A stretch of DNA of 64,000 bases, taken from assembly GCA_038231275.1 (NCBI GenBank), contig JBBRLQ010000023.1:32001-96000 (forward strand). Direction: 5' to 3'. The first letter of the stretch is position 1. Every line of letters starts with the position of its first letter. Made by a program: the position numbers and the translations under genes. The stretch is from Polyangiales bacterium. Its GTDB lineage: Bacteria > Myxococcota_A > Polyangia > Polyangiales > Polyangiaceae. The notes beneath the pieces were generated by a model, which was given only the letters and a program-made list of their open reading frames with translations, was not told the DNA's origin and did not search any database. Positions 1-64,000 of the stretch are shown here, in pieces.

Positions 1-1
1 C

Positions 2-637
2 GCCGCCGGGCAAGCTGCGTGTTATTCCGACTGCGATCAGGCCACGCCCTCGCAAATCGAGGTCTTCACGGGATGCGCCGACAACTCGGTGTGCGATCCC
101 GCGTGCCGCACGAACATCACGCCGAAGCCCTCGGGCTCGAGCGGGACCTCCGGAGGCAGCGGCGGAGGCGGCGGCGCGACGGCGTCCTCGTGCGGCACCG
201 CGTGCGACAAGCTCGTCTCGTGCAGCCTCATCCGCGTCGGCGACAAGAGCGCTTGCCTGACCGAGTGCCAGAAGAGCGCGTACCAGTACCAGATCGACTG
301 CGTGAACAACGTCGCGTGCGACAAAGTCGCGAGCGCGTGCGGCAGCACGACGACCGGCGGCGGCAGCAGCAGCGGCTCCACGAGCGGCGGCAGCAGCAGC
401 GGGACCACGAGCGGTGGCTTCGACGCCAGCAACGATCAGTTCGACATCCAGGCGTGCCAGACCGCGTGCGACAATCTCAATTTCTTCAGCTGCCTGTCCG
501 CAACGGAGCACTCGGCGTGCCGCGATCTCTGCGCGAGCAGCACGACCGCGAAGCGCGACACCTTCAAGAGCTGCGCGAACGGCGCGGGCGGGGACTGCTC
601 GAAGGGGCAGGCCTGCTACGCCACGTTCCAGAACTGA
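2..637 (+). CDS. Cys-rich repeat protein, 5' end outside the window
   Basis: The frame of ORF 89..637 is open back to position 2 (AAGQAACYSDCDQ...). It has repeated C-x-TACD-x-L...C...SAC...C modules separated by S/G/T linkers. Confidence 0.8.
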   Translation, partial: AAGQAACYSDCDQATPSQIEVFTGCADNSVCDPACRTNITPKPSGSSGTSGGSGGGGGATASSCGTACDKLVSCSLIRVGDKSACLTECQKSAYQYQIDCVNNVACDKVASACGSTTTGGGSSSGSTSGGSSSGTTSGGFDASNDQFDIQACQTACDNLNFFSCLSATEHSACRDLCASSTTAKRDTFKSCANGAGGDCSKGQACYATFQN

Positions 638-651
638 CGTAAGCTGAACGC

Positions 652-1395
652 GTGCGCTTCGTACCGTCCTTCGCCGCCATGACGGCGCTTCCCGCCGCCC
701 TCCTGCCGGCGCTGGCGCTGACGCTCGGCGGCGCGGCGTGCGAAACGACGGTGAACCTCGGCAACGGACCGGACGCCGCTTTCTTGCCCGACGCCACCGC
801 AGACGCGGGGCTCGACGCGACGAACGACACGGGCGGCGCCGACGGTGTGTCCGACACCAATCCCGTTGCCGATACGGCGGGCGACACGAACCCGCCGCCG
901 GATGCCGCCGACGCGGGACCGAAGGGCATCTTCATCACGCGCGCGACCTACACGCCCGACTGGGGCGGCGTCGCCGGCGCCAACTTCCGCTGCCAGGCCT
1001 CTGCGAACGCCGCGCAGCTCGGCGGGACGTGGAAGGCGTGGATGAGCGACACGTCGCACGACGCCGCAAATGAGTTCACGTCCGACGGCCCGTGGATCGC
1101 CGTCATCTCCGGAATCACGCTGTTCCAGAACAAGGCCAACCTCCGCGGCTTCCCGCTCGCGCAGATCAAGACCGACGAGCTCGGCCAACCCGCGGCCAAT
1201 CAATGGTGGACCGGGACATTGGCGAACGGCGTCAAGGCGCCGGACACCTGCCAAGACTGGTCGACCAAGTCGCAGTTCCCTGGCGGCCAGACCGGCGGGC
1301 GCAAGAGCCAAACCGGCGTCCCGGGCAAGGAGTGGACGGAGGATGTGGCCTACTCCTGCCAGAGCACCTTCGCGCTCCTGTGCTTGCAGGACTGA
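652..1395 (+). CDS. Lipoprotein with DUF1554/endostatin-like C-terminal domain
   Basis: Lipobox LGGAAC, D/A/T-rich linker, then IFITRATYT..WGGVAGANFRCQ..A...GTWKAWMS..WWTG..C.DW..C....LLC pattern. Confidence 0.75.
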   Translation: MRFVPSFAAMTALPAALLPALALTLGGAACETTVNLGNGPDAAFLPDATADAGLDATNDTGGADGVSDTNPVADTAGDTNPPPDAADAGPKGIFITRATYTPDWGGVAGANFRCQASANAAQLGGTWKAWMSDTSHDAANEFTSDGPWIAVISGITLFQNKANLRGFPLAQIKTDELGQPAANQWWTGTLANGVKAPDTCQDWSTKSQFPGGQTGGRKSQTGVPGKEWTEDVAYSCQSTFALLCLQD

Positions 1396-1405
1396 CGACC
1401 TCGAC

Positions 1406-1440
1406 TCACGGGCGGCGGCGCGTGTACGTGCCGTTCACGC
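1406..1440 (-). repeat. Displaced copy of the GH114 gene 3' end (direct repeat of 2091-2125)
   Basis: 30/35 nt identical to 2091-2125, with an exact 20-bp core GCGCGTGTACGTGCCGTTCA (1418-1437 = 2103-2122). On the minus strand it reads VNGTYTRRRP-stop versus MNGTYTRCRS-stop. Confidence 0.85.
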
Positions 1441-1503
1441 TTTTGTTTGAGACGGTTCACTGGTCGGACGCCTCAAGCCATCGAACCCCAACGAGGAGCT
1501 CCG

Positions 1504-2022
1504 ATGCGCTTCACTACGATTGGCACGATCACCCTTTCGTTGACGTTTGCTGGCGTGGGATGCGGCAGCGAGCCTCCCAAAGAGGAAACGGCCAAGACCC
1601 GTGAGGCCATCTGCTCGGGCGGCGGAGGCGGAGGCGACGCGTGCACGACATCCGGCTACTGCCCGCCCGAGTGCTCGACCTGCTTCTCTTCCGTATCCGA
1701 GCGACTGAGCTTGCAGAACCTGTGGAACTGCGAGCCGGGCGGCGGAGGCGGCGGCGGCGGAGGAGCGACGTGCACGCGGGGATCTCGCAACATCTCGAAG
1801 ACCGCCGGTCGGCGCGTCGAGCTCGGCTGGACAGGTCTGGAGTTCTGCGGTGAAGCGCAGAGCGCGGGTGCCCAAGAGTGCATGGGCTTGGGCGACGCGC
1901 AGTGCCGACCGTCCCCGGCCAACGACGGCATCGCCGAATTTGGGTGCGACGCCCTCGACCCCGACGGGCTCCGCTATTGCTATTGCACCACGCGCACGAG
2001 CTGCAGCTTCTCGAGCCGGTGA
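1504..2022 (+). CDS. Small Cys-rich lipoprotein, hypothetical
   Basis: GAGGAG Shine-Dalgarno before ATG 1504, signal peptide with AGVGC lipobox, many Cys, two poly-Gly linkers. Confidence 0.75.
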   Translation: MRFTTIGTITLSLTFAGVGCGSEPPKEETAKTREAICSGGGGGGDACTTSGYCPPECSTCFSSVSERLSLQNLWNCEPGGGGGGGGGATCTRGSRNISKTAGRRVELGWTGLEFCGEAQSAGAQECMGLGDAQCRPSPANDGIAEFGCDALDPDGLRYCYCTTRTSCSFSSR

Positions 2023-2090
2023 TCCCACCTCGCGCCAGCCCGCTTCCCCGCGTGCGGAGGCCTTGAGTGCTCGCCGTGCCGTCAGCGGCG

Positions 2091-2936
2091 TTACGACCGG
2101 CAGCGCGTGTACGTGCCGTTCATGCGGTTTGCGGCCGACAGGATCGAGAAGAACGCCTTCGCGTTCGCCTTCGGGCAGACCGAGCGCTGGTGGGTAGAGA
2201 CGTTGCCGTACTCGATGTTGATGACCGATTTCCCTGCGGCGACGAACGCCTCGACCTTGTCGCACTCGCCGAACTGGAAGCACTGCTCGTTGACCGCGAA
2301 ATCGAAGCTCGCGACGAGATCGGCGATCTGGTCGACGTCGTTCTTGAGCCCGACGATCATGCCGCGCGCGTGCGCCTCTTTTGCAAGGAACCGGTTGAAC
2401 GAGAGCTGGTCCTTGGCCCGCAGCGGGAAGCCGGTGTCGTTCGAGTACCCGTCGACGTTGTCGGGATCGACGCCGTCGCAGCCCGCGGCCTTCGCCGTGT
2501 CCAGGCGCGCGGCCATCACGGCGCGGAGGCCGGCGCTGCGGACGTCGACCCATTTCTCGCCGGCCCAGCCGTCCATCGCCTTGCCGAGCGCGGCCCTGGG
2601 GAATGACGCGTAGTCGGGGCGCCAGTTCTCGGCGCTTCCGGCGCTGAAGTAACAGACGACCTTGCGCCCGTTCGCATGGAGGCGGCCGATGAGGCCCGAG
2701 TCGACGTTGTCCCAGAGGTCTACGTCGTACCAGTCGACGTCCTCGTCCTCGTTCACGGGGTTCTCGATGTCGAGGCGCCACGTCGTGCTCGCCGGCACGC
2801 CTGGCGTCGTCGCGCTGGGATCGGCACCGGTCGAGTCCGCGAGCGTACCGTCGGAGCTCGGCTCGACCACGCGTCCGCTGCACGCCACCGCGACCGTCGA
2901 CAGCGCAAGAAGAGGGAAAATTCCAGCGAATCGCAT
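2091..2936 (-). CDS. Endo-alpha-1,4-polygalactosaminidase (GH114) lipoprotein
   Basis: VVCYFSAGSAENWRPD, WAGEKWVDVR, GCDGVDPDNVDGY, GLKND and FAVNEQC motifs; lipobox VAVAC. Confidence 0.9.
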   Translation of the reverse strand: MRFAGIFPLLALSTVAVACSGRVVEPSSDGTLADSTGADPSATTPGVPASTTWRLDIENPVNEDEDVDWYDVDLWDNVDSGLIGRLHANGRKVVCYFSAGSAENWRPDYASFPRAALGKAMDGWAGEKWVDVRSAGLRAVMAARLDTAKAAGCDGVDPDNVDGYSNDTGFPLRAKDQLSFNRFLAKEAHARGMIVGLKNDVDQIADLVASFDFAVNEQCFQFGECDKVEAFVAAGKSVINIEYGNVSTHQRSVCPKANAKAFFSILSAANRMNGTYTRCRS

Positions 2937-2956
2937 GCGCACCTCACGGCGCGCCA

Positions 2957-2972
2957 AGCGTAATTCGTGCCA
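2957..2972 (-). promoter_or_regulatory. Putative sigma54 (-24/-12) promoter of the GH114 gene
   Basis: TGGCACGAATTACGCT on the minus strand, GG-N10-GC spacing, 20 nt upstream of the ATG. Confidence 0.6.
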
Positions 2973-3232
2973 CCCGCGCGGGCGTCGCATCTCTGCGGAC
3001 GCCCGTAGTGCGCAGCGTCTCTCCGCCGCCGAACGTCGCCCGCGCGCAACGCCCCTGGGGCGGTGACGGACCGCTCGGGCCAGGCGAAGGAAGAAGGGGG
3101 AACCGCGGCAGCGGCAGGGTGGTTGGAGGAGGACCGCCGCCGCCGCGAGCTCCTGGTCGTTCTACGCGCGACCCGGGAGGGCGGATCCGTGTTCCCGTTG
3201 CCCCCGCGGCCTGCTAACGAGGGTGATCGGCC

Positions 3233-6547
<3,315 letters not shown>

Positions 6548-6553
6548 GTTGCT

Positions 6554-7840
6554 CTAAGAGTGGAGGTCCCTGACCTCGGCGTCGAGTGCGTCGAGATCTT
6601 CCAGCTCGCGGACGGCGCGATCGAGATCGGGGTCGAGTGCAACGCGGATGCGCGTCTTTGCGTCGTCGTCGCGGATGCAGGAGACGATCGCGTCGATGCG
6701 CGCGCGCTCGCCGGGGCGGGAGACGCGCGACAGGACGCGTGCGCACGCCGCGCGGAGGGCGGGCTCCGCGTCGTGATCTTCGAGGGCCGCCCAGAGATCG
6801 CCCTCGGCGAAGGCGATGTCGCGGTAGCTCGTGCCGCGGGCCAGCTGGAGCGCGGTCGTCTCGAGGCGGGCGAGCCACGCGCGCGCTTCCTCGCCGTGCG
6901 CGCGCGCGAGCGGCGCCGCAGCACCCGAGTGGGCCTCGTGCCCCTCGACGCCGCGCGCGCGCTGGCCCGCGGCGCGGAGCTGGGCCATCAAGACCTCCAG
7001 CTCGGCGCGCGTGATGCCGCGCCGGCCATGCCGAGCGAGCTCGACCTTCGTCGCGACACGACGCGCCGTTCCGCGGCCGACGACGAGCCAGCCGTCCTCG
7101 AACCGCGCGCTCGTCAGCGCCGCGTACGGCACCGCGGTCCAGCCGCCGCGCGCGTCCTCGAGGCGCACGTCCGTCGGCGTCATCCACACCGAGCGCTCGG
7201 CCGAGCGGGCGCGCCGCCACCGCAACGTGGCCAGCGCGACGAGGGGGAAGACGACGACGAGGTACGCGAGCGGCCAGTCTCCGTATGCGGCCCTCCCGAA
7301 CGTCGTCGCGTACGCGAGCATCGCGGCGGCGCATGCGCCGAGCAACCTGTTGATCGCGCCGAGTCGGTCGACCGTGCGCGTTCCCACCGGCCAGCGCAGC
7401 GCCCCTGAGGTGTGGAGGCCGATGCCGAGGGCGTCCTTTACGCGTTTGGCGTCGGCCGCCGTCGCCAACTCGAGGATCGTGGGTCGATCGCGGCTCGCGC
7501 GCTGGAGGGCGAGAGTCTCGCCGCCGTCGGCGGACGCGCACGAGACCGCGCCGAGGACGTCGCGCGCATGAAGAGTCTGCGTGAGCAGGCCGGCCCCTCG
7601 CACCTCGACCCGCGCCGGGTGCGGCAAGAGGCGCGCCCGCTGAGGCCTGTGACGGCCCAGCAAGAGCGGCGCGACGAGCAGCAACGCGAGGCCACAGAAG
7701 AAGTCCGCCCCGAGCGCGGCGCCATCGACGGCCCACCAATAGAGACCTGCGAGCATCCCACACGCCCCGAGCGCCGGCAGGAGCGCACGGGTCCAGGCCG
7801 GCCCGCGGGCGTCATGTAGGGTCGCCCGCGCCTCCGTCAC
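6554..7840 (-). CDS. Hypothetical membrane protein (two TM hairpins, each followed by a beta-rich segment; helical C-terminus)
   Basis: 3' part of ORF 6554..8374 contains four hydrophobic segments. GTG start at 7840 chosen because CATCCT lies 6 nt upstream; start uncertain. Confidence 0.65.
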   Translation of the reverse strand: MTEARATLHDARGPAWTRALLPALGACGMLAGLYWWAVDGAALGADFFCGLALLLVAPLLLGRHRPQRARLLPHPARVEVRGAGLLTQTLHARDVLGAVSCASADGGETLALQRASRDRPTILELATAADAKRVKDALGIGLHTSGALRWPVGTRTVDRLGAINRLLGACAAAMLAYATTFGRAAYGDWPLAYLVVVFPLVALATLRWRRARSAERSVWMTPTDVRLEDARGGWTAVPYAALTSARFEDGWLVVGRGTARRVATKVELARHGRRGITRAELEVLMAQLRAAGQRARGVEGHEAHSGAAAPLARAHGEEARAWLARLETTALQLARGTSYRDIAFAEGDLWAALEDHDAEPALRAACARVLSRVSRPGERARIDAIVSCIRDDDAKTRIRVALDPDLDRAVRELEDLDALDAEVRDLHS

Positions 7841-7957
7841 CCCACAAGGATGCGGCCCGCGGAGCGTCTGTGCAACGGCCGGTGGAATGCCCAGTCCGCC
7901 GCGTTCGTCCTCGAAGTAGCTCGCGACGCGCGCGCGGGGTAAAAGGTTCACGAGGAC

Positions 7958-8440
7958 ATGCTCATGGCGTCTCGGAAGTACCCGCTCGACCCCCTCGCGA
8001 AGCTCCGGGAGCAGCACGTCGACGACGCGACGCGTGAGCTGGCGGCGGCTGTCCGCGCACGGGAAGCGGCGGAGCAACGTACCCGCGCCGCCGCGACCGA
8101 AAAGGAGCGCGCCGAGGAGCGTGCCCGGGCGGTGCGCGAGGCGGAGCGCACGAAGCTCGAGCAGGGTGAGCTCAAGGTGGCCGATCTCCAACGCGCCGAC
8201 GCGTGGGCGATCGCCGCCGCGGAAGAGAAGCGTCGCCTCGAGGAGCACGTCGAGCGCGCGCGGGAGGCCGAGACGCATGCGCGCACCGGTGAAGGACAGC
8301 GCCGCGCCGAGCTGGCGACCACCAAGGCCGACGCCGACGTCGTGAACAAGGACCGCGCGAAGTGGACCGAGCACGAGCGCAAAGACGCGCTCGTGCGAGA
8401 GGAAGAGGAGGCGGGCGAGGCATGGCGAAAGCGCGGATGA
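7958..8440 (+). CDS. Coiled-coil protein, FliJ/YscO(SctO)-like
   Basis: N-terminal YPLDPLAKLREQHVDDA, ~155 aa all helical, C-terminal ..W..ERK...REEEE pattern. Confidence 0.6.
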   Translation: MLMASRKYPLDPLAKLREQHVDDATRELAAAVRAREAAEQRTRAAATEKERAEERARAVREAERTKLEQGELKVADLQRADAWAIAAAEEKRRLEEHVERAREAETHARTGEGQRRAELATTKADADVVNKDRAKWTEHERKDALVREEEEAGEAWRKRG

Positions 8441-10794
8441 GAGCGGGCCTTACCCTTTGCGTTGCCCTCGTCGCGGCCTGCCGCGGCGGCGGAGTCGGCG
8501 GCCCCGCGCCTGTGGTCTCCACCGCAGAGCCCGCGAATCCTGCGCCGCCTGCGGCGGGACCGGCTCGCATGCCCACCGTTCGTGTCGTCATGGACGATCC
8601 ACGCCTGAAGGACGCACGCGAGCGCGAGCACGCGAAGGACTACGCCGGCGCACTTCGCGCGTTCACGCTTGCGCGGCAGGGCCAAACGCTGGCGCCGGCC
8701 GACGCGTGCGCATGGGATTTCGTCGAAGGGCGCCTCGCGTCCGCGACGGGGGATCTCGCGGCGGCCGCGTCGGCGTTCGATCGCGCCACGAAGACGGCGA
8801 CCGCCACGTGCGAGCTCGCGCCGTACGCGACCCTCCGCGCCGCGCAGGCATACGCGCGCGGTGGGAAGGCGGACGAGGCGATCGCACGCGCGCGCGCAGT
8901 GCCCGAGGCGCTGCCGATCAAGGACGAGACGAAGGTCCTCCTCGCCGAAGCGCTCGCCGCGAAGGGCGATCGTGCGGCGGCGGTCGCGTCGTGGCGCGCG
9001 CTCTTGGCGTCGGGTCCACACATGGCGCGCTGGGTCGACACGGCCGTTCGCCTCGCGACCGCGCTGCTCGACGGCGTCGATGGCGACCCTTCGTCGCACG
9101 CGCGCGAGGCCTACGATCTGGCGCTTCGCGTCGCGGTCGAGGCCCCGAAGCTCGCGGAGACCTCGGGCGCCAACCTTCAGCGCGCGCGCGCGACCACGCT
9201 GCTCCGCGCCAAGGACGCTTCGTTCTCCGACGCGCTCACCGACGCCGACCGCGTCAAGCTCGCGCAGGCGTGGATCGACGCCGGGGAAGCGGCGAAAGCG
9301 GTCGCCGAAGCGGGTGCCGTGCTGGCGGCGGCCCCGAAGCCCACGCCGACTGGCGGCATCTTCTGCAAGGCCGCCTCCCTGCGCGCGACGGCGAGCGCCA
9401 AGCTGAAGGGCGTCTCGTCCGCCGACGCATGGGGCGACGCCATCCTCGCGTGCGCGGGCGACGACGCCCTCGTCTCCGCCCTCTACTCCGGCGGCAAGGC
9501 GAGCCTCGCGGCGAAGCGCACCGCGGAAGGGCTCGATCGCTTCGCCAAGCTCGAGCAGACGTTCCCCAAGCATCGCCTGGCCGACGACGCCCGCTTCCAC
9601 GCCGCCGTCGCCGCCAAGGACGCCGGCGACGAGACGCGCTTCGTGGCGATGATGACGAGCATCCCGGTCGACTACCCCGAAGGCGACATGCGCGGAGAAG
9701 CGCTCTTCCGGGTCGCGCTCTCGCACGCGTCGCGCGGTGATTGGGCCGCCGCGAAGACGCCGCTCGACGATCTGGCCGTGCGCGAGAAGGATGATCGCCA
9801 CTGGGCTACCGCCGCGCGCGCTGCGTATTTCCGCGCCCGCGCCGCCGCCGCGCTCGGGGACGCCGAGGACGCGAAGGCGCGGTACACGCAGATCGTCAAG
9901 GATGCGCCGCTCTCCTTCTACATGACGCAAGCGTACGCGCGCCTCGCCGAGGGCGACGCTCCGGCGGCCGCGCGCGCGCTCGACGACGCGGTGTCGCGCG
10001 ACGAGGGCGGCGCCTTCCCCGCCGCCGATCACCCGGAGCTCCACGGTCCGGGCGTCGATCGCGCGTGCCGCCTCCTCGAGGTCGGCGAGATCGAGGCCGC
10101 GAAGCGCGAGCTCGCGGCGGCGGGCGCGGTCGGCGACACCGTGCCCGCCGAGGTCGCCTGGGTGATCGGCGATCTCTACAACCGCGCCGGCGCGCCCGAG
10201 GTCGGACACGCTCTCGCGAAGGGCAAGCGCACCGAGTACCTCGCGCACTACCCGGTCGGGCGTTGGCGCACGCCGTGGGAGGTCGCCTTCCCGCGCGCGT
10301 TCGAGCCGCTCGTCATGAAGGAGAGCGCCGCCAACCGCATCCCCGCGCCCTTGGCCTGGGCGATCATGCGCGAGGAGTCGAGCTTCTATCCGGAGGCCAA
10401 GAGCGTCTCGAACGCCTACGGGCTGATGCAGCTCATTACGCCAACGGCGCAGTGGATGGCGCCGGGGACCGGTTATGGCTTCGACGAGGCGTCGCTCAAG
10501 AGGCCCGAGGTGTCGATCGCGTTCGGGACGAAGCTGCTCGGCAAGCTGCGCACGCAGTTCGCGGTGAACCCCGCGCTCGCGATCAGCGCGTACAACGGCG
10601 GCGGCGGCGCGGTGCAGCGATGGGTCGCGCAGCGCAGTGGCACCGACTTCGAGCTCTGGGTCGAGCAGATCCCGTGGGAGGAGACGCGGCTCTACACCAA
10701 GCGCGTCCTCGCCAGCCAGGCGGCGTACGCGTTCCTCTACGAGCGGCCCGCGCTCGCCGAGGTCCTGTCGATCCCGCGGAACGTCGGTCCTTGA
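8437..10794 (+). CDS. TPR-containing soluble lytic transglycosylase (Slt-like) lipoprotein
   Basis: AIMREESSF, AYGLMQL, AYNGG and ETRLYTKRV SLT motifs; lipobox LVAAC; ATGA overlap with the upstream gene. Confidence 0.92.
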   Translation: MRAGLTLCVALVAACRGGGVGGPAPVVSTAEPANPAPPAAGPARMPTVRVVMDDPRLKDAREREHAKDYAGALRAFTLARQGQTLAPADACAWDFVEGRLASATGDLAAAASAFDRATKTATATCELAPYATLRAAQAYARGGKADEAIARARAVPEALPIKDETKVLLAEALAAKGDRAAAVASWRALLASGPHMARWVDTAVRLATALLDGVDGDPSSHAREAYDLALRVAVEAPKLAETSGANLQRARATTLLRAKDASFSDALTDADRVKLAQAWIDAGEAAKAVAEAGAVLAAAPKPTPTGGIFCKAASLRATASAKLKGVSSADAWGDAILACAGDDALVSALYSGGKASLAAKRTAEGLDRFAKLEQTFPKHRLADDARFHAAVAAKDAGDETRFVAMMTSIPVDYPEGDMRGEALFRVALSHASRGDWAAAKTPLDDLAVREKDDRHWATAARAAYFRARAAAALGDAEDAKARYTQIVKDAPLSFYMTQAYARLAEGDAPAAARALDDAVSRDEGGAFPAADHPELHGPGVDRACRLLEVGEIEAAKRELAAAGAVGDTVPAEVAWVIGDLYNRAGAPEVGHALAKGKRTEYLAHYPVGRWRTPWEVAFPRAFEPLVMKESAANRIPAPLAWAIMREESSFYPEAKSVSNAYGLMQLITPTAQWMAPGTGYGFDEASLKRPEVSIAFGTKLLGKLRTQFAVNPALAISAYNGGGGAVQRWVAQRSGTDFELWVEQIPWEETRLYTKRVLASQAAYAFLYERPALAEVLSIPRNVGP

Positions 10795-13700
10795 CGGAGA
10801 AGGTGATCGTCGAGAGCGAGCGGCAGGTCGAGCGGCTCGCGCGAGAGGGGACGGTCGCCGAGACGCGCAGCACGCTGGCGCGCCGGCTCATCGAGCAGCT
10901 CGCGCCCGACCTCGAACTGGCGTCGCCCGAGCTCGCGCGCCTCGCGCTCGACGTTGCGCTCGCGCGAGACGCGTCGCGTGATCCGCTCCTCGCGCGGCTC
11001 GCGCGCGCAGGAGGCAGCGCGTGGCTGCGGACCGTCGACGCGCTCGACACCGCCCTCGGCGCCTTGCGAAAGGCGGCCGTGACCGCCGATGCGCTCGCGG
11101 ACGCCGCGACGGCGGGGGGCGTCGCGGGCGCGCGCGCGCGGACGCTGGAGGCCGCGATGCGCGGGCTGGACGACGGGCTCGAGCGCGCCGGGCTCGTCGA
11201 TGGCCGCGCCGCGGGGTCCCGCCTCGCTCGCGTCCTGGCGACCGTGTCGCCCGATGCCATCGCGGCGGCGGTCGGCGGCGTGCGCGTCGTCGCGCGTGGC
11301 ATCGTCACCTGGGACGCCGCCGATATCGCGTGGTGGCGCGGCCTCGATCTCGCGCTCTCCCGCAGGGGCGGTGGCGCGAAGGTCGAGCTCCCCTCGTTCG
11401 ATCGCGTCCTCGAGCCGGATCGCGAGCGCGATCCGCTCGAGATCATCGCCGACGACCTCGCGCGTGGGCTGGACGACGCGCCGGCGTTCGCGGCGATCGA
11501 CGCGCCGCTGGGCGATCTGCGCTTCGAAGGGGCGCTCCCGCGCGAGGCCACGACACAGCTCGAGGTGCGTCGCGCCGCCGACGCGATCGCGCAAGCGCGC
11601 GCGGTCGCCGACGCCGTGACCGATGCCATCCTGGCAGGGGCGCCCATCGATCGGATCGCCGTCGCCCTCCCGCGCCTCGACGAGGAGACGATGGCGCCGC
11701 TTCGCCGTGTCTTCGACGACGCGGGACTCGTCGCGCACGATCCGCGCGGGCCGGCGCCGGCGGGAGCCGGGCTCGTAGCGTGCGCGATGGATGCGCTCGC
11801 GATCGCGGCGCGCGGTCTCCCGCGGCGAGACGTGGCCGTCCTCCTGCGCTCGCGTTACCTCGACGTGCAAACGCTCACGGGGATCGCCGAGCGCCGCGAC
11901 GCCACGTCGAAGCTCCTCGACCTCGCGCGCGCGCTCGAAGAGACCCCGACCGCGCGCGACGCGGACGGACGCGGGCCGGTCGCGGCAATGGTGGCGACCG
12001 CGCGTGCGTATCGACCTCGAGCCGATCGCGAAGAGGAACCGAGCGTGGTGATGTCGCGCGCCGATCTCGCGTCCCGCATCGGGCAGATCCTCGCCAGGGG
12101 CGGCGCCGCGCGAACGGCGAGCGAGCACGCAACGTCCGCGCGCACGCTGTTCGCGGCGCTGGGCCTGGGGCCGCGGATCGGGCACGGCGCGCGCGTCGCG
12201 CTGGCCAAGGACGCGCCGCCGCTCGGCGTCGCGCGCGCCGAGCTCCGGGCGCTCGCGCGCGACGCGCACGCGTGGGACGTCCTCACGCGCGCGATCGACG
12301 CGTACGAGGCGGCGGCGCGCCGACTGGGGCTCGCCGACGCGCCGGCGAGCGACGAAGCCTTCCGGCACCACCTCGCGCGCGTCCTCGAGGTAGGCGCGCC
12401 CCCACTCGGCGCGGCGCGCGCCGGGACACTGCGCGTCGCTCGCCTCGCCGAGCTGGCCCACGAGGAGCTCGCGCTCTTGGTCGTCGTCGACGCGAACGAC
12501 GGCGTCTTGCCGTCGAGCCCTGCGCCGGATCCGCTGGTGCCCGACGCGCTGTCGACGCTCTTGAGGAAACAGGCGCCCGCCGCGGCGCCTGCCGGCCATT
12601 CGCTCCGTCGCGCGCGCGAGCTCGCGGCGCTGGGGCTCGCCGTCGCGGGCGCGTCGCGCGTGGTCGTCACGTGTCGTGCGCGCGACGAGCAAGGTGGGCT
12701 CCTCGCGGCGGCGCCGCTCGTGGCATGGCTCGAGAAGGGGAACGTGCCGTCGGTCCCTTTCCGCGCGTCGCGCATTCGCGATCGCGCGCTCTCGCCGTCG
12801 GATGCGCGGCTCGCGTGGCTCGCGTCGGCGCCGGAACACGCGGCGGTCCTCGCCCCCGATGCCGCACGCCGGGCGGCGATCGAGGGACGGCGCGAGTCGT
12901 TCTTCTACGATCCATCCCGCGCGGGAGACGAGGTGGTAGGAGCGTTGACCTCCACGTCCGAGATCGCTCACGCCCTCGCTGCGGAGACCGGTGCGTCGCA
13001 CCCCCTCGCGGTGACCTCGCTGGAGCGCGTCGCGGACTGCGCGTTCAAGGGCTTCGCCGAGGTCGTCTTGGGCGCGCGTGATCGCGAACCTCGCGGCGAG
13101 CTGCCCGACGTCCGCGAAGAGGGGACGCTCGTGCATGCCGCGCTCGCCGCCGCGTTCCGGGCGACGGCGGATCTCTGGACCGCGCGCCCGCGCGACGCGG
13201 CGGCGATCGAGGCACGGGCGCTCGCCGCCGCCGACGCGCTCTTCGCAGGTGAGCTCGTCGGCTCTTCCCTCCGCGACATCATGGTCGCGCGCGCGCGCGA
13301 CTCGGTGCGCGCCGTCCTCGCCTGGAGCTTGACCGACGACGCATGGGACTTTTTCGCGGCCGAACAGCCGTTCGGCGAAGCCGGCCCGGGCGCGTGGCCC
13401 CCGTTCGCGATCGAAGCCGCCGGCGCCATCGTGAAGCTACGCGGAAAGATCGACAGGGTCGACGCTGCCCACGCCGCCGCGCGCGCGCGCGCCATCGACT
13501 ACAAGGGAAACAAGCGAAAGGCGGCGGACGTCGCCCGCACGCTCGGGAGCACGTCCTTTCAGGTCCCGCTCTATGCCCTCGTGGCCGCGCGGGCGACCGA
13601 GCGCCCCGGGGCCGCGGGTCTGTATCTTCCGACCGGCGCGCGTGATCTCTCGCCCGATTACGCACCGAAGGACGCGTTCACCAAGAAGTGGGCGGACCTC

Positions 13701-13904
13701 ATGATGCGCGCGGGTGGCGACGGCACGCCCACGCTCGTCGAGCAGGCAGCGCTCGCGGTCATCACGAAGCTCCGCGCCGGCGGCCTCCTCCCGATCCCGG
13801 CGGAGCCCGCGATTTGCCGCACGTGCCGCGCGCGTGGCGGGTGCAGGCAGCCGCGCTTCGCCGTCGCCCCGGAGGAGGACGAGGGCGAGGAGGGATTGGT
13901 GTAG
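10791..13904 (+). CDS. AddB-like inactive helicase / PD-(D/E)XK nuclease
   Basis: C-terminal SLERVADCAF, GKIDRVD, AIDYKG, QVPLY and CRTCRARGGC. TTG start overlaps the slt stop (TTGA). Confidence 0.85.
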   Translation: MTEKVIVESERQVERLAREGTVAETRSTLARRLIEQLAPDLELASPELARLALDVALARDASRDPLLARLARAGGSAWLRTVDALDTALGALRKAAVTADALADAATAGGVAGARARTLEAAMRGLDDGLERAGLVDGRAAGSRLARVLATVSPDAIAAAVGGVRVVARGIVTWDAADIAWWRGLDLALSRRGGGAKVELPSFDRVLEPDRERDPLEIIADDLARGLDDAPAFAAIDAPLGDLRFEGALPREATTQLEVRRAADAIAQARAVADAVTDAILAGAPIDRIAVALPRLDEETMAPLRRVFDDAGLVAHDPRGPAPAGAGLVACAMDALAIAARGLPRRDVAVLLRSRYLDVQTLTGIAERRDATSKLLDLARALEETPTARDADGRGPVAAMVATARAYRPRADREEEPSVVMSRADLASRIGQILARGGAARTASEHATSARTLFAALGLGPRIGHGARVALAKDAPPLGVARAELRALARDAHAWDVLTRAIDAYEAAARRLGLADAPASDEAFRHHLARVLEVGAPPLGAARAGTLRVARLAELAHEELALLVVVDANDGVLPSSPAPDPLVPDALSTLLRKQAPAAAPAGHSLRRARELAALGLAVAGASRVVVTCRARDEQGGLLAAAPLVAWLEKGNVPSVPFRASRIRDRALSPSDARLAWLASAPEHAAVLAPDAARRAAIEGRRESFFYDPSRAGDEVVGALTSTSEIAHALAAETGASHPLAVTSLERVADCAFKGFAEVVLGARDREPRGELPDVREEGTLVHAALAAAFRATADLWTARPRDAAAIEARALAAADALFAGELVGSSLRDIMVARARDSVRAVLAWSLTDDAWDFFAAEQPFGEAGPGAWPPFAIEAAGAIVKLRGKIDRVDAAHAAARARAIDYKGNKRKAADVARTLGSTSFQVPLYALVAARATERPGAAGLYLPTGARDLSPDYAPKDAFTKKWADLMMRAGGDGTPTLVEQAALAVITKLRAGGLLPIPAEPAICRTCRARGGCRQPRFAVAPEEDEGEEGLV

Positions 13905-13913
13905 GGTGACCGC

Positions 13914-16900
13914 GTGGAGTCCCCGGCCGACCTCCTCTTTCCCTTCCGCCGGAACCTCGTCGTCGCCGCGAGCGCCGGCACGGGAAAGACACACGCGCTG
14001 GTCGGCGTCATCGTCCACATGGTCGTCGGCGCTGGCGAGCTCGGCGGCAACGGACTGCACGCGCCGGTCGATCCGTCGCGCATCGTCGCGACGACCTTCT
14101 CTCGGAAGGCCGCCGCCGAGATCCGCGCACGCGTCGTCGAAGAGCTCGAGCGCCTCGTCGCCGGTGACCCCAGCGCCAAGTACCGCGCCGATCTCGATCG
14201 CGCCTGCGAGAGGGTAGGCGCGCTCCCGTGGGGCGATCACCACGTCAAGGAGCGCGCGCGGAAGGCCCTCGACGGCATCGGCCGCGCGCAGATCGGGACG
14301 CTGCACGGCTTCGCGACGACGCTGGTGCGTGCGCATGCGCTGGAGGCCGGCCTCTCCCCCAGCTTCGAGATCGCGGCAGAGGACGACGCCCGGAAGCGCA
14401 TCGAAGAGGCCATCGTTCGGGTGCTCGAGCGTCGCCTAGGGCCGGATCTACGGGACTTGGTCGACGCCGCGGGTGGCGTGGATCGGCTCGTCGCTCAGCT
14501 CGCCTCGCAGCTCGCGCGCCTCGAGGAGGACGGTCGTGGCGCGGCGGCGCTGACGGTCGCGTCCGACGACGCGCGCAGGATCGACGACGCGATGCGCGAG
14601 CTCGTCGAGCACGCCAGGGCCCTCTCGTCCGAGGAGAAGCTCGCCGAGGTCGCGACGGGCATGCTCTCGGCATGGAGCGCTGCGGAGCCTGGCGCGATCG
14701 TCGACGCCGCCACCGCGCTCTGCGGCCTGCGCCTGTCCGCGAAGAGGGGCCCCGCCCTCGAGGCCTTCCAGGTCTTCCGCGGCGAGCTGCCGGGCGGGCG
14801 CATCACCAACCCCGAGCGCGGTCGCAGGCTCGCGCGCACGTGGCTCGCGCGCGATCGCTTCTGCGGTGCCGCGACGGCGGCGCGCGCGCTTCTCGTCGAG
14901 TGCCAGGACGAGATCGCGAAGGATGTTCAGCGGACGAGCCTCCTCGGCTTCGGGGACGTGCTCCGCGTCGCGCGCGACGTTCTCCGCGACGATATGGGCG
15001 CGGCGCGCGAGGTCGCGGCGTCGCTGGATGCATTGCTCGTCGACGAGTTCCAGGACACGTCACGCCTCCAGCGCGAGCTCGTGCAGCTCCTCTGGGCCCG
15101 TGACGAGCGCCGCGTCGCCGGCGAGGTCCCCGCGATCGGAGACGTCCGCCCGCACGGCCTCTTCGTCGTCGGCGACCGCAAGCAATCCATCTACGGTTTT
15201 CGGGGCGCCGACGTTGGCGTCTTCGCGGAGCTGTGCGTCGGCCTCGCGGGGGCACCTGCACGGAGCGCGCTCGGGATCGCGCCAGGCGCAGCGTGGGAGC
15301 CCGCCACGCCGCTCGCGGATTTCGTCTCGCTGCGCCACAACCGCCGCGGCAACGCCGGCTTGCTGGCCTTCGCGAACGCGTTCAGCCGCGAGCGCTTCAC
15401 GGTTCGCGAGCCTCCGCCGGAGTTGTACGAGATCGCCTACGTTCCCGAGACGGAGGATCTCGTCGTCCCGCCCGAGCGCGACGCGACGGTGCACGTCGCC
15501 ACGACCTGGCTGCGCTGGGACGAGGACGCGAAGGTGTCGCGCGTCGACGAAGGCGTCGCCATCGCCGACCGCATCCACCGCATGATCGACCTGGGCGAGC
15601 CTCGGGTCCGCGGAAATCCACCTTCCTACCGCGACGTCGCCGTCCTCGCGCCCACCAACGAGATGCTCGACGCCGCCGCGTTCGCGCTCGCGCAGGCCGG
15701 AGTTCCTCATGTCGTCGCCGGCCGAGGCTTCTACGCGTCGACCGAGGTGCACGACCTGAGGAGCATGCTAGCGCTGGTCCTCGATCCGAAGGACCGGCTC
15801 GCGATGCTGGAGGTCTTGCGCGGACCGTGGATGGGCGCGCACGACGAGTCGCTGCTGGCGCTCACGGATCCCGGACGCGGCCTCGCGGAGATCGGCGTCG
15901 CGTGGGAGCGCGGCGAGCGCCGTGGCCTAGCGCGTGCGGAGGATCGTGACGCCCTCGTGCGCCTCCGAGGCGTGGTCTCCGAGCTGTGGCGCAACCTCGA
16001 TCGCCTCGGGCCGGGAGGCGTCCTTCGCGAGGCCGTGCGTGAGCTCGCGCTCGAGGAGGTGCTGGTGCTCTTGCCGCGTGGCGAGCAGCGCATCGCGAAT
16101 GTGCGCAAGCTGGTGGCGTTGGCCGAACGCGAGCCGAACGTTGTTCGCTTCCTCGAGCGCCTCGATCATCTGATCGATCGCGACGCGTCGGAGTCCGAGG
16201 CCGCGACCTTCTCCGACGAGGACGACGCGGTGCGCCTCCTCACCGTCCACGCGAGCAAGGGTCTGGATTTTCCGATCGTGTTCTTGCCGGAGCTTGGACG
16301 AATGCCGCGCGTGCGCGAACGCGGGACGCTCGCGATCGATCTCGGCACGGCCGGTGAGGCGCCCGTCATCGCCGCGCGCATCCCCGATCCGCAAGGCGGC
16401 ACTCTGGAGCCGCCGTCGTACACGCGCGTCATTCGTACCGCCGATCGCCGCGACCGAGCCGAAAGGCAGCGCCTCGCGTACGTCGCCGCCACGCGGGCGT
16501 CGACCGCGATGATCCTCCTCGGCGATCGCCGCCCGCCCAAGAGCGGCGACGGCCTCCGCTACTTCGCGACCGACGCCGCGGCGCTGCGTGCGCTGGCCGA
16601 GGATCCGTTGCGTGCGGAGGCGGCGGCGCTCGCCGTCGAGGTCGTGCCGCCGACCGAGGTGCGGTCTGCCCTCTCGCCGGACGCCTCGCCGCTGCCGCCG
16701 CCGCCCATCGATCCGCGCCCGTCCCCCCCGGCGTGGCGATCGCTCGCGATCGCGCCGACGTCGCTCCAGGATTTCTCGCACTGCCCGCGTCGCTTCCAGT
16801 TGGTCCACGTCCTCGGCTTGCCCGAGCGTGTACCCGCAGCGCTCGCCATCGCCGAGCCGCGCGAGCAAGAGAGCGGAGCCGGCACGGCGCGTCTCGACGC

Positions 16901-17552
16901 GCGCGCGGAAGGCACCCTGGCGCATCGAGTCCTCGAGCGGCTGCCCAAGGATGCCTTCGGTTCGCCGGACGTCGCGCGGATCGCGAGCGAGATGCTCGCA
17001 CGCGAGGGGATCGCGCCCGATGACCCAGCCCACGCGCTCGTCGTGGCGAGGGTCGCGAAATTTGCAGGGGGCGCCTACGCGGCGCGCGTCGCGAGGGGAG
17101 GTGGCGATCTCGCGCGCGAGGTGCCGTTCGTCTTGCGGGTGCCCGACGCCGAGGGGCGCGTGGTCGCCCTGCGGGGCAGCATCGATCTCCTGGTGACGTG
17201 GCCCAACGGGAGCGTGGAGGTCGTCGACTACAAGCGCGCGCGCGGGCCATCGTCGGATCCGTACGCGTTCCAGCTCGATCTCTATCTCCTCGCCGCGCGC
17301 GAGATGCATCCGCGCGCGCCGCGAATGCGGGCCGGCATCGTCTTCCTCGGCGGAGACGCAGGCGAACCGGTGTGGCGTGCGTCGAAGGATCCGGCACGCA
17401 TGCGCGCGCACCTCGCCGAGCTGGCCGCGAAGCTCGTGCACGCGCGCTGGACGGAGTCATTTCCTCGCGTGCCGCCGCCTCGCTGCCGGGCCATTCGTTG
17501 CGGTTACTTCAGGAGCTGCCACCCCGGCGAACGCACGACGGAGCGGGCATGA
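13914..17552 (+). CDS. AddA-like UvrD-family helicase with C-terminal PD-(D/E)XK nuclease
   Basis: ASAGTGKT, VDEFQDTS, VGDRKQSIYGFRGAD, TVHASKGLDF and YVAATRA helicase motifs; nuclease GSIDLL..VVDYKR..QLDLY. Confidence 0.92.
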   Translation: MESPADLLFPFRRNLVVAASAGTGKTHALVGVIVHMVVGAGELGGNGLHAPVDPSRIVATTFSRKAAAEIRARVVEELERLVAGDPSAKYRADLDRACERVGALPWGDHHVKERARKALDGIGRAQIGTLHGFATTLVRAHALEAGLSPSFEIAAEDDARKRIEEAIVRVLERRLGPDLRDLVDAAGGVDRLVAQLASQLARLEEDGRGAAALTVASDDARRIDDAMRELVEHARALSSEEKLAEVATGMLSAWSAAEPGAIVDAATALCGLRLSAKRGPALEAFQVFRGELPGGRITNPERGRRLARTWLARDRFCGAATAARALLVECQDEIAKDVQRTSLLGFGDVLRVARDVLRDDMGAAREVAASLDALLVDEFQDTSRLQRELVQLLWARDERRVAGEVPAIGDVRPHGLFVVGDRKQSIYGFRGADVGVFAELCVGLAGAPARSALGIAPGAAWEPATPLADFVSLRHNRRGNAGLLAFANAFSRERFTVREPPPELYEIAYVPETEDLVVPPERDATVHVATTWLRWDEDAKVSRVDEGVAIADRIHRMIDLGEPRVRGNPPSYRDVAVLAPTNEMLDAAAFALAQAGVPHVVAGRGFYASTEVHDLRSMLALVLDPKDRLAMLEVLRGPWMGAHDESLLALTDPGRGLAEIGVAWERGERRGLARAEDRDALVRLRGVVSELWRNLDRLGPGGVLREAVRELALEEVLVLLPRGEQRIANVRKLVALAEREPNVVRFLERLDHLIDRDASESEAATFSDEDDAVRLLTVHASKGLDFPIVFLPELGRMPRVRERGTLAIDLGTAGEAPVIAARIPDPQGGTLEPPSYTRVIRTADRRDRAERQRLAYVAATRASTAMILLGDRRPPKSGDGLRYFATDAAALRALAEDPLRAEAAALAVEVVPPTEVRSALSPDASPLPPPPIDPRPSPPAWRSLAIAPTSLQDFSHCPRRFQLVHVLGLPERVPAALAIAEPREQESGAGTARLDARAEGTLAHRVLERLPKDAFGSPDVARIASEMLAREGIAPDDPAHALVVARVAKFAGGAYAARVARGGGDLAREVPFVLRVPDAEGRVVALRGSIDLLVTWPNGSVEVVDYKRARGPSSDPYAFQLDLYLLAAREMHPRAPRMRAGIVFLGGDAGEPVWRASKDPARMRAHLAELAAKLVHARWTESFPRVPPPRCRAIRCGYFRSCHPGERTTERA

Positions 17553-18204
17553 GCATGCGCTCGGCGAGCGAGCAGTAGCCCTCGCGCGCCACGATGACGT
17601 GATCGACCAGCGGCGTGCCGACGACCTCGGCCGCCTCCGCGATGCGCTCGGTGAAGACGAGGTCCTCCGGGCTCGGCGTCGGATCGCCGCTCGGGTGGTT
17701 GTGGACGAGCACGAAGGCGCTCGCCCCTTCGCGGAGCGCGCAGCGCAGCGGATCCCGCGTGCCGACTTGCATCCCATGCAGCCCGCCCATCGCCACCCGC
17801 CGCGCCGCGCGTAGCCGATTCGCCCCGTCGAGCGCGACGACCCACAGCTCTTCGTGCTCGAGCGCCGCCAGTCGCGGGCGGGCCCATCGCCACACATCCG
17901 CCCCGTCGCGAATCCGCAGCGGCGCGGGATCTGCCGACGCGCGCCGCCCGAGCTCCATCGCCGCCGCGATTCGCGCCGCCTTCGCCGCTCCCACGCCTGC
18001 GCGCGCCGCGAGCCCGCCGAGGCCCGCGCGTGCGACGCCCGCGAGATCTCCGTGTTCGTCGAGCAGGGCGGCCGCGAGGGCGAGCACCCCTTCCTTCGCG
18101 TGCCCGGTCCCGAGCAATAGCGCGATCAGCTCGGAGTCGGCGAGCGCGCCAATCCCGTCCTCCACCGCGCGCTCGCGCGGCCCTCGTGTCGGAAGCGGCT
18201 GCAT
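17509..18204 (-). CDS. radC: RadC family JAB-domain protein
   Basis: GPRER, L.DSELIALLLGTG, HEEL, VHNHPSGDPTPSPED and LVDHVIV motifs. Confidence 0.95.
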   Translation of the reverse strand: MQPLPTRGPRERAVEDGIGALADSELIALLLGTGHAKEGVLALAAALLDEHGDLAGVARAGLGGLAARAGVGAAKAARIAAAMELGRRASADPAPLRIRDGADVWRWARPRLAALEHEELWVVALDGANRLRAARRVAMGGLHGMQVGTRDPLRCALREGASAFVLVHNHPSGDPTPSPEDLVFTERIAEAAEVVGTPLVDHVIVAREGYCSLAERMLMPAPSCVRRGGSS

Positions 18205-18216
18205 GCCCAGCGCTAG

Positions 18217-18232
18217 AGCACTCGCCGTGCCA
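18217..18232 (-). promoter_or_regulatory. Putative sigma54 promoter directly upstream of radC
   Basis: TGGCACGGCGAGTGCT (GG-N10-GC) with an AT-rich patch further upstream (18238-18252). Confidence 0.6.
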
Positions 18233-18367
18233 CGCGCATTTTACTGAAAAATCCTTCTCGCCGGCGCGCGCCGCACCGTCCCGTTCGCCGGTGGGGTGTC
18301 CCCGGACGCCCGCGCCGAGGTCTCCGTGCACGCGTGCGTGCAACGTCTGGCTGCCGGGTGAGACCGG

Positions 18368-19309
18368 TCAGCTTCCGCAGATGCCGACGACGCCGCTGAA
18401 CGTCGTGCCGCTCGCCCGGCACGCCTGGCCCATCGGGCACGGATGCTGGCCGGAGCCCTTCGCGGTGTCGCAGAGCTGGAAGCACTTGCGCGCGCCCGGC
18501 GCGCCGAGGCACACGAGGTCCTTGTCGCAGTGGTTCGTCTCGCAGTCCTCGCCGATTCCGCGGGGGCCGATGTCGAGGCACGTCTTGATCTCGAGCGCCT
18601 TGGCGTCGAGGGCGACGCCGCACTGCTTGTCGGCCGGGCACTGCGCGGAGTACTGGGAGAGGAGCTCGCAGCTCTTGGTCGGCATGCACACCGGCACCAT
18701 CAAGCTGTTGCTGCTGACGATCGGCTGCACGTCGCAGAACGTCGTCGGCTCGCAGGCGTTGGCCTCGCAGCAATACTTTCGGCACTGCGCCTGGGTGTTC
18801 GAGTTGGCGCCGACGCATTCGTGCCCCGCCATGCACTGCGCCGAGGCGAAGCAGGTGCCCGTCGTGGTCCCATCAGGTGTGCACACCGGCGCAAGGCCCT
18901 GCCCCTGCGGGTCTCGCGCGACGTGGCACGCCATTGCGGCGTCCGGGTAGGCCAACGCGCCCGCGTCATTGGACTTGGCGGCTTGGTAGCAGTCGTTCGT
19001 CGCCGCGCCACTGTCCCCGGCGTTGTCGAGTTGTGCGTTGCAGACGTTGGACGGCTTGTGCCCGCAGAGAGGGCTCGAGCTGAACTCCGTGGGCAGCGGC
19101 GGCGTGACGCCTGCGTCCGCCGGTCCCAGGGGGAGCCCGCTCGTTCCGGCGTCGCCACCCGCGCCGCCGCTCCCCGCGTTGCTGTCCGCCGCTGCGGGGG
19201 CGAACGAATCGGACGAGGCGACGCCAAGCCCGCCGCACCCAGCCGCCGCCGCGATGGCGCAGGACGCCAGCAGCAAGACGATGGGGAGGGCGGTGCGTCG
19301 AAGCGACAT
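18368..19309 (-). CDS. Cys-rich lipoprotein, hypothetical
   Basis: Signal peptide with AAAGC lipobox, DAG linker, many Cys in C-x5-C-x5-C style modules. Confidence 0.8.
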   Translation of the reverse strand: MSLRRTALPIVLLLASCAIAAAAGCGGLGVASSDSFAPAAADSNAGSGGAGGDAGTSGLPLGPADAGVTPPLPTEFSSSPLCGHKPSNVCNAQLDNAGDSGAATNDCYQAAKSNDAGALAYPDAAMACHVARDPQGQGLAPVCTPDGTTTGTCFASAQCMAGHECVGANSNTQAQCRKYCCEANACEPTTFCDVQPIVSSNSLMVPVCMPTKSCELLSQYSAQCPADKQCGVALDAKALEIKTCLDIGPRGIGEDCETNHCDKDLVCLGAPGARKCFQLCDTAKGSGQHPCPMGQACRASGTTFSGVVGICGS

Positions 19310-19514
19310 GGTCTCGGACCTCTGAAAGCGTAGGACGTTTCGCGGAAGAAGCTCCAGCAATGCGCTGCGTTTCGAGCCTCGTGACCTTGGTGAATACACG
19401 GCGCGTGCCGGGGAATCACTCCGCGAAACAATTACCTATTTCGCCTAGTTGGCCCCCTCCGCCGCCGCTCCCCATGGCGGCGGTGTCAGGCTGAGCCAAA
19501 GGCTCGCGTGCGCT

Positions 19515-21545
19515 TCAGTTCGACTCGATCTCGTGGACGACCGAGTTACCAGCCGCATCGAACGCACGCACGGCGACGATGTGCGAGCCCGGCGGTACGA
19601 CCGCGCTCACGTCGGCGTCGAGCGCTTCGTCCGCGCTGTCGAACACGCCGTCGGCCGCGGCGAGCGGGCGCCACTCCGGCTTTCCGTCGACCGCGATTTC
19701 GAAGCGCGCGATCGGCCCGACACCATCGACGGCGCGCGCCTTCAACCTGCGGCCGGCGAGCGTCACTCCGTTCAGAAGGGGCGGCGTGTTGTCGACGAGG
19801 ACGAGCGGCGATTCGAGCGCGTGCTTCTGCACTTGATCGGGCGGGTTCGACGGCTCGTCGCTCGCCTCGATGCGCACGCGGTACTTTCCCTCCGGGAGCG
19901 CCAGCGTCTCCCAGTCGAACTCACTCTTCGTCAGAATTTCTTCGCCCTTCAGCGCGTCGCGCCAGAGGTTCTGTCCTTCACGTCGGAATGCGACGCGGTA
20001 GCGGAGCGGATCGTTGTCGGGGTTGTCGACCTTCCACGACACCTTCACGACGCTCTCGTGCTTCGGGGGCTCGCCGCCGCTGGCCGGCACCGTCGCACTG
20101 CCGCCCTCGCGTGAGCCGCGATGCGCGGCGCTTACCTCGGTCACGACCGGCCGAACGTTGTCGGTCACGAACGGCAACGTCACGCCGCCTAGCACCGCCT
20201 TGGGATCGCCGCCCCAACGCGCGCGCACCTGCACGTAGCGGCCAGGCGCCGCGGGGACGACGCCGGGGGCACGGACCGGGTTCGCCCAGCCGCTCCACGT
20301 CGCGTCGGGCGCCGCGGAGTTGCCGGTGCGAATGGACATCTCGAGCACGCCGTTGGCGCGCCAGGAGAGGACGCCGTACTTCGCGCGCAGACCCGCATCG
20401 AGGACCTTGCTCGTCCACACCGCGTCGCCGCCGCCGCGCGCGACCACGCGATGGAACACGGCGCCGTCGCTCGTCGCCACGAACGCCCGCTGCGCGGACA
20501 CGTCGAGCGCGCCGACCTGCCGCTCGTCGGTGTCGGCCACGAGCGTCACCGCGTGCGCGTCGTTGACCGAGTAAACACGGCCTTCCGCGCCGGTGCCGAC
20601 GTACGCCACGCCCTGCTCGTCGAGCGCCAGCGCGGTGTAGTGCATGTCGTCGTGGTGCATCATCTTCTCGGGTCGACCCTGCGCGTCGAAGCGGAAGAGC
20701 GTGCCCTTGCCGGGCTTCGCCTTGGTCGTCGACGTCGGGCCGGACTGCGCGCGCCCGGCGGCCGGGTTCTTACGCGGCGCCTCGGGCGGCTCTCCGTACT
20801 CGTTGCCGGCCGCCCACACGATGCCCTTCCACAGCGCGATGCTCTTCACCTCTTCGCCAGGAAAGTCGTAGACGACCGTCGCGCGTCCCGGCGCGGTGAT
20901 GCGGTAGAGGAGGCCCTTGCCGCTCGAGCCCGCGTACACGTCGCCGTTGTCGGCCACGGCGACCGAGACCATCTGCGGCTCGTCGGACTGGTAGTGGACG
21001 CTCGCTTGACCGCCGGCCTCGATGCGGAAGACCTTTCCCTCGGGACCGGTCGCCGCGAAGACCGACGACTTGTTCTTGTCGAGCGCCAGCGCCCAGATGT
21101 GGCTCGTGTCGGGCAGGTTGACGAAGACGTCGGCCTTGCCCTGGCTGCACTTGAAGATTTTTCCCTCGGGCATGGTCGCCGCGTAGATGACGCCGCTCGC
21201 GGCTTGCACGAGCGAGGTGACGGCGAGCGCCTTCGTGTCGCAGAAGACCGAGACCTGGTCGCCTTGCACCTTGAGCACCTTGCCGTTCGGGCTCGTGCCG
21301 ACCAGCACGCTCCCGTCGGCGAGGGGCAGCGCGGAGAAGACGCTCGTGGCGTCCGGCAAAGGGACGTTGCCGAGCGTGAAGCCCGCGCGCACGACGCCAT
21401 CGGAGCCGACGGCGACGCCCTTCAGGTCGCCGCCCGACAGGCGCTCGAGCGTGTCGAGCTCGAAGGTCCGCGTTCCGACGGCGAGCGCGGAAGATGCCAA
21501 GAAGCCGAGCGACGCGACGGTCGCAGTCAGCGGGAGAAAGCGCAT
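19515..21545 (-). CDS. Secreted beta-propeller protein with C-terminal FN3/Ig-like domains
   Basis: Signal peptide; repeated blades (G.VY.GT.P.GKV.RI); tail with DNDPLRY..F, LPEGKYRVRIEASD and DNTPP. Confidence 0.85.
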   Translation of the reverse strand: MRFLPLTATVASLGFLASSALAVGTRTFELDTLERLSGGDLKGVAVGSDGVVRAGFTLGNVPLPDATSVFSALPLADGSVLVGTSPNGKVLKVQGDQVSVFCDTKALAVTSLVQAASGVIYAATMPEGKIFKCSQGKADVFVNLPDTSHIWALALDKNKSSVFAATGPEGKVFRIEAGGQASVHYQSDEPQMVSVAVADNGDVYAGSSGKGLLYRITAPGRATVVYDFPGEEVKSIALWKGIVWAAGNEYGEPPEAPRKNPAAGRAQSGPTSTTKAKPGKGTLFRFDAQGRPEKMMHHDDMHYTALALDEQGVAYVGTGAEGRVYSVNDAHAVTLVADTDERQVGALDVSAQRAFVATSDGAVFHRVVARGGGDAVWTSKVLDAGLRAKYGVLSWRANGVLEMSIRTGNSAAPDATWSGWANPVRAPGVVPAAPGRYVQVRARWGGDPKAVLGGVTLPFVTDNVRPVVTEVSAAHRGSREGGSATVPASGGEPPKHESVVKVSWKVDNPDNDPLRYRVAFRREGQNLWRDALKGEEILTKSEFDWETLALPEGKYRVRIEASDEPSNPPDQVQKHALESPLVLVDNTPPLLNGVTLAGRRLKARAVDGVGPIARFEIAVDGKPEWRPLAAADGVFDSADEALDADVSAVVPPGSHIVAVRAFDAAGNSVVHEIESN

Positions 21546-21580
21546 GAGGCCTATTTTACACGGCTTCGCAGCGAAGATCT

Positions 21581-23458
21581 TCAGCGAACGACGGGGCGTA
21601 CCTTGACCTTCACCTTGTCGTGCCCCTCGACGTAACGGTCGAGCAGCACGACGGTCCGGCCGTAGCTCGTGAACGCGTCGGGCCCGGTGTCCGAGGTCTG
21701 CGAGCGCAGCGTGTCGAGCGCGAAGCTCGGCAGGCGGGAGGCGACGTGCCCGTTGAAGGCCACGCCCTGCTGAGGAAGCTTGTAGGATACAACGATGCTC
21801 TTGGGCGCCAGGGTCTGGCGCGTCTCGTTGGCGATGAGCTGCTCGAGCGACTCCGGCGGCGAGATCTCGGGCACGACCTCGTAGCCCGGGGCGATCTCGA
21901 GCTCCACGTCCTTGCCCGCGAGCTCGGTCGGGATCTTCACGTCGATCGTCCGCTGCGCGCTGGGTCCGGCGTAGGAGGTGAAGTGCACGACGATGCGCGC
22001 GGTGCCGCCGGCGTCGACGACGCTGTCCTTGAGCTCGACGCCGCGGAGGCGCCAGAGGTCGCGCGTGAAGCTCACGGCGAGCGTGGACTCCACCTTCTCG
22101 ACGCGCGCGTGCTCCCAGGGGTTGTTGAGCACGTCGCCGATGGCGCGGGCGACGCGGGAGTGGCCAAAGTCGCCGCTGTCGGGCATGCCGCCGATCGCGA
22201 CGCCGAAGTCTTCGAGCTCGATCGTGCCCTTGCCGCGAAACGAGACCTTGCTCTTCAAGGACCACGTCACGTCGCGCTTCTCGTTGACCGTCGCCTCGAT
22301 GACCGAGCCGAACGCTGCGGCGGCGAGCGACGTCGACATGAAGCGCTCCTCGGCGACCGTCATGTTCCACGATTTTTTCGGCGCGCCTTCCACGCCGGTG
22401 ACGTCGACGTGGATCGGGAACGTCGGCGCGGTGACCTTCTCGTCGACGGTGATCGAGCTCATTCGATCTTGCACGAGCGCGCCGAGCGGCCGCGCGCTCT
22501 CGCCGATTTTCGACGAGTGCTGATCGCTCGCGAAGATCCACAAAACACGGCCGATCGTGGCGGGGAGGCAGGTGTTGCCGGCGTCCATCATCGGGTGACC
22601 GAAGCCGGAGACCTTGCCACCCTCGGCGTACGTCGCGGTGCCGAGGCCCATGAACGACACGTCGCCGCCGACCAGCTGAACGCCGAGCGCGCCGCCGTTG
22701 ACGTAGTGCTCGGGGGCCCCGTCGGTCTTCGCGTTGCCGCCGCCGACCTGGAGCGGCTCCATGCCGAGCGGCTCGAAGATCTTCTTCACGTACGCGGTCG
22801 CCTTGTCTCCCATGCCGCCGAGCATCAGCGGCGTCGACGCGGGGACGAGGTTCCGTGAGGCGTCGCGCGCGCCGAGGCGATCGGCGATTTGGCGCGCGTG
22901 GGTGTCGAGATCGTAGGTGCCCGGCGCGCCGTCCCATGACGTGGTGCCGCCGTCCAGCGATGCGCGCTTTGCGCCAGCCGCGCGCGGCGTGGCGGCGGGC
23001 AGCGGTCCTTTGCCGTCGATCGGCCAGAAGCCCGGCGGGATCGGGCGGTTCATTTCGGCGAGCATCGGCGCGATCGGCGTGACGCCCGCGACCGGCTCCA
23101 CCTGGAACGACGCCCACGAGTACGCGTACGCGCCGGCGAGGCGGCCATCCAAGTAGATCGGGCTCCCGCTCATGCCGCGGACGTTCTTCGTGATGTTGAG
23201 GCGCGGGTGCGGCGTCCGAACGAGAATGAGCTCCTGCGACGGACGGAAATTGTGGAGGACGCCGATGACCTCGACGTCGAACTTCTCGGGCTCCGTCCCT
23301 TTGAAGACGGTCAGGCCGTAGCCCTTCATGCCTTCTTTGATCTCGTCGACGCCGATCGTGCGCGGCTTCGCGTCGCCGCGCGCGAGAGGAATGGTCAGGC
23401 CGAGCGCCGTGAGGAGACCCACCGCGAGGGCGCCCGAGAAGACGAATTCACCACGCAC
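21581..23458 (-). CDS. SpoIVB peptidase S55 domain protein
   Basis: GMKGYGLTVFKG..PEKFDVEVIGVL, GMSGSPIY..G.LAGA, GVTPI and FGHP motifs; N-terminal signal; GTG start has TACGCT 7 nt upstream. Confidence 0.88.
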   Translation of the reverse strand: MRGEFVFSGALAVGLLTALGLTIPLARGDAKPRTIGVDEIKEGMKGYGLTVFKGTEPEKFDVEVIGVLHNFRPSQELILVRTPHPRLNITKNVRGMSGSPIYLDGRLAGAYAYSWASFQVEPVAGVTPIAPMLAEMNRPIPPGFWPIDGKGPLPAATPRAAGAKRASLDGGTTSWDGAPGTYDLDTHARQIADRLGARDASRNLVPASTPLMLGGMGDKATAYVKKIFEPLGMEPLQVGGGNAKTDGAPEHYVNGGALGVQLVGGDVSFMGLGTATYAEGGKVSGFGHPMMDAGNTCLPATIGRVLWIFASDQHSSKIGESARPLGALVQDRMSSITVDEKVTAPTFPIHVDVTGVEGAPKKSWNMTVAEERFMSTSLAAAAFGSVIEATVNEKRDVTWSLKSKVSFRGKGTIELEDFGVAIGGMPDSGDFGHSRVARAIGDVLNNPWEHARVEKVESTLAVSFTRDLWRLRGVELKDSVVDAGGTARIVVHFTSYAGPSAQRTIDVKIPTELAGKDVELEIAPGYEVVPEISPPESLEQLIANETRQTLAPKSIVVSYKLPQQGVAFNGHVASRLPSFALDTLRSQTSDTGPDAFTSYGRTVVLLDRYVEGHDKVKVKVRPVVR

Positions 23459-23603
23459 GGGTGAGAGCGTATCCCAAGTCCCACCACCGTGGGCCGCCGC
23501 GGAACGCTTCAGCTTCACGCCACGTCCACGCGTGTGCGCGCATGTCCGCGAGCCGGATGCGTTGACCCGCCGCCGGAGGGGTGGGATCGTTGAGGCTTCG
23601 GAA

Positions 23604-26048
23604 ATGGGTGCAGAGAGCGAAACGGACGAGTTGCTTCCCGTGATTGTCGCGGAGCTCGATGACGAGGCCGCGCGCGACACGCTCGAGGCGGTGGCCTTCG
23701 CCGGTGGCGAGATCTGCGTCCCACTCACGAGCGCGCCTGTCGATGGCTCGCGTCACGTGCTGGAGGTGTACACCCCGGATTCTACGGAGCCTCTCCTCAT
23801 GTGCGCGTTTCCGCTCGGACCGCCGACCGAAAACGGGTTCCTGCTTCGTCTCATGCCGTTCGAGGCGCCGTCGAGCCGGCGGGTGCGCGCGGCGTCGAGC
23901 CCGAGCTTCACGCCCCCTCCGCCCCCCCCGCCGCTCCGGTCGCGTTTCCCAACGAGCAACAGAAAGCTCACCGCGGGTCACGCCGCGGCGCTCACGCAGG
24001 CGGCGCCTGTCGCTCCCGAGCAAGCGCACATTGGGCGCGTGCTCGCGGGCAAGTTGCGCCTCGATAGCCTCGTGGGCGTGGGTGGGATGGGCGTCGTCTA
24101 CCGCGCGACGCACCTCGGGCTGAACATGGCCGTCGCGGTAAAGGTCCTCCACGATCGCCTCCAGCGCGATCTCGATTTCTGTCGCCGCTTCCACGCCGAA
24201 GCGCTCGCGGCGAGCCGCCTCGATCACCCGAACCTGACGCGCGTTCTCGACTTCGGTCAGGAGCCCGACGGGCTCGTGTACATCGCGATGGAGTTCCTCG
24301 CCGGAGCGGACCTGCGCACCGTCATCGCGCGCGATGGAAACCTGTCGCCGCGCCGCGCCGCGCAGACGCTCATCCAGGTGACGCTCGGCCTCACGCAGAT
24401 GCACACGCGCGGCATGGTTCACCGCGATCTGAAGCCGGACAACGTCGTGCTCGTGCGCGGGGAGGACGAGGACGGCAAGCCGATGGAGACCGTGAAGCTG
24501 TGCGACTTCGGCATCGCCGTCGCCAACGGCGCATCGGGCGAGATCGTCGGGACGCCGGAGTACATGTCCCCCGAGCAGTGCCAGGGCAAAGAGTTCGACG
24601 CGCGCGGCGACGTCTACGCGTGCGGTGTGATGCTCTGCGAGATGGTGACGGGCCACGCGCCGTTCGAAGGCGACGACGTGATGATCATCGTCGCGCAGCA
24701 CCTCACCGCCGAGCCGCGGCTCGACCACGTCGACCCGAAGATTGCCGCGGTGGTGCGTAAGGCGATGAAGAAGAACCCGGCGGAGCGCTTCCAGAGCGCG
24801 CGCGATCTGCGGCACGCGTTGCGAGATCTGCTCGCGCCGCCCGCCGCCTCGCCGCCGCCGCTTCCTCCCGGAGCGAAGCGCGGCGCGCAGCCCGAGTGGC
24901 TCGAAGCGAACAACAGCACGTCGGGGAACTACCTCGCCGCGGGGCCGCCGTCGGGCCAGTTCGCGGAGGTGAGCGTCGCGTCGCGCACCGCGTCGGCGAC
25001 GAGCAACACGCTCCAGACCGATCCGTCGCGTTTCTTGACGGACCTGGTCCAGATCATGGACCCGCGAAAGTTCGCCGCGTCGTGCGTGCAGCTGGAGGAG
25101 ATCGTGCCGATCCTCGCCGTGCGCGGGCAGACGGCGACGCTCTGGCGCGTTCGGTCCACGCTGGGCTTGATCGCAGCGGAAGGGCCCCCCGTCACCGGAA
25201 CACGTGCGGCCAGCGCGGCCCGCGTTCTCAAGCTGCTCGACGACGGCGCGGTCCTCGGGCCGGCAGCCGACGAGCTCCTTCGCGAGACGACGCCGTCGCG
25301 GGAGGCGCGCGGCCTGGTCCTCGCCGCCGCTGTCGCGGGCGCCTACGCCCTCTACGGCGCGCGCGTGAAGGTCGCGGCCACGCCCGACGTTCGCTTGCGG
25401 TTCGTGGAGGCGCTACGCGAAATCGGCGCCGCATCGTGGCCGCTTCTCCGCGCGGCGCTCGAGCGCTTGGCGAAGGAGGCGTCGCCGGCCGCCGCGCACG
25501 TCACCGAAGATCTCCTCACCGCGGTGCCTGCGGCCGTCGACGACGCGGGCGGTGCCGCGGTCTCGCTTCACCTCCGGAGTCCCTCGCTCGAGGTGCGGCG
25601 CGCGGCGGTGTCGGCGCTCGCCCGCGCATGGGGAGACCGCGCGCGGCCGCTCTTCGTCGCGCTGCTCCAGGACGCCGACGAGGGCGTTCGTCTCGCGGTG
25701 CTCGCGTCGTTGAGGGCGTCCGCGTCGATCGACGTCGAGGTCGTGCGGCGCATCGGGTCGCTCCTCGCGCGAGATCCGCGGGCCAGCACGCTGCTTCGCG
25801 TGAACGCGGCCGCGGCGCTCCCGAGCGCGTCGGGTCCTGGTCGCGACGCCGCCGCCGAGCTCCTCCGCACGTTCGTCGCGCGTGCTCCGTCCGGCGCGAT
25901 GGGCGAGGAGGTGCTCATCGCCGCGTCGCAGTCCCTGGTGAAGCTCGACCCCGAGAATGGCGCAAAGATCGTGAGCACTCGCGCGGCCGGCGAGTCGATG
26001 GTCCTGCGCCGCCGCCTTCTCGAGATCGCCCGAAACCCAGGCGTCTGA
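23604..26048 (+). CDS. Ser/Thr protein kinase with C-terminal HEAT-like repeats
   Basis: GVGGMGVVY, VAVK, HRDLKPDN, DFGIA, GTPEYMSPEQ and DVYACG motifs; C-terminal EVRRAAV.AL / DADEGVRLA repeats. Confidence 0.93.
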   Translation: MGAESETDELLPVIVAELDDEAARDTLEAVAFAGGEICVPLTSAPVDGSRHVLEVYTPDSTEPLLMCAFPLGPPTENGFLLRLMPFEAPSSRRVRAASSPSFTPPPPPPPLRSRFPTSNRKLTAGHAAALTQAAPVAPEQAHIGRVLAGKLRLDSLVGVGGMGVVYRATHLGLNMAVAVKVLHDRLQRDLDFCRRFHAEALAASRLDHPNLTRVLDFGQEPDGLVYIAMEFLAGADLRTVIARDGNLSPRRAAQTLIQVTLGLTQMHTRGMVHRDLKPDNVVLVRGEDEDGKPMETVKLCDFGIAVANGASGEIVGTPEYMSPEQCQGKEFDARGDVYACGVMLCEMVTGHAPFEGDDVMIIVAQHLTAEPRLDHVDPKIAAVVRKAMKKNPAERFQSARDLRHALRDLLAPPAASPPPLPPGAKRGAQPEWLEANNSTSGNYLAAGPPSGQFAEVSVASRTASATSNTLQTDPSRFLTDLVQIMDPRKFAASCVQLEEIVPILAVRGQTATLWRVRSTLGLIAAEGPPVTGTRAASAARVLKLLDDGAVLGPAADELLRETTPSREARGLVLAAAVAGAYALYGARVKVAATPDVRLRFVEALREIGAASWPLLRAALERLAKEASPAAAHVTEDLLTAVPAAVDDAGGAAVSLHLRSPSLEVRRAAVSALARAWGDRARPLFVALLQDADEGVRLAVLASLRASASIDVEVVRRIGSLLARDPRASTLLRVNAAAALPSASGPGRDAAAELLRTFVARAPSGAMGEEVLIAASQSLVKLDPENGAKIVSTRAAGESMVLRRRLLEIARNPGV

Positions 26049-26140
26049 CCGGATCAGGTGAGGCACGCCCATGGGCCGCTCGCGATCCGATTCATGCGCA
26101 GACCTGCGCGTAACATTATGAAATAACGAGACAGTTGGCT

Positions 26141-26156
26141 TGGCCGAGTTCCTGCA
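26141..26156 (+). promoter_or_regulatory. Possible sigma54 promoter
   Basis: TGGCCGAGTTCCTGCA (GG-N10-GC) preceded by AT-rich TAACATTATGAAATAAC. Confidence 0.45.
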
Positions 26157-26219
26157 CACATTGTGGGTCTACGTAGGCGACAACTTTCCGTCGTCACTGT
26201 CCCCCGAGAGGAACCCGGA

Positions 26220-28103
26220 ATGCTCCGTCACTTCTTCACCTCCGCCGTCGTCGCGCTCGCGCTCCTCCCCGCCGCGGGCGTCTCCGTCGTGGGCTGCTCG
26301 TCCGAGGTCGGTCCGTCCGACGACGGCTCCGATGCGCTCGCCGTCGAGCCGGGACCGAAGGACGTCTCCGGAAGCTCCACCGAGGTGTGGAGCGTCACGC
26401 ACAAGTGGACGGATCGAACGGCCGCCGGCAAGACCTACGAAGAAGACTACGTCGACTGGATCACCAACCTCCGCCGCACCAAGGCGACGCGCTACGGCGA
26501 CACCCTCGAGATCACGACGCCGCCTGGCGCCGCGTACACGCGCACGATGGGCGCGCCGACGCTCGAGTGCGCAGACACGGCGCTCTTCCTCCGCGTCGCA
26601 TACGCGGCGCTCAACCATCTGCCCTTCTACGTGAAGTCGGGCGACGTGTACGGCGGGCACTTTGGCTTCGTCCACAAGGACGGGACGCCGCACTCGGTGG
26701 GTGCAAACTACAAGAACGCGTACAAGGACTACGAGGGCCATTACGCCGACGGGCAGCCCTGGCCGTCGGACGCAACGCTCCGCGCGAAGCACGTCGCCGG
26801 GTACAAGAGCGGCGACGACACGTTCGTCGAGATCACGCCAGGCAACCTCGGCGGCGACGGCGCGTGGTTCGACGAGTTCTTCCTCAACAAGCGCGTCGGC
26901 TGGTTCCTCCTCACGCTCGTCGATCTCTTCGGCAGCACCAACCTCGCACAAGAGGGGAACCTCTTTCACATCAAGCCGGAGGCCACGCGCCCCGGTGACG
27001 CGCTCCTGCATCGCCACGGAAAATACGCGCCGATCGGCCACACGCTGTTCGTCTACCAGGTGCGTCACCCGGCGGCGGATCGCGCGGAGATCGAGGTGGT
27101 CAGCGGCTCGATGCCGGCGCGTCAGGCGTCGTGGGCTCCGCACTACGACTCGCGCAACTACTTCATCTCGGACGAGGGCGGCGGCGACAAGGTCACGACC
27201 GAGTGCCGCTCCGACTACTCGCTCGACTGGAACGATCAGACGCGCTGCACCAAGCAGATCGAAGAGATCCCCAAGCCGGCGAGCGGCGTCTGCAACGCGC
27301 CCTACGAGAAGCACCCGTGGGACGACACCAAGTGCGTGCGCAACGCCGTCGTTCCCGCCGAGCAGACCAATCTCCGCACGCTGGGCGGCGGCATCCGGCG
27401 CTTCCGAACGCCGGTCCTCCAGGGCGGGCACTGGAACAACATCGTCCCGCAGAGCGCGATGAGCGTGTACATCCCCGAGACCGACGCAGAGACGATCGGC
27501 AAGCGCCCGAAGCAGTTCGAGCAGCTCCTCTCTCTCGGGACGCCCGAGCAGCGGAAGGCGGCGGCGATCGCCAACATCGCCAGCGACCGCGACTACATCC
27601 ACACGGCGCCGTCGACGTGCTCGAAGCGCACCGCGCGCGAGGACGCGTTCCAGGAGCTCTATCGCGCCTACTCCGATCTCGGCGAGAACGACCACGCGAA
27701 GATCGACAAGGAGAACCGCAAGCTCGAGGACTACGTCTTCGCCGAGCTCGACTACGACAGCAGCAAGACGTGTTGCTGGAACAGCACGAAGGCCGAGCAC
27801 TTCGACACGATCATGCAGTGGGCGCAGTCGGAGATGACGAAGGCGTCGGCGAATGGCACGTGCATCGCGCCGCCGGTGTTCGAGGCTTCGGGCCCTGGCG
27901 ACGGCTACGAGAAGGTCCGCGCGTACGCGACGTCGAAGAACATGCCGTTCCCGGCGGCGTGGACCGAGGACGAGCCGTGCAAGGCGAAGGCGGTCCAGCA
28001 GGACACGGTCACGCCGCGCGCGAAGGACGCGGATTACTGTGCGACCAACGCGCCGCCGGCCGCGCCGACACCGACGCCTCCCCCTCCTCCCGGGACGCCT
28101 TGA
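26220..28103 (+). CDS. Lipoprotein, putative papain/NlpC-P60-like Cys hydrolase of unknown function
   Basis: Lipobox VVGC; ECADTALFLR..A...LPF, PGDALL and GHT motifs; Cys-rich C-terminal half. Confidence 0.7.
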   Translation: MLRHFFTSAVVALALLPAAGVSVVGCSSEVGPSDDGSDALAVEPGPKDVSGSSTEVWSVTHKWTDRTAAGKTYEEDYVDWITNLRRTKATRYGDTLEITTPPGAAYTRTMGAPTLECADTALFLRVAYAALNHLPFYVKSGDVYGGHFGFVHKDGTPHSVGANYKNAYKDYEGHYADGQPWPSDATLRAKHVAGYKSGDDTFVEITPGNLGGDGAWFDEFFLNKRVGWFLLTLVDLFGSTNLAQEGNLFHIKPEATRPGDALLHRHGKYAPIGHTLFVYQVRHPAADRAEIEVVSGSMPARQASWAPHYDSRNYFISDEGGGDKVTTECRSDYSLDWNDQTRCTKQIEEIPKPASGVCNAPYEKHPWDDTKCVRNAVVPAEQTNLRTLGGGIRRFRTPVLQGGHWNNIVPQSAMSVYIPETDAETIGKRPKQFEQLLSLGTPEQRKAAAIANIASDRDYIHTAPSTCSKRTAREDAFQELYRAYSDLGENDHAKIDKENRKLEDYVFAELDYDSSKTCCWNSTKAEHFDTIMQWAQSEMTKASANGTCIAPPVFEASGPGDGYEKVRAYATSKNMPFPAAWTEDEPCKAKAVQQDTVTPRAKDADYCATNAPPAAPTPTPPPPPGTP

Positions 28104-28127
28104 GGGAGACGCGCTAGCCTTGGGGGG

Positions 28128-29246
28128 ATGACGCGCACGACGGCCTCAGGTCACCTCTTCGGGATCGCGGCCGTCTTCGCGGCGTTCGCGTCGTCATGCG
28201 CGAGCAACGCGCCGCGGGCGGACACCGTCTCCGGCGTCGACGCGGGTGGCGGCGTCGATGGAGAGGTGCTTCCGCCCCCCGACGCGACAGTCGGGCTCGA
28301 CGCTTCCGTCGATGCGGCGGACGCGTCGCCGATCGCGGACGGCGGCGGAGGGTGTGGCACGTTCGCAGGGACCGACGCCGGGGCCGACGCCGCCGCGCCG
28401 CCGATTCTGCACACAGTCGTTCCGCAGACGACCGATCCCGCGATCACCGCGACGTGGAACGCGCCGCACTACGCGTACGTCGATCCCCACGCGCCCCTGC
28501 GCTGCAAGCTCGTGCTCTTTCTCGTCGGCCTGGGCGGCAAGCCGGGCGACGCGCAGACGTACATGACGCACGCAGCACGCCAGGGGTTCCACGTGCTCGG
28601 CCTCACCTACGCGAACACCATCTCGCCGGCGCCCACGTGCCAGAACGATCCCGATGTCGACTGCCACTTGAAGCTCCGTCAAGAGGAGCTCGACGGCACC
28701 GATCAGAGCCCGCTCCTCGTGGTATCGCGCGCCGATTCGATCGAGAACCGCATCGTGAAAGCGCTCGCGTACCTCGACGCGACGTACCCCGTCGAAGGGT
28801 GGTCTGCGTATTCGGACACCTCGACGGCGCCGCGCTGGGGGTCGATCGTCGTGACGGGACACTCGCACGGCTCGAGCACCGCCGGCGTCATCGGGAAGCT
28901 GCGCAAGGTCGCGCGCGTCGTCATGCTCGCGGGCCCCTATGACTTTCGCTCGCCTACTGCAGGCGCCACGACGGGGACACCGGCATCGTGGCTCGCGAAG
29001 CCGTCGCTTACGAGCCCGTCGGATTTCTATGCCTTCGTCCATCTGGCCGACACACAGTCGCCGCAGGACGCGACGAACTGGGACGCCGCTGGCCTTCCCG
29101 TCGTCGGCACGCGCGTGAGCGTCGACGGCGCGGCGGCCCCCTACGGCGGCTCGCACCAGCTCACGACGAACATCGCGGGCGGTGGTCACGGCAGCGTCGT
29201 GTCGAACGCGGCGTATGGTTCGGTCTGGGACTACTTGCTCGAGTAG
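28128..29246 (+). CDS. Alpha/beta-hydrolase lipoprotein
   Basis: GHSHG nucleophile elbow, FLVGLGG, H..D and C-terminal GHGS; lipobox FASSC. Confidence 0.8.
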   Translation: MTRTTASGHLFGIAAVFAAFASSCASNAPRADTVSGVDAGGGVDGEVLPPPDATVGLDASVDAADASPIADGGGGCGTFAGTDAGADAAAPPILHTVVPQTTDPAITATWNAPHYAYVDPHAPLRCKLVLFLVGLGGKPGDAQTYMTHAARQGFHVLGLTYANTISPAPTCQNDPDVDCHLKLRQEELDGTDQSPLLVVSRADSIENRIVKALAYLDATYPVEGWSAYSDTSTAPRWGSIVVTGHSHGSSTAGVIGKLRKVARVVMLAGPYDFRSPTAGATTGTPASWLAKPSLTSPSDFYAFVHLADTQSPQDATNWDAAGLPVVGTRVSVDGAAAPYGGSHQLTTNIAGGGHGSVVSNAAYGSVWDYLLE

Positions 29247-29267
29247 CCGTCTTGTAGAGTGGCGGCG

Positions 29268-29936
29268 ATGCGCCGACTCCTGATCGTCCTCGCCGTCACG
29301 GTCGCGTGCTCGAAGTCCTCCGAGTCCGCGACGCCGACTCCGACTCCGACTCCGACTCCGACTCCGGCTCCGACTCCGACTCCGACTCCGACTCCGACTC
29401 CGACTCCGACTCCGACGCCGACTCCGACTCCGACTCCGACGCCGAAGGTGTACGCGCGCGTGCTCCACACCGGTGACTCGATGGTCGGCGGCGGGCTCTC
29501 ACGATCGCTCCGGCCGAAGTTCGAGGCCGAAGGCGCGAAGTACTTTCGCGACGTCTGGGAGAGCGGCTCCCTCCGCGATTTCTCGCGCTCCGATCGCATT
29601 CCGAAGTTGATCAAGGAGGACAAGCCGGACCTCGTCCTCCTCTCGCTCGGCGCGAACGACGTGTACGAGACGAAGCCCGAGGTGATGGCGCCCTTCGTCG
29701 CGAAGATCGCCAAGATGACCGAGGGAGTCGACTGCATCTGGATCGGCCCGCCGATCTGGAAGGACGAGTACAAGCGCCTGGTCCCGGTGCTTCGCGACAA
29801 CGCCGCGCCCTGCAAATTCTTCGATTCGAGCGAGATCGAGATGCACCGCAAACCCGACGGCATCCACCCCGACGAAAAGGGGGGAGAAACCTACGCGGAC
29901 GCGTTCTGGGCCTTCCTGCGGCCGCCTGCGAAGTAG
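29268..29936 (+). CDS. SGNH/GDSL hydrolase lipoprotein with (TP)n linker
   Basis: GDSM, LGAND and DGIHP blocks; lipobox VTVAC. Confidence 0.88.
29331..29444 (+). repeat. Hexanucleotide tandem repeat (ACTCCG)x19, encoding (TP)6-AP-(TP)12
   Basis: Directly visible, with a few ACG/GCT variants. Confidence 0.95.
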
Positions 29937-29950
29937 GCTACGTTTCTCCC

Positions 29951-30742
29951 ATGGGGGTGACTCCCAACGCGTTCGGGATCGCGCGCTCGATCGATCCCGT
30001 GCGGAGTCGGGCGCGGCTCGCAGAGCTGTGCGAGCTCATGATCCGCGACGTCGGCGGCATCGTGATGCCCCACCACGCCGAGACGTACCGTCAGCTCGCG
30101 GGCGATTTCGCCTCGGGTCGCGTCGCGCTCGCGTGGATGCCGCCGCTCCTGTGCATCGAGCTCGACAAGCAGCACGCGACCGCCGAGGTCGTACTGCCTG
30201 TGCGCGGGGGCTCGGTGACGTACTACTCGGCGCTCGTCGCGCGTCGCAGCGGGGGGCCGCGGAGCCTCGCCGACGTCAAGCACGCCAAGGTCGCGTGGGT
30301 CGATCCCGAGAGCTCCTCGGGGTACCTCGTGCCGCGCCTGCATCTCCAGTCCCAAGGCCGCGCGCTCGGCGCGATGTTCGATGGCGAGATGATGGCCGGC
30401 AGCCACGTCGCGGTCCTCGACGCCGTGCAGTCGGGGCGCGTCGACGTCGGCGCGACCTACTGCGCCAGCAAGGCGCCCAAGTGGATGTCGAACGCAGGCG
30501 TCGAGCGACCGCTCGACGCGCTCACGATCACCGGTGCGATCCCGAACGACGCCCTCGTCCTGTCGCCGGCCTTGACCGCCAACCAGCGCGCGAAGATCCA
30601 GCGCTGGTTCATCATGGATATGCCGGCGCGCGCGCGTCAGCTCACGCTCGACCTCATGGGCGCGTCGGAATTCCGCGCGGGCTCGCTCAGCCATTTCGCG
30701 CCCCTCAGGCGAATGCTCGCGGCCGCCAGCTACGCGATGTGA
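29951..30742 (+). CDS. PhnD-like phosphate/phosphonate-binding domain protein (stand-alone)
   Basis: YYSALVAR, AWVDPESSSGYLVP, GSHVAVLDAV.SG.VDVGA and IPND motifs. Confidence 0.85.
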   Translation: MGVTPNAFGIARSIDPVRSRARLAELCELMIRDVGGIVMPHHAETYRQLAGDFASGRVALAWMPPLLCIELDKQHATAEVVLPVRGGSVTYYSALVARRSGGPRSLADVKHAKVAWVDPESSSGYLVPRLHLQSQGRALGAMFDGEMMAGSHVAVLDAVQSGRVDVGATYCASKAPKWMSNAGVERPLDALTITGAIPNDALVLSPALTANQRAKIQRWFIMDMPARARQLTLDLMGASEFRAGSLSHFAPLRRMLAAASYAM

Positions 30743-30771
30743 GCCGGAGTTTCTGCTAACTTGGCGGGGAA

Positions 30772-32844
30772 ATGCACGCCGCATGGTGGATGCTCGGGGC
30801 CCTCGCCGTGCTGGCGATCGGGTACCGCTACTACTCCGCGTTCCTCTCGGCGCGCGTCCTGTGCCTCGACGACCGGCGAGTGACCGCCGCGCACACGCAC
30901 GCCGACGGCCACGATTTCCACCCGACGAACCGCTGGGTCCTCTTCGGCCACCACTTCGCCGCGATCACCGGCGCCGGCCCCCTCATCGGCCCCGTCCTCG
31001 CCGCGCAGTTCGGCTTCTATCCGGGGTTCCTGTGGATCCTCTTCGGCGTGGTCCTCGGCGGCGCCGTCCACGACTTCGTCATCCTCGTCGCGAGCACCCG
31101 GCGCGGCGGGCGCAGCCTCGCGGAGATCGCGAAGGACGAGCTGGGGCCGACGCTCGGCCTCGTCACCGCCGTCGCGATCCTCTTCATCGTCGTCATCGCG
31201 CTCGCGGGCCTCGGCAACGTCGTCGTGGGCGCCCTCATGGAGAGCGCGTGGGGCGTCTTCACGGTGAGCGCCTCGATCCCGATCGCGCTGGCGATGGGCT
31301 TCTACATTTACAGAGTCCGCGGCGGCACAGTGCGCGCGATCAAAGAGGCGTCGGTCGGGGGCGTGATCCTCCTCCTCGCCGCGCTCATCCTCGGCAAGAC
31401 GGTCGGCGATTCGTCCTACGCGGTGTACCTGAAGCTGGGCAAGACGCCGCTGACGCTTGCGATGGCGGCGTACGGGTTCGCGGCCAGCGTCCTCCCGGTG
31501 TGGCTCCTCCTCTGCCCGCGCGACTACCTCTCCAGCTACCTGAAGATCGGCACGATCGGCGCGCTCGTCGTCGGCGTCGTCGTCGTGAACCCCGAGATCC
31601 AGATGCCGGGGGTGACCGAGTACATCCACGGGGGCGGTCCCATCCTGAAGGGGCCGCTCTTTCCGTTCGTGTTCATCACGATCGCGTGCGGCGCGATCAG
31701 CGGGTTTCACGGCCTCGTCGCGAGCGGCACCACGCCGAAGATGATCGATCGCGAGAGCGACTGCAGGCCCATCGGCTACGGCGCGATGCTGATGGAGGGG
31801 CTCGTCGGCATCACGGCGCTGATCGCCGCGTGCGTCCTGCCGCCGGAGGACTACGTCACGATCAACACCGATCCCAAGGTCGCGATCGTCGCGAGCGACG
31901 CCACGCACGGCGAAGGGCTCGCGCGCTCGCGCGAAGAGCTGATGAACGCCGCCGTCCACTTCGACGCGCACGACCGGAAGCTCCTCGAGCTCGACGCGCG
32001 CTCGCTCGACGACCTCGCCGCTGCGAACATTCCCGCCTCCAAAGCGCTCGCCCTCTCGAACGGCGCGCTTGCGGCGCTGGGGTATACGGCCGATCCCGCC
32101 GCTCCTCGGGCGACCACCCTCGACGACGCCGACTTTGCGCGGCTAGGCCTCCACGTGAAGGAGCTGCCCGCCCTCTCGCGGGCGAGCGGCGAAGTCGTGG
32201 CGGCGCGTACGGGCGGCGGGGTCTCTCTCGCGGTCGGCATGGCGCGCGTCTTCAGCGGCCTCCCCGGAATGAGCACGCTCCTCGCGTACTGGTACCACTT
32301 CGCGATCATGTTCGAGGCGCTGTTCATCCTCACGACGATCGACACCGGCACGCGCATCGGCCGGTTCTTGATGCAGGAGATGATCGCCCGCGTCTCGCCT
32401 TCGCTCGGGCGACCGCAGAGCCGCGCCGGGAGCATTCTCGCGACGTTCCTCGTCGTGTTCGGGTGGAGCTACTTCATCCTCACCGGCAACATCACGACCA
32501 TCTGGCCGATGTTCGGCATCGCGAACCAGCTCCTGGCGTGCACGGCGCTCTGCGTGGCGACCACCATCCTCCTCCGCGAGGCCAAGAAGAAGAGCTACGC
32601 GCTCGTCACGATCCTGCCGCTCGCCTTCGTCGGCACCACCACGCTCACCGCCGGCGTGATGAGCATCGCGAACATCTACCTGCCGATGGCCCAACAGGCG
32701 GCGACGCGGACGACCGGGCTCGTGAACGTGATCGTCACCTCGCTCCTCATCGTGTGCGTGCTCGTGATCTTGGCAGGAAGCGTCGCGCGGTGGCTGGGCC
32801 TCACGCGCCGGCCCGAGGTCGACGCGCCGGTCACGTCGGCCTGA
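30772..32844 (+). CDS. cstA: Carbon starvation protein A (peptide/pyruvate transporter family)
   Basis: VLFGHHFAAITGAGPLIGP, PRDYLS, TIACGAISGFH, SGTTPKM, YGAMLMEG and IWPMFGIANQLL motifs. Confidence 0.95.
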   Translation: MHAAWWMLGALAVLAIGYRYYSAFLSARVLCLDDRRVTAAHTHADGHDFHPTNRWVLFGHHFAAITGAGPLIGPVLAAQFGFYPGFLWILFGVVLGGAVHDFVILVASTRRGGRSLAEIAKDELGPTLGLVTAVAILFIVVIALAGLGNVVVGALMESAWGVFTVSASIPIALAMGFYIYRVRGGTVRAIKEASVGGVILLLAALILGKTVGDSSYAVYLKLGKTPLTLAMAAYGFAASVLPVWLLLCPRDYLSSYLKIGTIGALVVGVVVVNPEIQMPGVTEYIHGGGPILKGPLFPFVFITIACGAISGFHGLVASGTTPKMIDRESDCRPIGYGAMLMEGLVGITALIAACVLPPEDYVTINTDPKVAIVASDATHGEGLARSREELMNAAVHFDAHDRKLLELDARSLDDLAAANIPASKALALSNGALAALGYTADPAAPRATTLDDADFARLGLHVKELPALSRASGEVVAARTGGGVSLAVGMARVFSGLPGMSTLLAYWYHFAIMFEALFILTTIDTGTRIGRFLMQEMIARVSPSLGRPQSRAGSILATFLVVFGWSYFILTGNITTIWPMFGIANQLLACTALCVATTILLREAKKKSYALVTILPLAFVGTTTLTAGVMSIANIYLPMAQQAATRTTGLVNVIVTSLLIVCVLVILAGSVARWLGLTRRPEVDAPVTSA

Positions 32845-33080
32845 TGGCCGCGCTCTTGTCCTACGTGCTGCTCGTCGCGCTCGTCGCGCATGCGGGCGCA
32901 CACGTCGCGCTCCTCATCGCGCTCGCGCGTCGACGGCCGCGGTACCGCGCGCTCGTCGCGTTCGTCTTGCCCCCACTCGCGCCGTATTATGGGTGGATGG
33001 CCGGGGATCGCCGGCTCTCGCTCGTCTGGCTGGGAGGGTTGGGCGTCTATGCCGCAGGGGTAGCTTTGGCGAACCTGTGA
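32844..33080 (+). CDS. Small membrane protein (78 aa)
   Basis: ATG overlaps the cstA stop (TGATG); MAALLSYVLLVALVAH...PPLAPYYGW, 2-3 hydrophobic segments. Confidence 0.7.
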   Translation: MAALLSYVLLVALVAHAGAHVALLIALARRRPRYRALVAFVLPPLAPYYGWMAGDRRLSLVWLGGLGVYAAGVALANL

Positions 33081-33096
33081 CGTAGGAGGTGGGGCC

Positions 33097-33339
33097 ATGC
33101 GACTCCTCCTCTTGTTCGAGCCCGGCTTTGCGCTCGCCCTCATCGCGTTGGTCACGCGCTACGCCCACGAGCCCTCGATCCGCGTGGCGTTCGTGATCAG
33201 CGCCGTCGCCGCGCTCGCGATCTTGCCGCTCTCGCTGCTCCTGCGCCGCGGCCCTTCGCCGGACGCGGATTCGCACGCGGACGCGGACGCCGACCTGGAC
33301 GCGGATCCGCAAAATGGAGAAGCGGCGGAAGACGCCTGA
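33097..33339 (+). CDS. Small 2-TM protein with acidic tail
   Basis: Strong AGGAGG Shine-Dalgarno, two hydrophobic helices, DADA-rich tail. Confidence 0.6.
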   Translation: MRLLLLFEPGFALALIALVTRYAHEPSIRVAFVISAVAALAILPLSLLLRRGPSPDADSHADADADLDADPQNGEAAEDA

Positions 33340-33384
33340 GCGCCCCCGCCGCGGGTGTTCCCTGAATTTTCGTAGAAGCGACGG

Positions 33385-33552
33385 CTACTTCGCGTCGGCC
33401 TTCTTCGCGTCGGCGGCCTTCGCGTCGTACCCCTCGGGGTGGACCGCGAACTTCGGCGTGCCGAGGCGGCGGAGCGTGCGCTTGTTGCGCTTCCCGGCGG
33501 TGGAGGCCTTGCGCTTGCGGATGCGGTCGAACTGCTGCGTCGACGAAACCAT
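33385..33552 (-). CDS. 55-aa Lys/Arg-rich protein (not in the ORF track)
   Basis: MVSSTQQFDRIRKRKASTAGKRNKRTLRRLGTPKFAVHPEGYDAKAADAKKADAK-TAG; GAGG Shine-Dalgarno; almost all third codon positions are G/C. Confidence 0.8.
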   Translation of the reverse strand: MVSSTQQFDRIRKRKASTAGKRNKRTLRRLGTPKFAVHPEGYDAKAADAKKADAK

Positions 33553-33611
33553 TGGAAACCTCTGAGCTTTTTGCGTATCGGGCGGGACGCCCAGGAGGAC
33601 GCGGGACGCGC

Positions 33612-33640
33612 AAGATGGCCGGACAGGGGCCGCCTGTCAA
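33612..33640 (-). promoter_or_regulatory. Sigma70-type promoter TTGACA-N17-CATCTT
   Basis: Perfect -35, 17-nt spacer, followed by a GC-rich discriminator (GCGCGTCC); points into the 55-aa gene. Confidence 0.7.
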
Positions 33641-33695
33641 GGGCAGGCGTCAAGTGCTGGCAAATCGCCCGAGTGCGATTAGGCTGCGCGCGCCG

Positions 33696-34358
33696 ATGAG
33701 CACCGTCGTCTCCGCCATGCCCGCGCGCCCGAAGCCGAAGCTCCGAGGCGTCTCTCATCAGATCGCCTGCTTCGTCGCCATCGCGGCGACGCTGCTCCTC
33801 GTTCGCAGCGCGGGCAGCCCGCGCGCCGCCGCCGCCGCCGCGATCTACGGCGCCTCGCTCTCGACGCTCCTCGGCATCAGCGCCCTCTACCACCGCAAAC
33901 ACTGGGCGCCGGCGCCGCGCATGATCATGCGACGCGTCGATCACTCGGCCATCTTCCTCTTGATCGCCGGCACCTACACGCCCGCCTTCTGGTTGCTCGA
34001 TCCGATCCCCGGCCACCGGCCGCTCTGGATCGTGTGGATCGGCGCCGCGCTCGGCATCGGCAAATCGATGTTGTGGCCGAAGGCACCGAAGGCGGTCACC
34101 GCCGCGCTCTACGTGATTCTGGGGTGGGTCGTCGTCGGCGACGTCGTTCGGCTCGAGAGCGTGATGGGCGCGCCCGCGGTGTGGCTGCTCGTCATCGGCG
34201 GCGTCGTCTATTCGCTCGGCGCGCTCGTGTACGCGCGCCGAAAGCCGGATCCGATGCCCCTGGTCTTCGGGTACCACGAGATCTTCCACGCGCTGGTCCT
34301 GGTCGCCAGCGCGGTCCACTTCGCCCACGTGGTGCTCGTGCTCGGCGTCGCGCGTTAG
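33696..34358 (+). CDS. Hemolysin III / PAQR family membrane protein
   Basis: KPKLRGVSH, SALYH, DHSAIFLLIAGTYTP and GYHEIFH motifs. Confidence 0.93.
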   Translation: MSTVVSAMPARPKPKLRGVSHQIACFVAIAATLLLVRSAGSPRAAAAAAIYGASLSTLLGISALYHRKHWAPAPRMIMRRVDHSAIFLLIAGTYTPAFWLLDPIPGHRPLWIVWIGAALGIGKSMLWPKAPKAVTAALYVILGWVVVGDVVRLESVMGAPAVWLLVIGGVVYSLGALVYARRKPDPMPLVFGYHEIFHALVLVASAVHFAHVVLVLGVAR

Positions 34359-34371
34359 ACGCTCCGTCTCT

Positions 34372-37326
34372 TCAGTTCACCGGCGCCGCGTTGTCCGGTG
34401 GCGCCGTGCTCGTCGCCGCGCCGGGGCTCGGGTTGACGGCGGCGCCTCCGAGATCGAAGAGCGGGAACTCGCGCGACTTGAACGCGAAGATCGGGATCTT
34501 GGTGTGGAAGCCCTTCCAGTGGAACAGCTCCACCTCGAAGAGCTTGATGCCGAGGAACTTGGCGTACGCGTCCATGTGACCGTCGAGCGTGCCGAGCGTG
34601 AGATCGAGCCCCGCGTCGAAGACGATCGAGACGACGGCGTCCTTCGACGACTTGAGCCGCGCGCCGCCGTGCACGGGGAGACCGATGTCGAGGAGCACGA
34701 GGTCCACGTCGACGCCGACGCCCGCGATGCCGGCGATACTGCAATCGGCGCCGACGACGAGATCGAGGTGCGCGTCGGGCTTCACGATGCCGTCGATGTT
34801 GAAGATCTCGTCCTTCTTGCAGGTCCCTTTGTCGGGCCCGCCGGCCTGCACGATGATGTCGGCGCCGTAGCCCCACGCGATGCCGATGGTGAAGGTCAAC
34901 GTGACCCAGGTGATTTGCACGGGGATGACGGCGATCGTCTCCTCGCTGCCGCCCAAGTTGCCGGGGATGATGTAGTTGCCGGCCTGGTTGATCTTGAACT
35001 CGGTATTGTCGGGGATCTTGTAGAACTCGTAGAGCCCCTCGAGGAACTCGCCGTGGCCGTAGACCTTCACCTTGTCGGTCTGTTGCTGCTGCGCGTCGTC
35101 GTTGAGATCGATGCCAAAATCGGCGGCGACGATGTGGAACGGCGGCAAGCCGAACGCGTACGCGAACGCCTCGATCGACGCATGCGTGCGACCGCCCATG
35201 CGGCACGGCACGCTCGGATACTTCGGATCGTTGTCGGGGAAGCGCGCGAAGATTTTTGCCTCCCAGCCAAGGTCGTACGCGTAGCCGACGCCGAACGACT
35301 TGCTGCCCCATGTCTCGTTGTTGCGCTTGTCCTGGCCGAAGTTGTCGGTCTGTTTGATGGGCAGGCCCTCGAGGTCCTTGCCGCGCTTCACCTCGGCGGC
35401 AACGATGACGGACTTGGTCATGACCGGCGTGCGCGCGGGGATGCGCCCGGCGAAGAGCGTCGTGCGCCAGGTGCGGCACTCGGCGTACGCGCGCTCCTTG
35501 GCGGCCATGTTGTAGCCGACCGTGTTGTTCACCCAGCGCTTCACGAACATGTTCGGCGACCAGTCGCACGCGTAGTTCGCGGTGTCGAAGCAGGTCGGTC
35601 CGCGATTGGCAGCGGTCTTCTTCCCCCACTCGTCGAGGAGGACGTTGACGGTCTCGCACGCCGCGAGCTCGCCGACGAAGGCCTCGGGCGCTGCGGGAGT
35701 GGAGGCGGCCCACACGGTCTTCGGCGTGCTCTTGCGGTTCGACGCGCGCGGCGCGCAGAGGAGACGAGGGTACGGCACGGACGTGTCGATCTTGGGCGGG
35801 TGGACGCGCCAGTTGATGTCGAGGTACGCGAGCTGTCCGTTGTCGACGCTGGGCGACTGCGGCTGTTGGAGGCGTGTGCCGCTTCGCACGACGATGTTGC
35901 CGCCGGCGGTGGTGGGAGGTGGGCCGGCCTTGCCGCTCATCGCGTTCAGCTTCGGCGGCGCGGCGGCGCCCGCTTGGAGCAGCGGCGAGCCGAGCGTGAC
36001 GGCGCCGCGGTTCGCGAGGCCGGGGAAGGCGAGGCCGCCGCCGATGTTGGCGCCGGCCTTCAGCGCATCGAGCATGCCGGCGTGCGCGTTGACGAACGAG
36101 AGCATGTCCGTCGCGTTGGTCCGGTCGACGTTGCCGAACGTCGCGCGTGAGGCGAACGGATCGCCGTCGGACATCTGCGCCTGCCCGGGGAAGACGCGGC
36201 CGACGGCGCTGGGGATCCCGGTGCAGTCCTGGGGGTTCAGGTGCGCGACGCATTTGGCGACGTCGTAGAAGTGATCCATCGCGGCGAGCATCGCGTCGTT
36301 GCGCCGCTTGTACTCGTCGAACTCGCCGGGCGTGATCGCCGCGGTGCGCGTGTTGAGGACCTCGTGGAAGTCCCACTCGTCGGCGAAGCCCTGCGCCTTG
36401 GGGCCGATGCCGTTGCCCTTGCCGCCTTGCCCGATGTCGTAGGTCGAGAGCTCGTCACGGATCGCCTTGTAGAGCGCCTGCACGCTCGCCTGCTTCGCCG
36501 GATCGGACGCGAAAGCCGTGACGATCGACGCCGTGAGGAACGCGCCAGTGCCCGCGTAGAACGCGTTTTTCGGCATTCTTCCGGTGAAATCGAGACGACC
36601 GTCGTAGTCGGGGATGAACTCCTTGAAGGCCGGCAGGAGCGGGTTCTGGAGCGCGCGGCGCGCGATGCCGGGCGAGGCGGGCAAGAGGCTCACGTTGACC
36701 TCGCAGCGCGCGTCCCCTTTGCAGCCGTAGATCGCGTCGAGCCACCGCTCGTCGTCGTGGAACCCCTTGTAGACGTAGTCCTCGCACGACGCGACGTCGT
36801 CGCCGCCGGCCGCGTGAGGGCGCTGGTAGGTCGCGAGCAGGCCGCCCGGCGTCCACGCGAGCGCGTCGGTCTTCGCCTTCATCTCTTGCGCGGCCCAGCG
36901 GTTCTGGGTGTTGGGGCGCGGCGCGAGGCGAGGCCGCCGCTTCATCTTCGCGTTCCAGCTCTTGGGCTGACGGTAGGGGTCCTGGGTATAGGGCACCGGC
37001 AGGATGCCGTAGCTCTCGTGACGATTCGAGTCGGCGAAGCCCGGCTCTTTGGGCGTTCCGTAGATCTTGTTTGGCGTCGGCGGTTTTCCCCCGACCCGCG
37101 GGCGCTGCTCCTCGAGCGCGAGGCGCTTGTTCATCGTGTCGCACGTGCCGCGGTTGGCGACGCAGAGCGCGTGGTAGTCGGGGTTGCCGCAGTCCGACGC
37201 GCTCGGAGGCACGTTGCACGGCGAGATCGGCGGGGGATCGCCGGGCGCCGCTGCGCTGTCCACGCCATAAAGCGACGCGCCGAGCGCGATACCGGCCATC
37301 CACGCGATCGTCTTCGTCTTGGTCAT
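34372..37326 (-). CDS. Large secreted protein (984 aa), Cys-containing N-terminus and amphipathic beta-strand-rich C-terminus
   Basis: Sec-type signal peptide, strong GC3 bias, C-terminal ~300 aa of alternating hydrophobic/Gly strands; ATGA overlap with the upstream gene. Confidence 0.85.
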   Translation of the reverse strand: MTKTKTIAWMAGIALGASLYGVDSAAAPGDPPPISPCNVPPSASDCGNPDYHALCVANRGTCDTMNKRLALEEQRPRVGGKPPTPNKIYGTPKEPGFADSNRHESYGILPVPYTQDPYRQPKSWNAKMKRRPRLAPRPNTQNRWAAQEMKAKTDALAWTPGGLLATYQRPHAAGGDDVASCEDYVYKGFHDDERWLDAIYGCKGDARCEVNVSLLPASPGIARRALQNPLLPAFKEFIPDYDGRLDFTGRMPKNAFYAGTGAFLTASIVTAFASDPAKQASVQALYKAIRDELSTYDIGQGGKGNGIGPKAQGFADEWDFHEVLNTRTAAITPGEFDEYKRRNDAMLAAMDHFYDVAKCVAHLNPQDCTGIPSAVGRVFPGQAQMSDGDPFASRATFGNVDRTNATDMLSFVNAHAGMLDALKAGANIGGGLAFPGLANRGAVTLGSPLLQAGAAAPPKLNAMSGKAGPPPTTAGGNIVVRSGTRLQQPQSPSVDNGQLAYLDINWRVHPPKIDTSVPYPRLLCAPRASNRKSTPKTVWAASTPAAPEAFVGELAACETVNVLLDEWGKKTAANRGPTCFDTANYACDWSPNMFVKRWVNNTVGYNMAAKERAYAECRTWRTTLFAGRIPARTPVMTKSVIVAAEVKRGKDLEGLPIKQTDNFGQDKRNNETWGSKSFGVGYAYDLGWEAKIFARFPDNDPKYPSVPCRMGGRTHASIEAFAYAFGLPPFHIVAADFGIDLNDDAQQQQTDKVKVYGHGEFLEGLYEFYKIPDNTEFKINQAGNYIIPGNLGGSEETIAVIPVQITWVTLTFTIGIAWGYGADIIVQAGGPDKGTCKKDEIFNIDGIVKPDAHLDLVVGADCSIAGIAGVGVDVDLVLLDIGLPVHGGARLKSSKDAVVSIVFDAGLDLTLGTLDGHMDAYAKFLGIKLFEVELFHWKGFHTKIPIFAFKSREFPLFDLGGAAVNPSPGAATSTAPPDNAAPVN

Positions 37327-39239
37327 CGGGTCTCCTGGGACACTGCGAGCGCCGGTATCGGATGGTCGTTTTCGAGCTCTCGCTCTTGCGCGAGGAGCCC
37401 CTCGATCTCGTCGTGGAGGTCGCTGTTCGCCGGCGTGCGCGCCAGGATGGCGACGAGGATGGGGTGCGCCTCGTCCTCGGGGTTCGACGCGGCGGTGCCG
37501 AGCAGCGACACGATCGCGCCGTCCGCGGCGTGCGGCGTCTTGTCGAACGCGACGAGCTCGCGAAGGCGCGCCCAGTCGTCACCGGACAGGCTCTGCATCC
37601 GGAGCGCGCGGATCGCGGTGACTGCGACGCTGACCATGCGATCTTGCGCCAGCTCGAAGAGCGTCGTGCGCGTCACGTCGCTGTCGATGTTGCGCAGGCT
37701 GAACGCGACCTGATCGCGCACGTGCGCGCCGGTGCTGCGGGCGTAGGGCGCCATCACCGCGTCGTCCCCCACGAACGCGCCGTTTCCAAGCCCTTTCAAG
37801 AGGGCGATCTGGTCGTCCTCGTCCGTCGCTGCCGCGAGATCGGCGAGCAGCGTCGCGTGGATGTCGTCGCCGAGCCCGTCGCCGACCGCGTGGAGCTTTC
37901 GCGCCAGCGCGCCGAGCGGGACCGCCGACGCGCGCGCGCGCTCGACGTTTTTTTGCGCCTTGGCCTCGTCATAGACATCTCGCACGACCGCGGCCGTTGC
38001 GCGCGCCGGCTTCCTCACGAGCATGAAGCGCTGCACGAAATGCCCGAACGCCTCCGTGTCGGCGCGCGCCTCGCTCGAGCCAATGAGCGTTGCCATCGCC
38101 TCCTGTGCCGTCGCGTCGCCGGTCGCGCTGAGCAGATCCATCACGAGCGTGCGCGACGCGTTCGAGCGGGTCGATTGGAAGAGCGCGACCAGCGCGCGCG
38201 TCGACTCGGGGTGAAGTCGACCGTACGCCGACGCGCGGACGATGAAGCCGCGCTTCAGATCGGGGCTGCGGGCGTAGTCGAGGACGGTGGCCTGGATCGA
38301 CGCGGTCGTCGTGTCGGCGACGAGGCTCTCGTCCCTCTTCTGCTCGTCGATCGCGAGCGGAGCGGCGGTGGCGGTGAAGCGCGCGGCGTCGCTCGGACGC
38401 GCGTCGTTCGGCGTGATCGCGCGTCGCGTCAGCTCGAGCTCCGAAGACGAGCGATAGGGGAGGTCACCCGTGTCGATCGTCACCTGCTCGGTGTCGCGCA
38501 TCGAGACGAGCACGCCCGCCGTGTCCAGCACGATCGTCGCGCCGCCGCCGACGTGTTGCGGCGCGTCGTCCAGCTCACCCGGCGCGGCAGGCACCGCGGT
38601 CACGTGGGTGTAGGCAACGCGCTCGCGAAGGAGCGTGCGCGCGTCGTCGCTCCGGTAGCGCACCTTGCACGTCCCGGTCGGCGTCGTCTCTTCGGCTTCC
38701 CAGGTCGTCACCGCACCGTCGGGGGGGAGGCTGACGCGGACCGCCTGCACGACGCGCTCGAGCAGCTGCCGAACGCGAGGCGGCGTCGTCGGATCGAACG
38801 CGACGCTCACGATTCGCCCTCGCTCGTCCATGCGAACGAGCGCTGCCTGGCCTACGATCGCGCTCTTCTCGGCGGGCGCCGTCGCGTCGTCGAACATCGG
38901 CTTGCCCTGCATGCGCACGTCGTACGTCCGGATCTCGGGCATGGAGACGACGAGTTCGGACACGCCGTCACGCGCGCCGATCGCGCGGACGAGGAGCGTC
39001 GCCTCGAGCCGCACGTCGACGTCCATCGGATGCGGAGCGCCGGGCAAGTGGACCAGCGACGCGCCCGACCAGGTGAGATCGTAGACGTGGTCGCTGCCGG
39101 CGCTCCACCGCTGGGCCCGCGTCGTGGCGCGCTCGTTCGCGTGCGCCGCGGGCCCCATCGCGCGCCTCGCGGTGGCGTACATGCACACCGCCGCTGCGCC
39201 CATCAATGCGGTGAGGATCACCGCGTGCGTCCTCTTCAT
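37323..39239 (-). CDS. Vitellogenin_N / large lipid transfer (LLT)-like protein with HEAT-like helical domain
   Basis: W..G..HVY, GRIVSVAF...P....LL..V, EETTPTGTCKVRY, DLLSATGDATAQ, LGALARK, LLKGLGNG and VRDQVAFSLR follow the motif order of LLT domains. Confidence 0.7.
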   Translation of the reverse strand: MKRTHAVILTALMGAAAVCMYATARRAMGPAAHANERATTRAQRWSAGSDHVYDLTWSGASLVHLPGAPHPMDVDVRLEATLLVRAIGARDGVSELVVSMPEIRTYDVRMQGKPMFDDATAPAEKSAIVGQAALVRMDERGRIVSVAFDPTTPPRVRQLLERVVQAVRVSLPPDGAVTTWEAEETTPTGTCKVRYRSDDARTLLRERVAYTHVTAVPAAPGELDDAPQHVGGGATIVLDTAGVLVSMRDTEQVTIDTGDLPYRSSSELELTRRAITPNDARPSDAARFTATAAPLAIDEQKRDESLVADTTTASIQATVLDYARSPDLKRGFIVRASAYGRLHPESTRALVALFQSTRSNASRTLVMDLLSATGDATAQEAMATLIGSSEARADTEAFGHFVQRFMLVRKPARATAAVVRDVYDEAKAQKNVERARASAVPLGALARKLHAVGDGLGDDIHATLLADLAAATDEDDQIALLKGLGNGAFVGDDAVMAPYARSTGAHVRDQVAFSLRNIDSDVTRTTLFELAQDRMVSVAVTAIRALRMQSLSGDDWARLRELVAFDKTPHAADGAIVSLLGTAASNPEDEAHPILVAILARTPANSDLHDEIEGLLAQERELENDHPIPALAVSQETR

Positions 39240-39360
39240 GCGTTCGTCTCCCAGCGATCCATCAGAGGCGCGAAGGGCGATTGCCGCAAGGATTCCGTCG
39301 CTTACACGGTCGCGTAAACACCGAGGGCGAGCGATCGCGGCGAGCGGTACGATCGGAAGG

Positions 39361-40236
39361 ATGCGCGCGCCGCCCGCCCATGGGATTCTCGTCGCGATCG
39401 CGGCGATGATGGCGGCGTCGTGCGACGGATCGCGCGCCTCGACGTCGGCCCCGGCGGACTCGGGGACGTGCGCCGCCGTCGCGGACGCGTCGGACCTCGC
39501 GTGCGTGCTCCACGTCGACGGTCGCGTCATCGATCTCGCCGGCTCGCCTGTGCGGCGGCCCGTCGTGTCCATGTGCTCGCGCGAGTGCTACGGCGCCGCA
39601 GGGGCCGACGACGGGACCTTCTCGATCCCTATAGGCGCGCTGCTTCGCGCTAGCGATTATGCGCTCCACGTCAGCGGCCGCCCCGACTTCGCCGACGTGT
39701 ACTCGAAGGTGCCGCCGGCCGACAAAGGAGCGATCGCGCTCGGAGCGGCGATCATTCTGCCCGCGCTTCCATCGACCGGGCCAGCGCTTCCGGACGCCGC
39801 GGCGACGGCCACGACGATCGTGAGCGGCGATCTCACGCTCGACGTGCCCGCAGGTGCCACCTTCCAACTCGACGTCGGCGACGTCGCGCTCGGCGACCGC
39901 GGTCGCCAGCTCCGTGTCGCGCGCGTACCGCTGGACGCCACCCCGGAGTTCGCGCGCGCGCTCACCGGCGTCGTGGGCCTCTACGCGCTCGCGCCTCCGG
40001 GCGCCGCGTCGTCTCTTCCGCTCGCCGTGCACCTGCCGAACGCGGCTTCGCTTCCGCCGTCGAGCGCGGTCGATCTCTTCGTGCTCGACGACGACTACCG
40101 CCCGATGCCGCCCACCGCGGGCACTGCGCGCCTCGCGGCGAAGGCGCACGTCTCGGCAGATGGCCGTACCATCGACACCGACGTCGGTGCGGGCATCGCG
40201 AACCTCACTTGGCTGGTCGTGCGTCGATCTCCGTGA
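39361..40236 (+). CDS. Lipoprotein with transthyretin/carboxypeptidase-regulatory-like beta domain
   Basis: Lipobox MAASC; VDGRVIDLAGSPV...C...C.....DDGTFSI pattern. Confidence 0.7.
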   Translation: MRAPPAHGILVAIAAMMAASCDGSRASTSAPADSGTCAAVADASDLACVLHVDGRVIDLAGSPVRRPVVSMCSRECYGAAGADDGTFSIPIGALLRASDYALHVSGRPDFADVYSKVPPADKGAIALGAAIILPALPSTGPALPDAAATATTIVSGDLTLDVPAGATFQLDVGDVALGDRGRQLRVARVPLDATPEFARALTGVVGLYALAPPGAASSLPLAVHLPNAASLPPSSAVDLFVLDDDYRPMPPTAGTARLAAKAHVSADGRTIDTDVGAGIANLTWLVVRRSP

Positions 40237-40284
40237 CCACGACCGTGATGTGGATGCTACCCTGAGCGTTCCGAGGAGGTCCCG

Positions 40285-40632
40285 ATGTCCGCTTTTCGTT
40301 CGGTCTTCGTTGTTTCGGTCGTCGCTTCCATCGCAGTCGTCGCCGCGTGCAACGGCGACGACACGGTCGCGCCCAACGGCACGCACAGCTCGACGTCGTC
40401 GTCGTCGTCCGGCAGCACCGGCGCGTCCGGGAGCGGCAGCAGTGGCACCTCGTCCGGCACGCCAAGCTTGCCGCCGCCGGCCCCGCCTCCGCCGACTCCT
40501 CCTCCGCCTCCGCCCGTGGACGCCGGCAAGAAGGACGGCGGCGACGCAGGCGACGCCGGTAAGGACGCAGTCGCGAACGACACAGGCGCGGACGCCGACG
40601 ACGGCGCGGCCGACGCAAGCGACTCCGGCTGA
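40285..40632 (+). CDS. Small low-complexity lipoprotein
   Basis: GAGGAGG Shine-Dalgarno, lipobox VVAAC, Ser/Gly, Pro and DAG tracts. Confidence 0.7.
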   Translation: MSAFRSVFVVSVVASIAVVAACNGDDTVAPNGTHSSTSSSSSGSTGASGSGSSGTSSGTPSLPPPAPPPPTPPPPPPVDAGKKDGGDAGDAGKDAVANDTGADADDGAADASDSG

Positions 40633-40660
40633 GCCGATAGCCCCAGACCAGGAAACGAGA

Positions 40661-40700
40661 TCGCGGAGCCTGATTCTCGACGGAGAATCAGGCTCGGCGA
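40661..40700. terminator. Hairpin between convergent genes (probable terminator)
   Basis: GAGCCTGATTCTC-GACG-GAGAATCAGGCTC, a perfect 13-bp stem extended by TCGC/GCGA. Confidence 0.65.
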
Positions 40701-40704
40701 CGTC

Positions 40705-42189
40705 TTAGTTTGCGGGGCGGACGGTAACGTTCGCGGAGTAGGTCGGCATCGCGAAGGCAGGGACCTTCGCCTTGCCGAGCGCCGCCTTGATGCAACCCTC
40801 GGCCGGCTTGCCTGCGGCGTTGCCGGTGACGATCACGCTCTGCACGCTGCCGTTCGATCCGAACGTCACCGCGGCGCGTGAGACGGGCTCGTCCTGCTTG
40901 AGGCACGCACGCGCCGCGGGGAGGGCCGCGCCGATCGCGCCGGTGACCGCGCCCTGCGAGGGCTTCTGCGGGACGCTGCCCGCGGCGATCGCCGGATCGG
41001 TCGCCGCGGGAGCCGCGGGCGTCGTGTCCTGAGACGCCGGCGTGGGCGCCGGGGTCACGGCGGCCGACTGCTTGATCGCGTCGGCGAGCGCACCGGTCGG
41101 TCCGGGCGCGGGCGGAAGATCCTTCGCGACGAGCTTCGGATCGATTTTGTCGGTCTTGTCCGTCGGGTCGGCCTTCGCGACGCGTGCGCCGCCGGCCTTC
41201 TTGGGCGCCGCGTTCGGGGCCGTCGCCACCTTGCCGCCACCGCCGACGGCACCCTTGGTCGGATCGTCGGTCTTGCTCGTGTCGTCCGCCGGCGTCGCCG
41301 TCGCGAGCGCGACCGGAGCTGCGGCCGGAGCGGTCGTCGCCAAAGGAGCAGCCTCGGCGTTCGGATCGGCCGGCGCCGGGACGATCATCGCCACCGCCTG
41401 CGCCGCCCTCTTCGCCTGCTGCGCCTTCACGACGAAGAACGCGCCCGCCGCCATCGCGGCGATCGCCGCCACGCCGCCGATCAGGAGGAGCCCGCTGCTC
41501 TTCTTCTTATCGTTCTTGTCACCCTTCGCGACCTTGCCGGAGACCGGCTGACCCGAGAGCACCGCGGAGGCGACCGCGCTCGAGATGGCCGGCGCGCTCA
41601 TCGGCGCTTGCGAATTGCGCAGCGAGCTCGGCGGCTGGCTGTTGCGGTCTTCCTCGTCGAACAGCGGCTGCGACGCGAGCGGCGTGCTCTGCGCGCGGCT
41701 CGAAGCCATCGGGTCGGACGCGGCGGCAGCCTTCAAATCGACGACGCCCGAGTCGCTCGCGTGCGCTTCTGCGGCGCGGAGGATACCGCTGGGCGGCGAG
41801 CTGACCGGTTGGGAGCGAACCGAGGGCGGCGGCGGCGTGTTCGCCATCCGGGCCAGATCCTGAAAGCTCCGCCTCTCGCGCGTCGACGTCGTCGTGCTGC
41901 TTGCCATCTTTCCCTCCAGGGACTGCCCGACAGAGGCGCTTCGGCTCGAAGGAGCCACGCCTACCCCAGTTGAAGCGGCCGTCTTATGACCTTCTTCGGG
42001 CGTCGATGGAAGAGGTGGATCCAAGAAATTTTCAGTGCCGATGTGTGCTTTTGTCGGTGAGTTCGCGACCTTGGCGTCCACCTCGCTGGCGCGCGCCTCC
42101 CAATCTTCCGCAGAAATCGCGGGCTCCGGCCACTCGCCGAGGGTCTTGAGCAGCGCGCGATCGCTCGCGTCTTTCCGCGTCTCACTCAC
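40705..42189 (-). CDS. Single-pass membrane protein, probable anti-sigma factor with TonB-C/AgmX-like C-terminal domain
   Basis: Directly follows the ECF sigma; one TM, Pro/Ala linker, C-terminal ARAC...VTFGSNGSVQSV...AEGCI......VPAF. Confidence 0.65.
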   Translation of the reverse strand: MSETRKDASDRALLKTLGEWPEPAISAEDWEARASEVDAKVANSPTKAHIGTENFLDPPLPSTPEEGHKTAASTGVGVAPSSRSASVGQSLEGKMASSTTTSTRERRSFQDLARMANTPPPPSVRSQPVSSPPSGILRAAEAHASDSGVVDLKAAAASDPMASSRAQSTPLASQPLFDEEDRNSQPPSSLRNSQAPMSAPAISSAVASAVLSGQPVSGKVAKGDKNDKKKSSGLLLIGGVAAIAAMAAGAFFVVKAQQAKRAAQAVAMIVPAPADPNAEAAPLATTAPAAAPVALATATPADDTSKTDDPTKGAVGGGGKVATAPNAAPKKAGGARVAKADPTDKTDKIDPKLVAKDLPPAPGPTGALADAIKQSAAVTPAPTPASQDTTPAAPAATDPAIAAGSVPQKPSQGAVTGAIGAALPAARACLKQDEPVSRAAVTFGSNGSVQSVIVTGNAAGKPAEGCIKAALGKAKVPAFAMPTYSANVTVRPAN

Positions 42190-42190
42190 G

Positions 42191-42784
42191 TCACAAACTC
42201 CCTTCTTCCAAGTCGAAACCCCGTTCGGACAGAAACTCCCTCAGTTTGCGCCGCGCCTCGTGCACGCGCCACGCGATCGTCCCCTCCGGTGCGCCGAGGA
42301 TTTGCGCCGCGTCCTCGTGCGAGCGGCCGTCGATGCAGACCAAAATGAGGGTCGTCCGCAGCGTCTCGCTCAGCTTGTCGATCCCCTCGCAAAGGGTGAA
42401 GTAGAGCTCTTTGCGCGACGCTTGACCTCGCGGATCGCTCGAGGGGCCGCTACCCTTCTCGCTGAGGAGCGCGTCGAGGCGGGGATCGTCGGAGTCCGCG
42501 CCCGTCCGAGCGGTCTTGCGCGCGCGGATCGTGTTGAGCGAGAGGTTCACCGTGATCCGGTAAAACCAGGTGTAGGGCTCGCTCCTGCCGTCGAAGCGGG
42601 CGAGCGCCTGGTAGGCGCGGATGAACGTCTCTTGCGTGACGTCCTCGGCCTCCGCCCGATCGCGCAACATGTGCACCGCGAGGCGATGAATGCGCGGCTG
42701 ATGGCGTCGAACCAGCTGGCCAAAGGCCAGGTTGTCTCCGCTCTTGGCGCGATCGACCAGATCGCGATCGGTCAGCTTTGCCAT
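42191..42784 (-). CDS. ECF RNA polymerase sigma factor
   Basis: AFGQLVRRHQ, AEDVTQETFIRAY, TWFYRI..N and region 4 GTIAWRVHEARRKL; an alternative start at 42847 is possible. Confidence 0.93.
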   Translation of the reverse strand: MAKLTDRDLVDRAKSGDNLAFGQLVRRHQPRIHRLAVHMLRDRAEAEDVTQETFIRAYQALARFDGRSEPYTWFYRITVNLSLNTIRARKTARTGADSDDPRLDALLSEKGSGPSSDPRGQASRKELYFTLCEGIDKLSETLRTTLILVCIDGRSHEDAAQILGAPEGTIAWRVHEARRKLREFLSERGFDLEEGSL

Positions 42785-43149
42785 CGGCCTTCCGGTGGTG
42801 TTCGCGCTTCTACTGGACAGAGCGCCTCCACCTCCACCTTGATGCATCTGCGCCGGGATCGAGACGACCTCGAAGTCAGCGAGGAGCAACTCCGGGCAGG
42901 ACGATAGCGTAAGCACGCCTCTTTTAACAATTAAGCCGGGGGTTACCTTGGATCGCGCGGGCTTCCGGAGGGCGTTTTTCGGATAGGGCAACCCCTCGTA
43001 ATGAATCGTAAACGGTCGCCGATCGCCTGAAAAAGGAGGAAGATGCTGCCGGTGGAGCGCGTTGGCGACGCGTCAATCGTCTCGGGCATCGAAATTTCGC
43101 CCCGGCGCCCTACGACTACGCGCCGACCCGCTTTCTACTGGAGACCCGC

Positions 43150-44499
43150 ATGGCCGATACGTCCGCAGTGACCGAAGAGCTCCGTCGCGCGCTGCAAGCA
43201 GAAGAAGGTGGTCGCCGCTGGGTGCGGCGCGGCATGATCGCGGGCGGCATCGCGCTCGTGATCGGCGCGGGCCTGTTGTGGCGGGCGAAGCACCAACCGC
43301 CGCCGCCGGCGAAGTTCGTGAGCGCGCAGGTCGCCGTGGGGGACATCGCGGAGAAGGTGCAGGCCACCGGCGCCGTGCAGCCGCTCCTGCAAGTCAACGT
43401 CGGCGCGCAGGTCAACGGACGCGTGACGCGCGTTCTCGTCGACTTCAACACGCTCGTTCACAAAGGGGACGTGCTCGCCGAGATCGATCCTTCGATTTAC
43501 GGCACGCAGGTGGCCTCGCAGCAGTCGCAGGTCGCGGCGCAGCGCGCGCAGCTCGAGCAAGCGCGCGCGCAGAGCCAGACCGCGAAGGCGCAGGTCGAGA
43601 CCGCGCGCGCGCAGATGGACACGACGAAGGCGCAGTACGATCGCGTCAAGCGCCTCTTCGAGCAGAACCTCGCCAGCAAGGGGGATCTCGACGCCGCGAA
43701 GGGGGCCTACGACGGCGCGAAGGCGCAACACGACGCCGCGAGCGCCACGTTCGACGCGTCGAGCGCCGCCGTGAACAGCGCGCATGCCAGCATCGGCGCG
43801 CAGCAGGCGCAGCTGAACCAGATGACGACGAACCTCGGCTACACGAAGATCTACGCCCCGGTCGACGGCGTCGTCGTCACGCGCAGCATCGATCCGGGCG
43901 CCACCGTCGTCGCGAGCTTCCAGGCGCCGGTCCTGTTCGTCATCGCGCAGGACTTGAAGAAGATGCGCGTCCTCGCCGACGTCGACGAGGCAGACGTCGG
44001 CAAGCTCAAGGACGGCATGGAGGCCGACGCCGTCGTCGACGCGTTCCCGGGCGAGGCGTTCCACGGCGTCGTCCAGCAAGTCCGCTTCAGCCCCAACAAC
44101 GTGCAGGGCGTCGTCACCTACTCGGCGGTCATCGAGGTGCAGAACCCCGATGAGAAGCTGCGCCCCGGCATGACCGCGACCGTGACCATCAAGACGCGCG
44201 AGGTGAAGGGCGCGCTTCGAATTCCCAACGCGTCGCTTCGCTACAAGCCGAGCCCGCCGCTCGGGCCCGATGGCAAGCCGGTCCTCCAGACCCCCGAGCC
44301 GCCGCTCGCGAAGGGGCAGGGGCGTATCTGGGTCATCACGAGCGAGAAGCCTGGCGAAGAGAAGGACGAGCAGAAGCTCATCGGCGTCGGCATCACCGAC
44401 GGTGTCTTCACCGAGCTCCTCCCGGGCCCGGTGGCCGCGGGCGCGAAGATCGTCACCGACGAGAACGAGACCGACGACAAGAAGAAGAAGGGGAAGTAA
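43150..44499 (+). CDS. MacA-like periplasmic adaptor (membrane fusion protein)
   Basis: ATGAVQP..VNVGAQVNG, IYAPVDGVV, VDEADVG and KLRPGMTA motifs; long coiled coil. Confidence 0.93.
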   Translation: MADTSAVTEELRRALQAEEGGRRWVRRGMIAGGIALVIGAGLLWRAKHQPPPPAKFVSAQVAVGDIAEKVQATGAVQPLLQVNVGAQVNGRVTRVLVDFNTLVHKGDVLAEIDPSIYGTQVASQQSQVAAQRAQLEQARAQSQTAKAQVETARAQMDTTKAQYDRVKRLFEQNLASKGDLDAAKGAYDGAKAQHDAASATFDASSAAVNSAHASIGAQQAQLNQMTTNLGYTKIYAPVDGVVVTRSIDPGATVVASFQAPVLFVIAQDLKKMRVLADVDEADVGKLKDGMEADAVVDAFPGEAFHGVVQQVRFSPNNVQGVVTYSAVIEVQNPDEKLRPGMTATVTIKTREVKGALRIPNASLRYKPSPPLGPDGKPVLQTPEPPLAKGQGRIWVITSEKPGEEKDEQKLIGVGITDGVFTELLPGPVAAGAKIVTDENETDDKKKKGK

Positions 44500-45755
44500 T
44501 GGCCGCCGCGGAGGTCCTCCCGACGGCGCATGGGCGCGGCGATCCCGAGGTCTTGATCGAGATCAAGAGCGTCGCCAAGGACTACGTCTCGGCGGCCGGC
44601 GTCGTGCGCGCGCTGCGCGAGGTCGACATCGAAATCCGGCAGGGCGAGTTCGTGGCCGTCGTCGGCACGAGCGGCAGCGGGAAGTCGACGCTGATGAACA
44701 TCCTCGGCTGCCTCGATCGGCCGACCCACGGCACCTACTCACTCGCCGGCCTCGACGTCGGCGCGCGTACGAACGACGGGCGCGCCATCGTCCGAAATCG
44801 CCTCATTGGCTTCATTTTCCAGGGATTCAACCTGCTCCCGCGCACGACGGCGCTCGAGAACGTCGAGCTGCCGCTCCAGTACCGCGGCGTACCGGCCGCC
44901 GATCGCCGGAAGCGCGCGCTGGCGTCGCTTGCACAAGTCGGTCTCCAAGATCGCGTGCATCATACACCCAACCAACTCTCCGGCGGGCAGCAGCAGCGCG
45001 TGGCCATTGCCCGCGCGCTCGTCACCGATCCGCCGCTGCTCCTCGCCGACGAGCCGACCGGCAACTTGGACACCCGCACCAGCCTCGAGGTCCTCGCGCT
45101 CCTCCAGGAGCTCAATCGCAAGGACCGCATCACGATCGTGCTGGTCACCCACGAGCGCGACATCGCCGCGTGCGCGTCGCGCGTCATCACGTTCCGCGAC
45201 GGCCGCGTGCTCACCGACATCACGCAGGAGAAACCGCTCGACGCCGCGGCCGCGCTCGCCGACCTGCCCACGCCGCAAGATGGCCCCAGTCAAGGCGCCG
45301 AAGACGACGACGAGGACCCCGTGCTTGCCGCCCGGATGCGTCGCGGCGGTCCGGTTCCGTTCGCCGTCTACGGCGCGATGTTGGGCGGCTCCATCCTCGG
45401 CGCCTTGGTCGGGCTCCTCTACAATGCCGTCGTCCTCGAGGCGAAGGTCGCGTGGGTCATCGTCCTCGCGGCGGCGCTCGGCGAGTCGCTGCTGGCGGCG
45501 CGGGTTGGGAGGAGCAAGCTCGGGCGACCGCTGACGGGCGATCAGCGCGCGCGCATGGCGATCGGGTACACGATCGCGACCGCGCTCGTGGTGGCGCCGT
45601 TCCTCCTCTACCGCGTGCCGCTCCCGATCGCGTCGCGCCTCGAGGGCCTGAGTGCCAGCGGCGTCGCTGCGGCGGGCGCCGTGTTCGTGCTCGCCCTCGC
45701 CGCACTCGCGCTCCTGCGTTTCCTCCTCCTGTCGCTCCTCGGGCCGAGGAAGTGA
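44499..45755 (+). CDS. MacB/LolD-type ABC ATPase with extra C-terminal 4-TM extension
   Basis: GTSGSGKSTLMNILGCLD, LSGGQQQRVAIARAL, DEPTGNLD and VTHE; hydrophobic tail of ~130 aa. Confidence 0.9.
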   Translation: MAAAEVLPTAHGRGDPEVLIEIKSVAKDYVSAAGVVRALREVDIEIRQGEFVAVVGTSGSGKSTLMNILGCLDRPTHGTYSLAGLDVGARTNDGRAIVRNRLIGFIFQGFNLLPRTTALENVELPLQYRGVPAADRRKRALASLAQVGLQDRVHHTPNQLSGGQQQRVAIARALVTDPPLLLADEPTGNLDTRTSLEVLALLQELNRKDRITIVLVTHERDIAACASRVITFRDGRVLTDITQEKPLDAAAALADLPTPQDGPSQGAEDDDEDPVLAARMRRGGPVPFAVYGAMLGGSILGALVGLLYNAVVLEAKVAWVIVLAAALGESLLAARVGRSKLGRPLTGDQRARMAIGYTIATALVVAPFLLYRVPLPIASRLEGLSASGVAAAGAVFVLALAALALLRFLLLSLLGPRK

Positions 45756-45756
45756 C

Positions 45757-46980
45757 GTGATCGCGCTCCTCTACACCGCGATCCGGCTCGCCCTCGGCGC
45801 GATCGCGCGCAACAAGACGCGCGCCGCGCTGACCGTCCTCGGGATCTTGATCGGCGTGAGCGCGGTCGTGATGGTGACGGCGCTCGCCGGTGGCGCGTCG
45901 CAGCTCGTGGTCGGACAGATCGACAGCTTCGGCTCGAACATGCTCTTCGTGAACCCGCAGCCGACGCAGACGAGCGGCGCGCGGAGCAAGGCGATCGGCC
46001 GCCTGACCGAGAACGATGGCCGCGCGATCGCGCGCGAGGCGGTCAGCGTGGCGAAGGTTGCCCCGTTCATCGCGTCGTTCGGTCAGGTGGTCTACGCCGA
46101 CCAGAACGTCTCGACGACGCTCATCGGCACCACCATCGACTACTTCGAGATTCGGAAATTCAAGGTCGCGAAGGGCGATCTCTGGAGCGAGTCGGACGAG
46201 CTCATCAAGAGCAAAGTCCTCCTGCTGGGGATGACGGTCGCCGACAAGCTCTTCGGGGCCTCCGATCCGATCGGCAGGACGGTTCGTATCGGTCGCTACC
46301 CCTTCAAAGTGATCGGCGTCCTCGGACCTCGCGGCACGTCGCCGTTCGGAGAAGATCAGGACGATCGCCTCATCATGCCGATCGGCTCGTTTCGCGGGCG
46401 CGTCATGTTCACGGCGCCTGGTCGCGCCGACATGCTGATCGCGAGCTCGACGAGTGACGAGACCACGAACCGGGCGGCCGATCAGATCACGTCGATCCTG
46501 CGCCAGCGTCACCGCATCGCCGCCGATCGCGACTCCGATTTCACGGTGAACTCGCAGGCCGAGTTCCGGAAGACGACCGAAGGGATCACCACGGCGCTCT
46601 CGCTCCTCCTCCTCAGCGTGGCGGCGGTGAGCCTGCTCGTCGGCGGCATCGGCGTCATGAACATCATGCTGGTGTCGGTCGCCGAGCGGACGCGCGAGAT
46701 CGGCATCCGCATGTCGATCGGCGCACGAAGCCGGGACATCCTCACGCAGTTCCTGGTGGAGGCGGTGGTGCTCTCGATGATCGGCGGGATTTTCGGCATG
46801 ATCATCGGCGTCGGTACGGTCCTCGGCATCGGCCGCGCGCTCGATTGGCCGGTGACGCCGACAGGTCCCGCGATCGCCGTCGCGGTGCTCACCAGCGTCG
46901 TCATTGGCATCGTCTTCGGCTTTTTGCCGGCGCGTCGCGCGGCGTCGCTCGATCCCATCGAAGCGTTGAGGGTCGAGTGA
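45757..46980 (+). CDS. MacB/FtsX-type ABC permease 1
   Basis: LTVLGILIGV, GGIGVMNIMLVSV.ERTREIGIR and PARRAASLDPIEALR motifs. Confidence 0.93.
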   Translation: MIALLYTAIRLALGAIARNKTRAALTVLGILIGVSAVVMVTALAGGASQLVVGQIDSFGSNMLFVNPQPTQTSGARSKAIGRLTENDGRAIAREAVSVAKVAPFIASFGQVVYADQNVSTTLIGTTIDYFEIRKFKVAKGDLWSESDELIKSKVLLLGMTVADKLFGASDPIGRTVRIGRYPFKVIGVLGPRGTSPFGEDQDDRLIMPIGSFRGRVMFTAPGRADMLIASSTSDETTNRAADQITSILRQRHRIAADRDSDFTVNSQAEFRKTTEGITTALSLLLLSVAAVSLLVGGIGVMNIMLVSVAERTREIGIRMSIGARSRDILTQFLVEAVVLSMIGGIFGMIIGVGTVLGIGRALDWPVTPTGPAIAVAVLTSVVIGIVFGFLPARRAASLDPIEALRVE

Positions 46981-48194
46981 TCCGCGCCATCCTCATGGCC
47001 TTCCGGGCCATCACGCGCAACCTGCTCCGCGCGGGGCTCACCGTCCTCGGCATCCTCATCGGCGTCGCGGCGGTCGTGATCGTGACCGCGCTCGGTTCCG
47101 GCGCGCGCGACAGCGTCGCCTCGCAGATCCAGTCGATCGGCTCCAACGTCGTCATCGTCTTCCCCGAGCGCGCGCAGGTGTCGGGCGCCCGCGGCGGGCA
47201 GGGCACTGGCAACCGTCTCACCGAGGATGATGGACGCGCGATCGTGCGTGAGGCGGTGAGCGTCGCGGCTGTGGCGCCTGCGCTCCGTGCGCGCGCACAG
47301 GTGGTGAACGCCGAAAAGAACGTCTCGACGAGCGTCGTCGGCTCGACCACCGCATTTTTCACCGTCCGAAATTGGAAGGTCGTCCGCGGCGACAAATGGA
47401 CCGAGGCCGACGAGACCCTGAAGACCAAGGTGTGCCTGGTCGGGTCCACCGTGAAGAAGAATCTCTTCGGCGATCAGGACCCGATCGGTCGCACGGTGCG
47501 CATCGGTCGGTATCCCTACCGCATCATCGGCGTGCTCGAGACGAAGGGCGAGGCCCCGTTCGGCGGCGATCAGGACGACATGGTGCTGATGCCCATTGGC
47601 AGCATGCGCGCGCGCGTCATGAGGACGCCGCCAGGTTTCGCCGGCGTCCTCATGATGAGCGCGACGAGCGCCGAGACCACGGATCGCGCCGTGGCGCAGG
47701 TCGATTCGATTCTGCGCCAGCGCCACCGCATCGCGCAGGACACTCCCGCCGACTTCCGCATCCAGACTCAGAAGGAGTTCCAGGAAATGCAGTCGGTCAT
47801 CTACAACCTGCTCACGGTGCTCCTCATCTTCATCGCGGGGATCAGCCTCGTGGTCGGCGGCATCGGCGTCATGAACATCATGCTGGTGTCGGTCACTGAG
47901 CGCACGCGCGAGATCGGCATCCGCATGGCCATCGGCGCGCGCGAGGCGGACATCCGCACCCAGTTCCTCGTCGAGGCTGTCGTGCTCGCGGTGATGGGCG
48001 GCGTCATCGGCGCGGCGATCGGGATCGGGACGATCAGCGCGCTCGCCAAGCTCCTCGACTGGCCGATGGCGCTCTCGCCAGTGGCGCTCACCGTGTCGGT
48101 CATGACGAGCGCGCTCACCGGCATTGCCTTCGGGTTCTTTCCGGCGCGTCGCGCGTCACGGCTCGATCCGATCGAAGCGCTTCGCCACGAATAA
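46977..48194 (+). CDS. MacB/FtsX-type ABC permease 2
   Basis: Same motifs as permease 1; tandem paralog; GTGA overlap. Confidence 0.93.
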   Translation: MIRAILMAFRAITRNLLRAGLTVLGILIGVAAVVIVTALGSGARDSVASQIQSIGSNVVIVFPERAQVSGARGGQGTGNRLTEDDGRAIVREAVSVAAVAPALRARAQVVNAEKNVSTSVVGSTTAFFTVRNWKVVRGDKWTEADETLKTKVCLVGSTVKKNLFGDQDPIGRTVRIGRYPYRIIGVLETKGEAPFGGDQDDMVLMPIGSMRARVMRTPPGFAGVLMMSATSAETTDRAVAQVDSILRQRHRIAQDTPADFRIQTQKEFQEMQSVIYNLLTVLLIFIAGISLVVGGIGVMNIMLVSVTERTREIGIRMAIGAREADIRTQFLVEAVVLAVMGGVIGAAIGIGTISALAKLLDWPMALSPVALTVSVMTSALTGIAFGFFPARRASRLDPIEALRHE

Positions 48195-48209
48195 GGTACG
48201 GTTTCGGGC

Positions 48210-49694
48210 ATGCGCTTCGAGGATCTGCCGGAGGTGAGCGGCGCCGAGCCGCTGCTCGGACACATGCGCGCGATGCGCGTCGATCGCATGGGATTCCTCC
48301 GGCGTCTCGCCGACGAGGTTGGTCGCATGTCGCGCCTCGACACGTTCGGCCGCCGCGCGGTGGTCGTGAACCATCCCGAGGTGCTGCACGAGCTCCTCGT
48401 CGAGCGTGCGCGCGCCTTCGAGAAGACGGAGGTCATGCGCTTCGCCCTTTACCCGCTCGCGGGCGAGGGGCTCTTCACGAGCAACGGAGACCTATGGCGC
48501 CGTCAGCGCAAGCTCATGGCGCCCCTGTTCCACGCGGGCCAGATGGAGCGCTACGCCAGGGACATGGTGGCCTGCGCTGCGCGCGGTCTCGCGGAGTGGA
48601 AGGACGGGCAGACGCTGCAGCTCGCGAAGGAGACCACGCGGATCACGATGAACGTGGCCGGCAAGACGCTCTTCGACGCCGACACGTTCAGCGAGGCGGA
48701 CGCCATCGGCGATGCGCTCACCGTGGCGCTCTCGTGGACCGCCGCGAATGCTCCGAGCGGGCTCGCGGTGATGCACCTCATGGCACGCAGGGTCGCCCTC
48801 GGGGCGATGCGCCGCACGAAGGGAGCCTCCTCCGCGCGCCTCGCCGAGATCGCGCAGCGGCTGCAGTCACCGGTCGTCTTCCCTGGCGCGGAGGGGCGTC
48901 GCCTTCGCGCGGCGATCGCGACACTCGACGCGCAGGTGCAGAAGATGATCGACGCGCGGCGCGGCGATCTCGAGCGGGACGATCTCCTCGCGCGGCTCCT
49001 TCGCGCGAAGGACGAGGACGGCGCGAAGATGAGCGACCGCCAGGTTCGGGACGAGATCCTCACGTTGTTCGTGGCGGGGCACGAGACGACCGCCACGGCG
49101 CTCGCGTGGGCGATCTACTGCCTCACCAAGAACCCCGAGATCTACTCCGCGGTCGAGCGCGAGATCGACGCGCTCCCCGGCGAGCCGTCGTTCGCCGACG
49201 TCGAGCGCCTGCCCCTCACGCTGCGCGTCTTCAAGGAGGCGCTGCGCCTCTACCCGGCGGTCCCGATGTTCGCGCGGCAAACGCACGCGCCCGCAACGCT
49301 CGACGGGTGCGCGCTGCCGAGCGGAACGGTCGCGATCGTGTGTCCGTGGGCGCTCCATCGCAGCCCCGACCTCTGGCCCGATCCCGAGCGCTTCGATCCG
49401 GACCGCTTCACGCCGGAGGCGGAGGCCAAGCGCCCACGCTACTCGTGGCTTCCGTTCGGCGCGGGGCCGCGCACGTGCATCGGCATGGCGTTCGCGACGA
49501 TCGAAGGGCAGCTCGTCCTCGCGTCGCTCCTCCGCCACGCCCGCTTCGAGGCCCTCGTTGACGAGGTGCCCGAGGTCAGCGCCACCTTGAGGCCGCGCTC
49601 GGGGATGCCGATGCGCGTTCGCCTCCGTCAGCGACAGAACTTGCGCCAGGCCTCCGGCAGCGGCGCGCCGAGCATCCGCTCCGCGCCGCCCTGA
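48210..49694 (+). CDS. Cytochrome P450
   Basis: AGHETT, EALRLYP, PERFDPDRF and FGAGPRTCIG heme-binding motif. Confidence 0.96.
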   Translation: MRFEDLPEVSGAEPLLGHMRAMRVDRMGFLRRLADEVGRMSRLDTFGRRAVVVNHPEVLHELLVERARAFEKTEVMRFALYPLAGEGLFTSNGDLWRRQRKLMAPLFHAGQMERYARDMVACAARGLAEWKDGQTLQLAKETTRITMNVAGKTLFDADTFSEADAIGDALTVALSWTAANAPSGLAVMHLMARRVALGAMRRTKGASSARLAEIAQRLQSPVVFPGAEGRRLRAAIATLDAQVQKMIDARRGDLERDDLLARLLRAKDEDGAKMSDRQVRDEILTLFVAGHETTATALAWAIYCLTKNPEIYSAVEREIDALPGEPSFADVERLPLTLRVFKEALRLYPAVPMFARQTHAPATLDGCALPSGTVAIVCPWALHRSPDLWPDPERFDPDRFTPEAEAKRPRYSWLPFGAGPRTCIGMAFATIEGQLVLASLLRHARFEALVDEVPEVSATLRPRSGMPMRVRLRQRQNLRQASGSGAPSIRSAPP

Positions 49695-50101
49695 TCCATC
49701 AGCACGAACGAGATCTCGCCGGTGCACACCGTCACGCCCTCTTGCGTGAGTGTCACGCCGGCGTGCACAATCCGGCTCGTTTCTCGGGCGATCCGCCCGC
49801 GCCCCTCCACGGCGACGCCGATCCGGACGGGGCGCTTCAGCTTCACCTGCACCTGCGCGGTGAAGCCGAATTTCTCGAGCAGACCGATCACCGCCCACGC
49901 GCCGATCTCGTCGACGAGCGTAGTCACGAGGCCGCCGTGCATGATGCCCGGCGGGCCTTGGTAGCGATCGCCCGGAACGAACGACGTCACCACCTCGTCG
50001 CCTTCGCGATCGAAGCGCAGACGAAATCCGATTGGGTGATCTTGGCTGCAGCCGAAGCACGGCTGGCCGAGGCCGAACGTCGACGGATCGAGCGCCGGCA
50101 C
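49628..50101 (-). CDS. PaaI-family hotdog thioesterase
   Basis: CFGCSQDHPIG and YQGPPGIMHGGLVTTLVDE motifs; start approximate. Confidence 0.88.
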   Translation of the reverse strand: MPALDPSTFGLGQPCFGCSQDHPIGFRLRFDREGDEVVTSFVPGDRYQGPPGIMHGGLVTTLVDEIGAWAVIGLLEKFGFTAQVQVKLKRPVRIGVAVEGRGRIARETSRIVHAGVTLTQEGVTVCTGEISFVLMDQGGAERMLGAPLPEAWRKFCR

Positions 50102-50112
50102 CTCGGGCTCGC

Positions 50113-50763
50113 CTAGTCGCTCCAGATCTGGACGGCGTAGGTTCCCTTGCCCTCGCCGACGCTGACGACGATGACCGCGTTGTCGGCTTCCTTGAAGCAG
50201 AACGCGCCGTCCTCGAGGAGGACCGGGCTCGGATCGTCGGTGCTGTCCTCCGCGCCGATTTCGCCGGCCGAGTCCTTGAGGAGGAGATCGAGATCTTTGA
50301 TGCCGGTGTCGGCGATCGCATACGCGCGGTAGCACTTGCCTGCGGCGGCCTTGAGCTTGATCTGCTGCGGCGGGTTCTTGTCCGCTTGAGTGGCCTTCGT
50401 GGGCGGGCCGACCGGCTTCATCTTCGTCGTGTCCGCGCAGCCCTTGCCGGCCTTCTGGACCTCGGCGAGCACATCCTTGGATTTGACCTGGAAGCCCGAG
50501 TGGCAGAGGGCCCACGCGGGATCCTGCTTCTGCGTGATCTTCTTCGAAGTGTACTTCGGCGGCGGTGGAGTGGCCGGAGGCTCGGGCGTCGCGGGACCTG
50601 CATCTGCCGCGGCGGACATGTCGGGCGCTCCCGCGTCGAGGCCAGGAACGTCCGGCGGCGCAGGCGGGGGCGGCACGTCGGGCATCGGCGGCTTCTTCGA
50701 ACCGCACGCGACGAGGAACAGGCAAGCGAGTCCGGCTGTGAGGAGCGGAGAGCGACGCGTCAT
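50113..50763 (-). CDS. Lipoprotein with PPC-like beta-sandwich domain
   Basis: Lipobox LVAC, Pro-rich linker, GKCY......GIKDLDLLLKD..G...AED. Confidence 0.75.
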   Translation of the reverse strand: MTRRSPLLTAGLACLFLVACGSKKPPMPDVPPPPAPPDVPGLDAGAPDMSAAADAGPATPEPPATPPPPKYTSKKITQKQDPAWALCHSGFQVKSKDVLAEVQKAGKGCADTTKMKPVGPPTKATQADKNPPQQIKLKAAAGKCYRAYAIADTGIKDLDLLLKDSAGEIGAEDSTDDPSPVLLEDGAFCFKEADNAVIVVSVGEGKGTYAVQIWSD

Positions 50764-50821
50764 GCGCGGGAGATTAAGGTGGGCTTCCTAGCGGTTGCAA
50801 GAACAAGCGCCCGCGCGCCCC

Positions 50822-51034
50822 ACCAAAGCATCCCCGGTAGCTGGATGACCAGGGCTCAGCCATGCCTCGCTGGAATCCAGTGAGGCGGGGCGAAATCGAC
50901 CCGATGCGTGCAGAAAGTTGGTTGACGAATGACCCTGGATCTTACACACCAGGTCGCGCCGTTGATGACACGGCCATACACGTTCCCACCCTGGTTCCGG
51001 GACACCTGCAGCATCGTCCGCCGGGGGCTTTGGT
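50822..51034. ncRNA. Candidate structured non-coding RNA, class unknown
   Basis: Nested complementary segments close the element and enclose at least three hairpins (see findings). Confidence 0.4.
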
Positions 51035-51138
51035 CGCGTTCGCTCTAGATCTGTCCGCCGCAGCGGGCACTCCATTTCTGCTCAGTTTTTGCCAAAATTC
51101 GCCCTCAATTCAAAAGTTTGTAGGGGAGGTCCCTGATT

Positions 51139-53133
51139 ATGTTCAATCGCCGCGTGTCGCTTCTGCCGCTCGTTCTCCTTTCCAGCCTCTCGTTCGTCGC
51201 GTGCTCCTCGAAGGGCCACAGCGACAACACCGATTCCTCGGAAGACGATCTCTCGACGTGGGCCCCTGCGACGCAAGGCCGTCCGGCTTGGGCGACGGCG
51301 GCCCGTGAGCGTGAGCACCTCGGCGACAACGAGGTCCTCAGCGTGCAAGTGCACCTGAAGCTCCGTAACGAGGCGGCGGCGGAGGCGGAGATCGCGGCGA
51401 TCAGCGATCCGGACAGCGCGACGTTCGGCCAGTACCTCACCAATGAGCAGTTCGCGGCGAAGTACGCGCCGACCGCGGAGGACGTTGCGACGGTCACCAA
51501 GCACCTCGAGCACCACGGCCTGACCGTCAATTTCGTCCCCGGCAACAACCTCTTCGTCTCGGCCAGCGGCACGCACGCGCAGGTCTCGAAGGCGTTTGCG
51601 ACGAAGCTCGCGAACTACGACGTCGACGGTGACATCCGGCACGCGCCGGTCGGCAACGCGCGCGTTCCCCGCGCGGTCGCCGCGAAGATCTCCGGCACGC
51701 TCGGCCTCGCGAAGTCGGCGGCGTACAAGCCGCGTGGCGTCTCCCGCGGCGGCATCAAGCGCGCGGACATCCCCAAGCTCCTCAGCAAGAACCCGGCGGC
51801 GTCGAGCAGCAGCGTCCTCCCGAGCTGCGCCGAGTGGTGGGGTGCGGCGGTCGACACGACCGATCCGCAGTTCGGCAGCTACCCGGCGGCGCTCCCCGTG
51901 ATCCCCTGCGGTTACGGCCCCGCGCAGCTCCGCGCAGCCTACGGCTTCAGCAACGCGGTTCGCAGCGGCAACGACGGCAAGGGCGTGAAGGTCGCCATCG
52001 TCGACGCCTATCTCTCGCCGACGCTCCTCGCGGACGCGCAGACCTACGCCGCGCAGCACGATCCGGATTACCCGCTTCTCGACTCGCAGTTCAGCGCGCA
52101 GATGGCGCCGGGCACGCCGCAGCCGCCGGACCCGGGTTGGTACGGCGAGCAGAGCCTCGACGTCGAGGCCGTTCACGCGATGGCGCCGGGTGCGACCATC
52201 GTCTACGTCGGCGCGCAGAGCCCGACGGACATGGACCTCGTCGCCGCGATCAACCTGATCGCCGACGGGAACCTCGCCTCGATCATCTCGAACTCGTACG
52301 GCTCGCCCGAGGGACAGGGCAACGACTTCGTGGTGTGGAACGCGGCGGTCAAGCACGCGGCGCTCAAGGGCGTCGGCATCTACTTCGCCTCGGGCGACAG
52401 TGGAGACGAGTCGGGTCGCCTCGGCTTCGTGTCGGCGGACTTCCCGGCGTCGCTCCCCGGCGTCACGGCGGTCGGCGGCACGTCGCTCGCTCTCGGGCAG
52501 CGCGGCGAGCGCGTGTTCGAGGCCGGGTGGGAGACCACCGCGAGCTTCCTGACCTTCCCCGCGCCGGCTCCGGCGGGTGACGGCGGCGCCGATGCAGGCC
52601 CGCCCGCCCCGCCGTTCTGGGATCCGCCCGCGCCCGGCTTCTTCGCCTTCGGCGGCGGCGGCGGCACGAGCTTCGTGTACGACCAGCCGGCGTACCAGAA
52701 GGGTGTCGTTCCCGACGCCCTCGCCAACATCCCGGGCGCACCTGCCCGCGTCGTCCCCGACGTCGGCATGCTCGGCGACCCGCTCACCGGCTTCATCATC
52801 GGCATGACGTCGAACGGCACCTACGGTGAGGGCCCCACCGGCGGCACCAGCCTCGCGTGCCCGCTCTTCGCCGCCACGATGGCGCTCGCGGAGCAGCACT
52901 CGCACAAGAAGCTCGGGTTCGCGAACCCGCGCCTCTACAAGGCCCGCGCCAAGGCGTTCCGTGACATCGTCCCGAACGCGACGCCCCAGGCCCTCATTCT
53001 GCCCTCGTCGCAGGGCAACATCGTCGCGACGATCGACTTCGCCGGCCAGGCGATCCAGACCGCGGTCGGCTACGACAACGTTACCGGTCTTGGCGCGCCG
53101 GACGGCGAGAACTTCCTCAAGGCCATCAAGTAA
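51139..53133 (+). CDS. S53 sedolisin/kumamolisin-family peptidase, lipoprotein with pro-domain
   Basis: Pro-domain DPDSATFGQYLT; EQSLDVE, SNSYG, ASGDSG, GGTSLACP and GYDNVTGLG motifs. Confidence 0.93.
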   Translation: MFNRRVSLLPLVLLSSLSFVACSSKGHSDNTDSSEDDLSTWAPATQGRPAWATAAREREHLGDNEVLSVQVHLKLRNEAAAEAEIAAISDPDSATFGQYLTNEQFAAKYAPTAEDVATVTKHLEHHGLTVNFVPGNNLFVSASGTHAQVSKAFATKLANYDVDGDIRHAPVGNARVPRAVAAKISGTLGLAKSAAYKPRGVSRGGIKRADIPKLLSKNPAASSSSVLPSCAEWWGAAVDTTDPQFGSYPAALPVIPCGYGPAQLRAAYGFSNAVRSGNDGKGVKVAIVDAYLSPTLLADAQTYAAQHDPDYPLLDSQFSAQMAPGTPQPPDPGWYGEQSLDVEAVHAMAPGATIVYVGAQSPTDMDLVAAINLIADGNLASIISNSYGSPEGQGNDFVVWNAAVKHAALKGVGIYFASGDSGDESGRLGFVSADFPASLPGVTAVGGTSLALGQRGERVFEAGWETTASFLTFPAPAPAGDGGADAGPPAPPFWDPPAPGFFAFGGGGGTSFVYDQPAYQKGVVPDALANIPGAPARVVPDVGMLGDPLTGFIIGMTSNGTYGEGPTGGTSLACPLFAATMALAEQHSHKKLGFANPRLYKARAKAFRDIVPNATPQALILPSSQGNIVATIDFAGQAIQTAVGYDNVTGLGAPDGENFLKAIK

Positions 53134-53153
53134 CCTTCTCGGAAGACAGGACG

Positions 53154-53193
53154 AACGGATCGGCGCCGCGAGGCTCCGGTCCGTTTTTCTTTT
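53154..53193 (+). terminator. Rho-independent terminator after the S53 gene
   Basis: AACGGATCGG..GCC-GCGA-GGC..CCGGTCCGTT stem with a GNRA loop, followed by a T-tract. Confidence 0.8.
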
Positions 53194-53245
53194 GTCCCGC
53201 CCGTCGCCGCGTTTCATGCGGGATCGGCGTGCTATCCGTTGAGGG

Positions 53246-54247
53246 ATGCGCGTTCGGCAGGTCGATCCGGAGCGGCCCGATCCCGGCGCGCTCGCCGACG
53301 CGGTCGCCGTGCTGCGCGCAGGCGGGCTCGTCGCGTTTCCGACCGAGACGGTGTACGGCCTCGGCGCCCGCGCGCTCGATCCTGCGGCGGTCGCCAAGGT
53401 GTTTGCGGCGAAGGGGCGCCCTTCGGGGCATCCGCTCATCGCGCACGTCGAGGGAGAAGAAGGAGCGCGCGCGATCGCACGGGAGTGGAGCGAGCGGGCG
53501 TCGCGCCTCGCACGCGCGTTCTGGCCCGGGCCGCTCACGCTCGTCGTTCCGCGCGGCTCGAAGGTTCCCGCCGCGGTGACGGGCGGAGGAGACTCAGTGG
53601 CGGTTCGCGCGCCCGCGCACGCCGTCGCGCTCGCGCTCCTCCGCGCCCTTGGTGAGCCGCTCGCCGCGCCGAGCGCAAATCGGTACCAGACGCTCTCACC
53701 GACCACCGCCGCGCACGTCGTCAAATCGCTCGGCGACGCGGTGGATCTCGTCCTCGACGGCGGCCCGTGCGCGGCGGGCATCGAGTCGACGGTCCTCGAT
53801 CTGTGCGCGGATCCGCCGCGCGTCCTCCGCCCCGGCGCGTTCGATCTCGCGCGCCTCCGCGTCGTCGTGCCCGAGGTCGTCTACGACGCCGGCGTCGTCG
53901 CGGGAGAGGGAACGCACGCATCACCCGGGATGGACGCTCGACACTATGCGCCGCGCGCGCGCGTGGTCCTCGTTGCGGGTCGAGCGGCCGCTGGCGCGCG
54001 CGCCGAGCAAGAGGCCACGTCGACCGCCGGCGCGGTGGGCCTCGTCCTGTGCGGGGCGCCGCTCGAACCCGCGCGCGGAGTGATCGCGCGATCGCTCCCA
54101 GACGATCCGGAACGGTACGGTCGCGACCTCTTCGCGACGCTCCACGCGCTCGACGACGCCGGCTGCGTCATCGTCGTGATCGAGGACGTCCCCGAGGACC
54201 TGCGATGGTGGGCGATCGCCGATCGCCTCCGCCGGGCGGGGGCCTGA
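53246..54247 (+). CDS. tsaC: L-threonylcarbamoyladenylate synthase (Sua5 type)
   Basis: VAFPTETVYGLGA, KGRP, FWPGPLT, APSAN, GIESTV and SPGM..RHYAP motifs plus the SUA5 C-terminal domain. Confidence 0.95.
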   Translation: MRVRQVDPERPDPGALADAVAVLRAGGLVAFPTETVYGLGARALDPAAVAKVFAAKGRPSGHPLIAHVEGEEGARAIAREWSERASRLARAFWPGPLTLVVPRGSKVPAAVTGGGDSVAVRAPAHAVALALLRALGEPLAAPSANRYQTLSPTTAAHVVKSLGDAVDLVLDGGPCAAGIESTVLDLCADPPRVLRPGAFDLARLRVVVPEVVYDAGVVAGEGTHASPGMDARHYAPRARVVLVAGRAAAGARAEQEATSTAGAVGLVLCGAPLEPARGVIARSLPDDPERYGRDLFATLHALDDAGCVIVVIEDVPEDLRWWAIADRLRRAGA

Positions 54248-54367
54248 AACGCCCGTCGTTCGCGTTCGCAACCAAATCAGCCCCAACGGAATCGCGCGCT
54301 GGCGGACGAAACTTGCGTCGCAACCTCTCGGAATCGGGAAAGATTCGTCTTTCTCGGCACGGACGGC

Positions 54368-54398
54368 TTGTCGGCGAATTGCTTTACGTCTAGATAAT
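54368..54398 (+). promoter_or_regulatory. Probable promoter/operator of the SDR-MarR operon
   Basis: TTGTCG...TAGATAAT ending 6 nt before the ATG; overlaps the imperfect palindrome TTTACGTCTAGA. Confidence 0.45.
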
Positions 54399-54404
54399 CG
54401 CGCC

Positions 54405-55172
54405 ATGATGAATCCCGCCGCCGGCAGGAGCGCCGTCGTGACCGGCGGCGGCAAGGGGCTCGGCGCGGCGATCGCGCGGCGCCTCGCCGGGACCGGCGCG
54501 AAGGTCGCCGTCCTCGGGCGCGATCGCGACGCGCTCGCGCGGGTGGCGAAGGAGATCGGCGGGCTCGCGGTGCCGTGCGATGTCACCGACGGCGCGGCCC
54601 TCGCGGCGGCGCTCGCTGAGGTGCGCGAGGCGCAAGGCCCGATCGCGATTTGCGTGCATAATGCAGGTATCGCGGAGAGCGCGCCCCTCGCGAAGACCAC
54701 CGACGAGGTATGGGAGCGGACGATGGCCGTGAACGCCACGGCCGCCTTCCGCGTCGCGAGGCTCGTCGTGCCGGACATGGTGAAGGCCCGCTGGGGACGC
54801 ATCGTGAACGTGGCCTCCAACGCCGGGCTGACCGGCTACGCGTACACCAGCGCGTACTGCGCCTCGAAGCACGCGGTGGTCGGCCTCACGCGCGCGCTCG
54901 CCCTCGAGCTCGCGAAGACCGGCGTGACCGTCAACGCCGTATGCCCCGGCTTCTGCGACACCGAGATGAGCGATCGCGCCGCGAACGTCATCGCCGCCAA
55001 GACCCACCGCAGCGAGGCCGACGCCAAGAAGGTCCTCGCCGACATGTCCCCTCAAGGCCGCCTCGTCACGCCCGACGAGGTCGCCCACGCCGTTCTGATG
55101 CTCACGGGCGACCTCGCTTCATCGATCAACGGACAAGCCATCCCCATCGACGGGGGCCAGGTGACGAAATGA
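54405..55172 (+). CDS. SDR family oxidoreductase
   Basis: TGGGKGLG, HNAG, YCASK and NAVCPG motifs. Confidence 0.95.
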   Translation: MMNPAAGRSAVVTGGGKGLGAAIARRLAGTGAKVAVLGRDRDALARVAKEIGGLAVPCDVTDGAALAAALAEVREAQGPIAICVHNAGIAESAPLAKTTDEVWERTMAVNATAAFRVARLVVPDMVKARWGRIVNVASNAGLTGYAYTSAYCASKHAVVGLTRALALELAKTGVTVNAVCPGFCDTEMSDRAANVIAAKTHRSEADAKKVLADMSPQGRLVTPDEVAHAVLMLTGDLASSINGQAIPIDGGQVTK

Positions 55173-55570
55173 CCAACGTGGTGACCCCCTCGCACTTCCC
55201 CAAGCCGCGCGGCTACGCGAACGGCATCATCTCCAGCGGCCGGACGCTGCACATCTCCGGGCAGATCGCGTGGGACAAAGACGCGCGGATCGTGACGAGC
55301 GATTTCGCGACCCAGTTTCTCACGGCGCTTGACAACGTCATCGCGGTGGTGCGCGAGGCGGGCGGCGGGACGGAGCACATCGTGAAGCTGCTCGCCTTCG
55401 TGACCGACCTCGAGGCGTACCGCGCCGCGCAGCGCGCGATCGGAGAGGGCTGGCGCGGGCGCATGGGCAAGCACTACCCGGCGATGAGCCTCGTGAAGGT
55501 GGCGGGCCTGCTCGAGCCGGGCGCGCTCGTCGAGATCGAGGGGGTCGCCATGCTCCCTGATCAAAAGTGA
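55169..55570 (+). CDS. RidA/YjgF family protein
   Basis: PRGYANG, ISGQI, YPAMSLVKV..L and VEIEG motifs; ATGA overlap. Confidence 0.92.
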   Translation: MTNVVTPSHFPKPRGYANGIISSGRTLHISGQIAWDKDARIVTSDFATQFLTALDNVIAVVREAGGGTEHIVKLLAFVTDLEAYRAAQRAIGEGWRGRMGKHYPAMSLVKVAGLLEPGALVEIEGVAMLPDQK

Positions 55571-55588
55571 AGTGAGGAGCGCACCATC

Positions 55589-56155
55589 ATGACCACCAGC
55601 TCGAGCCACCTGTCCGCGGCCACGACCGGCGCGAAGGCGCAGCAGCCTGAGTCCGGCGTCGTGAAGACCACGGCGAACGCCGAGTCGCTCCCGCGCGCCA
55701 ACGTGAGCCTCTGGGTGCGCCTCCTCGAGAGCCACAACCTGGTGCTCGGAGAGGTGCGGCGGAAGCTCGCCGACGCGACGACGATGCCGCGCTTCGATCT
55801 CCTCGCGAACCTCGAGCGGGAGGACGGGCAGACGCTCGCGGCGCTGAGCCGTCGCATGCTGGTGACCGCCGGCAATCTCACCGGACTCGTCGATCGCGCC
55901 GAGCGTGACGGGGTCGTCGAGCGCCGCGCCGATCCGCGCGACCGCCGCCTCTCGCGCGTGTACCTGACGCCGAAGGGGCGCGAGCTCATCGTAGGGCTCT
56001 TGCCCAAGCACGCCGAGGAGATCGGCGCGCTGTTCGAGGAGCTCGATCCCGCGGACAAGCGTGAGCTGCGGCGCCTCCTCGGCAAGCTGCGCGACTCGCT
56101 CGCGAACAAGCTCATCGGCGGTCCCACCAGCCCGGCAGGCAAGGAGACGCCGTGA
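55589..56155 (+). CDS. MarR family transcriptional regulator
   Basis: PRFDLLA.L, LSRRMLVTAGNLTGLVDR and DRR...VYLTPKG motifs. Confidence 0.93.
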   Translation: MTTSSSHLSAATTGAKAQQPESGVVKTTANAESLPRANVSLWVRLLESHNLVLGEVRRKLADATTMPRFDLLANLEREDGQTLAALSRRMLVTAGNLTGLVDRAERDGVVERRADPRDRRLSRVYLTPKGRELIVGLLPKHAEEIGALFEELDPADKRELRRLLGKLRDSLANKLIGGPTSPAGKETP

Positions 56156-56982
56156 AGGAGATCGCGCCGAAGGGGTTTCGGTACGCGGTGTCCGAGGCCG
56201 GCGTCGCGCAGATCACCCTCGCGCGGCCCGAGCGCCTCAACTCGCTCACCTTCGAAATTTACCAAGAGCTTCGCGACGTCCTCCTCGAGATCGACGGCCA
56301 CGACGAGGTCCGCGCGATCGTCCTCACCGGCGAGGGGCGCGCGTTCTGCTCGGGAGGGGACGTCGACGACATCATCGGAGAGCTCTTCGCGCGCGACATG
56401 AAGGGGCTCGTGGCGTTCACGCGCGTCACCGGACAGCTCATCGGGGCGATCCGTAAGGTCCGACGACCGGTCGTCGCGGCCGTGAACGGCGTGTGCGTCG
56501 GCGCGGGCGCCGTGATCGCGCTGGCCTGCGATTTTCGCATCGCGAGCGACGCGGCGAAGTTCGGGTTCATTTTTCCCAAGGTGGGCCTGTGCGGCGCCGA
56601 CATGGGCGCGGCGTACTTGCTCCCGCGCGTGGTGGGGCTCGGGCACGCCACCGAGCTCCTCTTTCTCGGCGACATCGTGAAGGCCGACCGCGCGCTCGCG
56701 ATCGGGCTCGTGCACGAGGTGACGCCGGCGGCCGAGTGCCTGCCGCGCGCGCTGAAGCTCGCCGAGCGCCTCGCGTCGGGCCCCGCCTTCGCGCACGCGA
56801 TGACCAAACAGATGCTCGAGAGCGAGGTGTCGATGACGCTCGAGCAAGCGCTCGAGGCCGAGGCCCAAGCGCAGGCGATTTGCATGCAGCACCCGGATTT
56901 TCGTACCTCGTTCGAGGCGTGGCAGAAAAAGGCGCCGATTCGCTTCGCCGGCGCGTCGCTCGATTTCAAGGACAAGCCGTGA
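56152..56982 (+). CDS. Enoyl-CoA hydratase family protein
   Basis: RPERLNSLTFE, AFCSGGDV, GAGAVIALACD and GADMGAAYLLPR motifs. Confidence 0.93.
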   Translation: MKEIAPKGFRYAVSEAGVAQITLARPERLNSLTFEIYQELRDVLLEIDGHDEVRAIVLTGEGRAFCSGGDVDDIIGELFARDMKGLVAFTRVTGQLIGAIRKVRRPVVAAVNGVCVGAGAVIALACDFRIASDAAKFGFIFPKVGLCGADMGAAYLLPRVVGLGHATELLFLGDIVKADRALAIGLVHEVTPAAECLPRALKLAERLASGPAFAHAMTKQMLESEVSMTLEQALEAEAQAQAICMQHPDFRTSFEAWQKKAPIRFAGASLDFKDKP

Positions 56983-58145
56983 GCATCTCTCGCGCGTTCA
57001 AAGCCTCTCCGTGGGATGACGCCGGCCCGCTGTACGAGGACGCGCATCGACTCCTGTCGGCGCAGCTCGAAGAGAAGCTCGTGCGCCCAGGCGACGAAGC
57101 GCTCCACGAGGCCGCGCGCGTCGGCCGGCGCATGGCCGATCTTGGGCTCTTCAAGTACCTGCTCCCGAACGCGCTCGGTCTGAAGGAAGGGCAGATCGAC
57201 GTCCGCGCGCTCTGCACCGTGCGTGAAATCCTGGCGTACCACTCGCCGCTCGCCGACGCGGTCTTCGCGGTGCAGGGCCTCGCCGCCAATCCGCTCTTGG
57301 TGACCGGCCGTCGTGAGCTCGTCGACAAGATGGTGACCGGCGAAAAAATCGGCGGATTCGCTCTGACCGAGCCGGAGGCGGGGAGCGACGTGGCGTCGCT
57401 GAAGGCCACCGCGAAGCGCGACGGCGACGGGTGGATCCTCGACGGCGAGAAGACGTTCATCTCGAACGTCGGCATCGCGCACCACTTCGTGGTCTTCGCG
57501 AACGCCGATCCCGCCGCGGGTCGCAAAGGCATCAGCGCGTTCCTCGTGCACGCGCAGGCGACGGGGCTCGAGCTCGTCACCATCCCATTGTCCGGCCAGC
57601 ACCCGCTCGGTCGCCTCTTGATGCACGGCGTCCGCGTCCCGGGTGACGCGCTCCTGGGCGAGGTCGGCCAAGGCCTGCGTCTCGCGCTCGGCACGCTCGA
57701 AATTTTTCGCACCAGCGTCGGCGCCGCGGCGCTCGGCATGGCGTGGCGCGCGCTCGACGAGGCGCTCCGTCACACGACGACGCGCAAGCAGTTCGGGCAG
57801 AAGCTCTCGGACCTCCAGCTCGTCCAAGCCGCCATCGCCGAGATGGCCACCGAGCTCGTCTCCGCGCGCCTCCTCGTCGCGAGCGTCGCGCGCGCCAAGG
57901 ACCTCGGGAAAAAAGACGTGGGCAGCGACGTCGCGATGGCCAAGATGCACGCCACCGAGGTAGCCCAGCGCGTGATCGATCGCGCGGTGCAGCTGCACGG
58001 GGGCGCCGGCGTCGTCTCCGGCAGCAAGGTCGAGGAGCTTTACCGCGAGGTGCGGCCGCTCCGGATTTACGAGGGCGCGACCGACGTCCTCAAGGTGTTG
58101 GTCGGGTCGAGCGTCGTCAAACGCCACGAGGCGAGCGCACCATGA
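56979..58145 (+). CDS. Acyl-CoA dehydrogenase
   Basis: FALTEPEAGSDV, GEKTFISN, RKQFG, QLHGG.G and RIYEGA motifs. Confidence 0.95.
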   Translation: MSISRAFKASPWDDAGPLYEDAHRLLSAQLEEKLVRPGDEALHEAARVGRRMADLGLFKYLLPNALGLKEGQIDVRALCTVREILAYHSPLADAVFAVQGLAANPLLVTGRRELVDKMVTGEKIGGFALTEPEAGSDVASLKATAKRDGDGWILDGEKTFISNVGIAHHFVVFANADPAAGRKGISAFLVHAQATGLELVTIPLSGQHPLGRLLMHGVRVPGDALLGEVGQGLRLALGTLEIFRTSVGAAALGMAWRALDEALRHTTTRKQFGQKLSDLQLVQAAIAEMATELVSARLLVASVARAKDLGKKDVGSDVAMAKMHATEVAQRVIDRAVQLHGGAGVVSGSKVEELYREVRPLRIYEGATDVLKVLVGSSVVKRHEASAP

Positions 58146-59665
58146 GCTCCGCGAGCACCTTGTTCACTCCGCTGACGCTGCGCTCGGCGACGCTGCCGAA
58201 CCGCATCGTCCTGCCTGCGATGGTCACGCGCCTCTCCGGCGAGGACGGCGTCGTGAACGACGACATTCGCGCGCGCTACGTCCGGTTCACGAAGGGCGGC
58301 TCCGGCCTCATCGTGGTCGAGGCGATGGCGGTGCACCAGTCGAAGAGCGGCCCGCTGCTCCGCATCTGCTCCGACGAGTTCAAGCCAGGCCTCGCCGATC
58401 TCGCCGCGCGATGCCACGACGCAGGGCCCGGCAAGGTGTTTCCGCAGATCATCCACTTCCTCAAGATCTCGCGCTCGGGCTGGCGGCAGACCGTCGACAT
58501 GCTCTCGCCGAAGGACATCGACGACATCGTCGACGCGTACGGGGCCGCGGCCGTGCGTGCGCGCGAGTGCGGCTTCGACGGCGTCGAGCTCCACATGGCG
58601 CACGCCTACACGCTGTCGTCGTTCCTCTCGCGCCTGAACCCTCGGCGCGACGCCTACGGCGGAACGCTCGAGAACCGGCTGCGCCTCCCGGTTCGCGTCA
58701 TGCAGCGCGTGCGCGCGGCGGTCGGCGAGGACTTTCCGATCGGCGTGCGCTTCCTCGGCGAGGAGTGCATCCGCAACGGGTACACGCCGGTCGAAGCGGG
58801 GCCGATCGCGGTGCGCCTCGCGCGCGAAGGGGCCGACTACATCTCGCTCTCGGCAGGCGGAAAATTCGAGGACGCGCGCGCCATTCCCGGCGAGCCGCTC
58901 TATCCGTACACCGGCTATTCGGGCGATCGCTGCATGCCGGGCTCGAACTACCCGGACGGCGCGAACCTCTACATCCCCGAGGCCGTCCGCGGGACCGTGC
59001 GAGCCGCAGGCCTCACGACGCCCATCGTCGCCGCGGGAAAAATTGGCTCCCTCGAGCTCGCCGAGCAGGTGCTGGCGCGTGGCCAAGGCGACATGATCGG
59101 AATGGCGCGCGCGCTCTTGGCGGATCCGGATCTCCCCAAGAAGTGGCAGAGCGGCCGCCAAGAAGCCGTCGTGCGCTGCGTCTACGGCAACGTCTGCAAG
59201 GCGCTGGACGAGAATTTTAGACGTGTAGACTGCACGCTTTGGCCGAAGAAGGCCGGCCAGGCTCCGGAGAGCAGCGACACGATCCCGCCGGCGTGGGCCG
59301 TGAGCGGCCCCGAGCTCACCGCCGAGTACAAAGACGGTCGCGTGCTCCTCCGCTGGAAGGCGGCGACCGACAACGAGGTCCTCTACGGCTACCAGATCAT
59401 GCGCGGCGAGGGCGGGCTCCCGATGTCGCATTACGCGAGCGTTCGCGGCGCGTCGGCGCGCTTCGAGGACGCGCGCGTGATCGGCGGAGCTTCCTACGCG
59501 TACGCAGTTCGCCCGTACGACCTCGCCGGCAACCGCGGGCCACTCAGCCCCAGCGCGCGCGTCGACGTCCCGAACGAGCACGTCCCCGCCGCCGACGCGA
59601 CGCACCTCGAGATCGCCAAGAACCCTGGCGCAATCGAAGGCTGCACTTCGGTCACGGGCGGCTAG
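58142..59665 (+). CDS. NADH:flavin oxidoreductase (Old Yellow Enzyme family) with C-terminal FN3-like domain
   Basis: LFTPL..PNRI, GFDGVELHMAHAY, R.DAYGG.LENR and ARALLADP motifs; tail DTIPP..LRW.AATDN...Y.YAVR.YDLAGN. Confidence 0.9.
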   Translation: MSSASTLFTPLTLRSATLPNRIVLPAMVTRLSGEDGVVNDDIRARYVRFTKGGSGLIVVEAMAVHQSKSGPLLRICSDEFKPGLADLAARCHDAGPGKVFPQIIHFLKISRSGWRQTVDMLSPKDIDDIVDAYGAAAVRARECGFDGVELHMAHAYTLSSFLSRLNPRRDAYGGTLENRLRLPVRVMQRVRAAVGEDFPIGVRFLGEECIRNGYTPVEAGPIAVRLAREGADYISLSAGGKFEDARAIPGEPLYPYTGYSGDRCMPGSNYPDGANLYIPEAVRGTVRAAGLTTPIVAAGKIGSLELAEQVLARGQGDMIGMARALLADPDLPKKWQSGRQEAVVRCVYGNVCKALDENFRRVDCTLWPKKAGQAPESSDTIPPAWAVSGPELTAEYKDGRVLLRWKAATDNEVLYGYQIMRGEGGLPMSHYASVRGASARFEDARVIGGASYAYAVRPYDLAGNRGPLSPSARVDVPNEHVPAADATHLEIAKNPGAIEGCTSVTGG

Positions 59666-59729
59666 CAGAAGCCGTTGGCGAAACACCGCTGCGGCGGCCG
59701 TCGTTTGCGCTACAAAGAAGCAGGCTTCG

Positions 59730-60446
59730 ATGAGCGGGGACGACAAGCGCCGAGAGGCTCGTTACAAGGCGAGCGTTCCAGTGAAGGTGATCCGCGGCAA
59801 GGAGATCGTCTCCTTGGTGAGCGAGGACGTGAGCTTTCGCGGCGTCTTCGTGAAGATGGATCTCCCGCCCGCGCTCCGGCAGCTGGTGCGCCTCGAGGTG
59901 CTGCTCCCCGAAGGGCCATGCCTCAAGGTGCACGCGATGGTCGTCTTCCGCGTGCCGCCGGGGGGCAGCGCGGTCGCCGGAGCAGGGATGCAGTTTTACG
60001 GGCTCGAAGGGCGTGAGCGCGCGCAATGGGACGGCTTCGTGCAAACCGTGCGCGACGCGCAACCCAAGTCGACCCCTGATCCGGGCGCCGTCCAGCCCAT
60101 CGAGGCGATCGACGATCGGCGAGAGTTCGAGCGCTACGCGGTTCGCTTCGAGGTGAGGATGTCGACGATGGCGGAGCTTCGCACGCTGTACACGCGCGAC
60201 ATCTCCAAGGGCGGCATGGCCCTCGAGACGGACATGGACCTCCCGCCCGGCACCGACGTCGGGCTCGATCTCATCCACCCGCGGACGTCGGCGGCCTTCG
60301 AGCTCGAGGCGATCGTCCGCCGCCGCATCCGCCAGGCGAACGCGAGCGGCCTCGCCCTCGAGTTCAAGCAAATGTCCCCTGAGCGCCGCGCCGCCCTCGA
60401 GCGCTTCATCGCCACGAACGACAGCGGACGCCCGCGGGCGTCGTGA
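59730..60446 (+). CDS. Tandem PilZ-domain protein
   Basis: RREAR..DVSFRG and RREFER..DISKGG (RxxxR and DxSxxG, twice). Confidence 0.88.
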   Translation: MSGDDKRREARYKASVPVKVIRGKEIVSLVSEDVSFRGVFVKMDLPPALRQLVRLEVLLPEGPCLKVHAMVVFRVPPGGSAVAGAGMQFYGLEGRERAQWDGFVQTVRDAQPKSTPDPGAVQPIEAIDDRREFERYAVRFEVRMSTMAELRTLYTRDISKGGMALETDMDLPPGTDVGLDLIHPRTSAAFELEAIVRRRIRQANASGLALEFKQMSPERRAALERFIATNDSGRPRAS

Positions 60447-63400
60447 AAGCGGTCCACGCCCTTTTCCTCTTGTCGTGCGCCGCGTGCGCGGGCACGCCAC
60501 CATCGCCGATGACGAAAGCTCTCACCGCGCCGTCTTCTCGAGCCGCACCGGCCGCGCGCGTCGATCTCGACGGCGTCGCGGAAGGCGTCGCCGTTCGTGG
60601 CTTCGTTCCGTCGGCGATCTACGTCGACGACGCGGGCACCCGTCGCGGCGGTCGCTTCGTGCACGCGCGCACGCGCTTCGTCTTCGATTATCTGCGCCTC
60701 GAGTCGGCGGCGCAGGCGTTCGTGCACGTGACGACGTACCCCTCGTCGGACGGCGGCGAGCCGCACACGCAAGAGCACCTCCTCCTCGGCCGCGGCAACA
60801 AGGGGCGCTACCTCGGGAACTTCGATCACACGATGCTCGCCGAAGCGAGCGCGTTCACGGCGCAGTACCGGACGGCGTATCTCTTTCACACCGTCGGCGG
60901 CCCGGGGACCTTCTGGCCGCTCCTCTCGACGCACCTGGATGCGCTCCTCCGTCCCGATTACACCGACCTCGACATCCGGCGCGAGGTCCGCGACTGGGGC
61001 GTCGCGAAGGCACCGGACGGTAAGCTCTCTCTGTCGGAGAAGGGGACCGTCTACAACGAGATGGTCAATCGGACCGAGGACCCGAACGACATCGCGTGGT
61101 ACTCGGCGATGCGCATGATCTACGGTGACGATCACCCGCTCGCGGCAAACAGCGGCGGATCGCCCGAAGGCATTCGTGGCCTGACGCCCGAGAAAATAAG
61201 GCGATTTCACGCCGCGCACTACAAGATCGGCAACATGGGGATGATCGGATCGTTCCCGTCCTCCGTGTCGCTCGACACCGCGCTCGAGGAGGTAGGCAAG
61301 ACGCTCGACACGCTCACGCCGCCCGGCGACGACGCGCAGCGGTTCATGCGCGAGGCCGATCTGCCTCCGCCGCGCGGCGCTCCGGCGGGGACTCTTCGTG
61401 TCGTGGACTACCCGTACGCGTCGACCGATCATCCGAGCCCGATGCGCTTCGCGTGGCCGGCGAACGGCAAGCGAACCCTCGCCGAGCGCTGGGCCGCCGA
61501 CGCGTTCTTCCAAGCGTTCGGCGATGGGGCGGGCTCGACGCTCTACACCGCGCTCATCGATCAAAAGACGCGAGAGCTCGACGTCGGTGCGACCGCGGTG
61601 TGGTGTTGGGCGAGCAACGATCCCGGTCAGCCGATCAACGTCGCGCTGGACGGCGTCGCGGCGTCCCACGGAAGCGAAGCGTCGCTCCGCGCGGTGCGTT
61701 CCGTGGTCACCGCGCGACTGCGCGCGATCGCCGCGATGCCGGACGGGTCGAAGGAGCTCGCAGCCTTCCAAGAGCGGTACCGCGCGCGCCTCGTCGACTC
61801 GAAACGATGGCTCGACAAGTTCCTCGATACGCCGCCCGCGTTCGGGGCGCGCTCGACGGGCGACACGTGGCTCGTGCACCTCGAGCGCAACGTGAACGAA
61901 CAGGCGGGCTTCGTCCGATCGCTGACGGTGACCGACGCGCAGAAGGCCGCGTTCGCGATCGCCGACGCGAAGACGAACCCGTGGCGAGATCGCATCCGCG
62001 AGTGGGGTCTGCTCGAGGCGCCGTCCGGCGTGGTCGCGCGCGCGTCGCCGGCCCTTCGCAAGAGCCTGGACGACGCACGAACGGCGCGCGGGAAAGAAGA
62101 GCTCGCCCGGCTGGTGCGCGCGTACGGGACGACCGACGAGCAGGAGGCGCTCCGTCGCCGCGCCGCGGAGATCGCCCAGGGCGACGAAGAAATCGCGCGC
62201 GCGGAGGCGACCGTCCCGATGCCGCCGTTCCCCGCCGATCCGCCGATGACCAGCGACGACGCGATCACGTCGAAGGAGGTGTCCGTTCGCGGCGTCCCGG
62301 GCCTCCAGTCCACCTTCGATACGATGAAGAGCGCCACGGTCGGCCTCGCGCTCTCGCTCGACGGAGTCCCTGAGGATCTCTTCCCTTACCTCGCGGTCCT
62401 GCCGAGCGTGATGCAGGACGTCGGCGTCCTCGAGGGCGGCAAGCCTATTCCGTACGACGAGGTCCGCGATCGGTTGCGGCGTGAGGTGCTCGGCGCGAGC
62501 GCGTCCTTCGACGTCCGCTTCTCCAAGAAGCGCGCGGAGCTGGTCCTCGACGCGTCCGGCAACGACGAGGCGGAGACGCGGCGCGCCCTCCTCTGGATCC
62601 GCACCTTCCTGCTCCACCCCGATTGGCGCGTCGAAAACCTGCCGCGCATTCGCGACGTCGTGAACGAGCAGATGAAGGCGCACCACAGCGTGATGACGGC
62701 GCCGGAGGAGCATTGGTTCAAGACGGTCACCAACGCGTATTGGCGACAAGAAACGCCGGTGCTCGCGCACGCGGGGCTCTTCATCACGCGCGCGCACGAC
62801 GCGTTCCGTGTTTCGTGGATGCTCGCGGGCGGCGCCGACGTGAAGGGCTTCGGCGCGTTCGTGAGGCGGCTCGCGACCGCGGGAAAGAAGGGCGATCGCG
62901 CGTCTCTCGTGCGCCTCACGGCGGCGCTCGCCGACGTCGACAAGGAGCCGGCCACGTTGTCCGCCGACGCGGCGCCGCTCGTGATGGCCGCGCGTGCGTT
63001 CCCAGAGGGCGCGCGCCCGCTCCTCCGCAAGCTCGGGCGGGATCTCGGCGAGATGCTCACGGATCTCCCCGATGCGTCGCTCGGCGCCGACTGGGCGGCC
63101 ATGTGCACCCAGCTCGCGGACGACGCCGCGCGATCCCCAGCCGCCACGCTCGCGGCCTTCGAAAAGCTCCTCGGGCTCGTTCGCCACGCCGACCGCGCGC
63201 GCCTCTGGTCGGTCGGCGCCGCGAAGCACCACGCCGCGATCCAGGGGGACGTCGACGCGCTGGTGGCGGCGCTCGACCCCGCCCCGAGCGCTCGCGCCAA
63301 GGTCGCCGCCGGAACGCGCGTCACCGATCGCGCGCGGGCGCGCGGGGCGAAGGGCAGCGACCCGAAGGTCGTCGCGCTCGTGGATCCGAACCGCGCGAAT

Positions 63401-64000
63401 GGCTCGCTGTCGAGCACGACGCCGAGCGCGTCGTACGACGATCCCACCGACGTTGCCCTCGTGGACTACCTCACCGCAAACGTCTTCAACGGCACCGGCG
63501 GCCACTCCTTCTACAAGCGCATCTGGGGCGCTGGCCTCGCGTACAGCGGCTACTTGTCGACGTCGCCGTACTCCGGCCGCGCCGAGCTCTACACCGATCG
63601 CTGCTCCGATCTCGCGCAGCTCCTCCAGTTCACCGACGGCGAGGTGCGCCACAACAAGCCCGATCCGCGCGTGGCCGACTACGCCGTCGCGACCGCGTTC
63701 GCGTCGCGCGTCGGTGACACGTACGAATCGCGCGCGCGATGGGCCGCCGACGATCTCGTCTCCGGCGCGTCCCCCGCGCAGGTGCGCGCCTTCCGTTCGC
63801 GGCTGCTCGCGCTCCGGAGCAAGCCCGATCTCGCCAAGACCCTCCACGAGCGGCTCGTCCCCGTGTACGCGCCGCTCATCCCATCGCTCGCTCCCGGCGC
63901 GGCGCGACCCGCCGACGCGCTGATCTTCGCGATCGGCGCGGAGCCGCAGATCAAGGCGCTCGAGGCGCAGCTGCAGGCGGCCCTCGGCCCGTCGACCGTG
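60443..64000 (+). CDS. M16 (insulinase/PreP-like) zinc peptidase lipoprotein, 3' end outside the window; not in the ORF track
   Basis: GTG start overlaps the PilZ stop; VKAVHALFLLSCAAC lipobox; GEPHTQEHLLLG (HxxEH), KGTVYNEM, NSGG.P..I and GAGLAYSG motifs. Confidence 0.88.
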   Translation, partial: MKAVHALFLLSCAACAGTPPSPMTKALTAPSSRAAPAARVDLDGVAEGVAVRGFVPSAIYVDDAGTRRGGRFVHARTRFVFDYLRLESAAQAFVHVTTYPSSDGGEPHTQEHLLLGRGNKGRYLGNFDHTMLAEASAFTAQYRTAYLFHTVGGPGTFWPLLSTHLDALLRPDYTDLDIRREVRDWGVAKAPDGKLSLSEKGTVYNEMVNRTEDPNDIAWYSAMRMIYGDDHPLAANSGGSPEGIRGLTPEKIRRFHAAHYKIGNMGMIGSFPSSVSLDTALEEVGKTLDTLTPPGDDAQRFMREADLPPPRGAPAGTLRVVDYPYASTDHPSPMRFAWPANGKRTLAERWAADAFFQAFGDGAGSTLYTALIDQKTRELDVGATAVWCWASNDPGQPINVALDGVAASHGSEASLRAVRSVVTARLRAIAAMPDGSKELAAFQERYRARLVDSKRWLDKFLDTPPAFGARSTGDTWLVHLERNVNEQAGFVRSLTVTDAQKAAFAIADAKTNPWRDRIREWGLLEAPSGVVARASPALRKSLDDARTARGKEELARLVRAYGTTDEQEALRRRAAEIAQGDEEIARAEATVPMPPFPADPPMTSDDAITSKEVSVRGVPGLQSTFDTMKSATVGLALSLDGVPEDLFPYLAVLPSVMQDVGVLEGGKPIPYDEVRDRLRREVLGASASFDVRFSKKRAELVLDASGNDEAETRRALLWIRTFLLHPDWRVENLPRIRDVVNEQMKAHHSVMTAPEEHWFKTVTNAYWRQETPVLAHAGLFITRAHDAFRVSWMLAGGADVKGFGAFVRRLATAGKKGDRASLVRLTAALADVDKEPATLSADAAPLVMAARAFPEGARPLLRKLGRDLGEMLTDLPDASLGADWAAMCTQLADDAARSPAATLAAFEKLLGLVRHADRARLWSVGAAKHHAAIQGDVDALVAALDPAPSARAKVAAGTRVTDRARARGAKGSDPKVVALVDPNRANGSLSSTTPSASYDDPTDVALVDYLTANVFNGTGGHSFYKRIWGAGLAYSGYLSTSPYSGRAELYTDRCSDLAQLLQFTDGEVRHNKPDPRVADYAVATAFASRVGDTYESRARWAADDLVSGASPAQVRAFRSRLLALRSKPDLAKTLHERLVPVYAPLIPSLAPGAARPADALIFAIGAEPQIKALEAQLQAALGPSTV

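Follow-up and report, generated by a model that had tools for sequence, protein, structure and literature searches.

We report a pair of adjacent genes from a Polyangiales bacterium, the first of which (gene 1) is strongly supported, at the level of a high-confidence structural model, as encoding the N-terminal beta-barrel and helical domain of the large lipid transfer proteins (LLTPs). That the second (gene 2) supplies the cavity sheets in trans is tentatively supported by a model of much lower confidence. The LLTPs, including apoB, MTP, vitellogenin and apolipophorin, are presented in PMC12214520 as lipid carriers of animals that emerged in connection with multicellularity. The genes lie in a window of 64,000 nucleotides, the whole stretch of DNA that was analysed. 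Our preferred reading, to which we assign an even chance, is that they represent a conserved, co-translated two-gene module of the Myxococcota in which an LLTP-like gene 1 protein and the sheets of gene 2 would form a two-chain lipid binder or shuttle in the cell envelope. A preliminary description of the sequence had reached a similar overall interpretation, which the results presented here support in part.

The gene pair and its products

The features of the two genes are listed in Table 1. The longest open reading frame containing gene 1 extends over 37323..39572 of the minus strand (749 aa). We place the gene 1 start within it at 39239, where it is preceded by GGGAG and where all four close homologues align from the same Met. 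The 749-aa form was rejected since homologues begin at this internal Met and the extension would enter a divergent plus-strand ORF. GGAGA is found just 5′ of the gene 2 start, near the ATGA junction, and translation of the two genes is probably coupled at this point. Full-length homologues exist for both products (24–60% identity), and the longest ORF with gene 1 (37323–39572) has a GC3 of 0.88, compared to 0.92 in gene 2; on this basis the two are not a chance pair of ORFs.

The overlap of two minus-strand genes noted in the preliminary description is present in the sequence, and the gene 1 motifs that it quoted can all be located in the translation, arranged as described: RWSAGSDHVY, GRIVSVAFDP, EETTPTGTCKVRY, GVLVSMRDTEQV and SSSELEL, followed by DLLSATGDATAQ, LGALARK, LLKGLGNG and VRDQVAFSLR. 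No paralogues were found in the window, and scanning it for tRNAs and Rfam families gave no matches. A scan of 34200–39700 returned no promoter-like sites; the terminator-like sites in the same interval were no more frequent than expected by chance and lay on the wrong strand. A tblastn search of a plasmid collection with gene 1 gave no match.

Table 1. Features of the gene pair (positions in the window; residue numbers refer to the respective protein)
Feature	Position	Strand	Comment
Gene 1	37323..39239	-	638 aa; predicted membrane-anchored or exported, LLTP-like N-terminal module (beta-barrel + alpha-solenoid)
N-terminal hydrophobic helix, gene 1 residues 5–26	39162..39227	-	candidate signal anchor or signal peptide
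Beta-rich domain, gene 1 residues 49–277	38409..39095	-	modelled as LLTP "N-sheet" half-barrel, internal helix 154–166
Alpha-solenoid, ~20 helices, gene 1 residues 299–625	37365..38345	-	equivalent to LLTP helical domain (AlphaFold2 model)
ATGA overlap, gene 1 stop/gene 2 start	37323..37326	-	read in sequence (...cccgATGAcc...)
Gene 2	34372..37326	-	984 aa, ATG start; predicted secreted, cysteine-rich, outside known families
Signal-peptide-like N-terminus, gene 2 residues 1–27, ends ...SAAA	37246..37326	-	read directly from translation
Cys-rich region, gene 2 residues 28–650	35377..37245	-	conserved; mostly helical or unmodelled
~17 long hydrophobic beta strands, gene 2 residues 659–958	34453..35352	-	candidate lipid-binding sheets

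Gene 1 is modelled with the barrel and helical domain of LLTPs

The AlphaFold2 model of gene 1, built from an alignment of 129 sequences, has a pLDDT of 91.3 and a pTM of 0.78. In this prediction an N-terminal antiparallel half-beta-barrel surrounds a helix, with pLDDT mostly above 90 for its strands, and a double-layer alpha-helical domain follows directly. The chain ends 13 residues past the last helix, and the A and C beta sheets that would come after the helices are absent from the modelled chain. The hydrophobic N-terminal anchor of the preliminary description is also recovered: residues 6–24 have a Kyte-Doolittle 19-mer mean of 1.91 (the maximum, at residue 6), the model forms a helix here, at a pLDDT of only 52–58, and of the 129 sequences in alignment A3, gene 1 among them, 123 have a hydrophobic segment at the N-terminus.

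When the model was compared with the PDB using Foldseek, the top 11 matches were all to MTP, lipovitellin, apoB100 or vitellogenin, with E-values of 6.7e-17 for 6i7s_H (MTP), 2.0e-14 for 1lsh_A (lipovitellin), 7.7e-13 for 9bd1 and 6.5e-11 for 9ens_A; by protein, apoB100 reaches 8e-13 and bee vitellogenin 1e-10. An isolated beta-barrel construct of apoB100 (9bd8_A) matches at 7.8e-9. Alignments cover 387–763 columns and at least 609 in ten of the 11 cases, the value of 387 being that of the apoB barrel construct. The first match outside the LLTPs is an ARM/HEAT design at 2.5e-5, which is also the best value for proteins composed only of HEAT/ARM repeats, whose alignments do not exceed 430 columns. 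TM-scores are low (0.27–0.37, query-normalised) and rmsd is 12–24 Å, so the domain arrangement relative to LLTPs is different or uncertain. The proposal that gene 1 supplies both barrel and helices is thus borne out by the model, and the search did not return generic HEAT repeats alone, the outcome that the preliminary description had set against its own proposal.

The sequence signal lies in the helical half

When clustered at 50% identity the gene 1 family yields 1657 clusters, almost all of them of about 600–650 aa. Among the 150 family matches listed, the longest is 679 aa and none is a fused gene 1–gene 2 form. Look-alike clusters in the Atlas come from Myxococcota, Planctomycetota and Pseudomonadota. 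Gene 1 of the window does not match the Pfam profile PF01347 (Vitellogenin_N) even at E ≤ 10 and, taken alone, gives only a sub-threshold match to HEAT_2. One of four close homologues reaches PF01347 with 25.6 bits (cutoff 24), another carries a precomputed PF01347.29 label, and 28 of 60 family representatives match Vitellogenin_N at E ≤ 1e-3, 17 of them above the 24-bit cutoff. The matches of these relatives span profile positions 331–573 of 590 and are colinear, protein residue ~350 corresponding to profile position ~350; the barrel part of the profile is never matched at the sequence level by gene 1 or its relatives. Against PDB sequences, a gene 1 family profile matches the MTP large subunit with an E-value of 1.8e-4 (profile 412–528, chain 388–504), and designed alphaRep proteins rank above it. 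HEAT_2 is found at residues ~464–560 in gene 1 and its four close homologues, the five sequences that make up alignment A1, and, at E ≤ 1e-3, in 59 of the 60 wider family representatives. In these profile matches the LLTP signal is limited to relatives of the window gene and to the helical half, which also resembles ordinary HEAT repeats. The Cys of the "G.C...Y" motif cited in the preliminary description is not conserved, being missing in two of the four close homologues.

Gene 2 is a cysteine-rich protein with a predicted beta domain

Relatives of gene 2 are six homologues in the protein collection and three from related loci; a profile search with ten gene 2 sequences revealed no further ones. 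The protein matches neither Pfam nor NCBIfam, Pfam likewise finds nothing in six relatives, and comparison with PDB sequences, as a single protein or as a profile, gave no match. In the Atlas the best score is 0.85, among unnamed clusters. The family alignment retains the signal-like N-terminus and contains 16 invariant or nearly invariant Cys; invariant blocks in residues 28–650 include CEDYVYKGF...ERWLDAIYGCKGD and DEWDFH. Export of the gene 2 product, and of gene 1 through its hydrophobic N-terminus, is probable.

The AlphaFold2 model of gene 2, built from seven sequences, has a mean pLDDT of 41, and models of such low confidence can give meaningless matches. Residues 28–650 are mostly below 50; the strands of residues 659–958, assigned with DSSP, lie at 50–77. 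Hydrophobic stretches occur at 798–816 and 854–885, and residues 651–960 contain 11.9% Gly. Two traits mentioned in the preliminary description, a signal peptide and about 300 C-terminal residues of Gly-rich beta strands, can therefore be recognised, the former by direct reading of the translation and the latter in the model and the composition. With this pLDDT 41 model, the only PDB matches at E ≤ 1e-3 in Foldseek are MTP chains 6i7s_G and 6i7s_H (6.9e-5 and 1.0e-4; 297–306 columns, the aligned MTP region not being given). Weaker matches include lipovitellin (rank 5, 1.7e-2), a further MTP chain (8eoj_B, 2.1e-2), and porins and TULIP-type proteins (6e-3 to 1e-1). LLTPs contain nothing that corresponds to ~620 of the residues of gene 2. 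The earlier view of gene 2 as the cavity sheet is consistent with MTP being the sole match at E ≤ 1e-3 and is weakened by the lack of a sequence family and by the low pLDDT.

The two genes are inherited together in either order

Eight related loci from Myxococcota (L001–L008) were found with an eight-sequence alignment of gene 1 (A5). A gene 2 relative adjoins gene 1 in the window and in six of the eight, among them that of Vitiosangium sp. GDMCC 1.1324 (L004), whose record is not labelled as a MAG and whose title suggests a strain from a culture collection. Gene 2 is located downstream of gene 1 in L001–L003 and upstream in L004–L006. The genes meet in a 4-nt overlap, a 1-nt gap (L002 and L003) or a gap of 16–31 nt, increasing to ~50 nt in L005; in L006 the overlap is GTGA, with the gene order reversed. 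Over the six loci, gene 1/gene 2 identities are 55/57, 49/59, 49/60, 32/31, 33/29 and 28/24–26%, and by this measure the two proteins diverge in parallel. The genes form a conserved unit, adjacent and co-inherited in both orders, and do not represent a single gene that has recently split. The co-occurrence anticipated in the preliminary description is supported; the idea that the genes follow the same order as the eukaryotic protein is not supported as a conserved feature, gene 2 being upstream in three of the six loci.

The two loci without gene 2 are L008, a 2.3-kb contig ending at the gene, and L007, which carries a truncated relative of 468 aa. In L007 a downstream ORF (374 aa) was considered as a short gene 2 analogue and an upstream ORF as a detached barrel, and both were rejected (hhalign probabilities of 0.3 and 0.1, respectively). 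None of eight neighbours in the window recurs beside the pair, save for a weak HlyD match in L002, and a Pfam analysis of 47 neighbouring ORFs from L001–L007 identified no shared partner. MacB-type and HlyD components occur near some loci, and are not conserved partners. With its 1657 clusters, the gene 1 family seems to exceed that of gene 2 by far, so that a partner of this kind may be absent for most gene 1 relatives.

A proposed two-chain lipid carrier and its alternatives

In the mechanism that we propose, the gene 1 protein would be either retained at the inner membrane or exported across it through its N-terminal hydrophobic helix, and would present a half-beta-barrel and a double-layer helical solenoid, as do the N-terminal two thirds of animal LLTPs. 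Gene 2 would be Sec-exported and disulfide-rich, with its last ~300 residues forming long hydrophobic beta strands. By analogy with MTP, whose helical domain grips sheets A and C, the gene 1 solenoid may clamp the gene 2 beta domain. The resulting heterodimer would enclose a two-subunit hydrophobic cavity with lipid as its cargo, to be bound or shuttled in the cell envelope: an MTP-like device built from two chains.

The LLTP resemblance itself might be an artefact, gene 1 merely combining HEAT repeats with a beta domain of unrelated type, and its motif matches being due to chance. The sub-threshold HEAT_2 match of the window gene, the dominance of designed HEAT repeats in the sequence-profile search and the inconstant Cys would fit such a case, but the LLTPs score 1e-17 to 1e-9 in Foldseek compared to 2.5e-5 at best for HEAT/ARM-only proteins, and the Vitellogenin_N matches are colinear; this reading is already disfavoured and we consider it highly improbable. 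A different possibility is that gene 1 is a scaffold, chaperone or receptor of LLTP fold for gene 2, itself a secreted adhesin, toxin or pore-former, and that there is no lipid cavity. Myxobacteria are predators, and a large, secreted, Cys-rich protein outside known families would be compatible with such a role; its hydrophobic beta hairpins would also suit membrane insertion, membrane attack complex chains are among its weak Foldseek matches (0.036–0.08) and a beta-pore protein had already been raised as an alternative in the preliminary description. In addition, the MTP barrel and helices are reported in PMC6717300 to bind another protein, apoB. However, the best and only significant structural matches of gene 2 are to MTP and not to pore formers, and the tight conservation of the two genes is compatible with either reading. 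We regard a scaffold function as possible, if on the unlikely side.

The C-terminal region of gene 2 could also be an outer-membrane beta-barrel, with the gene 1 protein, anchored in the inner membrane, spanning the periplasm to reach it; the resulting trans-envelope complex would serve in transport or signalling. Such a complex would account for the ~17 predicted strands, the gene 1 anchor and the matches to porins (chitoporin, OmpU, OmpT, OmpF and OccK, at E 9e-3 to 1e-1). These matches are, however, at least 100-fold weaker than those to MTP and have probabilities of 0.04–0.08. A conserved aromatic terminal strand is the rule for outer-membrane beta-barrels; gene 2 lacks one, its tails after ...DLG being variable and Pro/Cys-rich, and several of its strands, at 22–27 residues, exceed the length usual for strands that cross a membrane. 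An outer-membrane barrel is thus distinctly unlikely.

Comparison with known lipid carriers

Gene 1 shares with bacterial HEAT-repeat proteins (PBS-lyase HEAT-like, HEAT_2) its HEAT_2 match at ~464–560, but these proteins are without an N-terminal barrel, and in the fold search they trail the LLTPs by 12 orders of magnitude. Lol, Lpt, Mla/MCE and AsmA/TamB-like proteins are bacterial envelope lipid carriers with unrelated folds. None of them is among the fold-search matches listed for either gene, and they would, as functional analogues, share the role proposed here, in which hydrophobic cargo is moved across the periplasm or inside it.

MTP alpha (PDB 6I7S, 8EOJ) is the best structural match of gene 1, over 640 columns, and also of the low-confidence gene 2 model; its identity to gene 1 is 11–12%. 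PMC6717300 gives its domains as a barrel (21–297), a helical domain (298–603) and C-terminal sheets (604–884), of which the first two are nearly colinear with those of gene 1 (49–277 and 299–625). In MTP the A and C sheets are part of the same chain, whereas the gene 1 chain stops after the helices. PMC6717300 further describes MTP as functional solely in a heterodimer formed with another protein. This partner is PDI; that of gene 1 would be the 984-aa gene 2 protein with its ~620 extra residues. MTP acts in the animal ER lumen, in contrast to the bacterial pair, whose N-terminal hydrophobic anchor or signal suggests an envelope location.

Lipovitellin/vitellogenin and the beta-alpha-1 region of apoB-100 (1LSH, 9ENR/9ENS, 9BD1, 9E9R and 9BD8), described in PMC12214520 from animals, possess the same N-sheet barrel and helical subdomain as gene 1 and match its model with E-values of 2e-14 to 8e-9 over 387–763 columns. 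They are, however, single chains of 1000–4500 aa, or cleavage products of one precursor; their lipid-binding sheets resemble a funnel or a belt, and they carry vWD and further domains. Only their first ~600 residues have an equivalent in gene 1, encoded separately here.

Origin and novelty

Given a bacterial gene 1 with a predicted LLTP fold, and a family of 1657 clusters to which it belongs, the question of where the superfamily arose can be tested. One scenario, speculative and rather unlikely in our estimate, is that the LLTP module is an old bacterial invention, a widespread exported barrel-plus-solenoid protein which in myxobacteria would form a two-chain machine for envelope lipid transfer together with a beta-sheet subunit from a separate gene, and that animal MTP, apoB and vitellogenin descend from it through fusion of the sheets or from an acquired form that was already fused. 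If this were true, the lipid-binding module of LLTPs would not have originated with animal multicellularity. The pair would also provide a compact form of the fold, made of two chains and amenable to genetics, in which to study how the helical clamp and the sheets cooperate. Bacteria of this type make outer-membrane vesicles and unusual lipids, and the module would add a new envelope lipid handler to their repertoire. Full-text literature searches found no paper on bacterial members of the gene 1 family. Public domain annotation already tags some of them as Vitellogenin_N; the new elements are the confirmation at the level of the fold, the conservation of a partner gene and the division of the architecture between two genes.

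Gene 1 is predicted to adopt the fold of large lipid transfer proteins

An AlphaFold2 model of gene 1, built with a 129-sequence family alignment, had a mean pLDDT of 91.3 and a pTM of 0.78. It comprises a helix (residues 5–26), strands from 49 to 277 around a helix at 154–166, and then a stretch of about 20 helices (299–625). In a Foldseek comparison with 350,542 PDB chains, the top eleven ranks were all occupied by large lipid transfer protein (LLTP) entries: MTP 6i7s_H (6.7e-17) and 6i7s_G (1.2e-16), lipovitellin 1lsh_A (2.0e-14), apoB100 9bd1 (7.7e-13), apoB100 9e9r and 9ea7 (~1e-11), MTP 8eoj_B (6.0e-11), honey-bee vitellogenin 9ens_A and 9enr_A (~1e-10), apoB 9bdt_A (3.4e-10) and the apoB barrel construct 9bd8_A (7.8e-9). 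Ten alignments cover the whole gene 1 protein (609–763 columns) and that with 9bd8_A covers 387 columns; TM-scores are low (0.27–0.37), with an rmsd of 12–24 Å. At the level of the model, gene 1 thus has an LLTP-type fold, the barrel and helices proposed in the preliminary description. Since LLTPs align over the whole protein and the best non-LLTP match, an ARM/HEAT design, appears first at 2.5e-5, most of this signal comes from the barrel.

The likeness is fainter at the sequence level. The Pfam matches of gene 1 alone were all sub-threshold, with no match to Vitellogenin_N (PF01347) even at E<=10, and searches against NCBIfam and PDB sequences gave nothing useful. One of its four close homologues (48–55% identity) carries a precomputed PF01347 label; another, P0006, matches this profile at 25.6 bits (cutoff 24), residues 382–557 aligning with positions 354–539 of 590. 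A five-sequence profile searched against 1.84 billion cluster representatives retrieved 1657 proteins at E<=1e-3 (861 at <=1e-10; 335 at <=1e-30). The 150 listed matches are 260–679 aa long, mostly 600–650 aa, and align end to end. Among 60 representatives scanned with Pfam, Vitellogenin_N was found at E<=1e-3 in 28 and above the cutoff in 17, always inside profile positions 331–573, the helical half; the barrel half was matched in none of the 60. In the protein Atlas, gene 1 scores 0.95–0.98 with bacterial clusters, most commonly from Myxococcota, Planctomycetota and Pseudomonadota, whose members carry HEAT_2 and, in 12–75% of cases, Vitellogenin_N. Public domain annotation already tags some bacterial relatives with this family. 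Judged by listings and abstracts, full-text searches for bacterial LLTP members gave only animal LLTP or unrelated papers. A paper on honey-bee vitellogenin describes LLTPs as the lipid transporters of animals and connects their emergence with multicellularity (PMC12214520).

Gene 1 and gene 2 form a conserved pair

The start of gene 1 at 39239 was accepted because GGGAG precedes this ATG, all four close homologues align starting at its Met, and the 749-aa form would run over the divergent plus-strand ORF. The genes overlap at ATGA, which contains the stop of gene 1 and the start of gene 2, and GGAGA lies upstream. Besides this overlap, several features read earlier from the sequence were recovered: all the gene 1 peptide motifs in the order claimed, its hydrophobic N-terminal segment (residues 6–24) and, on direct reading of the translation, a signal-peptide-like N-terminus in gene 2.

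Coordinates of ORFs in the window (G+C ~66–75%)
Feature	Position	Strand	Remarks
Long high-GC3 ORF	6554-8374	-	606 aa
Long high-GC3 ORF	10737-13136	-	799 aa
Long high-GC3 ORF	26163-28103	+	646 aa
Long high-GC3 ORF	28128-29246	+	372 aa
HlyIII-family (Haemolysin-III/PAQR-family) membrane protein gene	33552-34358	+	convergent; stop 14 nt from gene 2 stop
Gene 2	34372..37326	-	984 aa (ORF listing)
Gene 1, accepted start	37323..39239	-	638 aa
Gene 1, longest form	37323..39572	-	749 aa (ORF listing)
Lipoprotein-like divergent ORF	39361-40236	+	internal Met gives …AAMMAASC N-terminus
Pro/Ala/Ser-rich protein, central hydrophobic segment	40705-42189	-	494 aa; GTG start; one base after ECF sigma gene
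ECF sigma factor	42191-42991	-
HlyD-family adaptor	43150-44499	+
ABC ATPase	44499-45755	+
MacB_PCD/FtsX permeases, two	45652-46980, 46845-48194	+
P450	48210-49694	+

A locus scan with an 8-sequence alignment, one genome per species, returned eight loci with gene 1 relatives (L001–L008), all from Myxococcota. The co-occurrence survey suggested beforehand bore out the association: tblastn found a relative of gene 2 immediately adjacent to that of gene 1 in six of the eight, downstream in L001–L003 (Polyangiales-type MAGs) and upstream in L004 (Vitiosangium sp. GDMCC 1.1324), L005 and L006. Junctions are tight in both orders: the genes overlap by ATGA in the window and by GTGA in L006, and are separated by 1 nt in L002 and L003, 16 nt in L004 and 31 nt in L001. 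Identity of both proteins falls in parallel across the loci, from ~55–60% to ~25–30%. In the protein collection, two further homologue pairs, putatively adjacent, are listed on contigs of equal length (26727 for one pair and 19633 for the other). As for the loci with no gene 2 relative, L008 is an uninformative 2.3-kb contig cut inside the gene and L007 is atypical in having a truncated gene 1 relative.

No other conserved neighbour was found around the pair in the window or the related loci, and the window pair is bounded by the convergent HlyIII-family gene and the divergent lipoprotein-like ORF; the unit therefore consists of gene 1 and gene 2, a conserved and tightly coupled gene pair. That gene order varies, and that none of the 150 listed family matches is a long form, speaks against recent fission of a fused gene.

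In L007, a Labilithrix MAG, the 468-aa relative (7482-8888, +) keeps the helical domain (Vitellogenin_N, 30.7 bits) without a full barrel, and no gene 2 relative was found near it. This shorter form may be a natural truncation, or else an artefact of assembly or of a frameshift.

Gene 2

Gene 2 matched no family in Pfam, NCBIfam, PDB sequences (as single protein or profile) or the Atlas, and six relatives had no Pfam assignment. The protein collection contains six homologues (35–60% identity; a seventh row is the window's own protein) and the related loci three more; a profile search added none. Of its 17 Cys, 16 are invariant or nearly so in the family alignment, which would fit an oxidising, extracytoplasmic location.

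The AlphaFold2 model, from seven sequences, is poor (mean pLDDT 41), with only residues ~660–958 reaching 50–77. This region is modelled as ~17 strands, several 22–27 residues long; Gly, Asp, Ile, Leu and Phe are abundant in it, and it includes the protein's most hydrophobic stretches. At E<=1e-3, Foldseek returned only MTP, in two matches (6.9e-5 and 1.0e-4; 297–306 columns) whose aligned MTP part is not reported and which carry the tool's warning on low-confidence models. Lipid-binding P47 (6e-3), lipovitellin (1.7e-2) and MTP 8eoj_B (2.1e-2) follow. That the partner of an MTP-like protein independently picks MTP from 350,000 chains is suggestive, and the proposal that gene 2 supplies the cavity sheet gains from these two best matches but stays tentative with such a model.

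Within the otherwise unexplained N-terminal region, residues ~170–400 (window ~36127-36816, -) contain strictly conserved blocks, CEDYVYKGF…ERWLDAIYGCKGDxRCE as well as DEWDFH, in which D316, E317, W318 and H321 are invariant. These look like a functional site of unspecified kind.

A possible split lipid carrier

In MTP alpha, a barrel (21–297) and helices (298–603) precede the A and C sheets (604–884), where the lipid site lies, and the helical domain clamps these sheets (PMC6717300). The domain limits of gene 1 parallel these, and it ends where the MTP sheets would start. By analogy, the solenoid of gene 1 would clamp the beta domain of gene 2, the two proteins binding each other, and the pocket so formed would carry lipid. 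Both would be exported or anchored outside the cytoplasm, given the hydrophobic N-termini in 123 of the 129 aligned gene 1 sequences, the signal-like N-terminus of gene 2 and its conserved Cys. The pair would then work like MTP, a small-cavity lipid shuttle needing a second subunit. It is not a regular LLTP family member, since gene 1 falls under the Pfam cutoff, lacks the lipid-binding sheets on its own chain and shares only 11–13% identity with solved LLTPs. No role is proposed for the N-terminal ~620 residues of gene 2.

Gene 1 might instead be the scaffold or chaperone of gene 2, with gene 2 then acting as an adhesin, toxin or pore-former that is secreted, an unlikely reading but the most credible of the alternatives. 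Less probable still is that the gene 2 C-terminus forms an outer-membrane barrel within a trans-envelope complex; porins appear among the Foldseek matches of its weak model at ~1e-2, behind the two best MTP matches. It is very improbable that HEAT repeats have produced a spurious resemblance to LLTPs. HEAT_2 occurs in 59 of the 60 family representatives (E 0.25 in gene 1 alone), and when the 129-sequence profile was compared with PDB sequences many designed HEAT-repeat proteins outranked the MTP large subunit (E 1.8e-4, profile 412–528 with chain 388–504). The Foldseek ranking of the gene 1 model contradicts this reading, and excludes the generic HEAT protein without an LLT barrel that the preliminary description had named as the contrary outcome.

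Neighbouring genes

No terminator-like site was found between the HlyIII-family gene and gene 2. The start of the divergent ORF, which has no Pfam family, is 121 nt away from that of gene 1, and both genes may thus be served by one regulatory region. The ECF sigma factor and 494-aa protein resemble a sigma/anti-sigma pair; they are convergent with the lipoprotein-like ORF and outside the gene 1/gene 2 transcript. None of the four long high-GC3 ORFs has a Pfam family at E<=1e-6. Further along lies a MacAB-type efflux operon with a cytochrome P450 gene after it (43150-49694, +), and in L002 (HlyD, ABC), L003 (AcrB) and L005 (MacB permease) efflux components also occur no more than a few kb from the pair. 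This proximity could be due to chance, since these genomes probably have many efflux genes.
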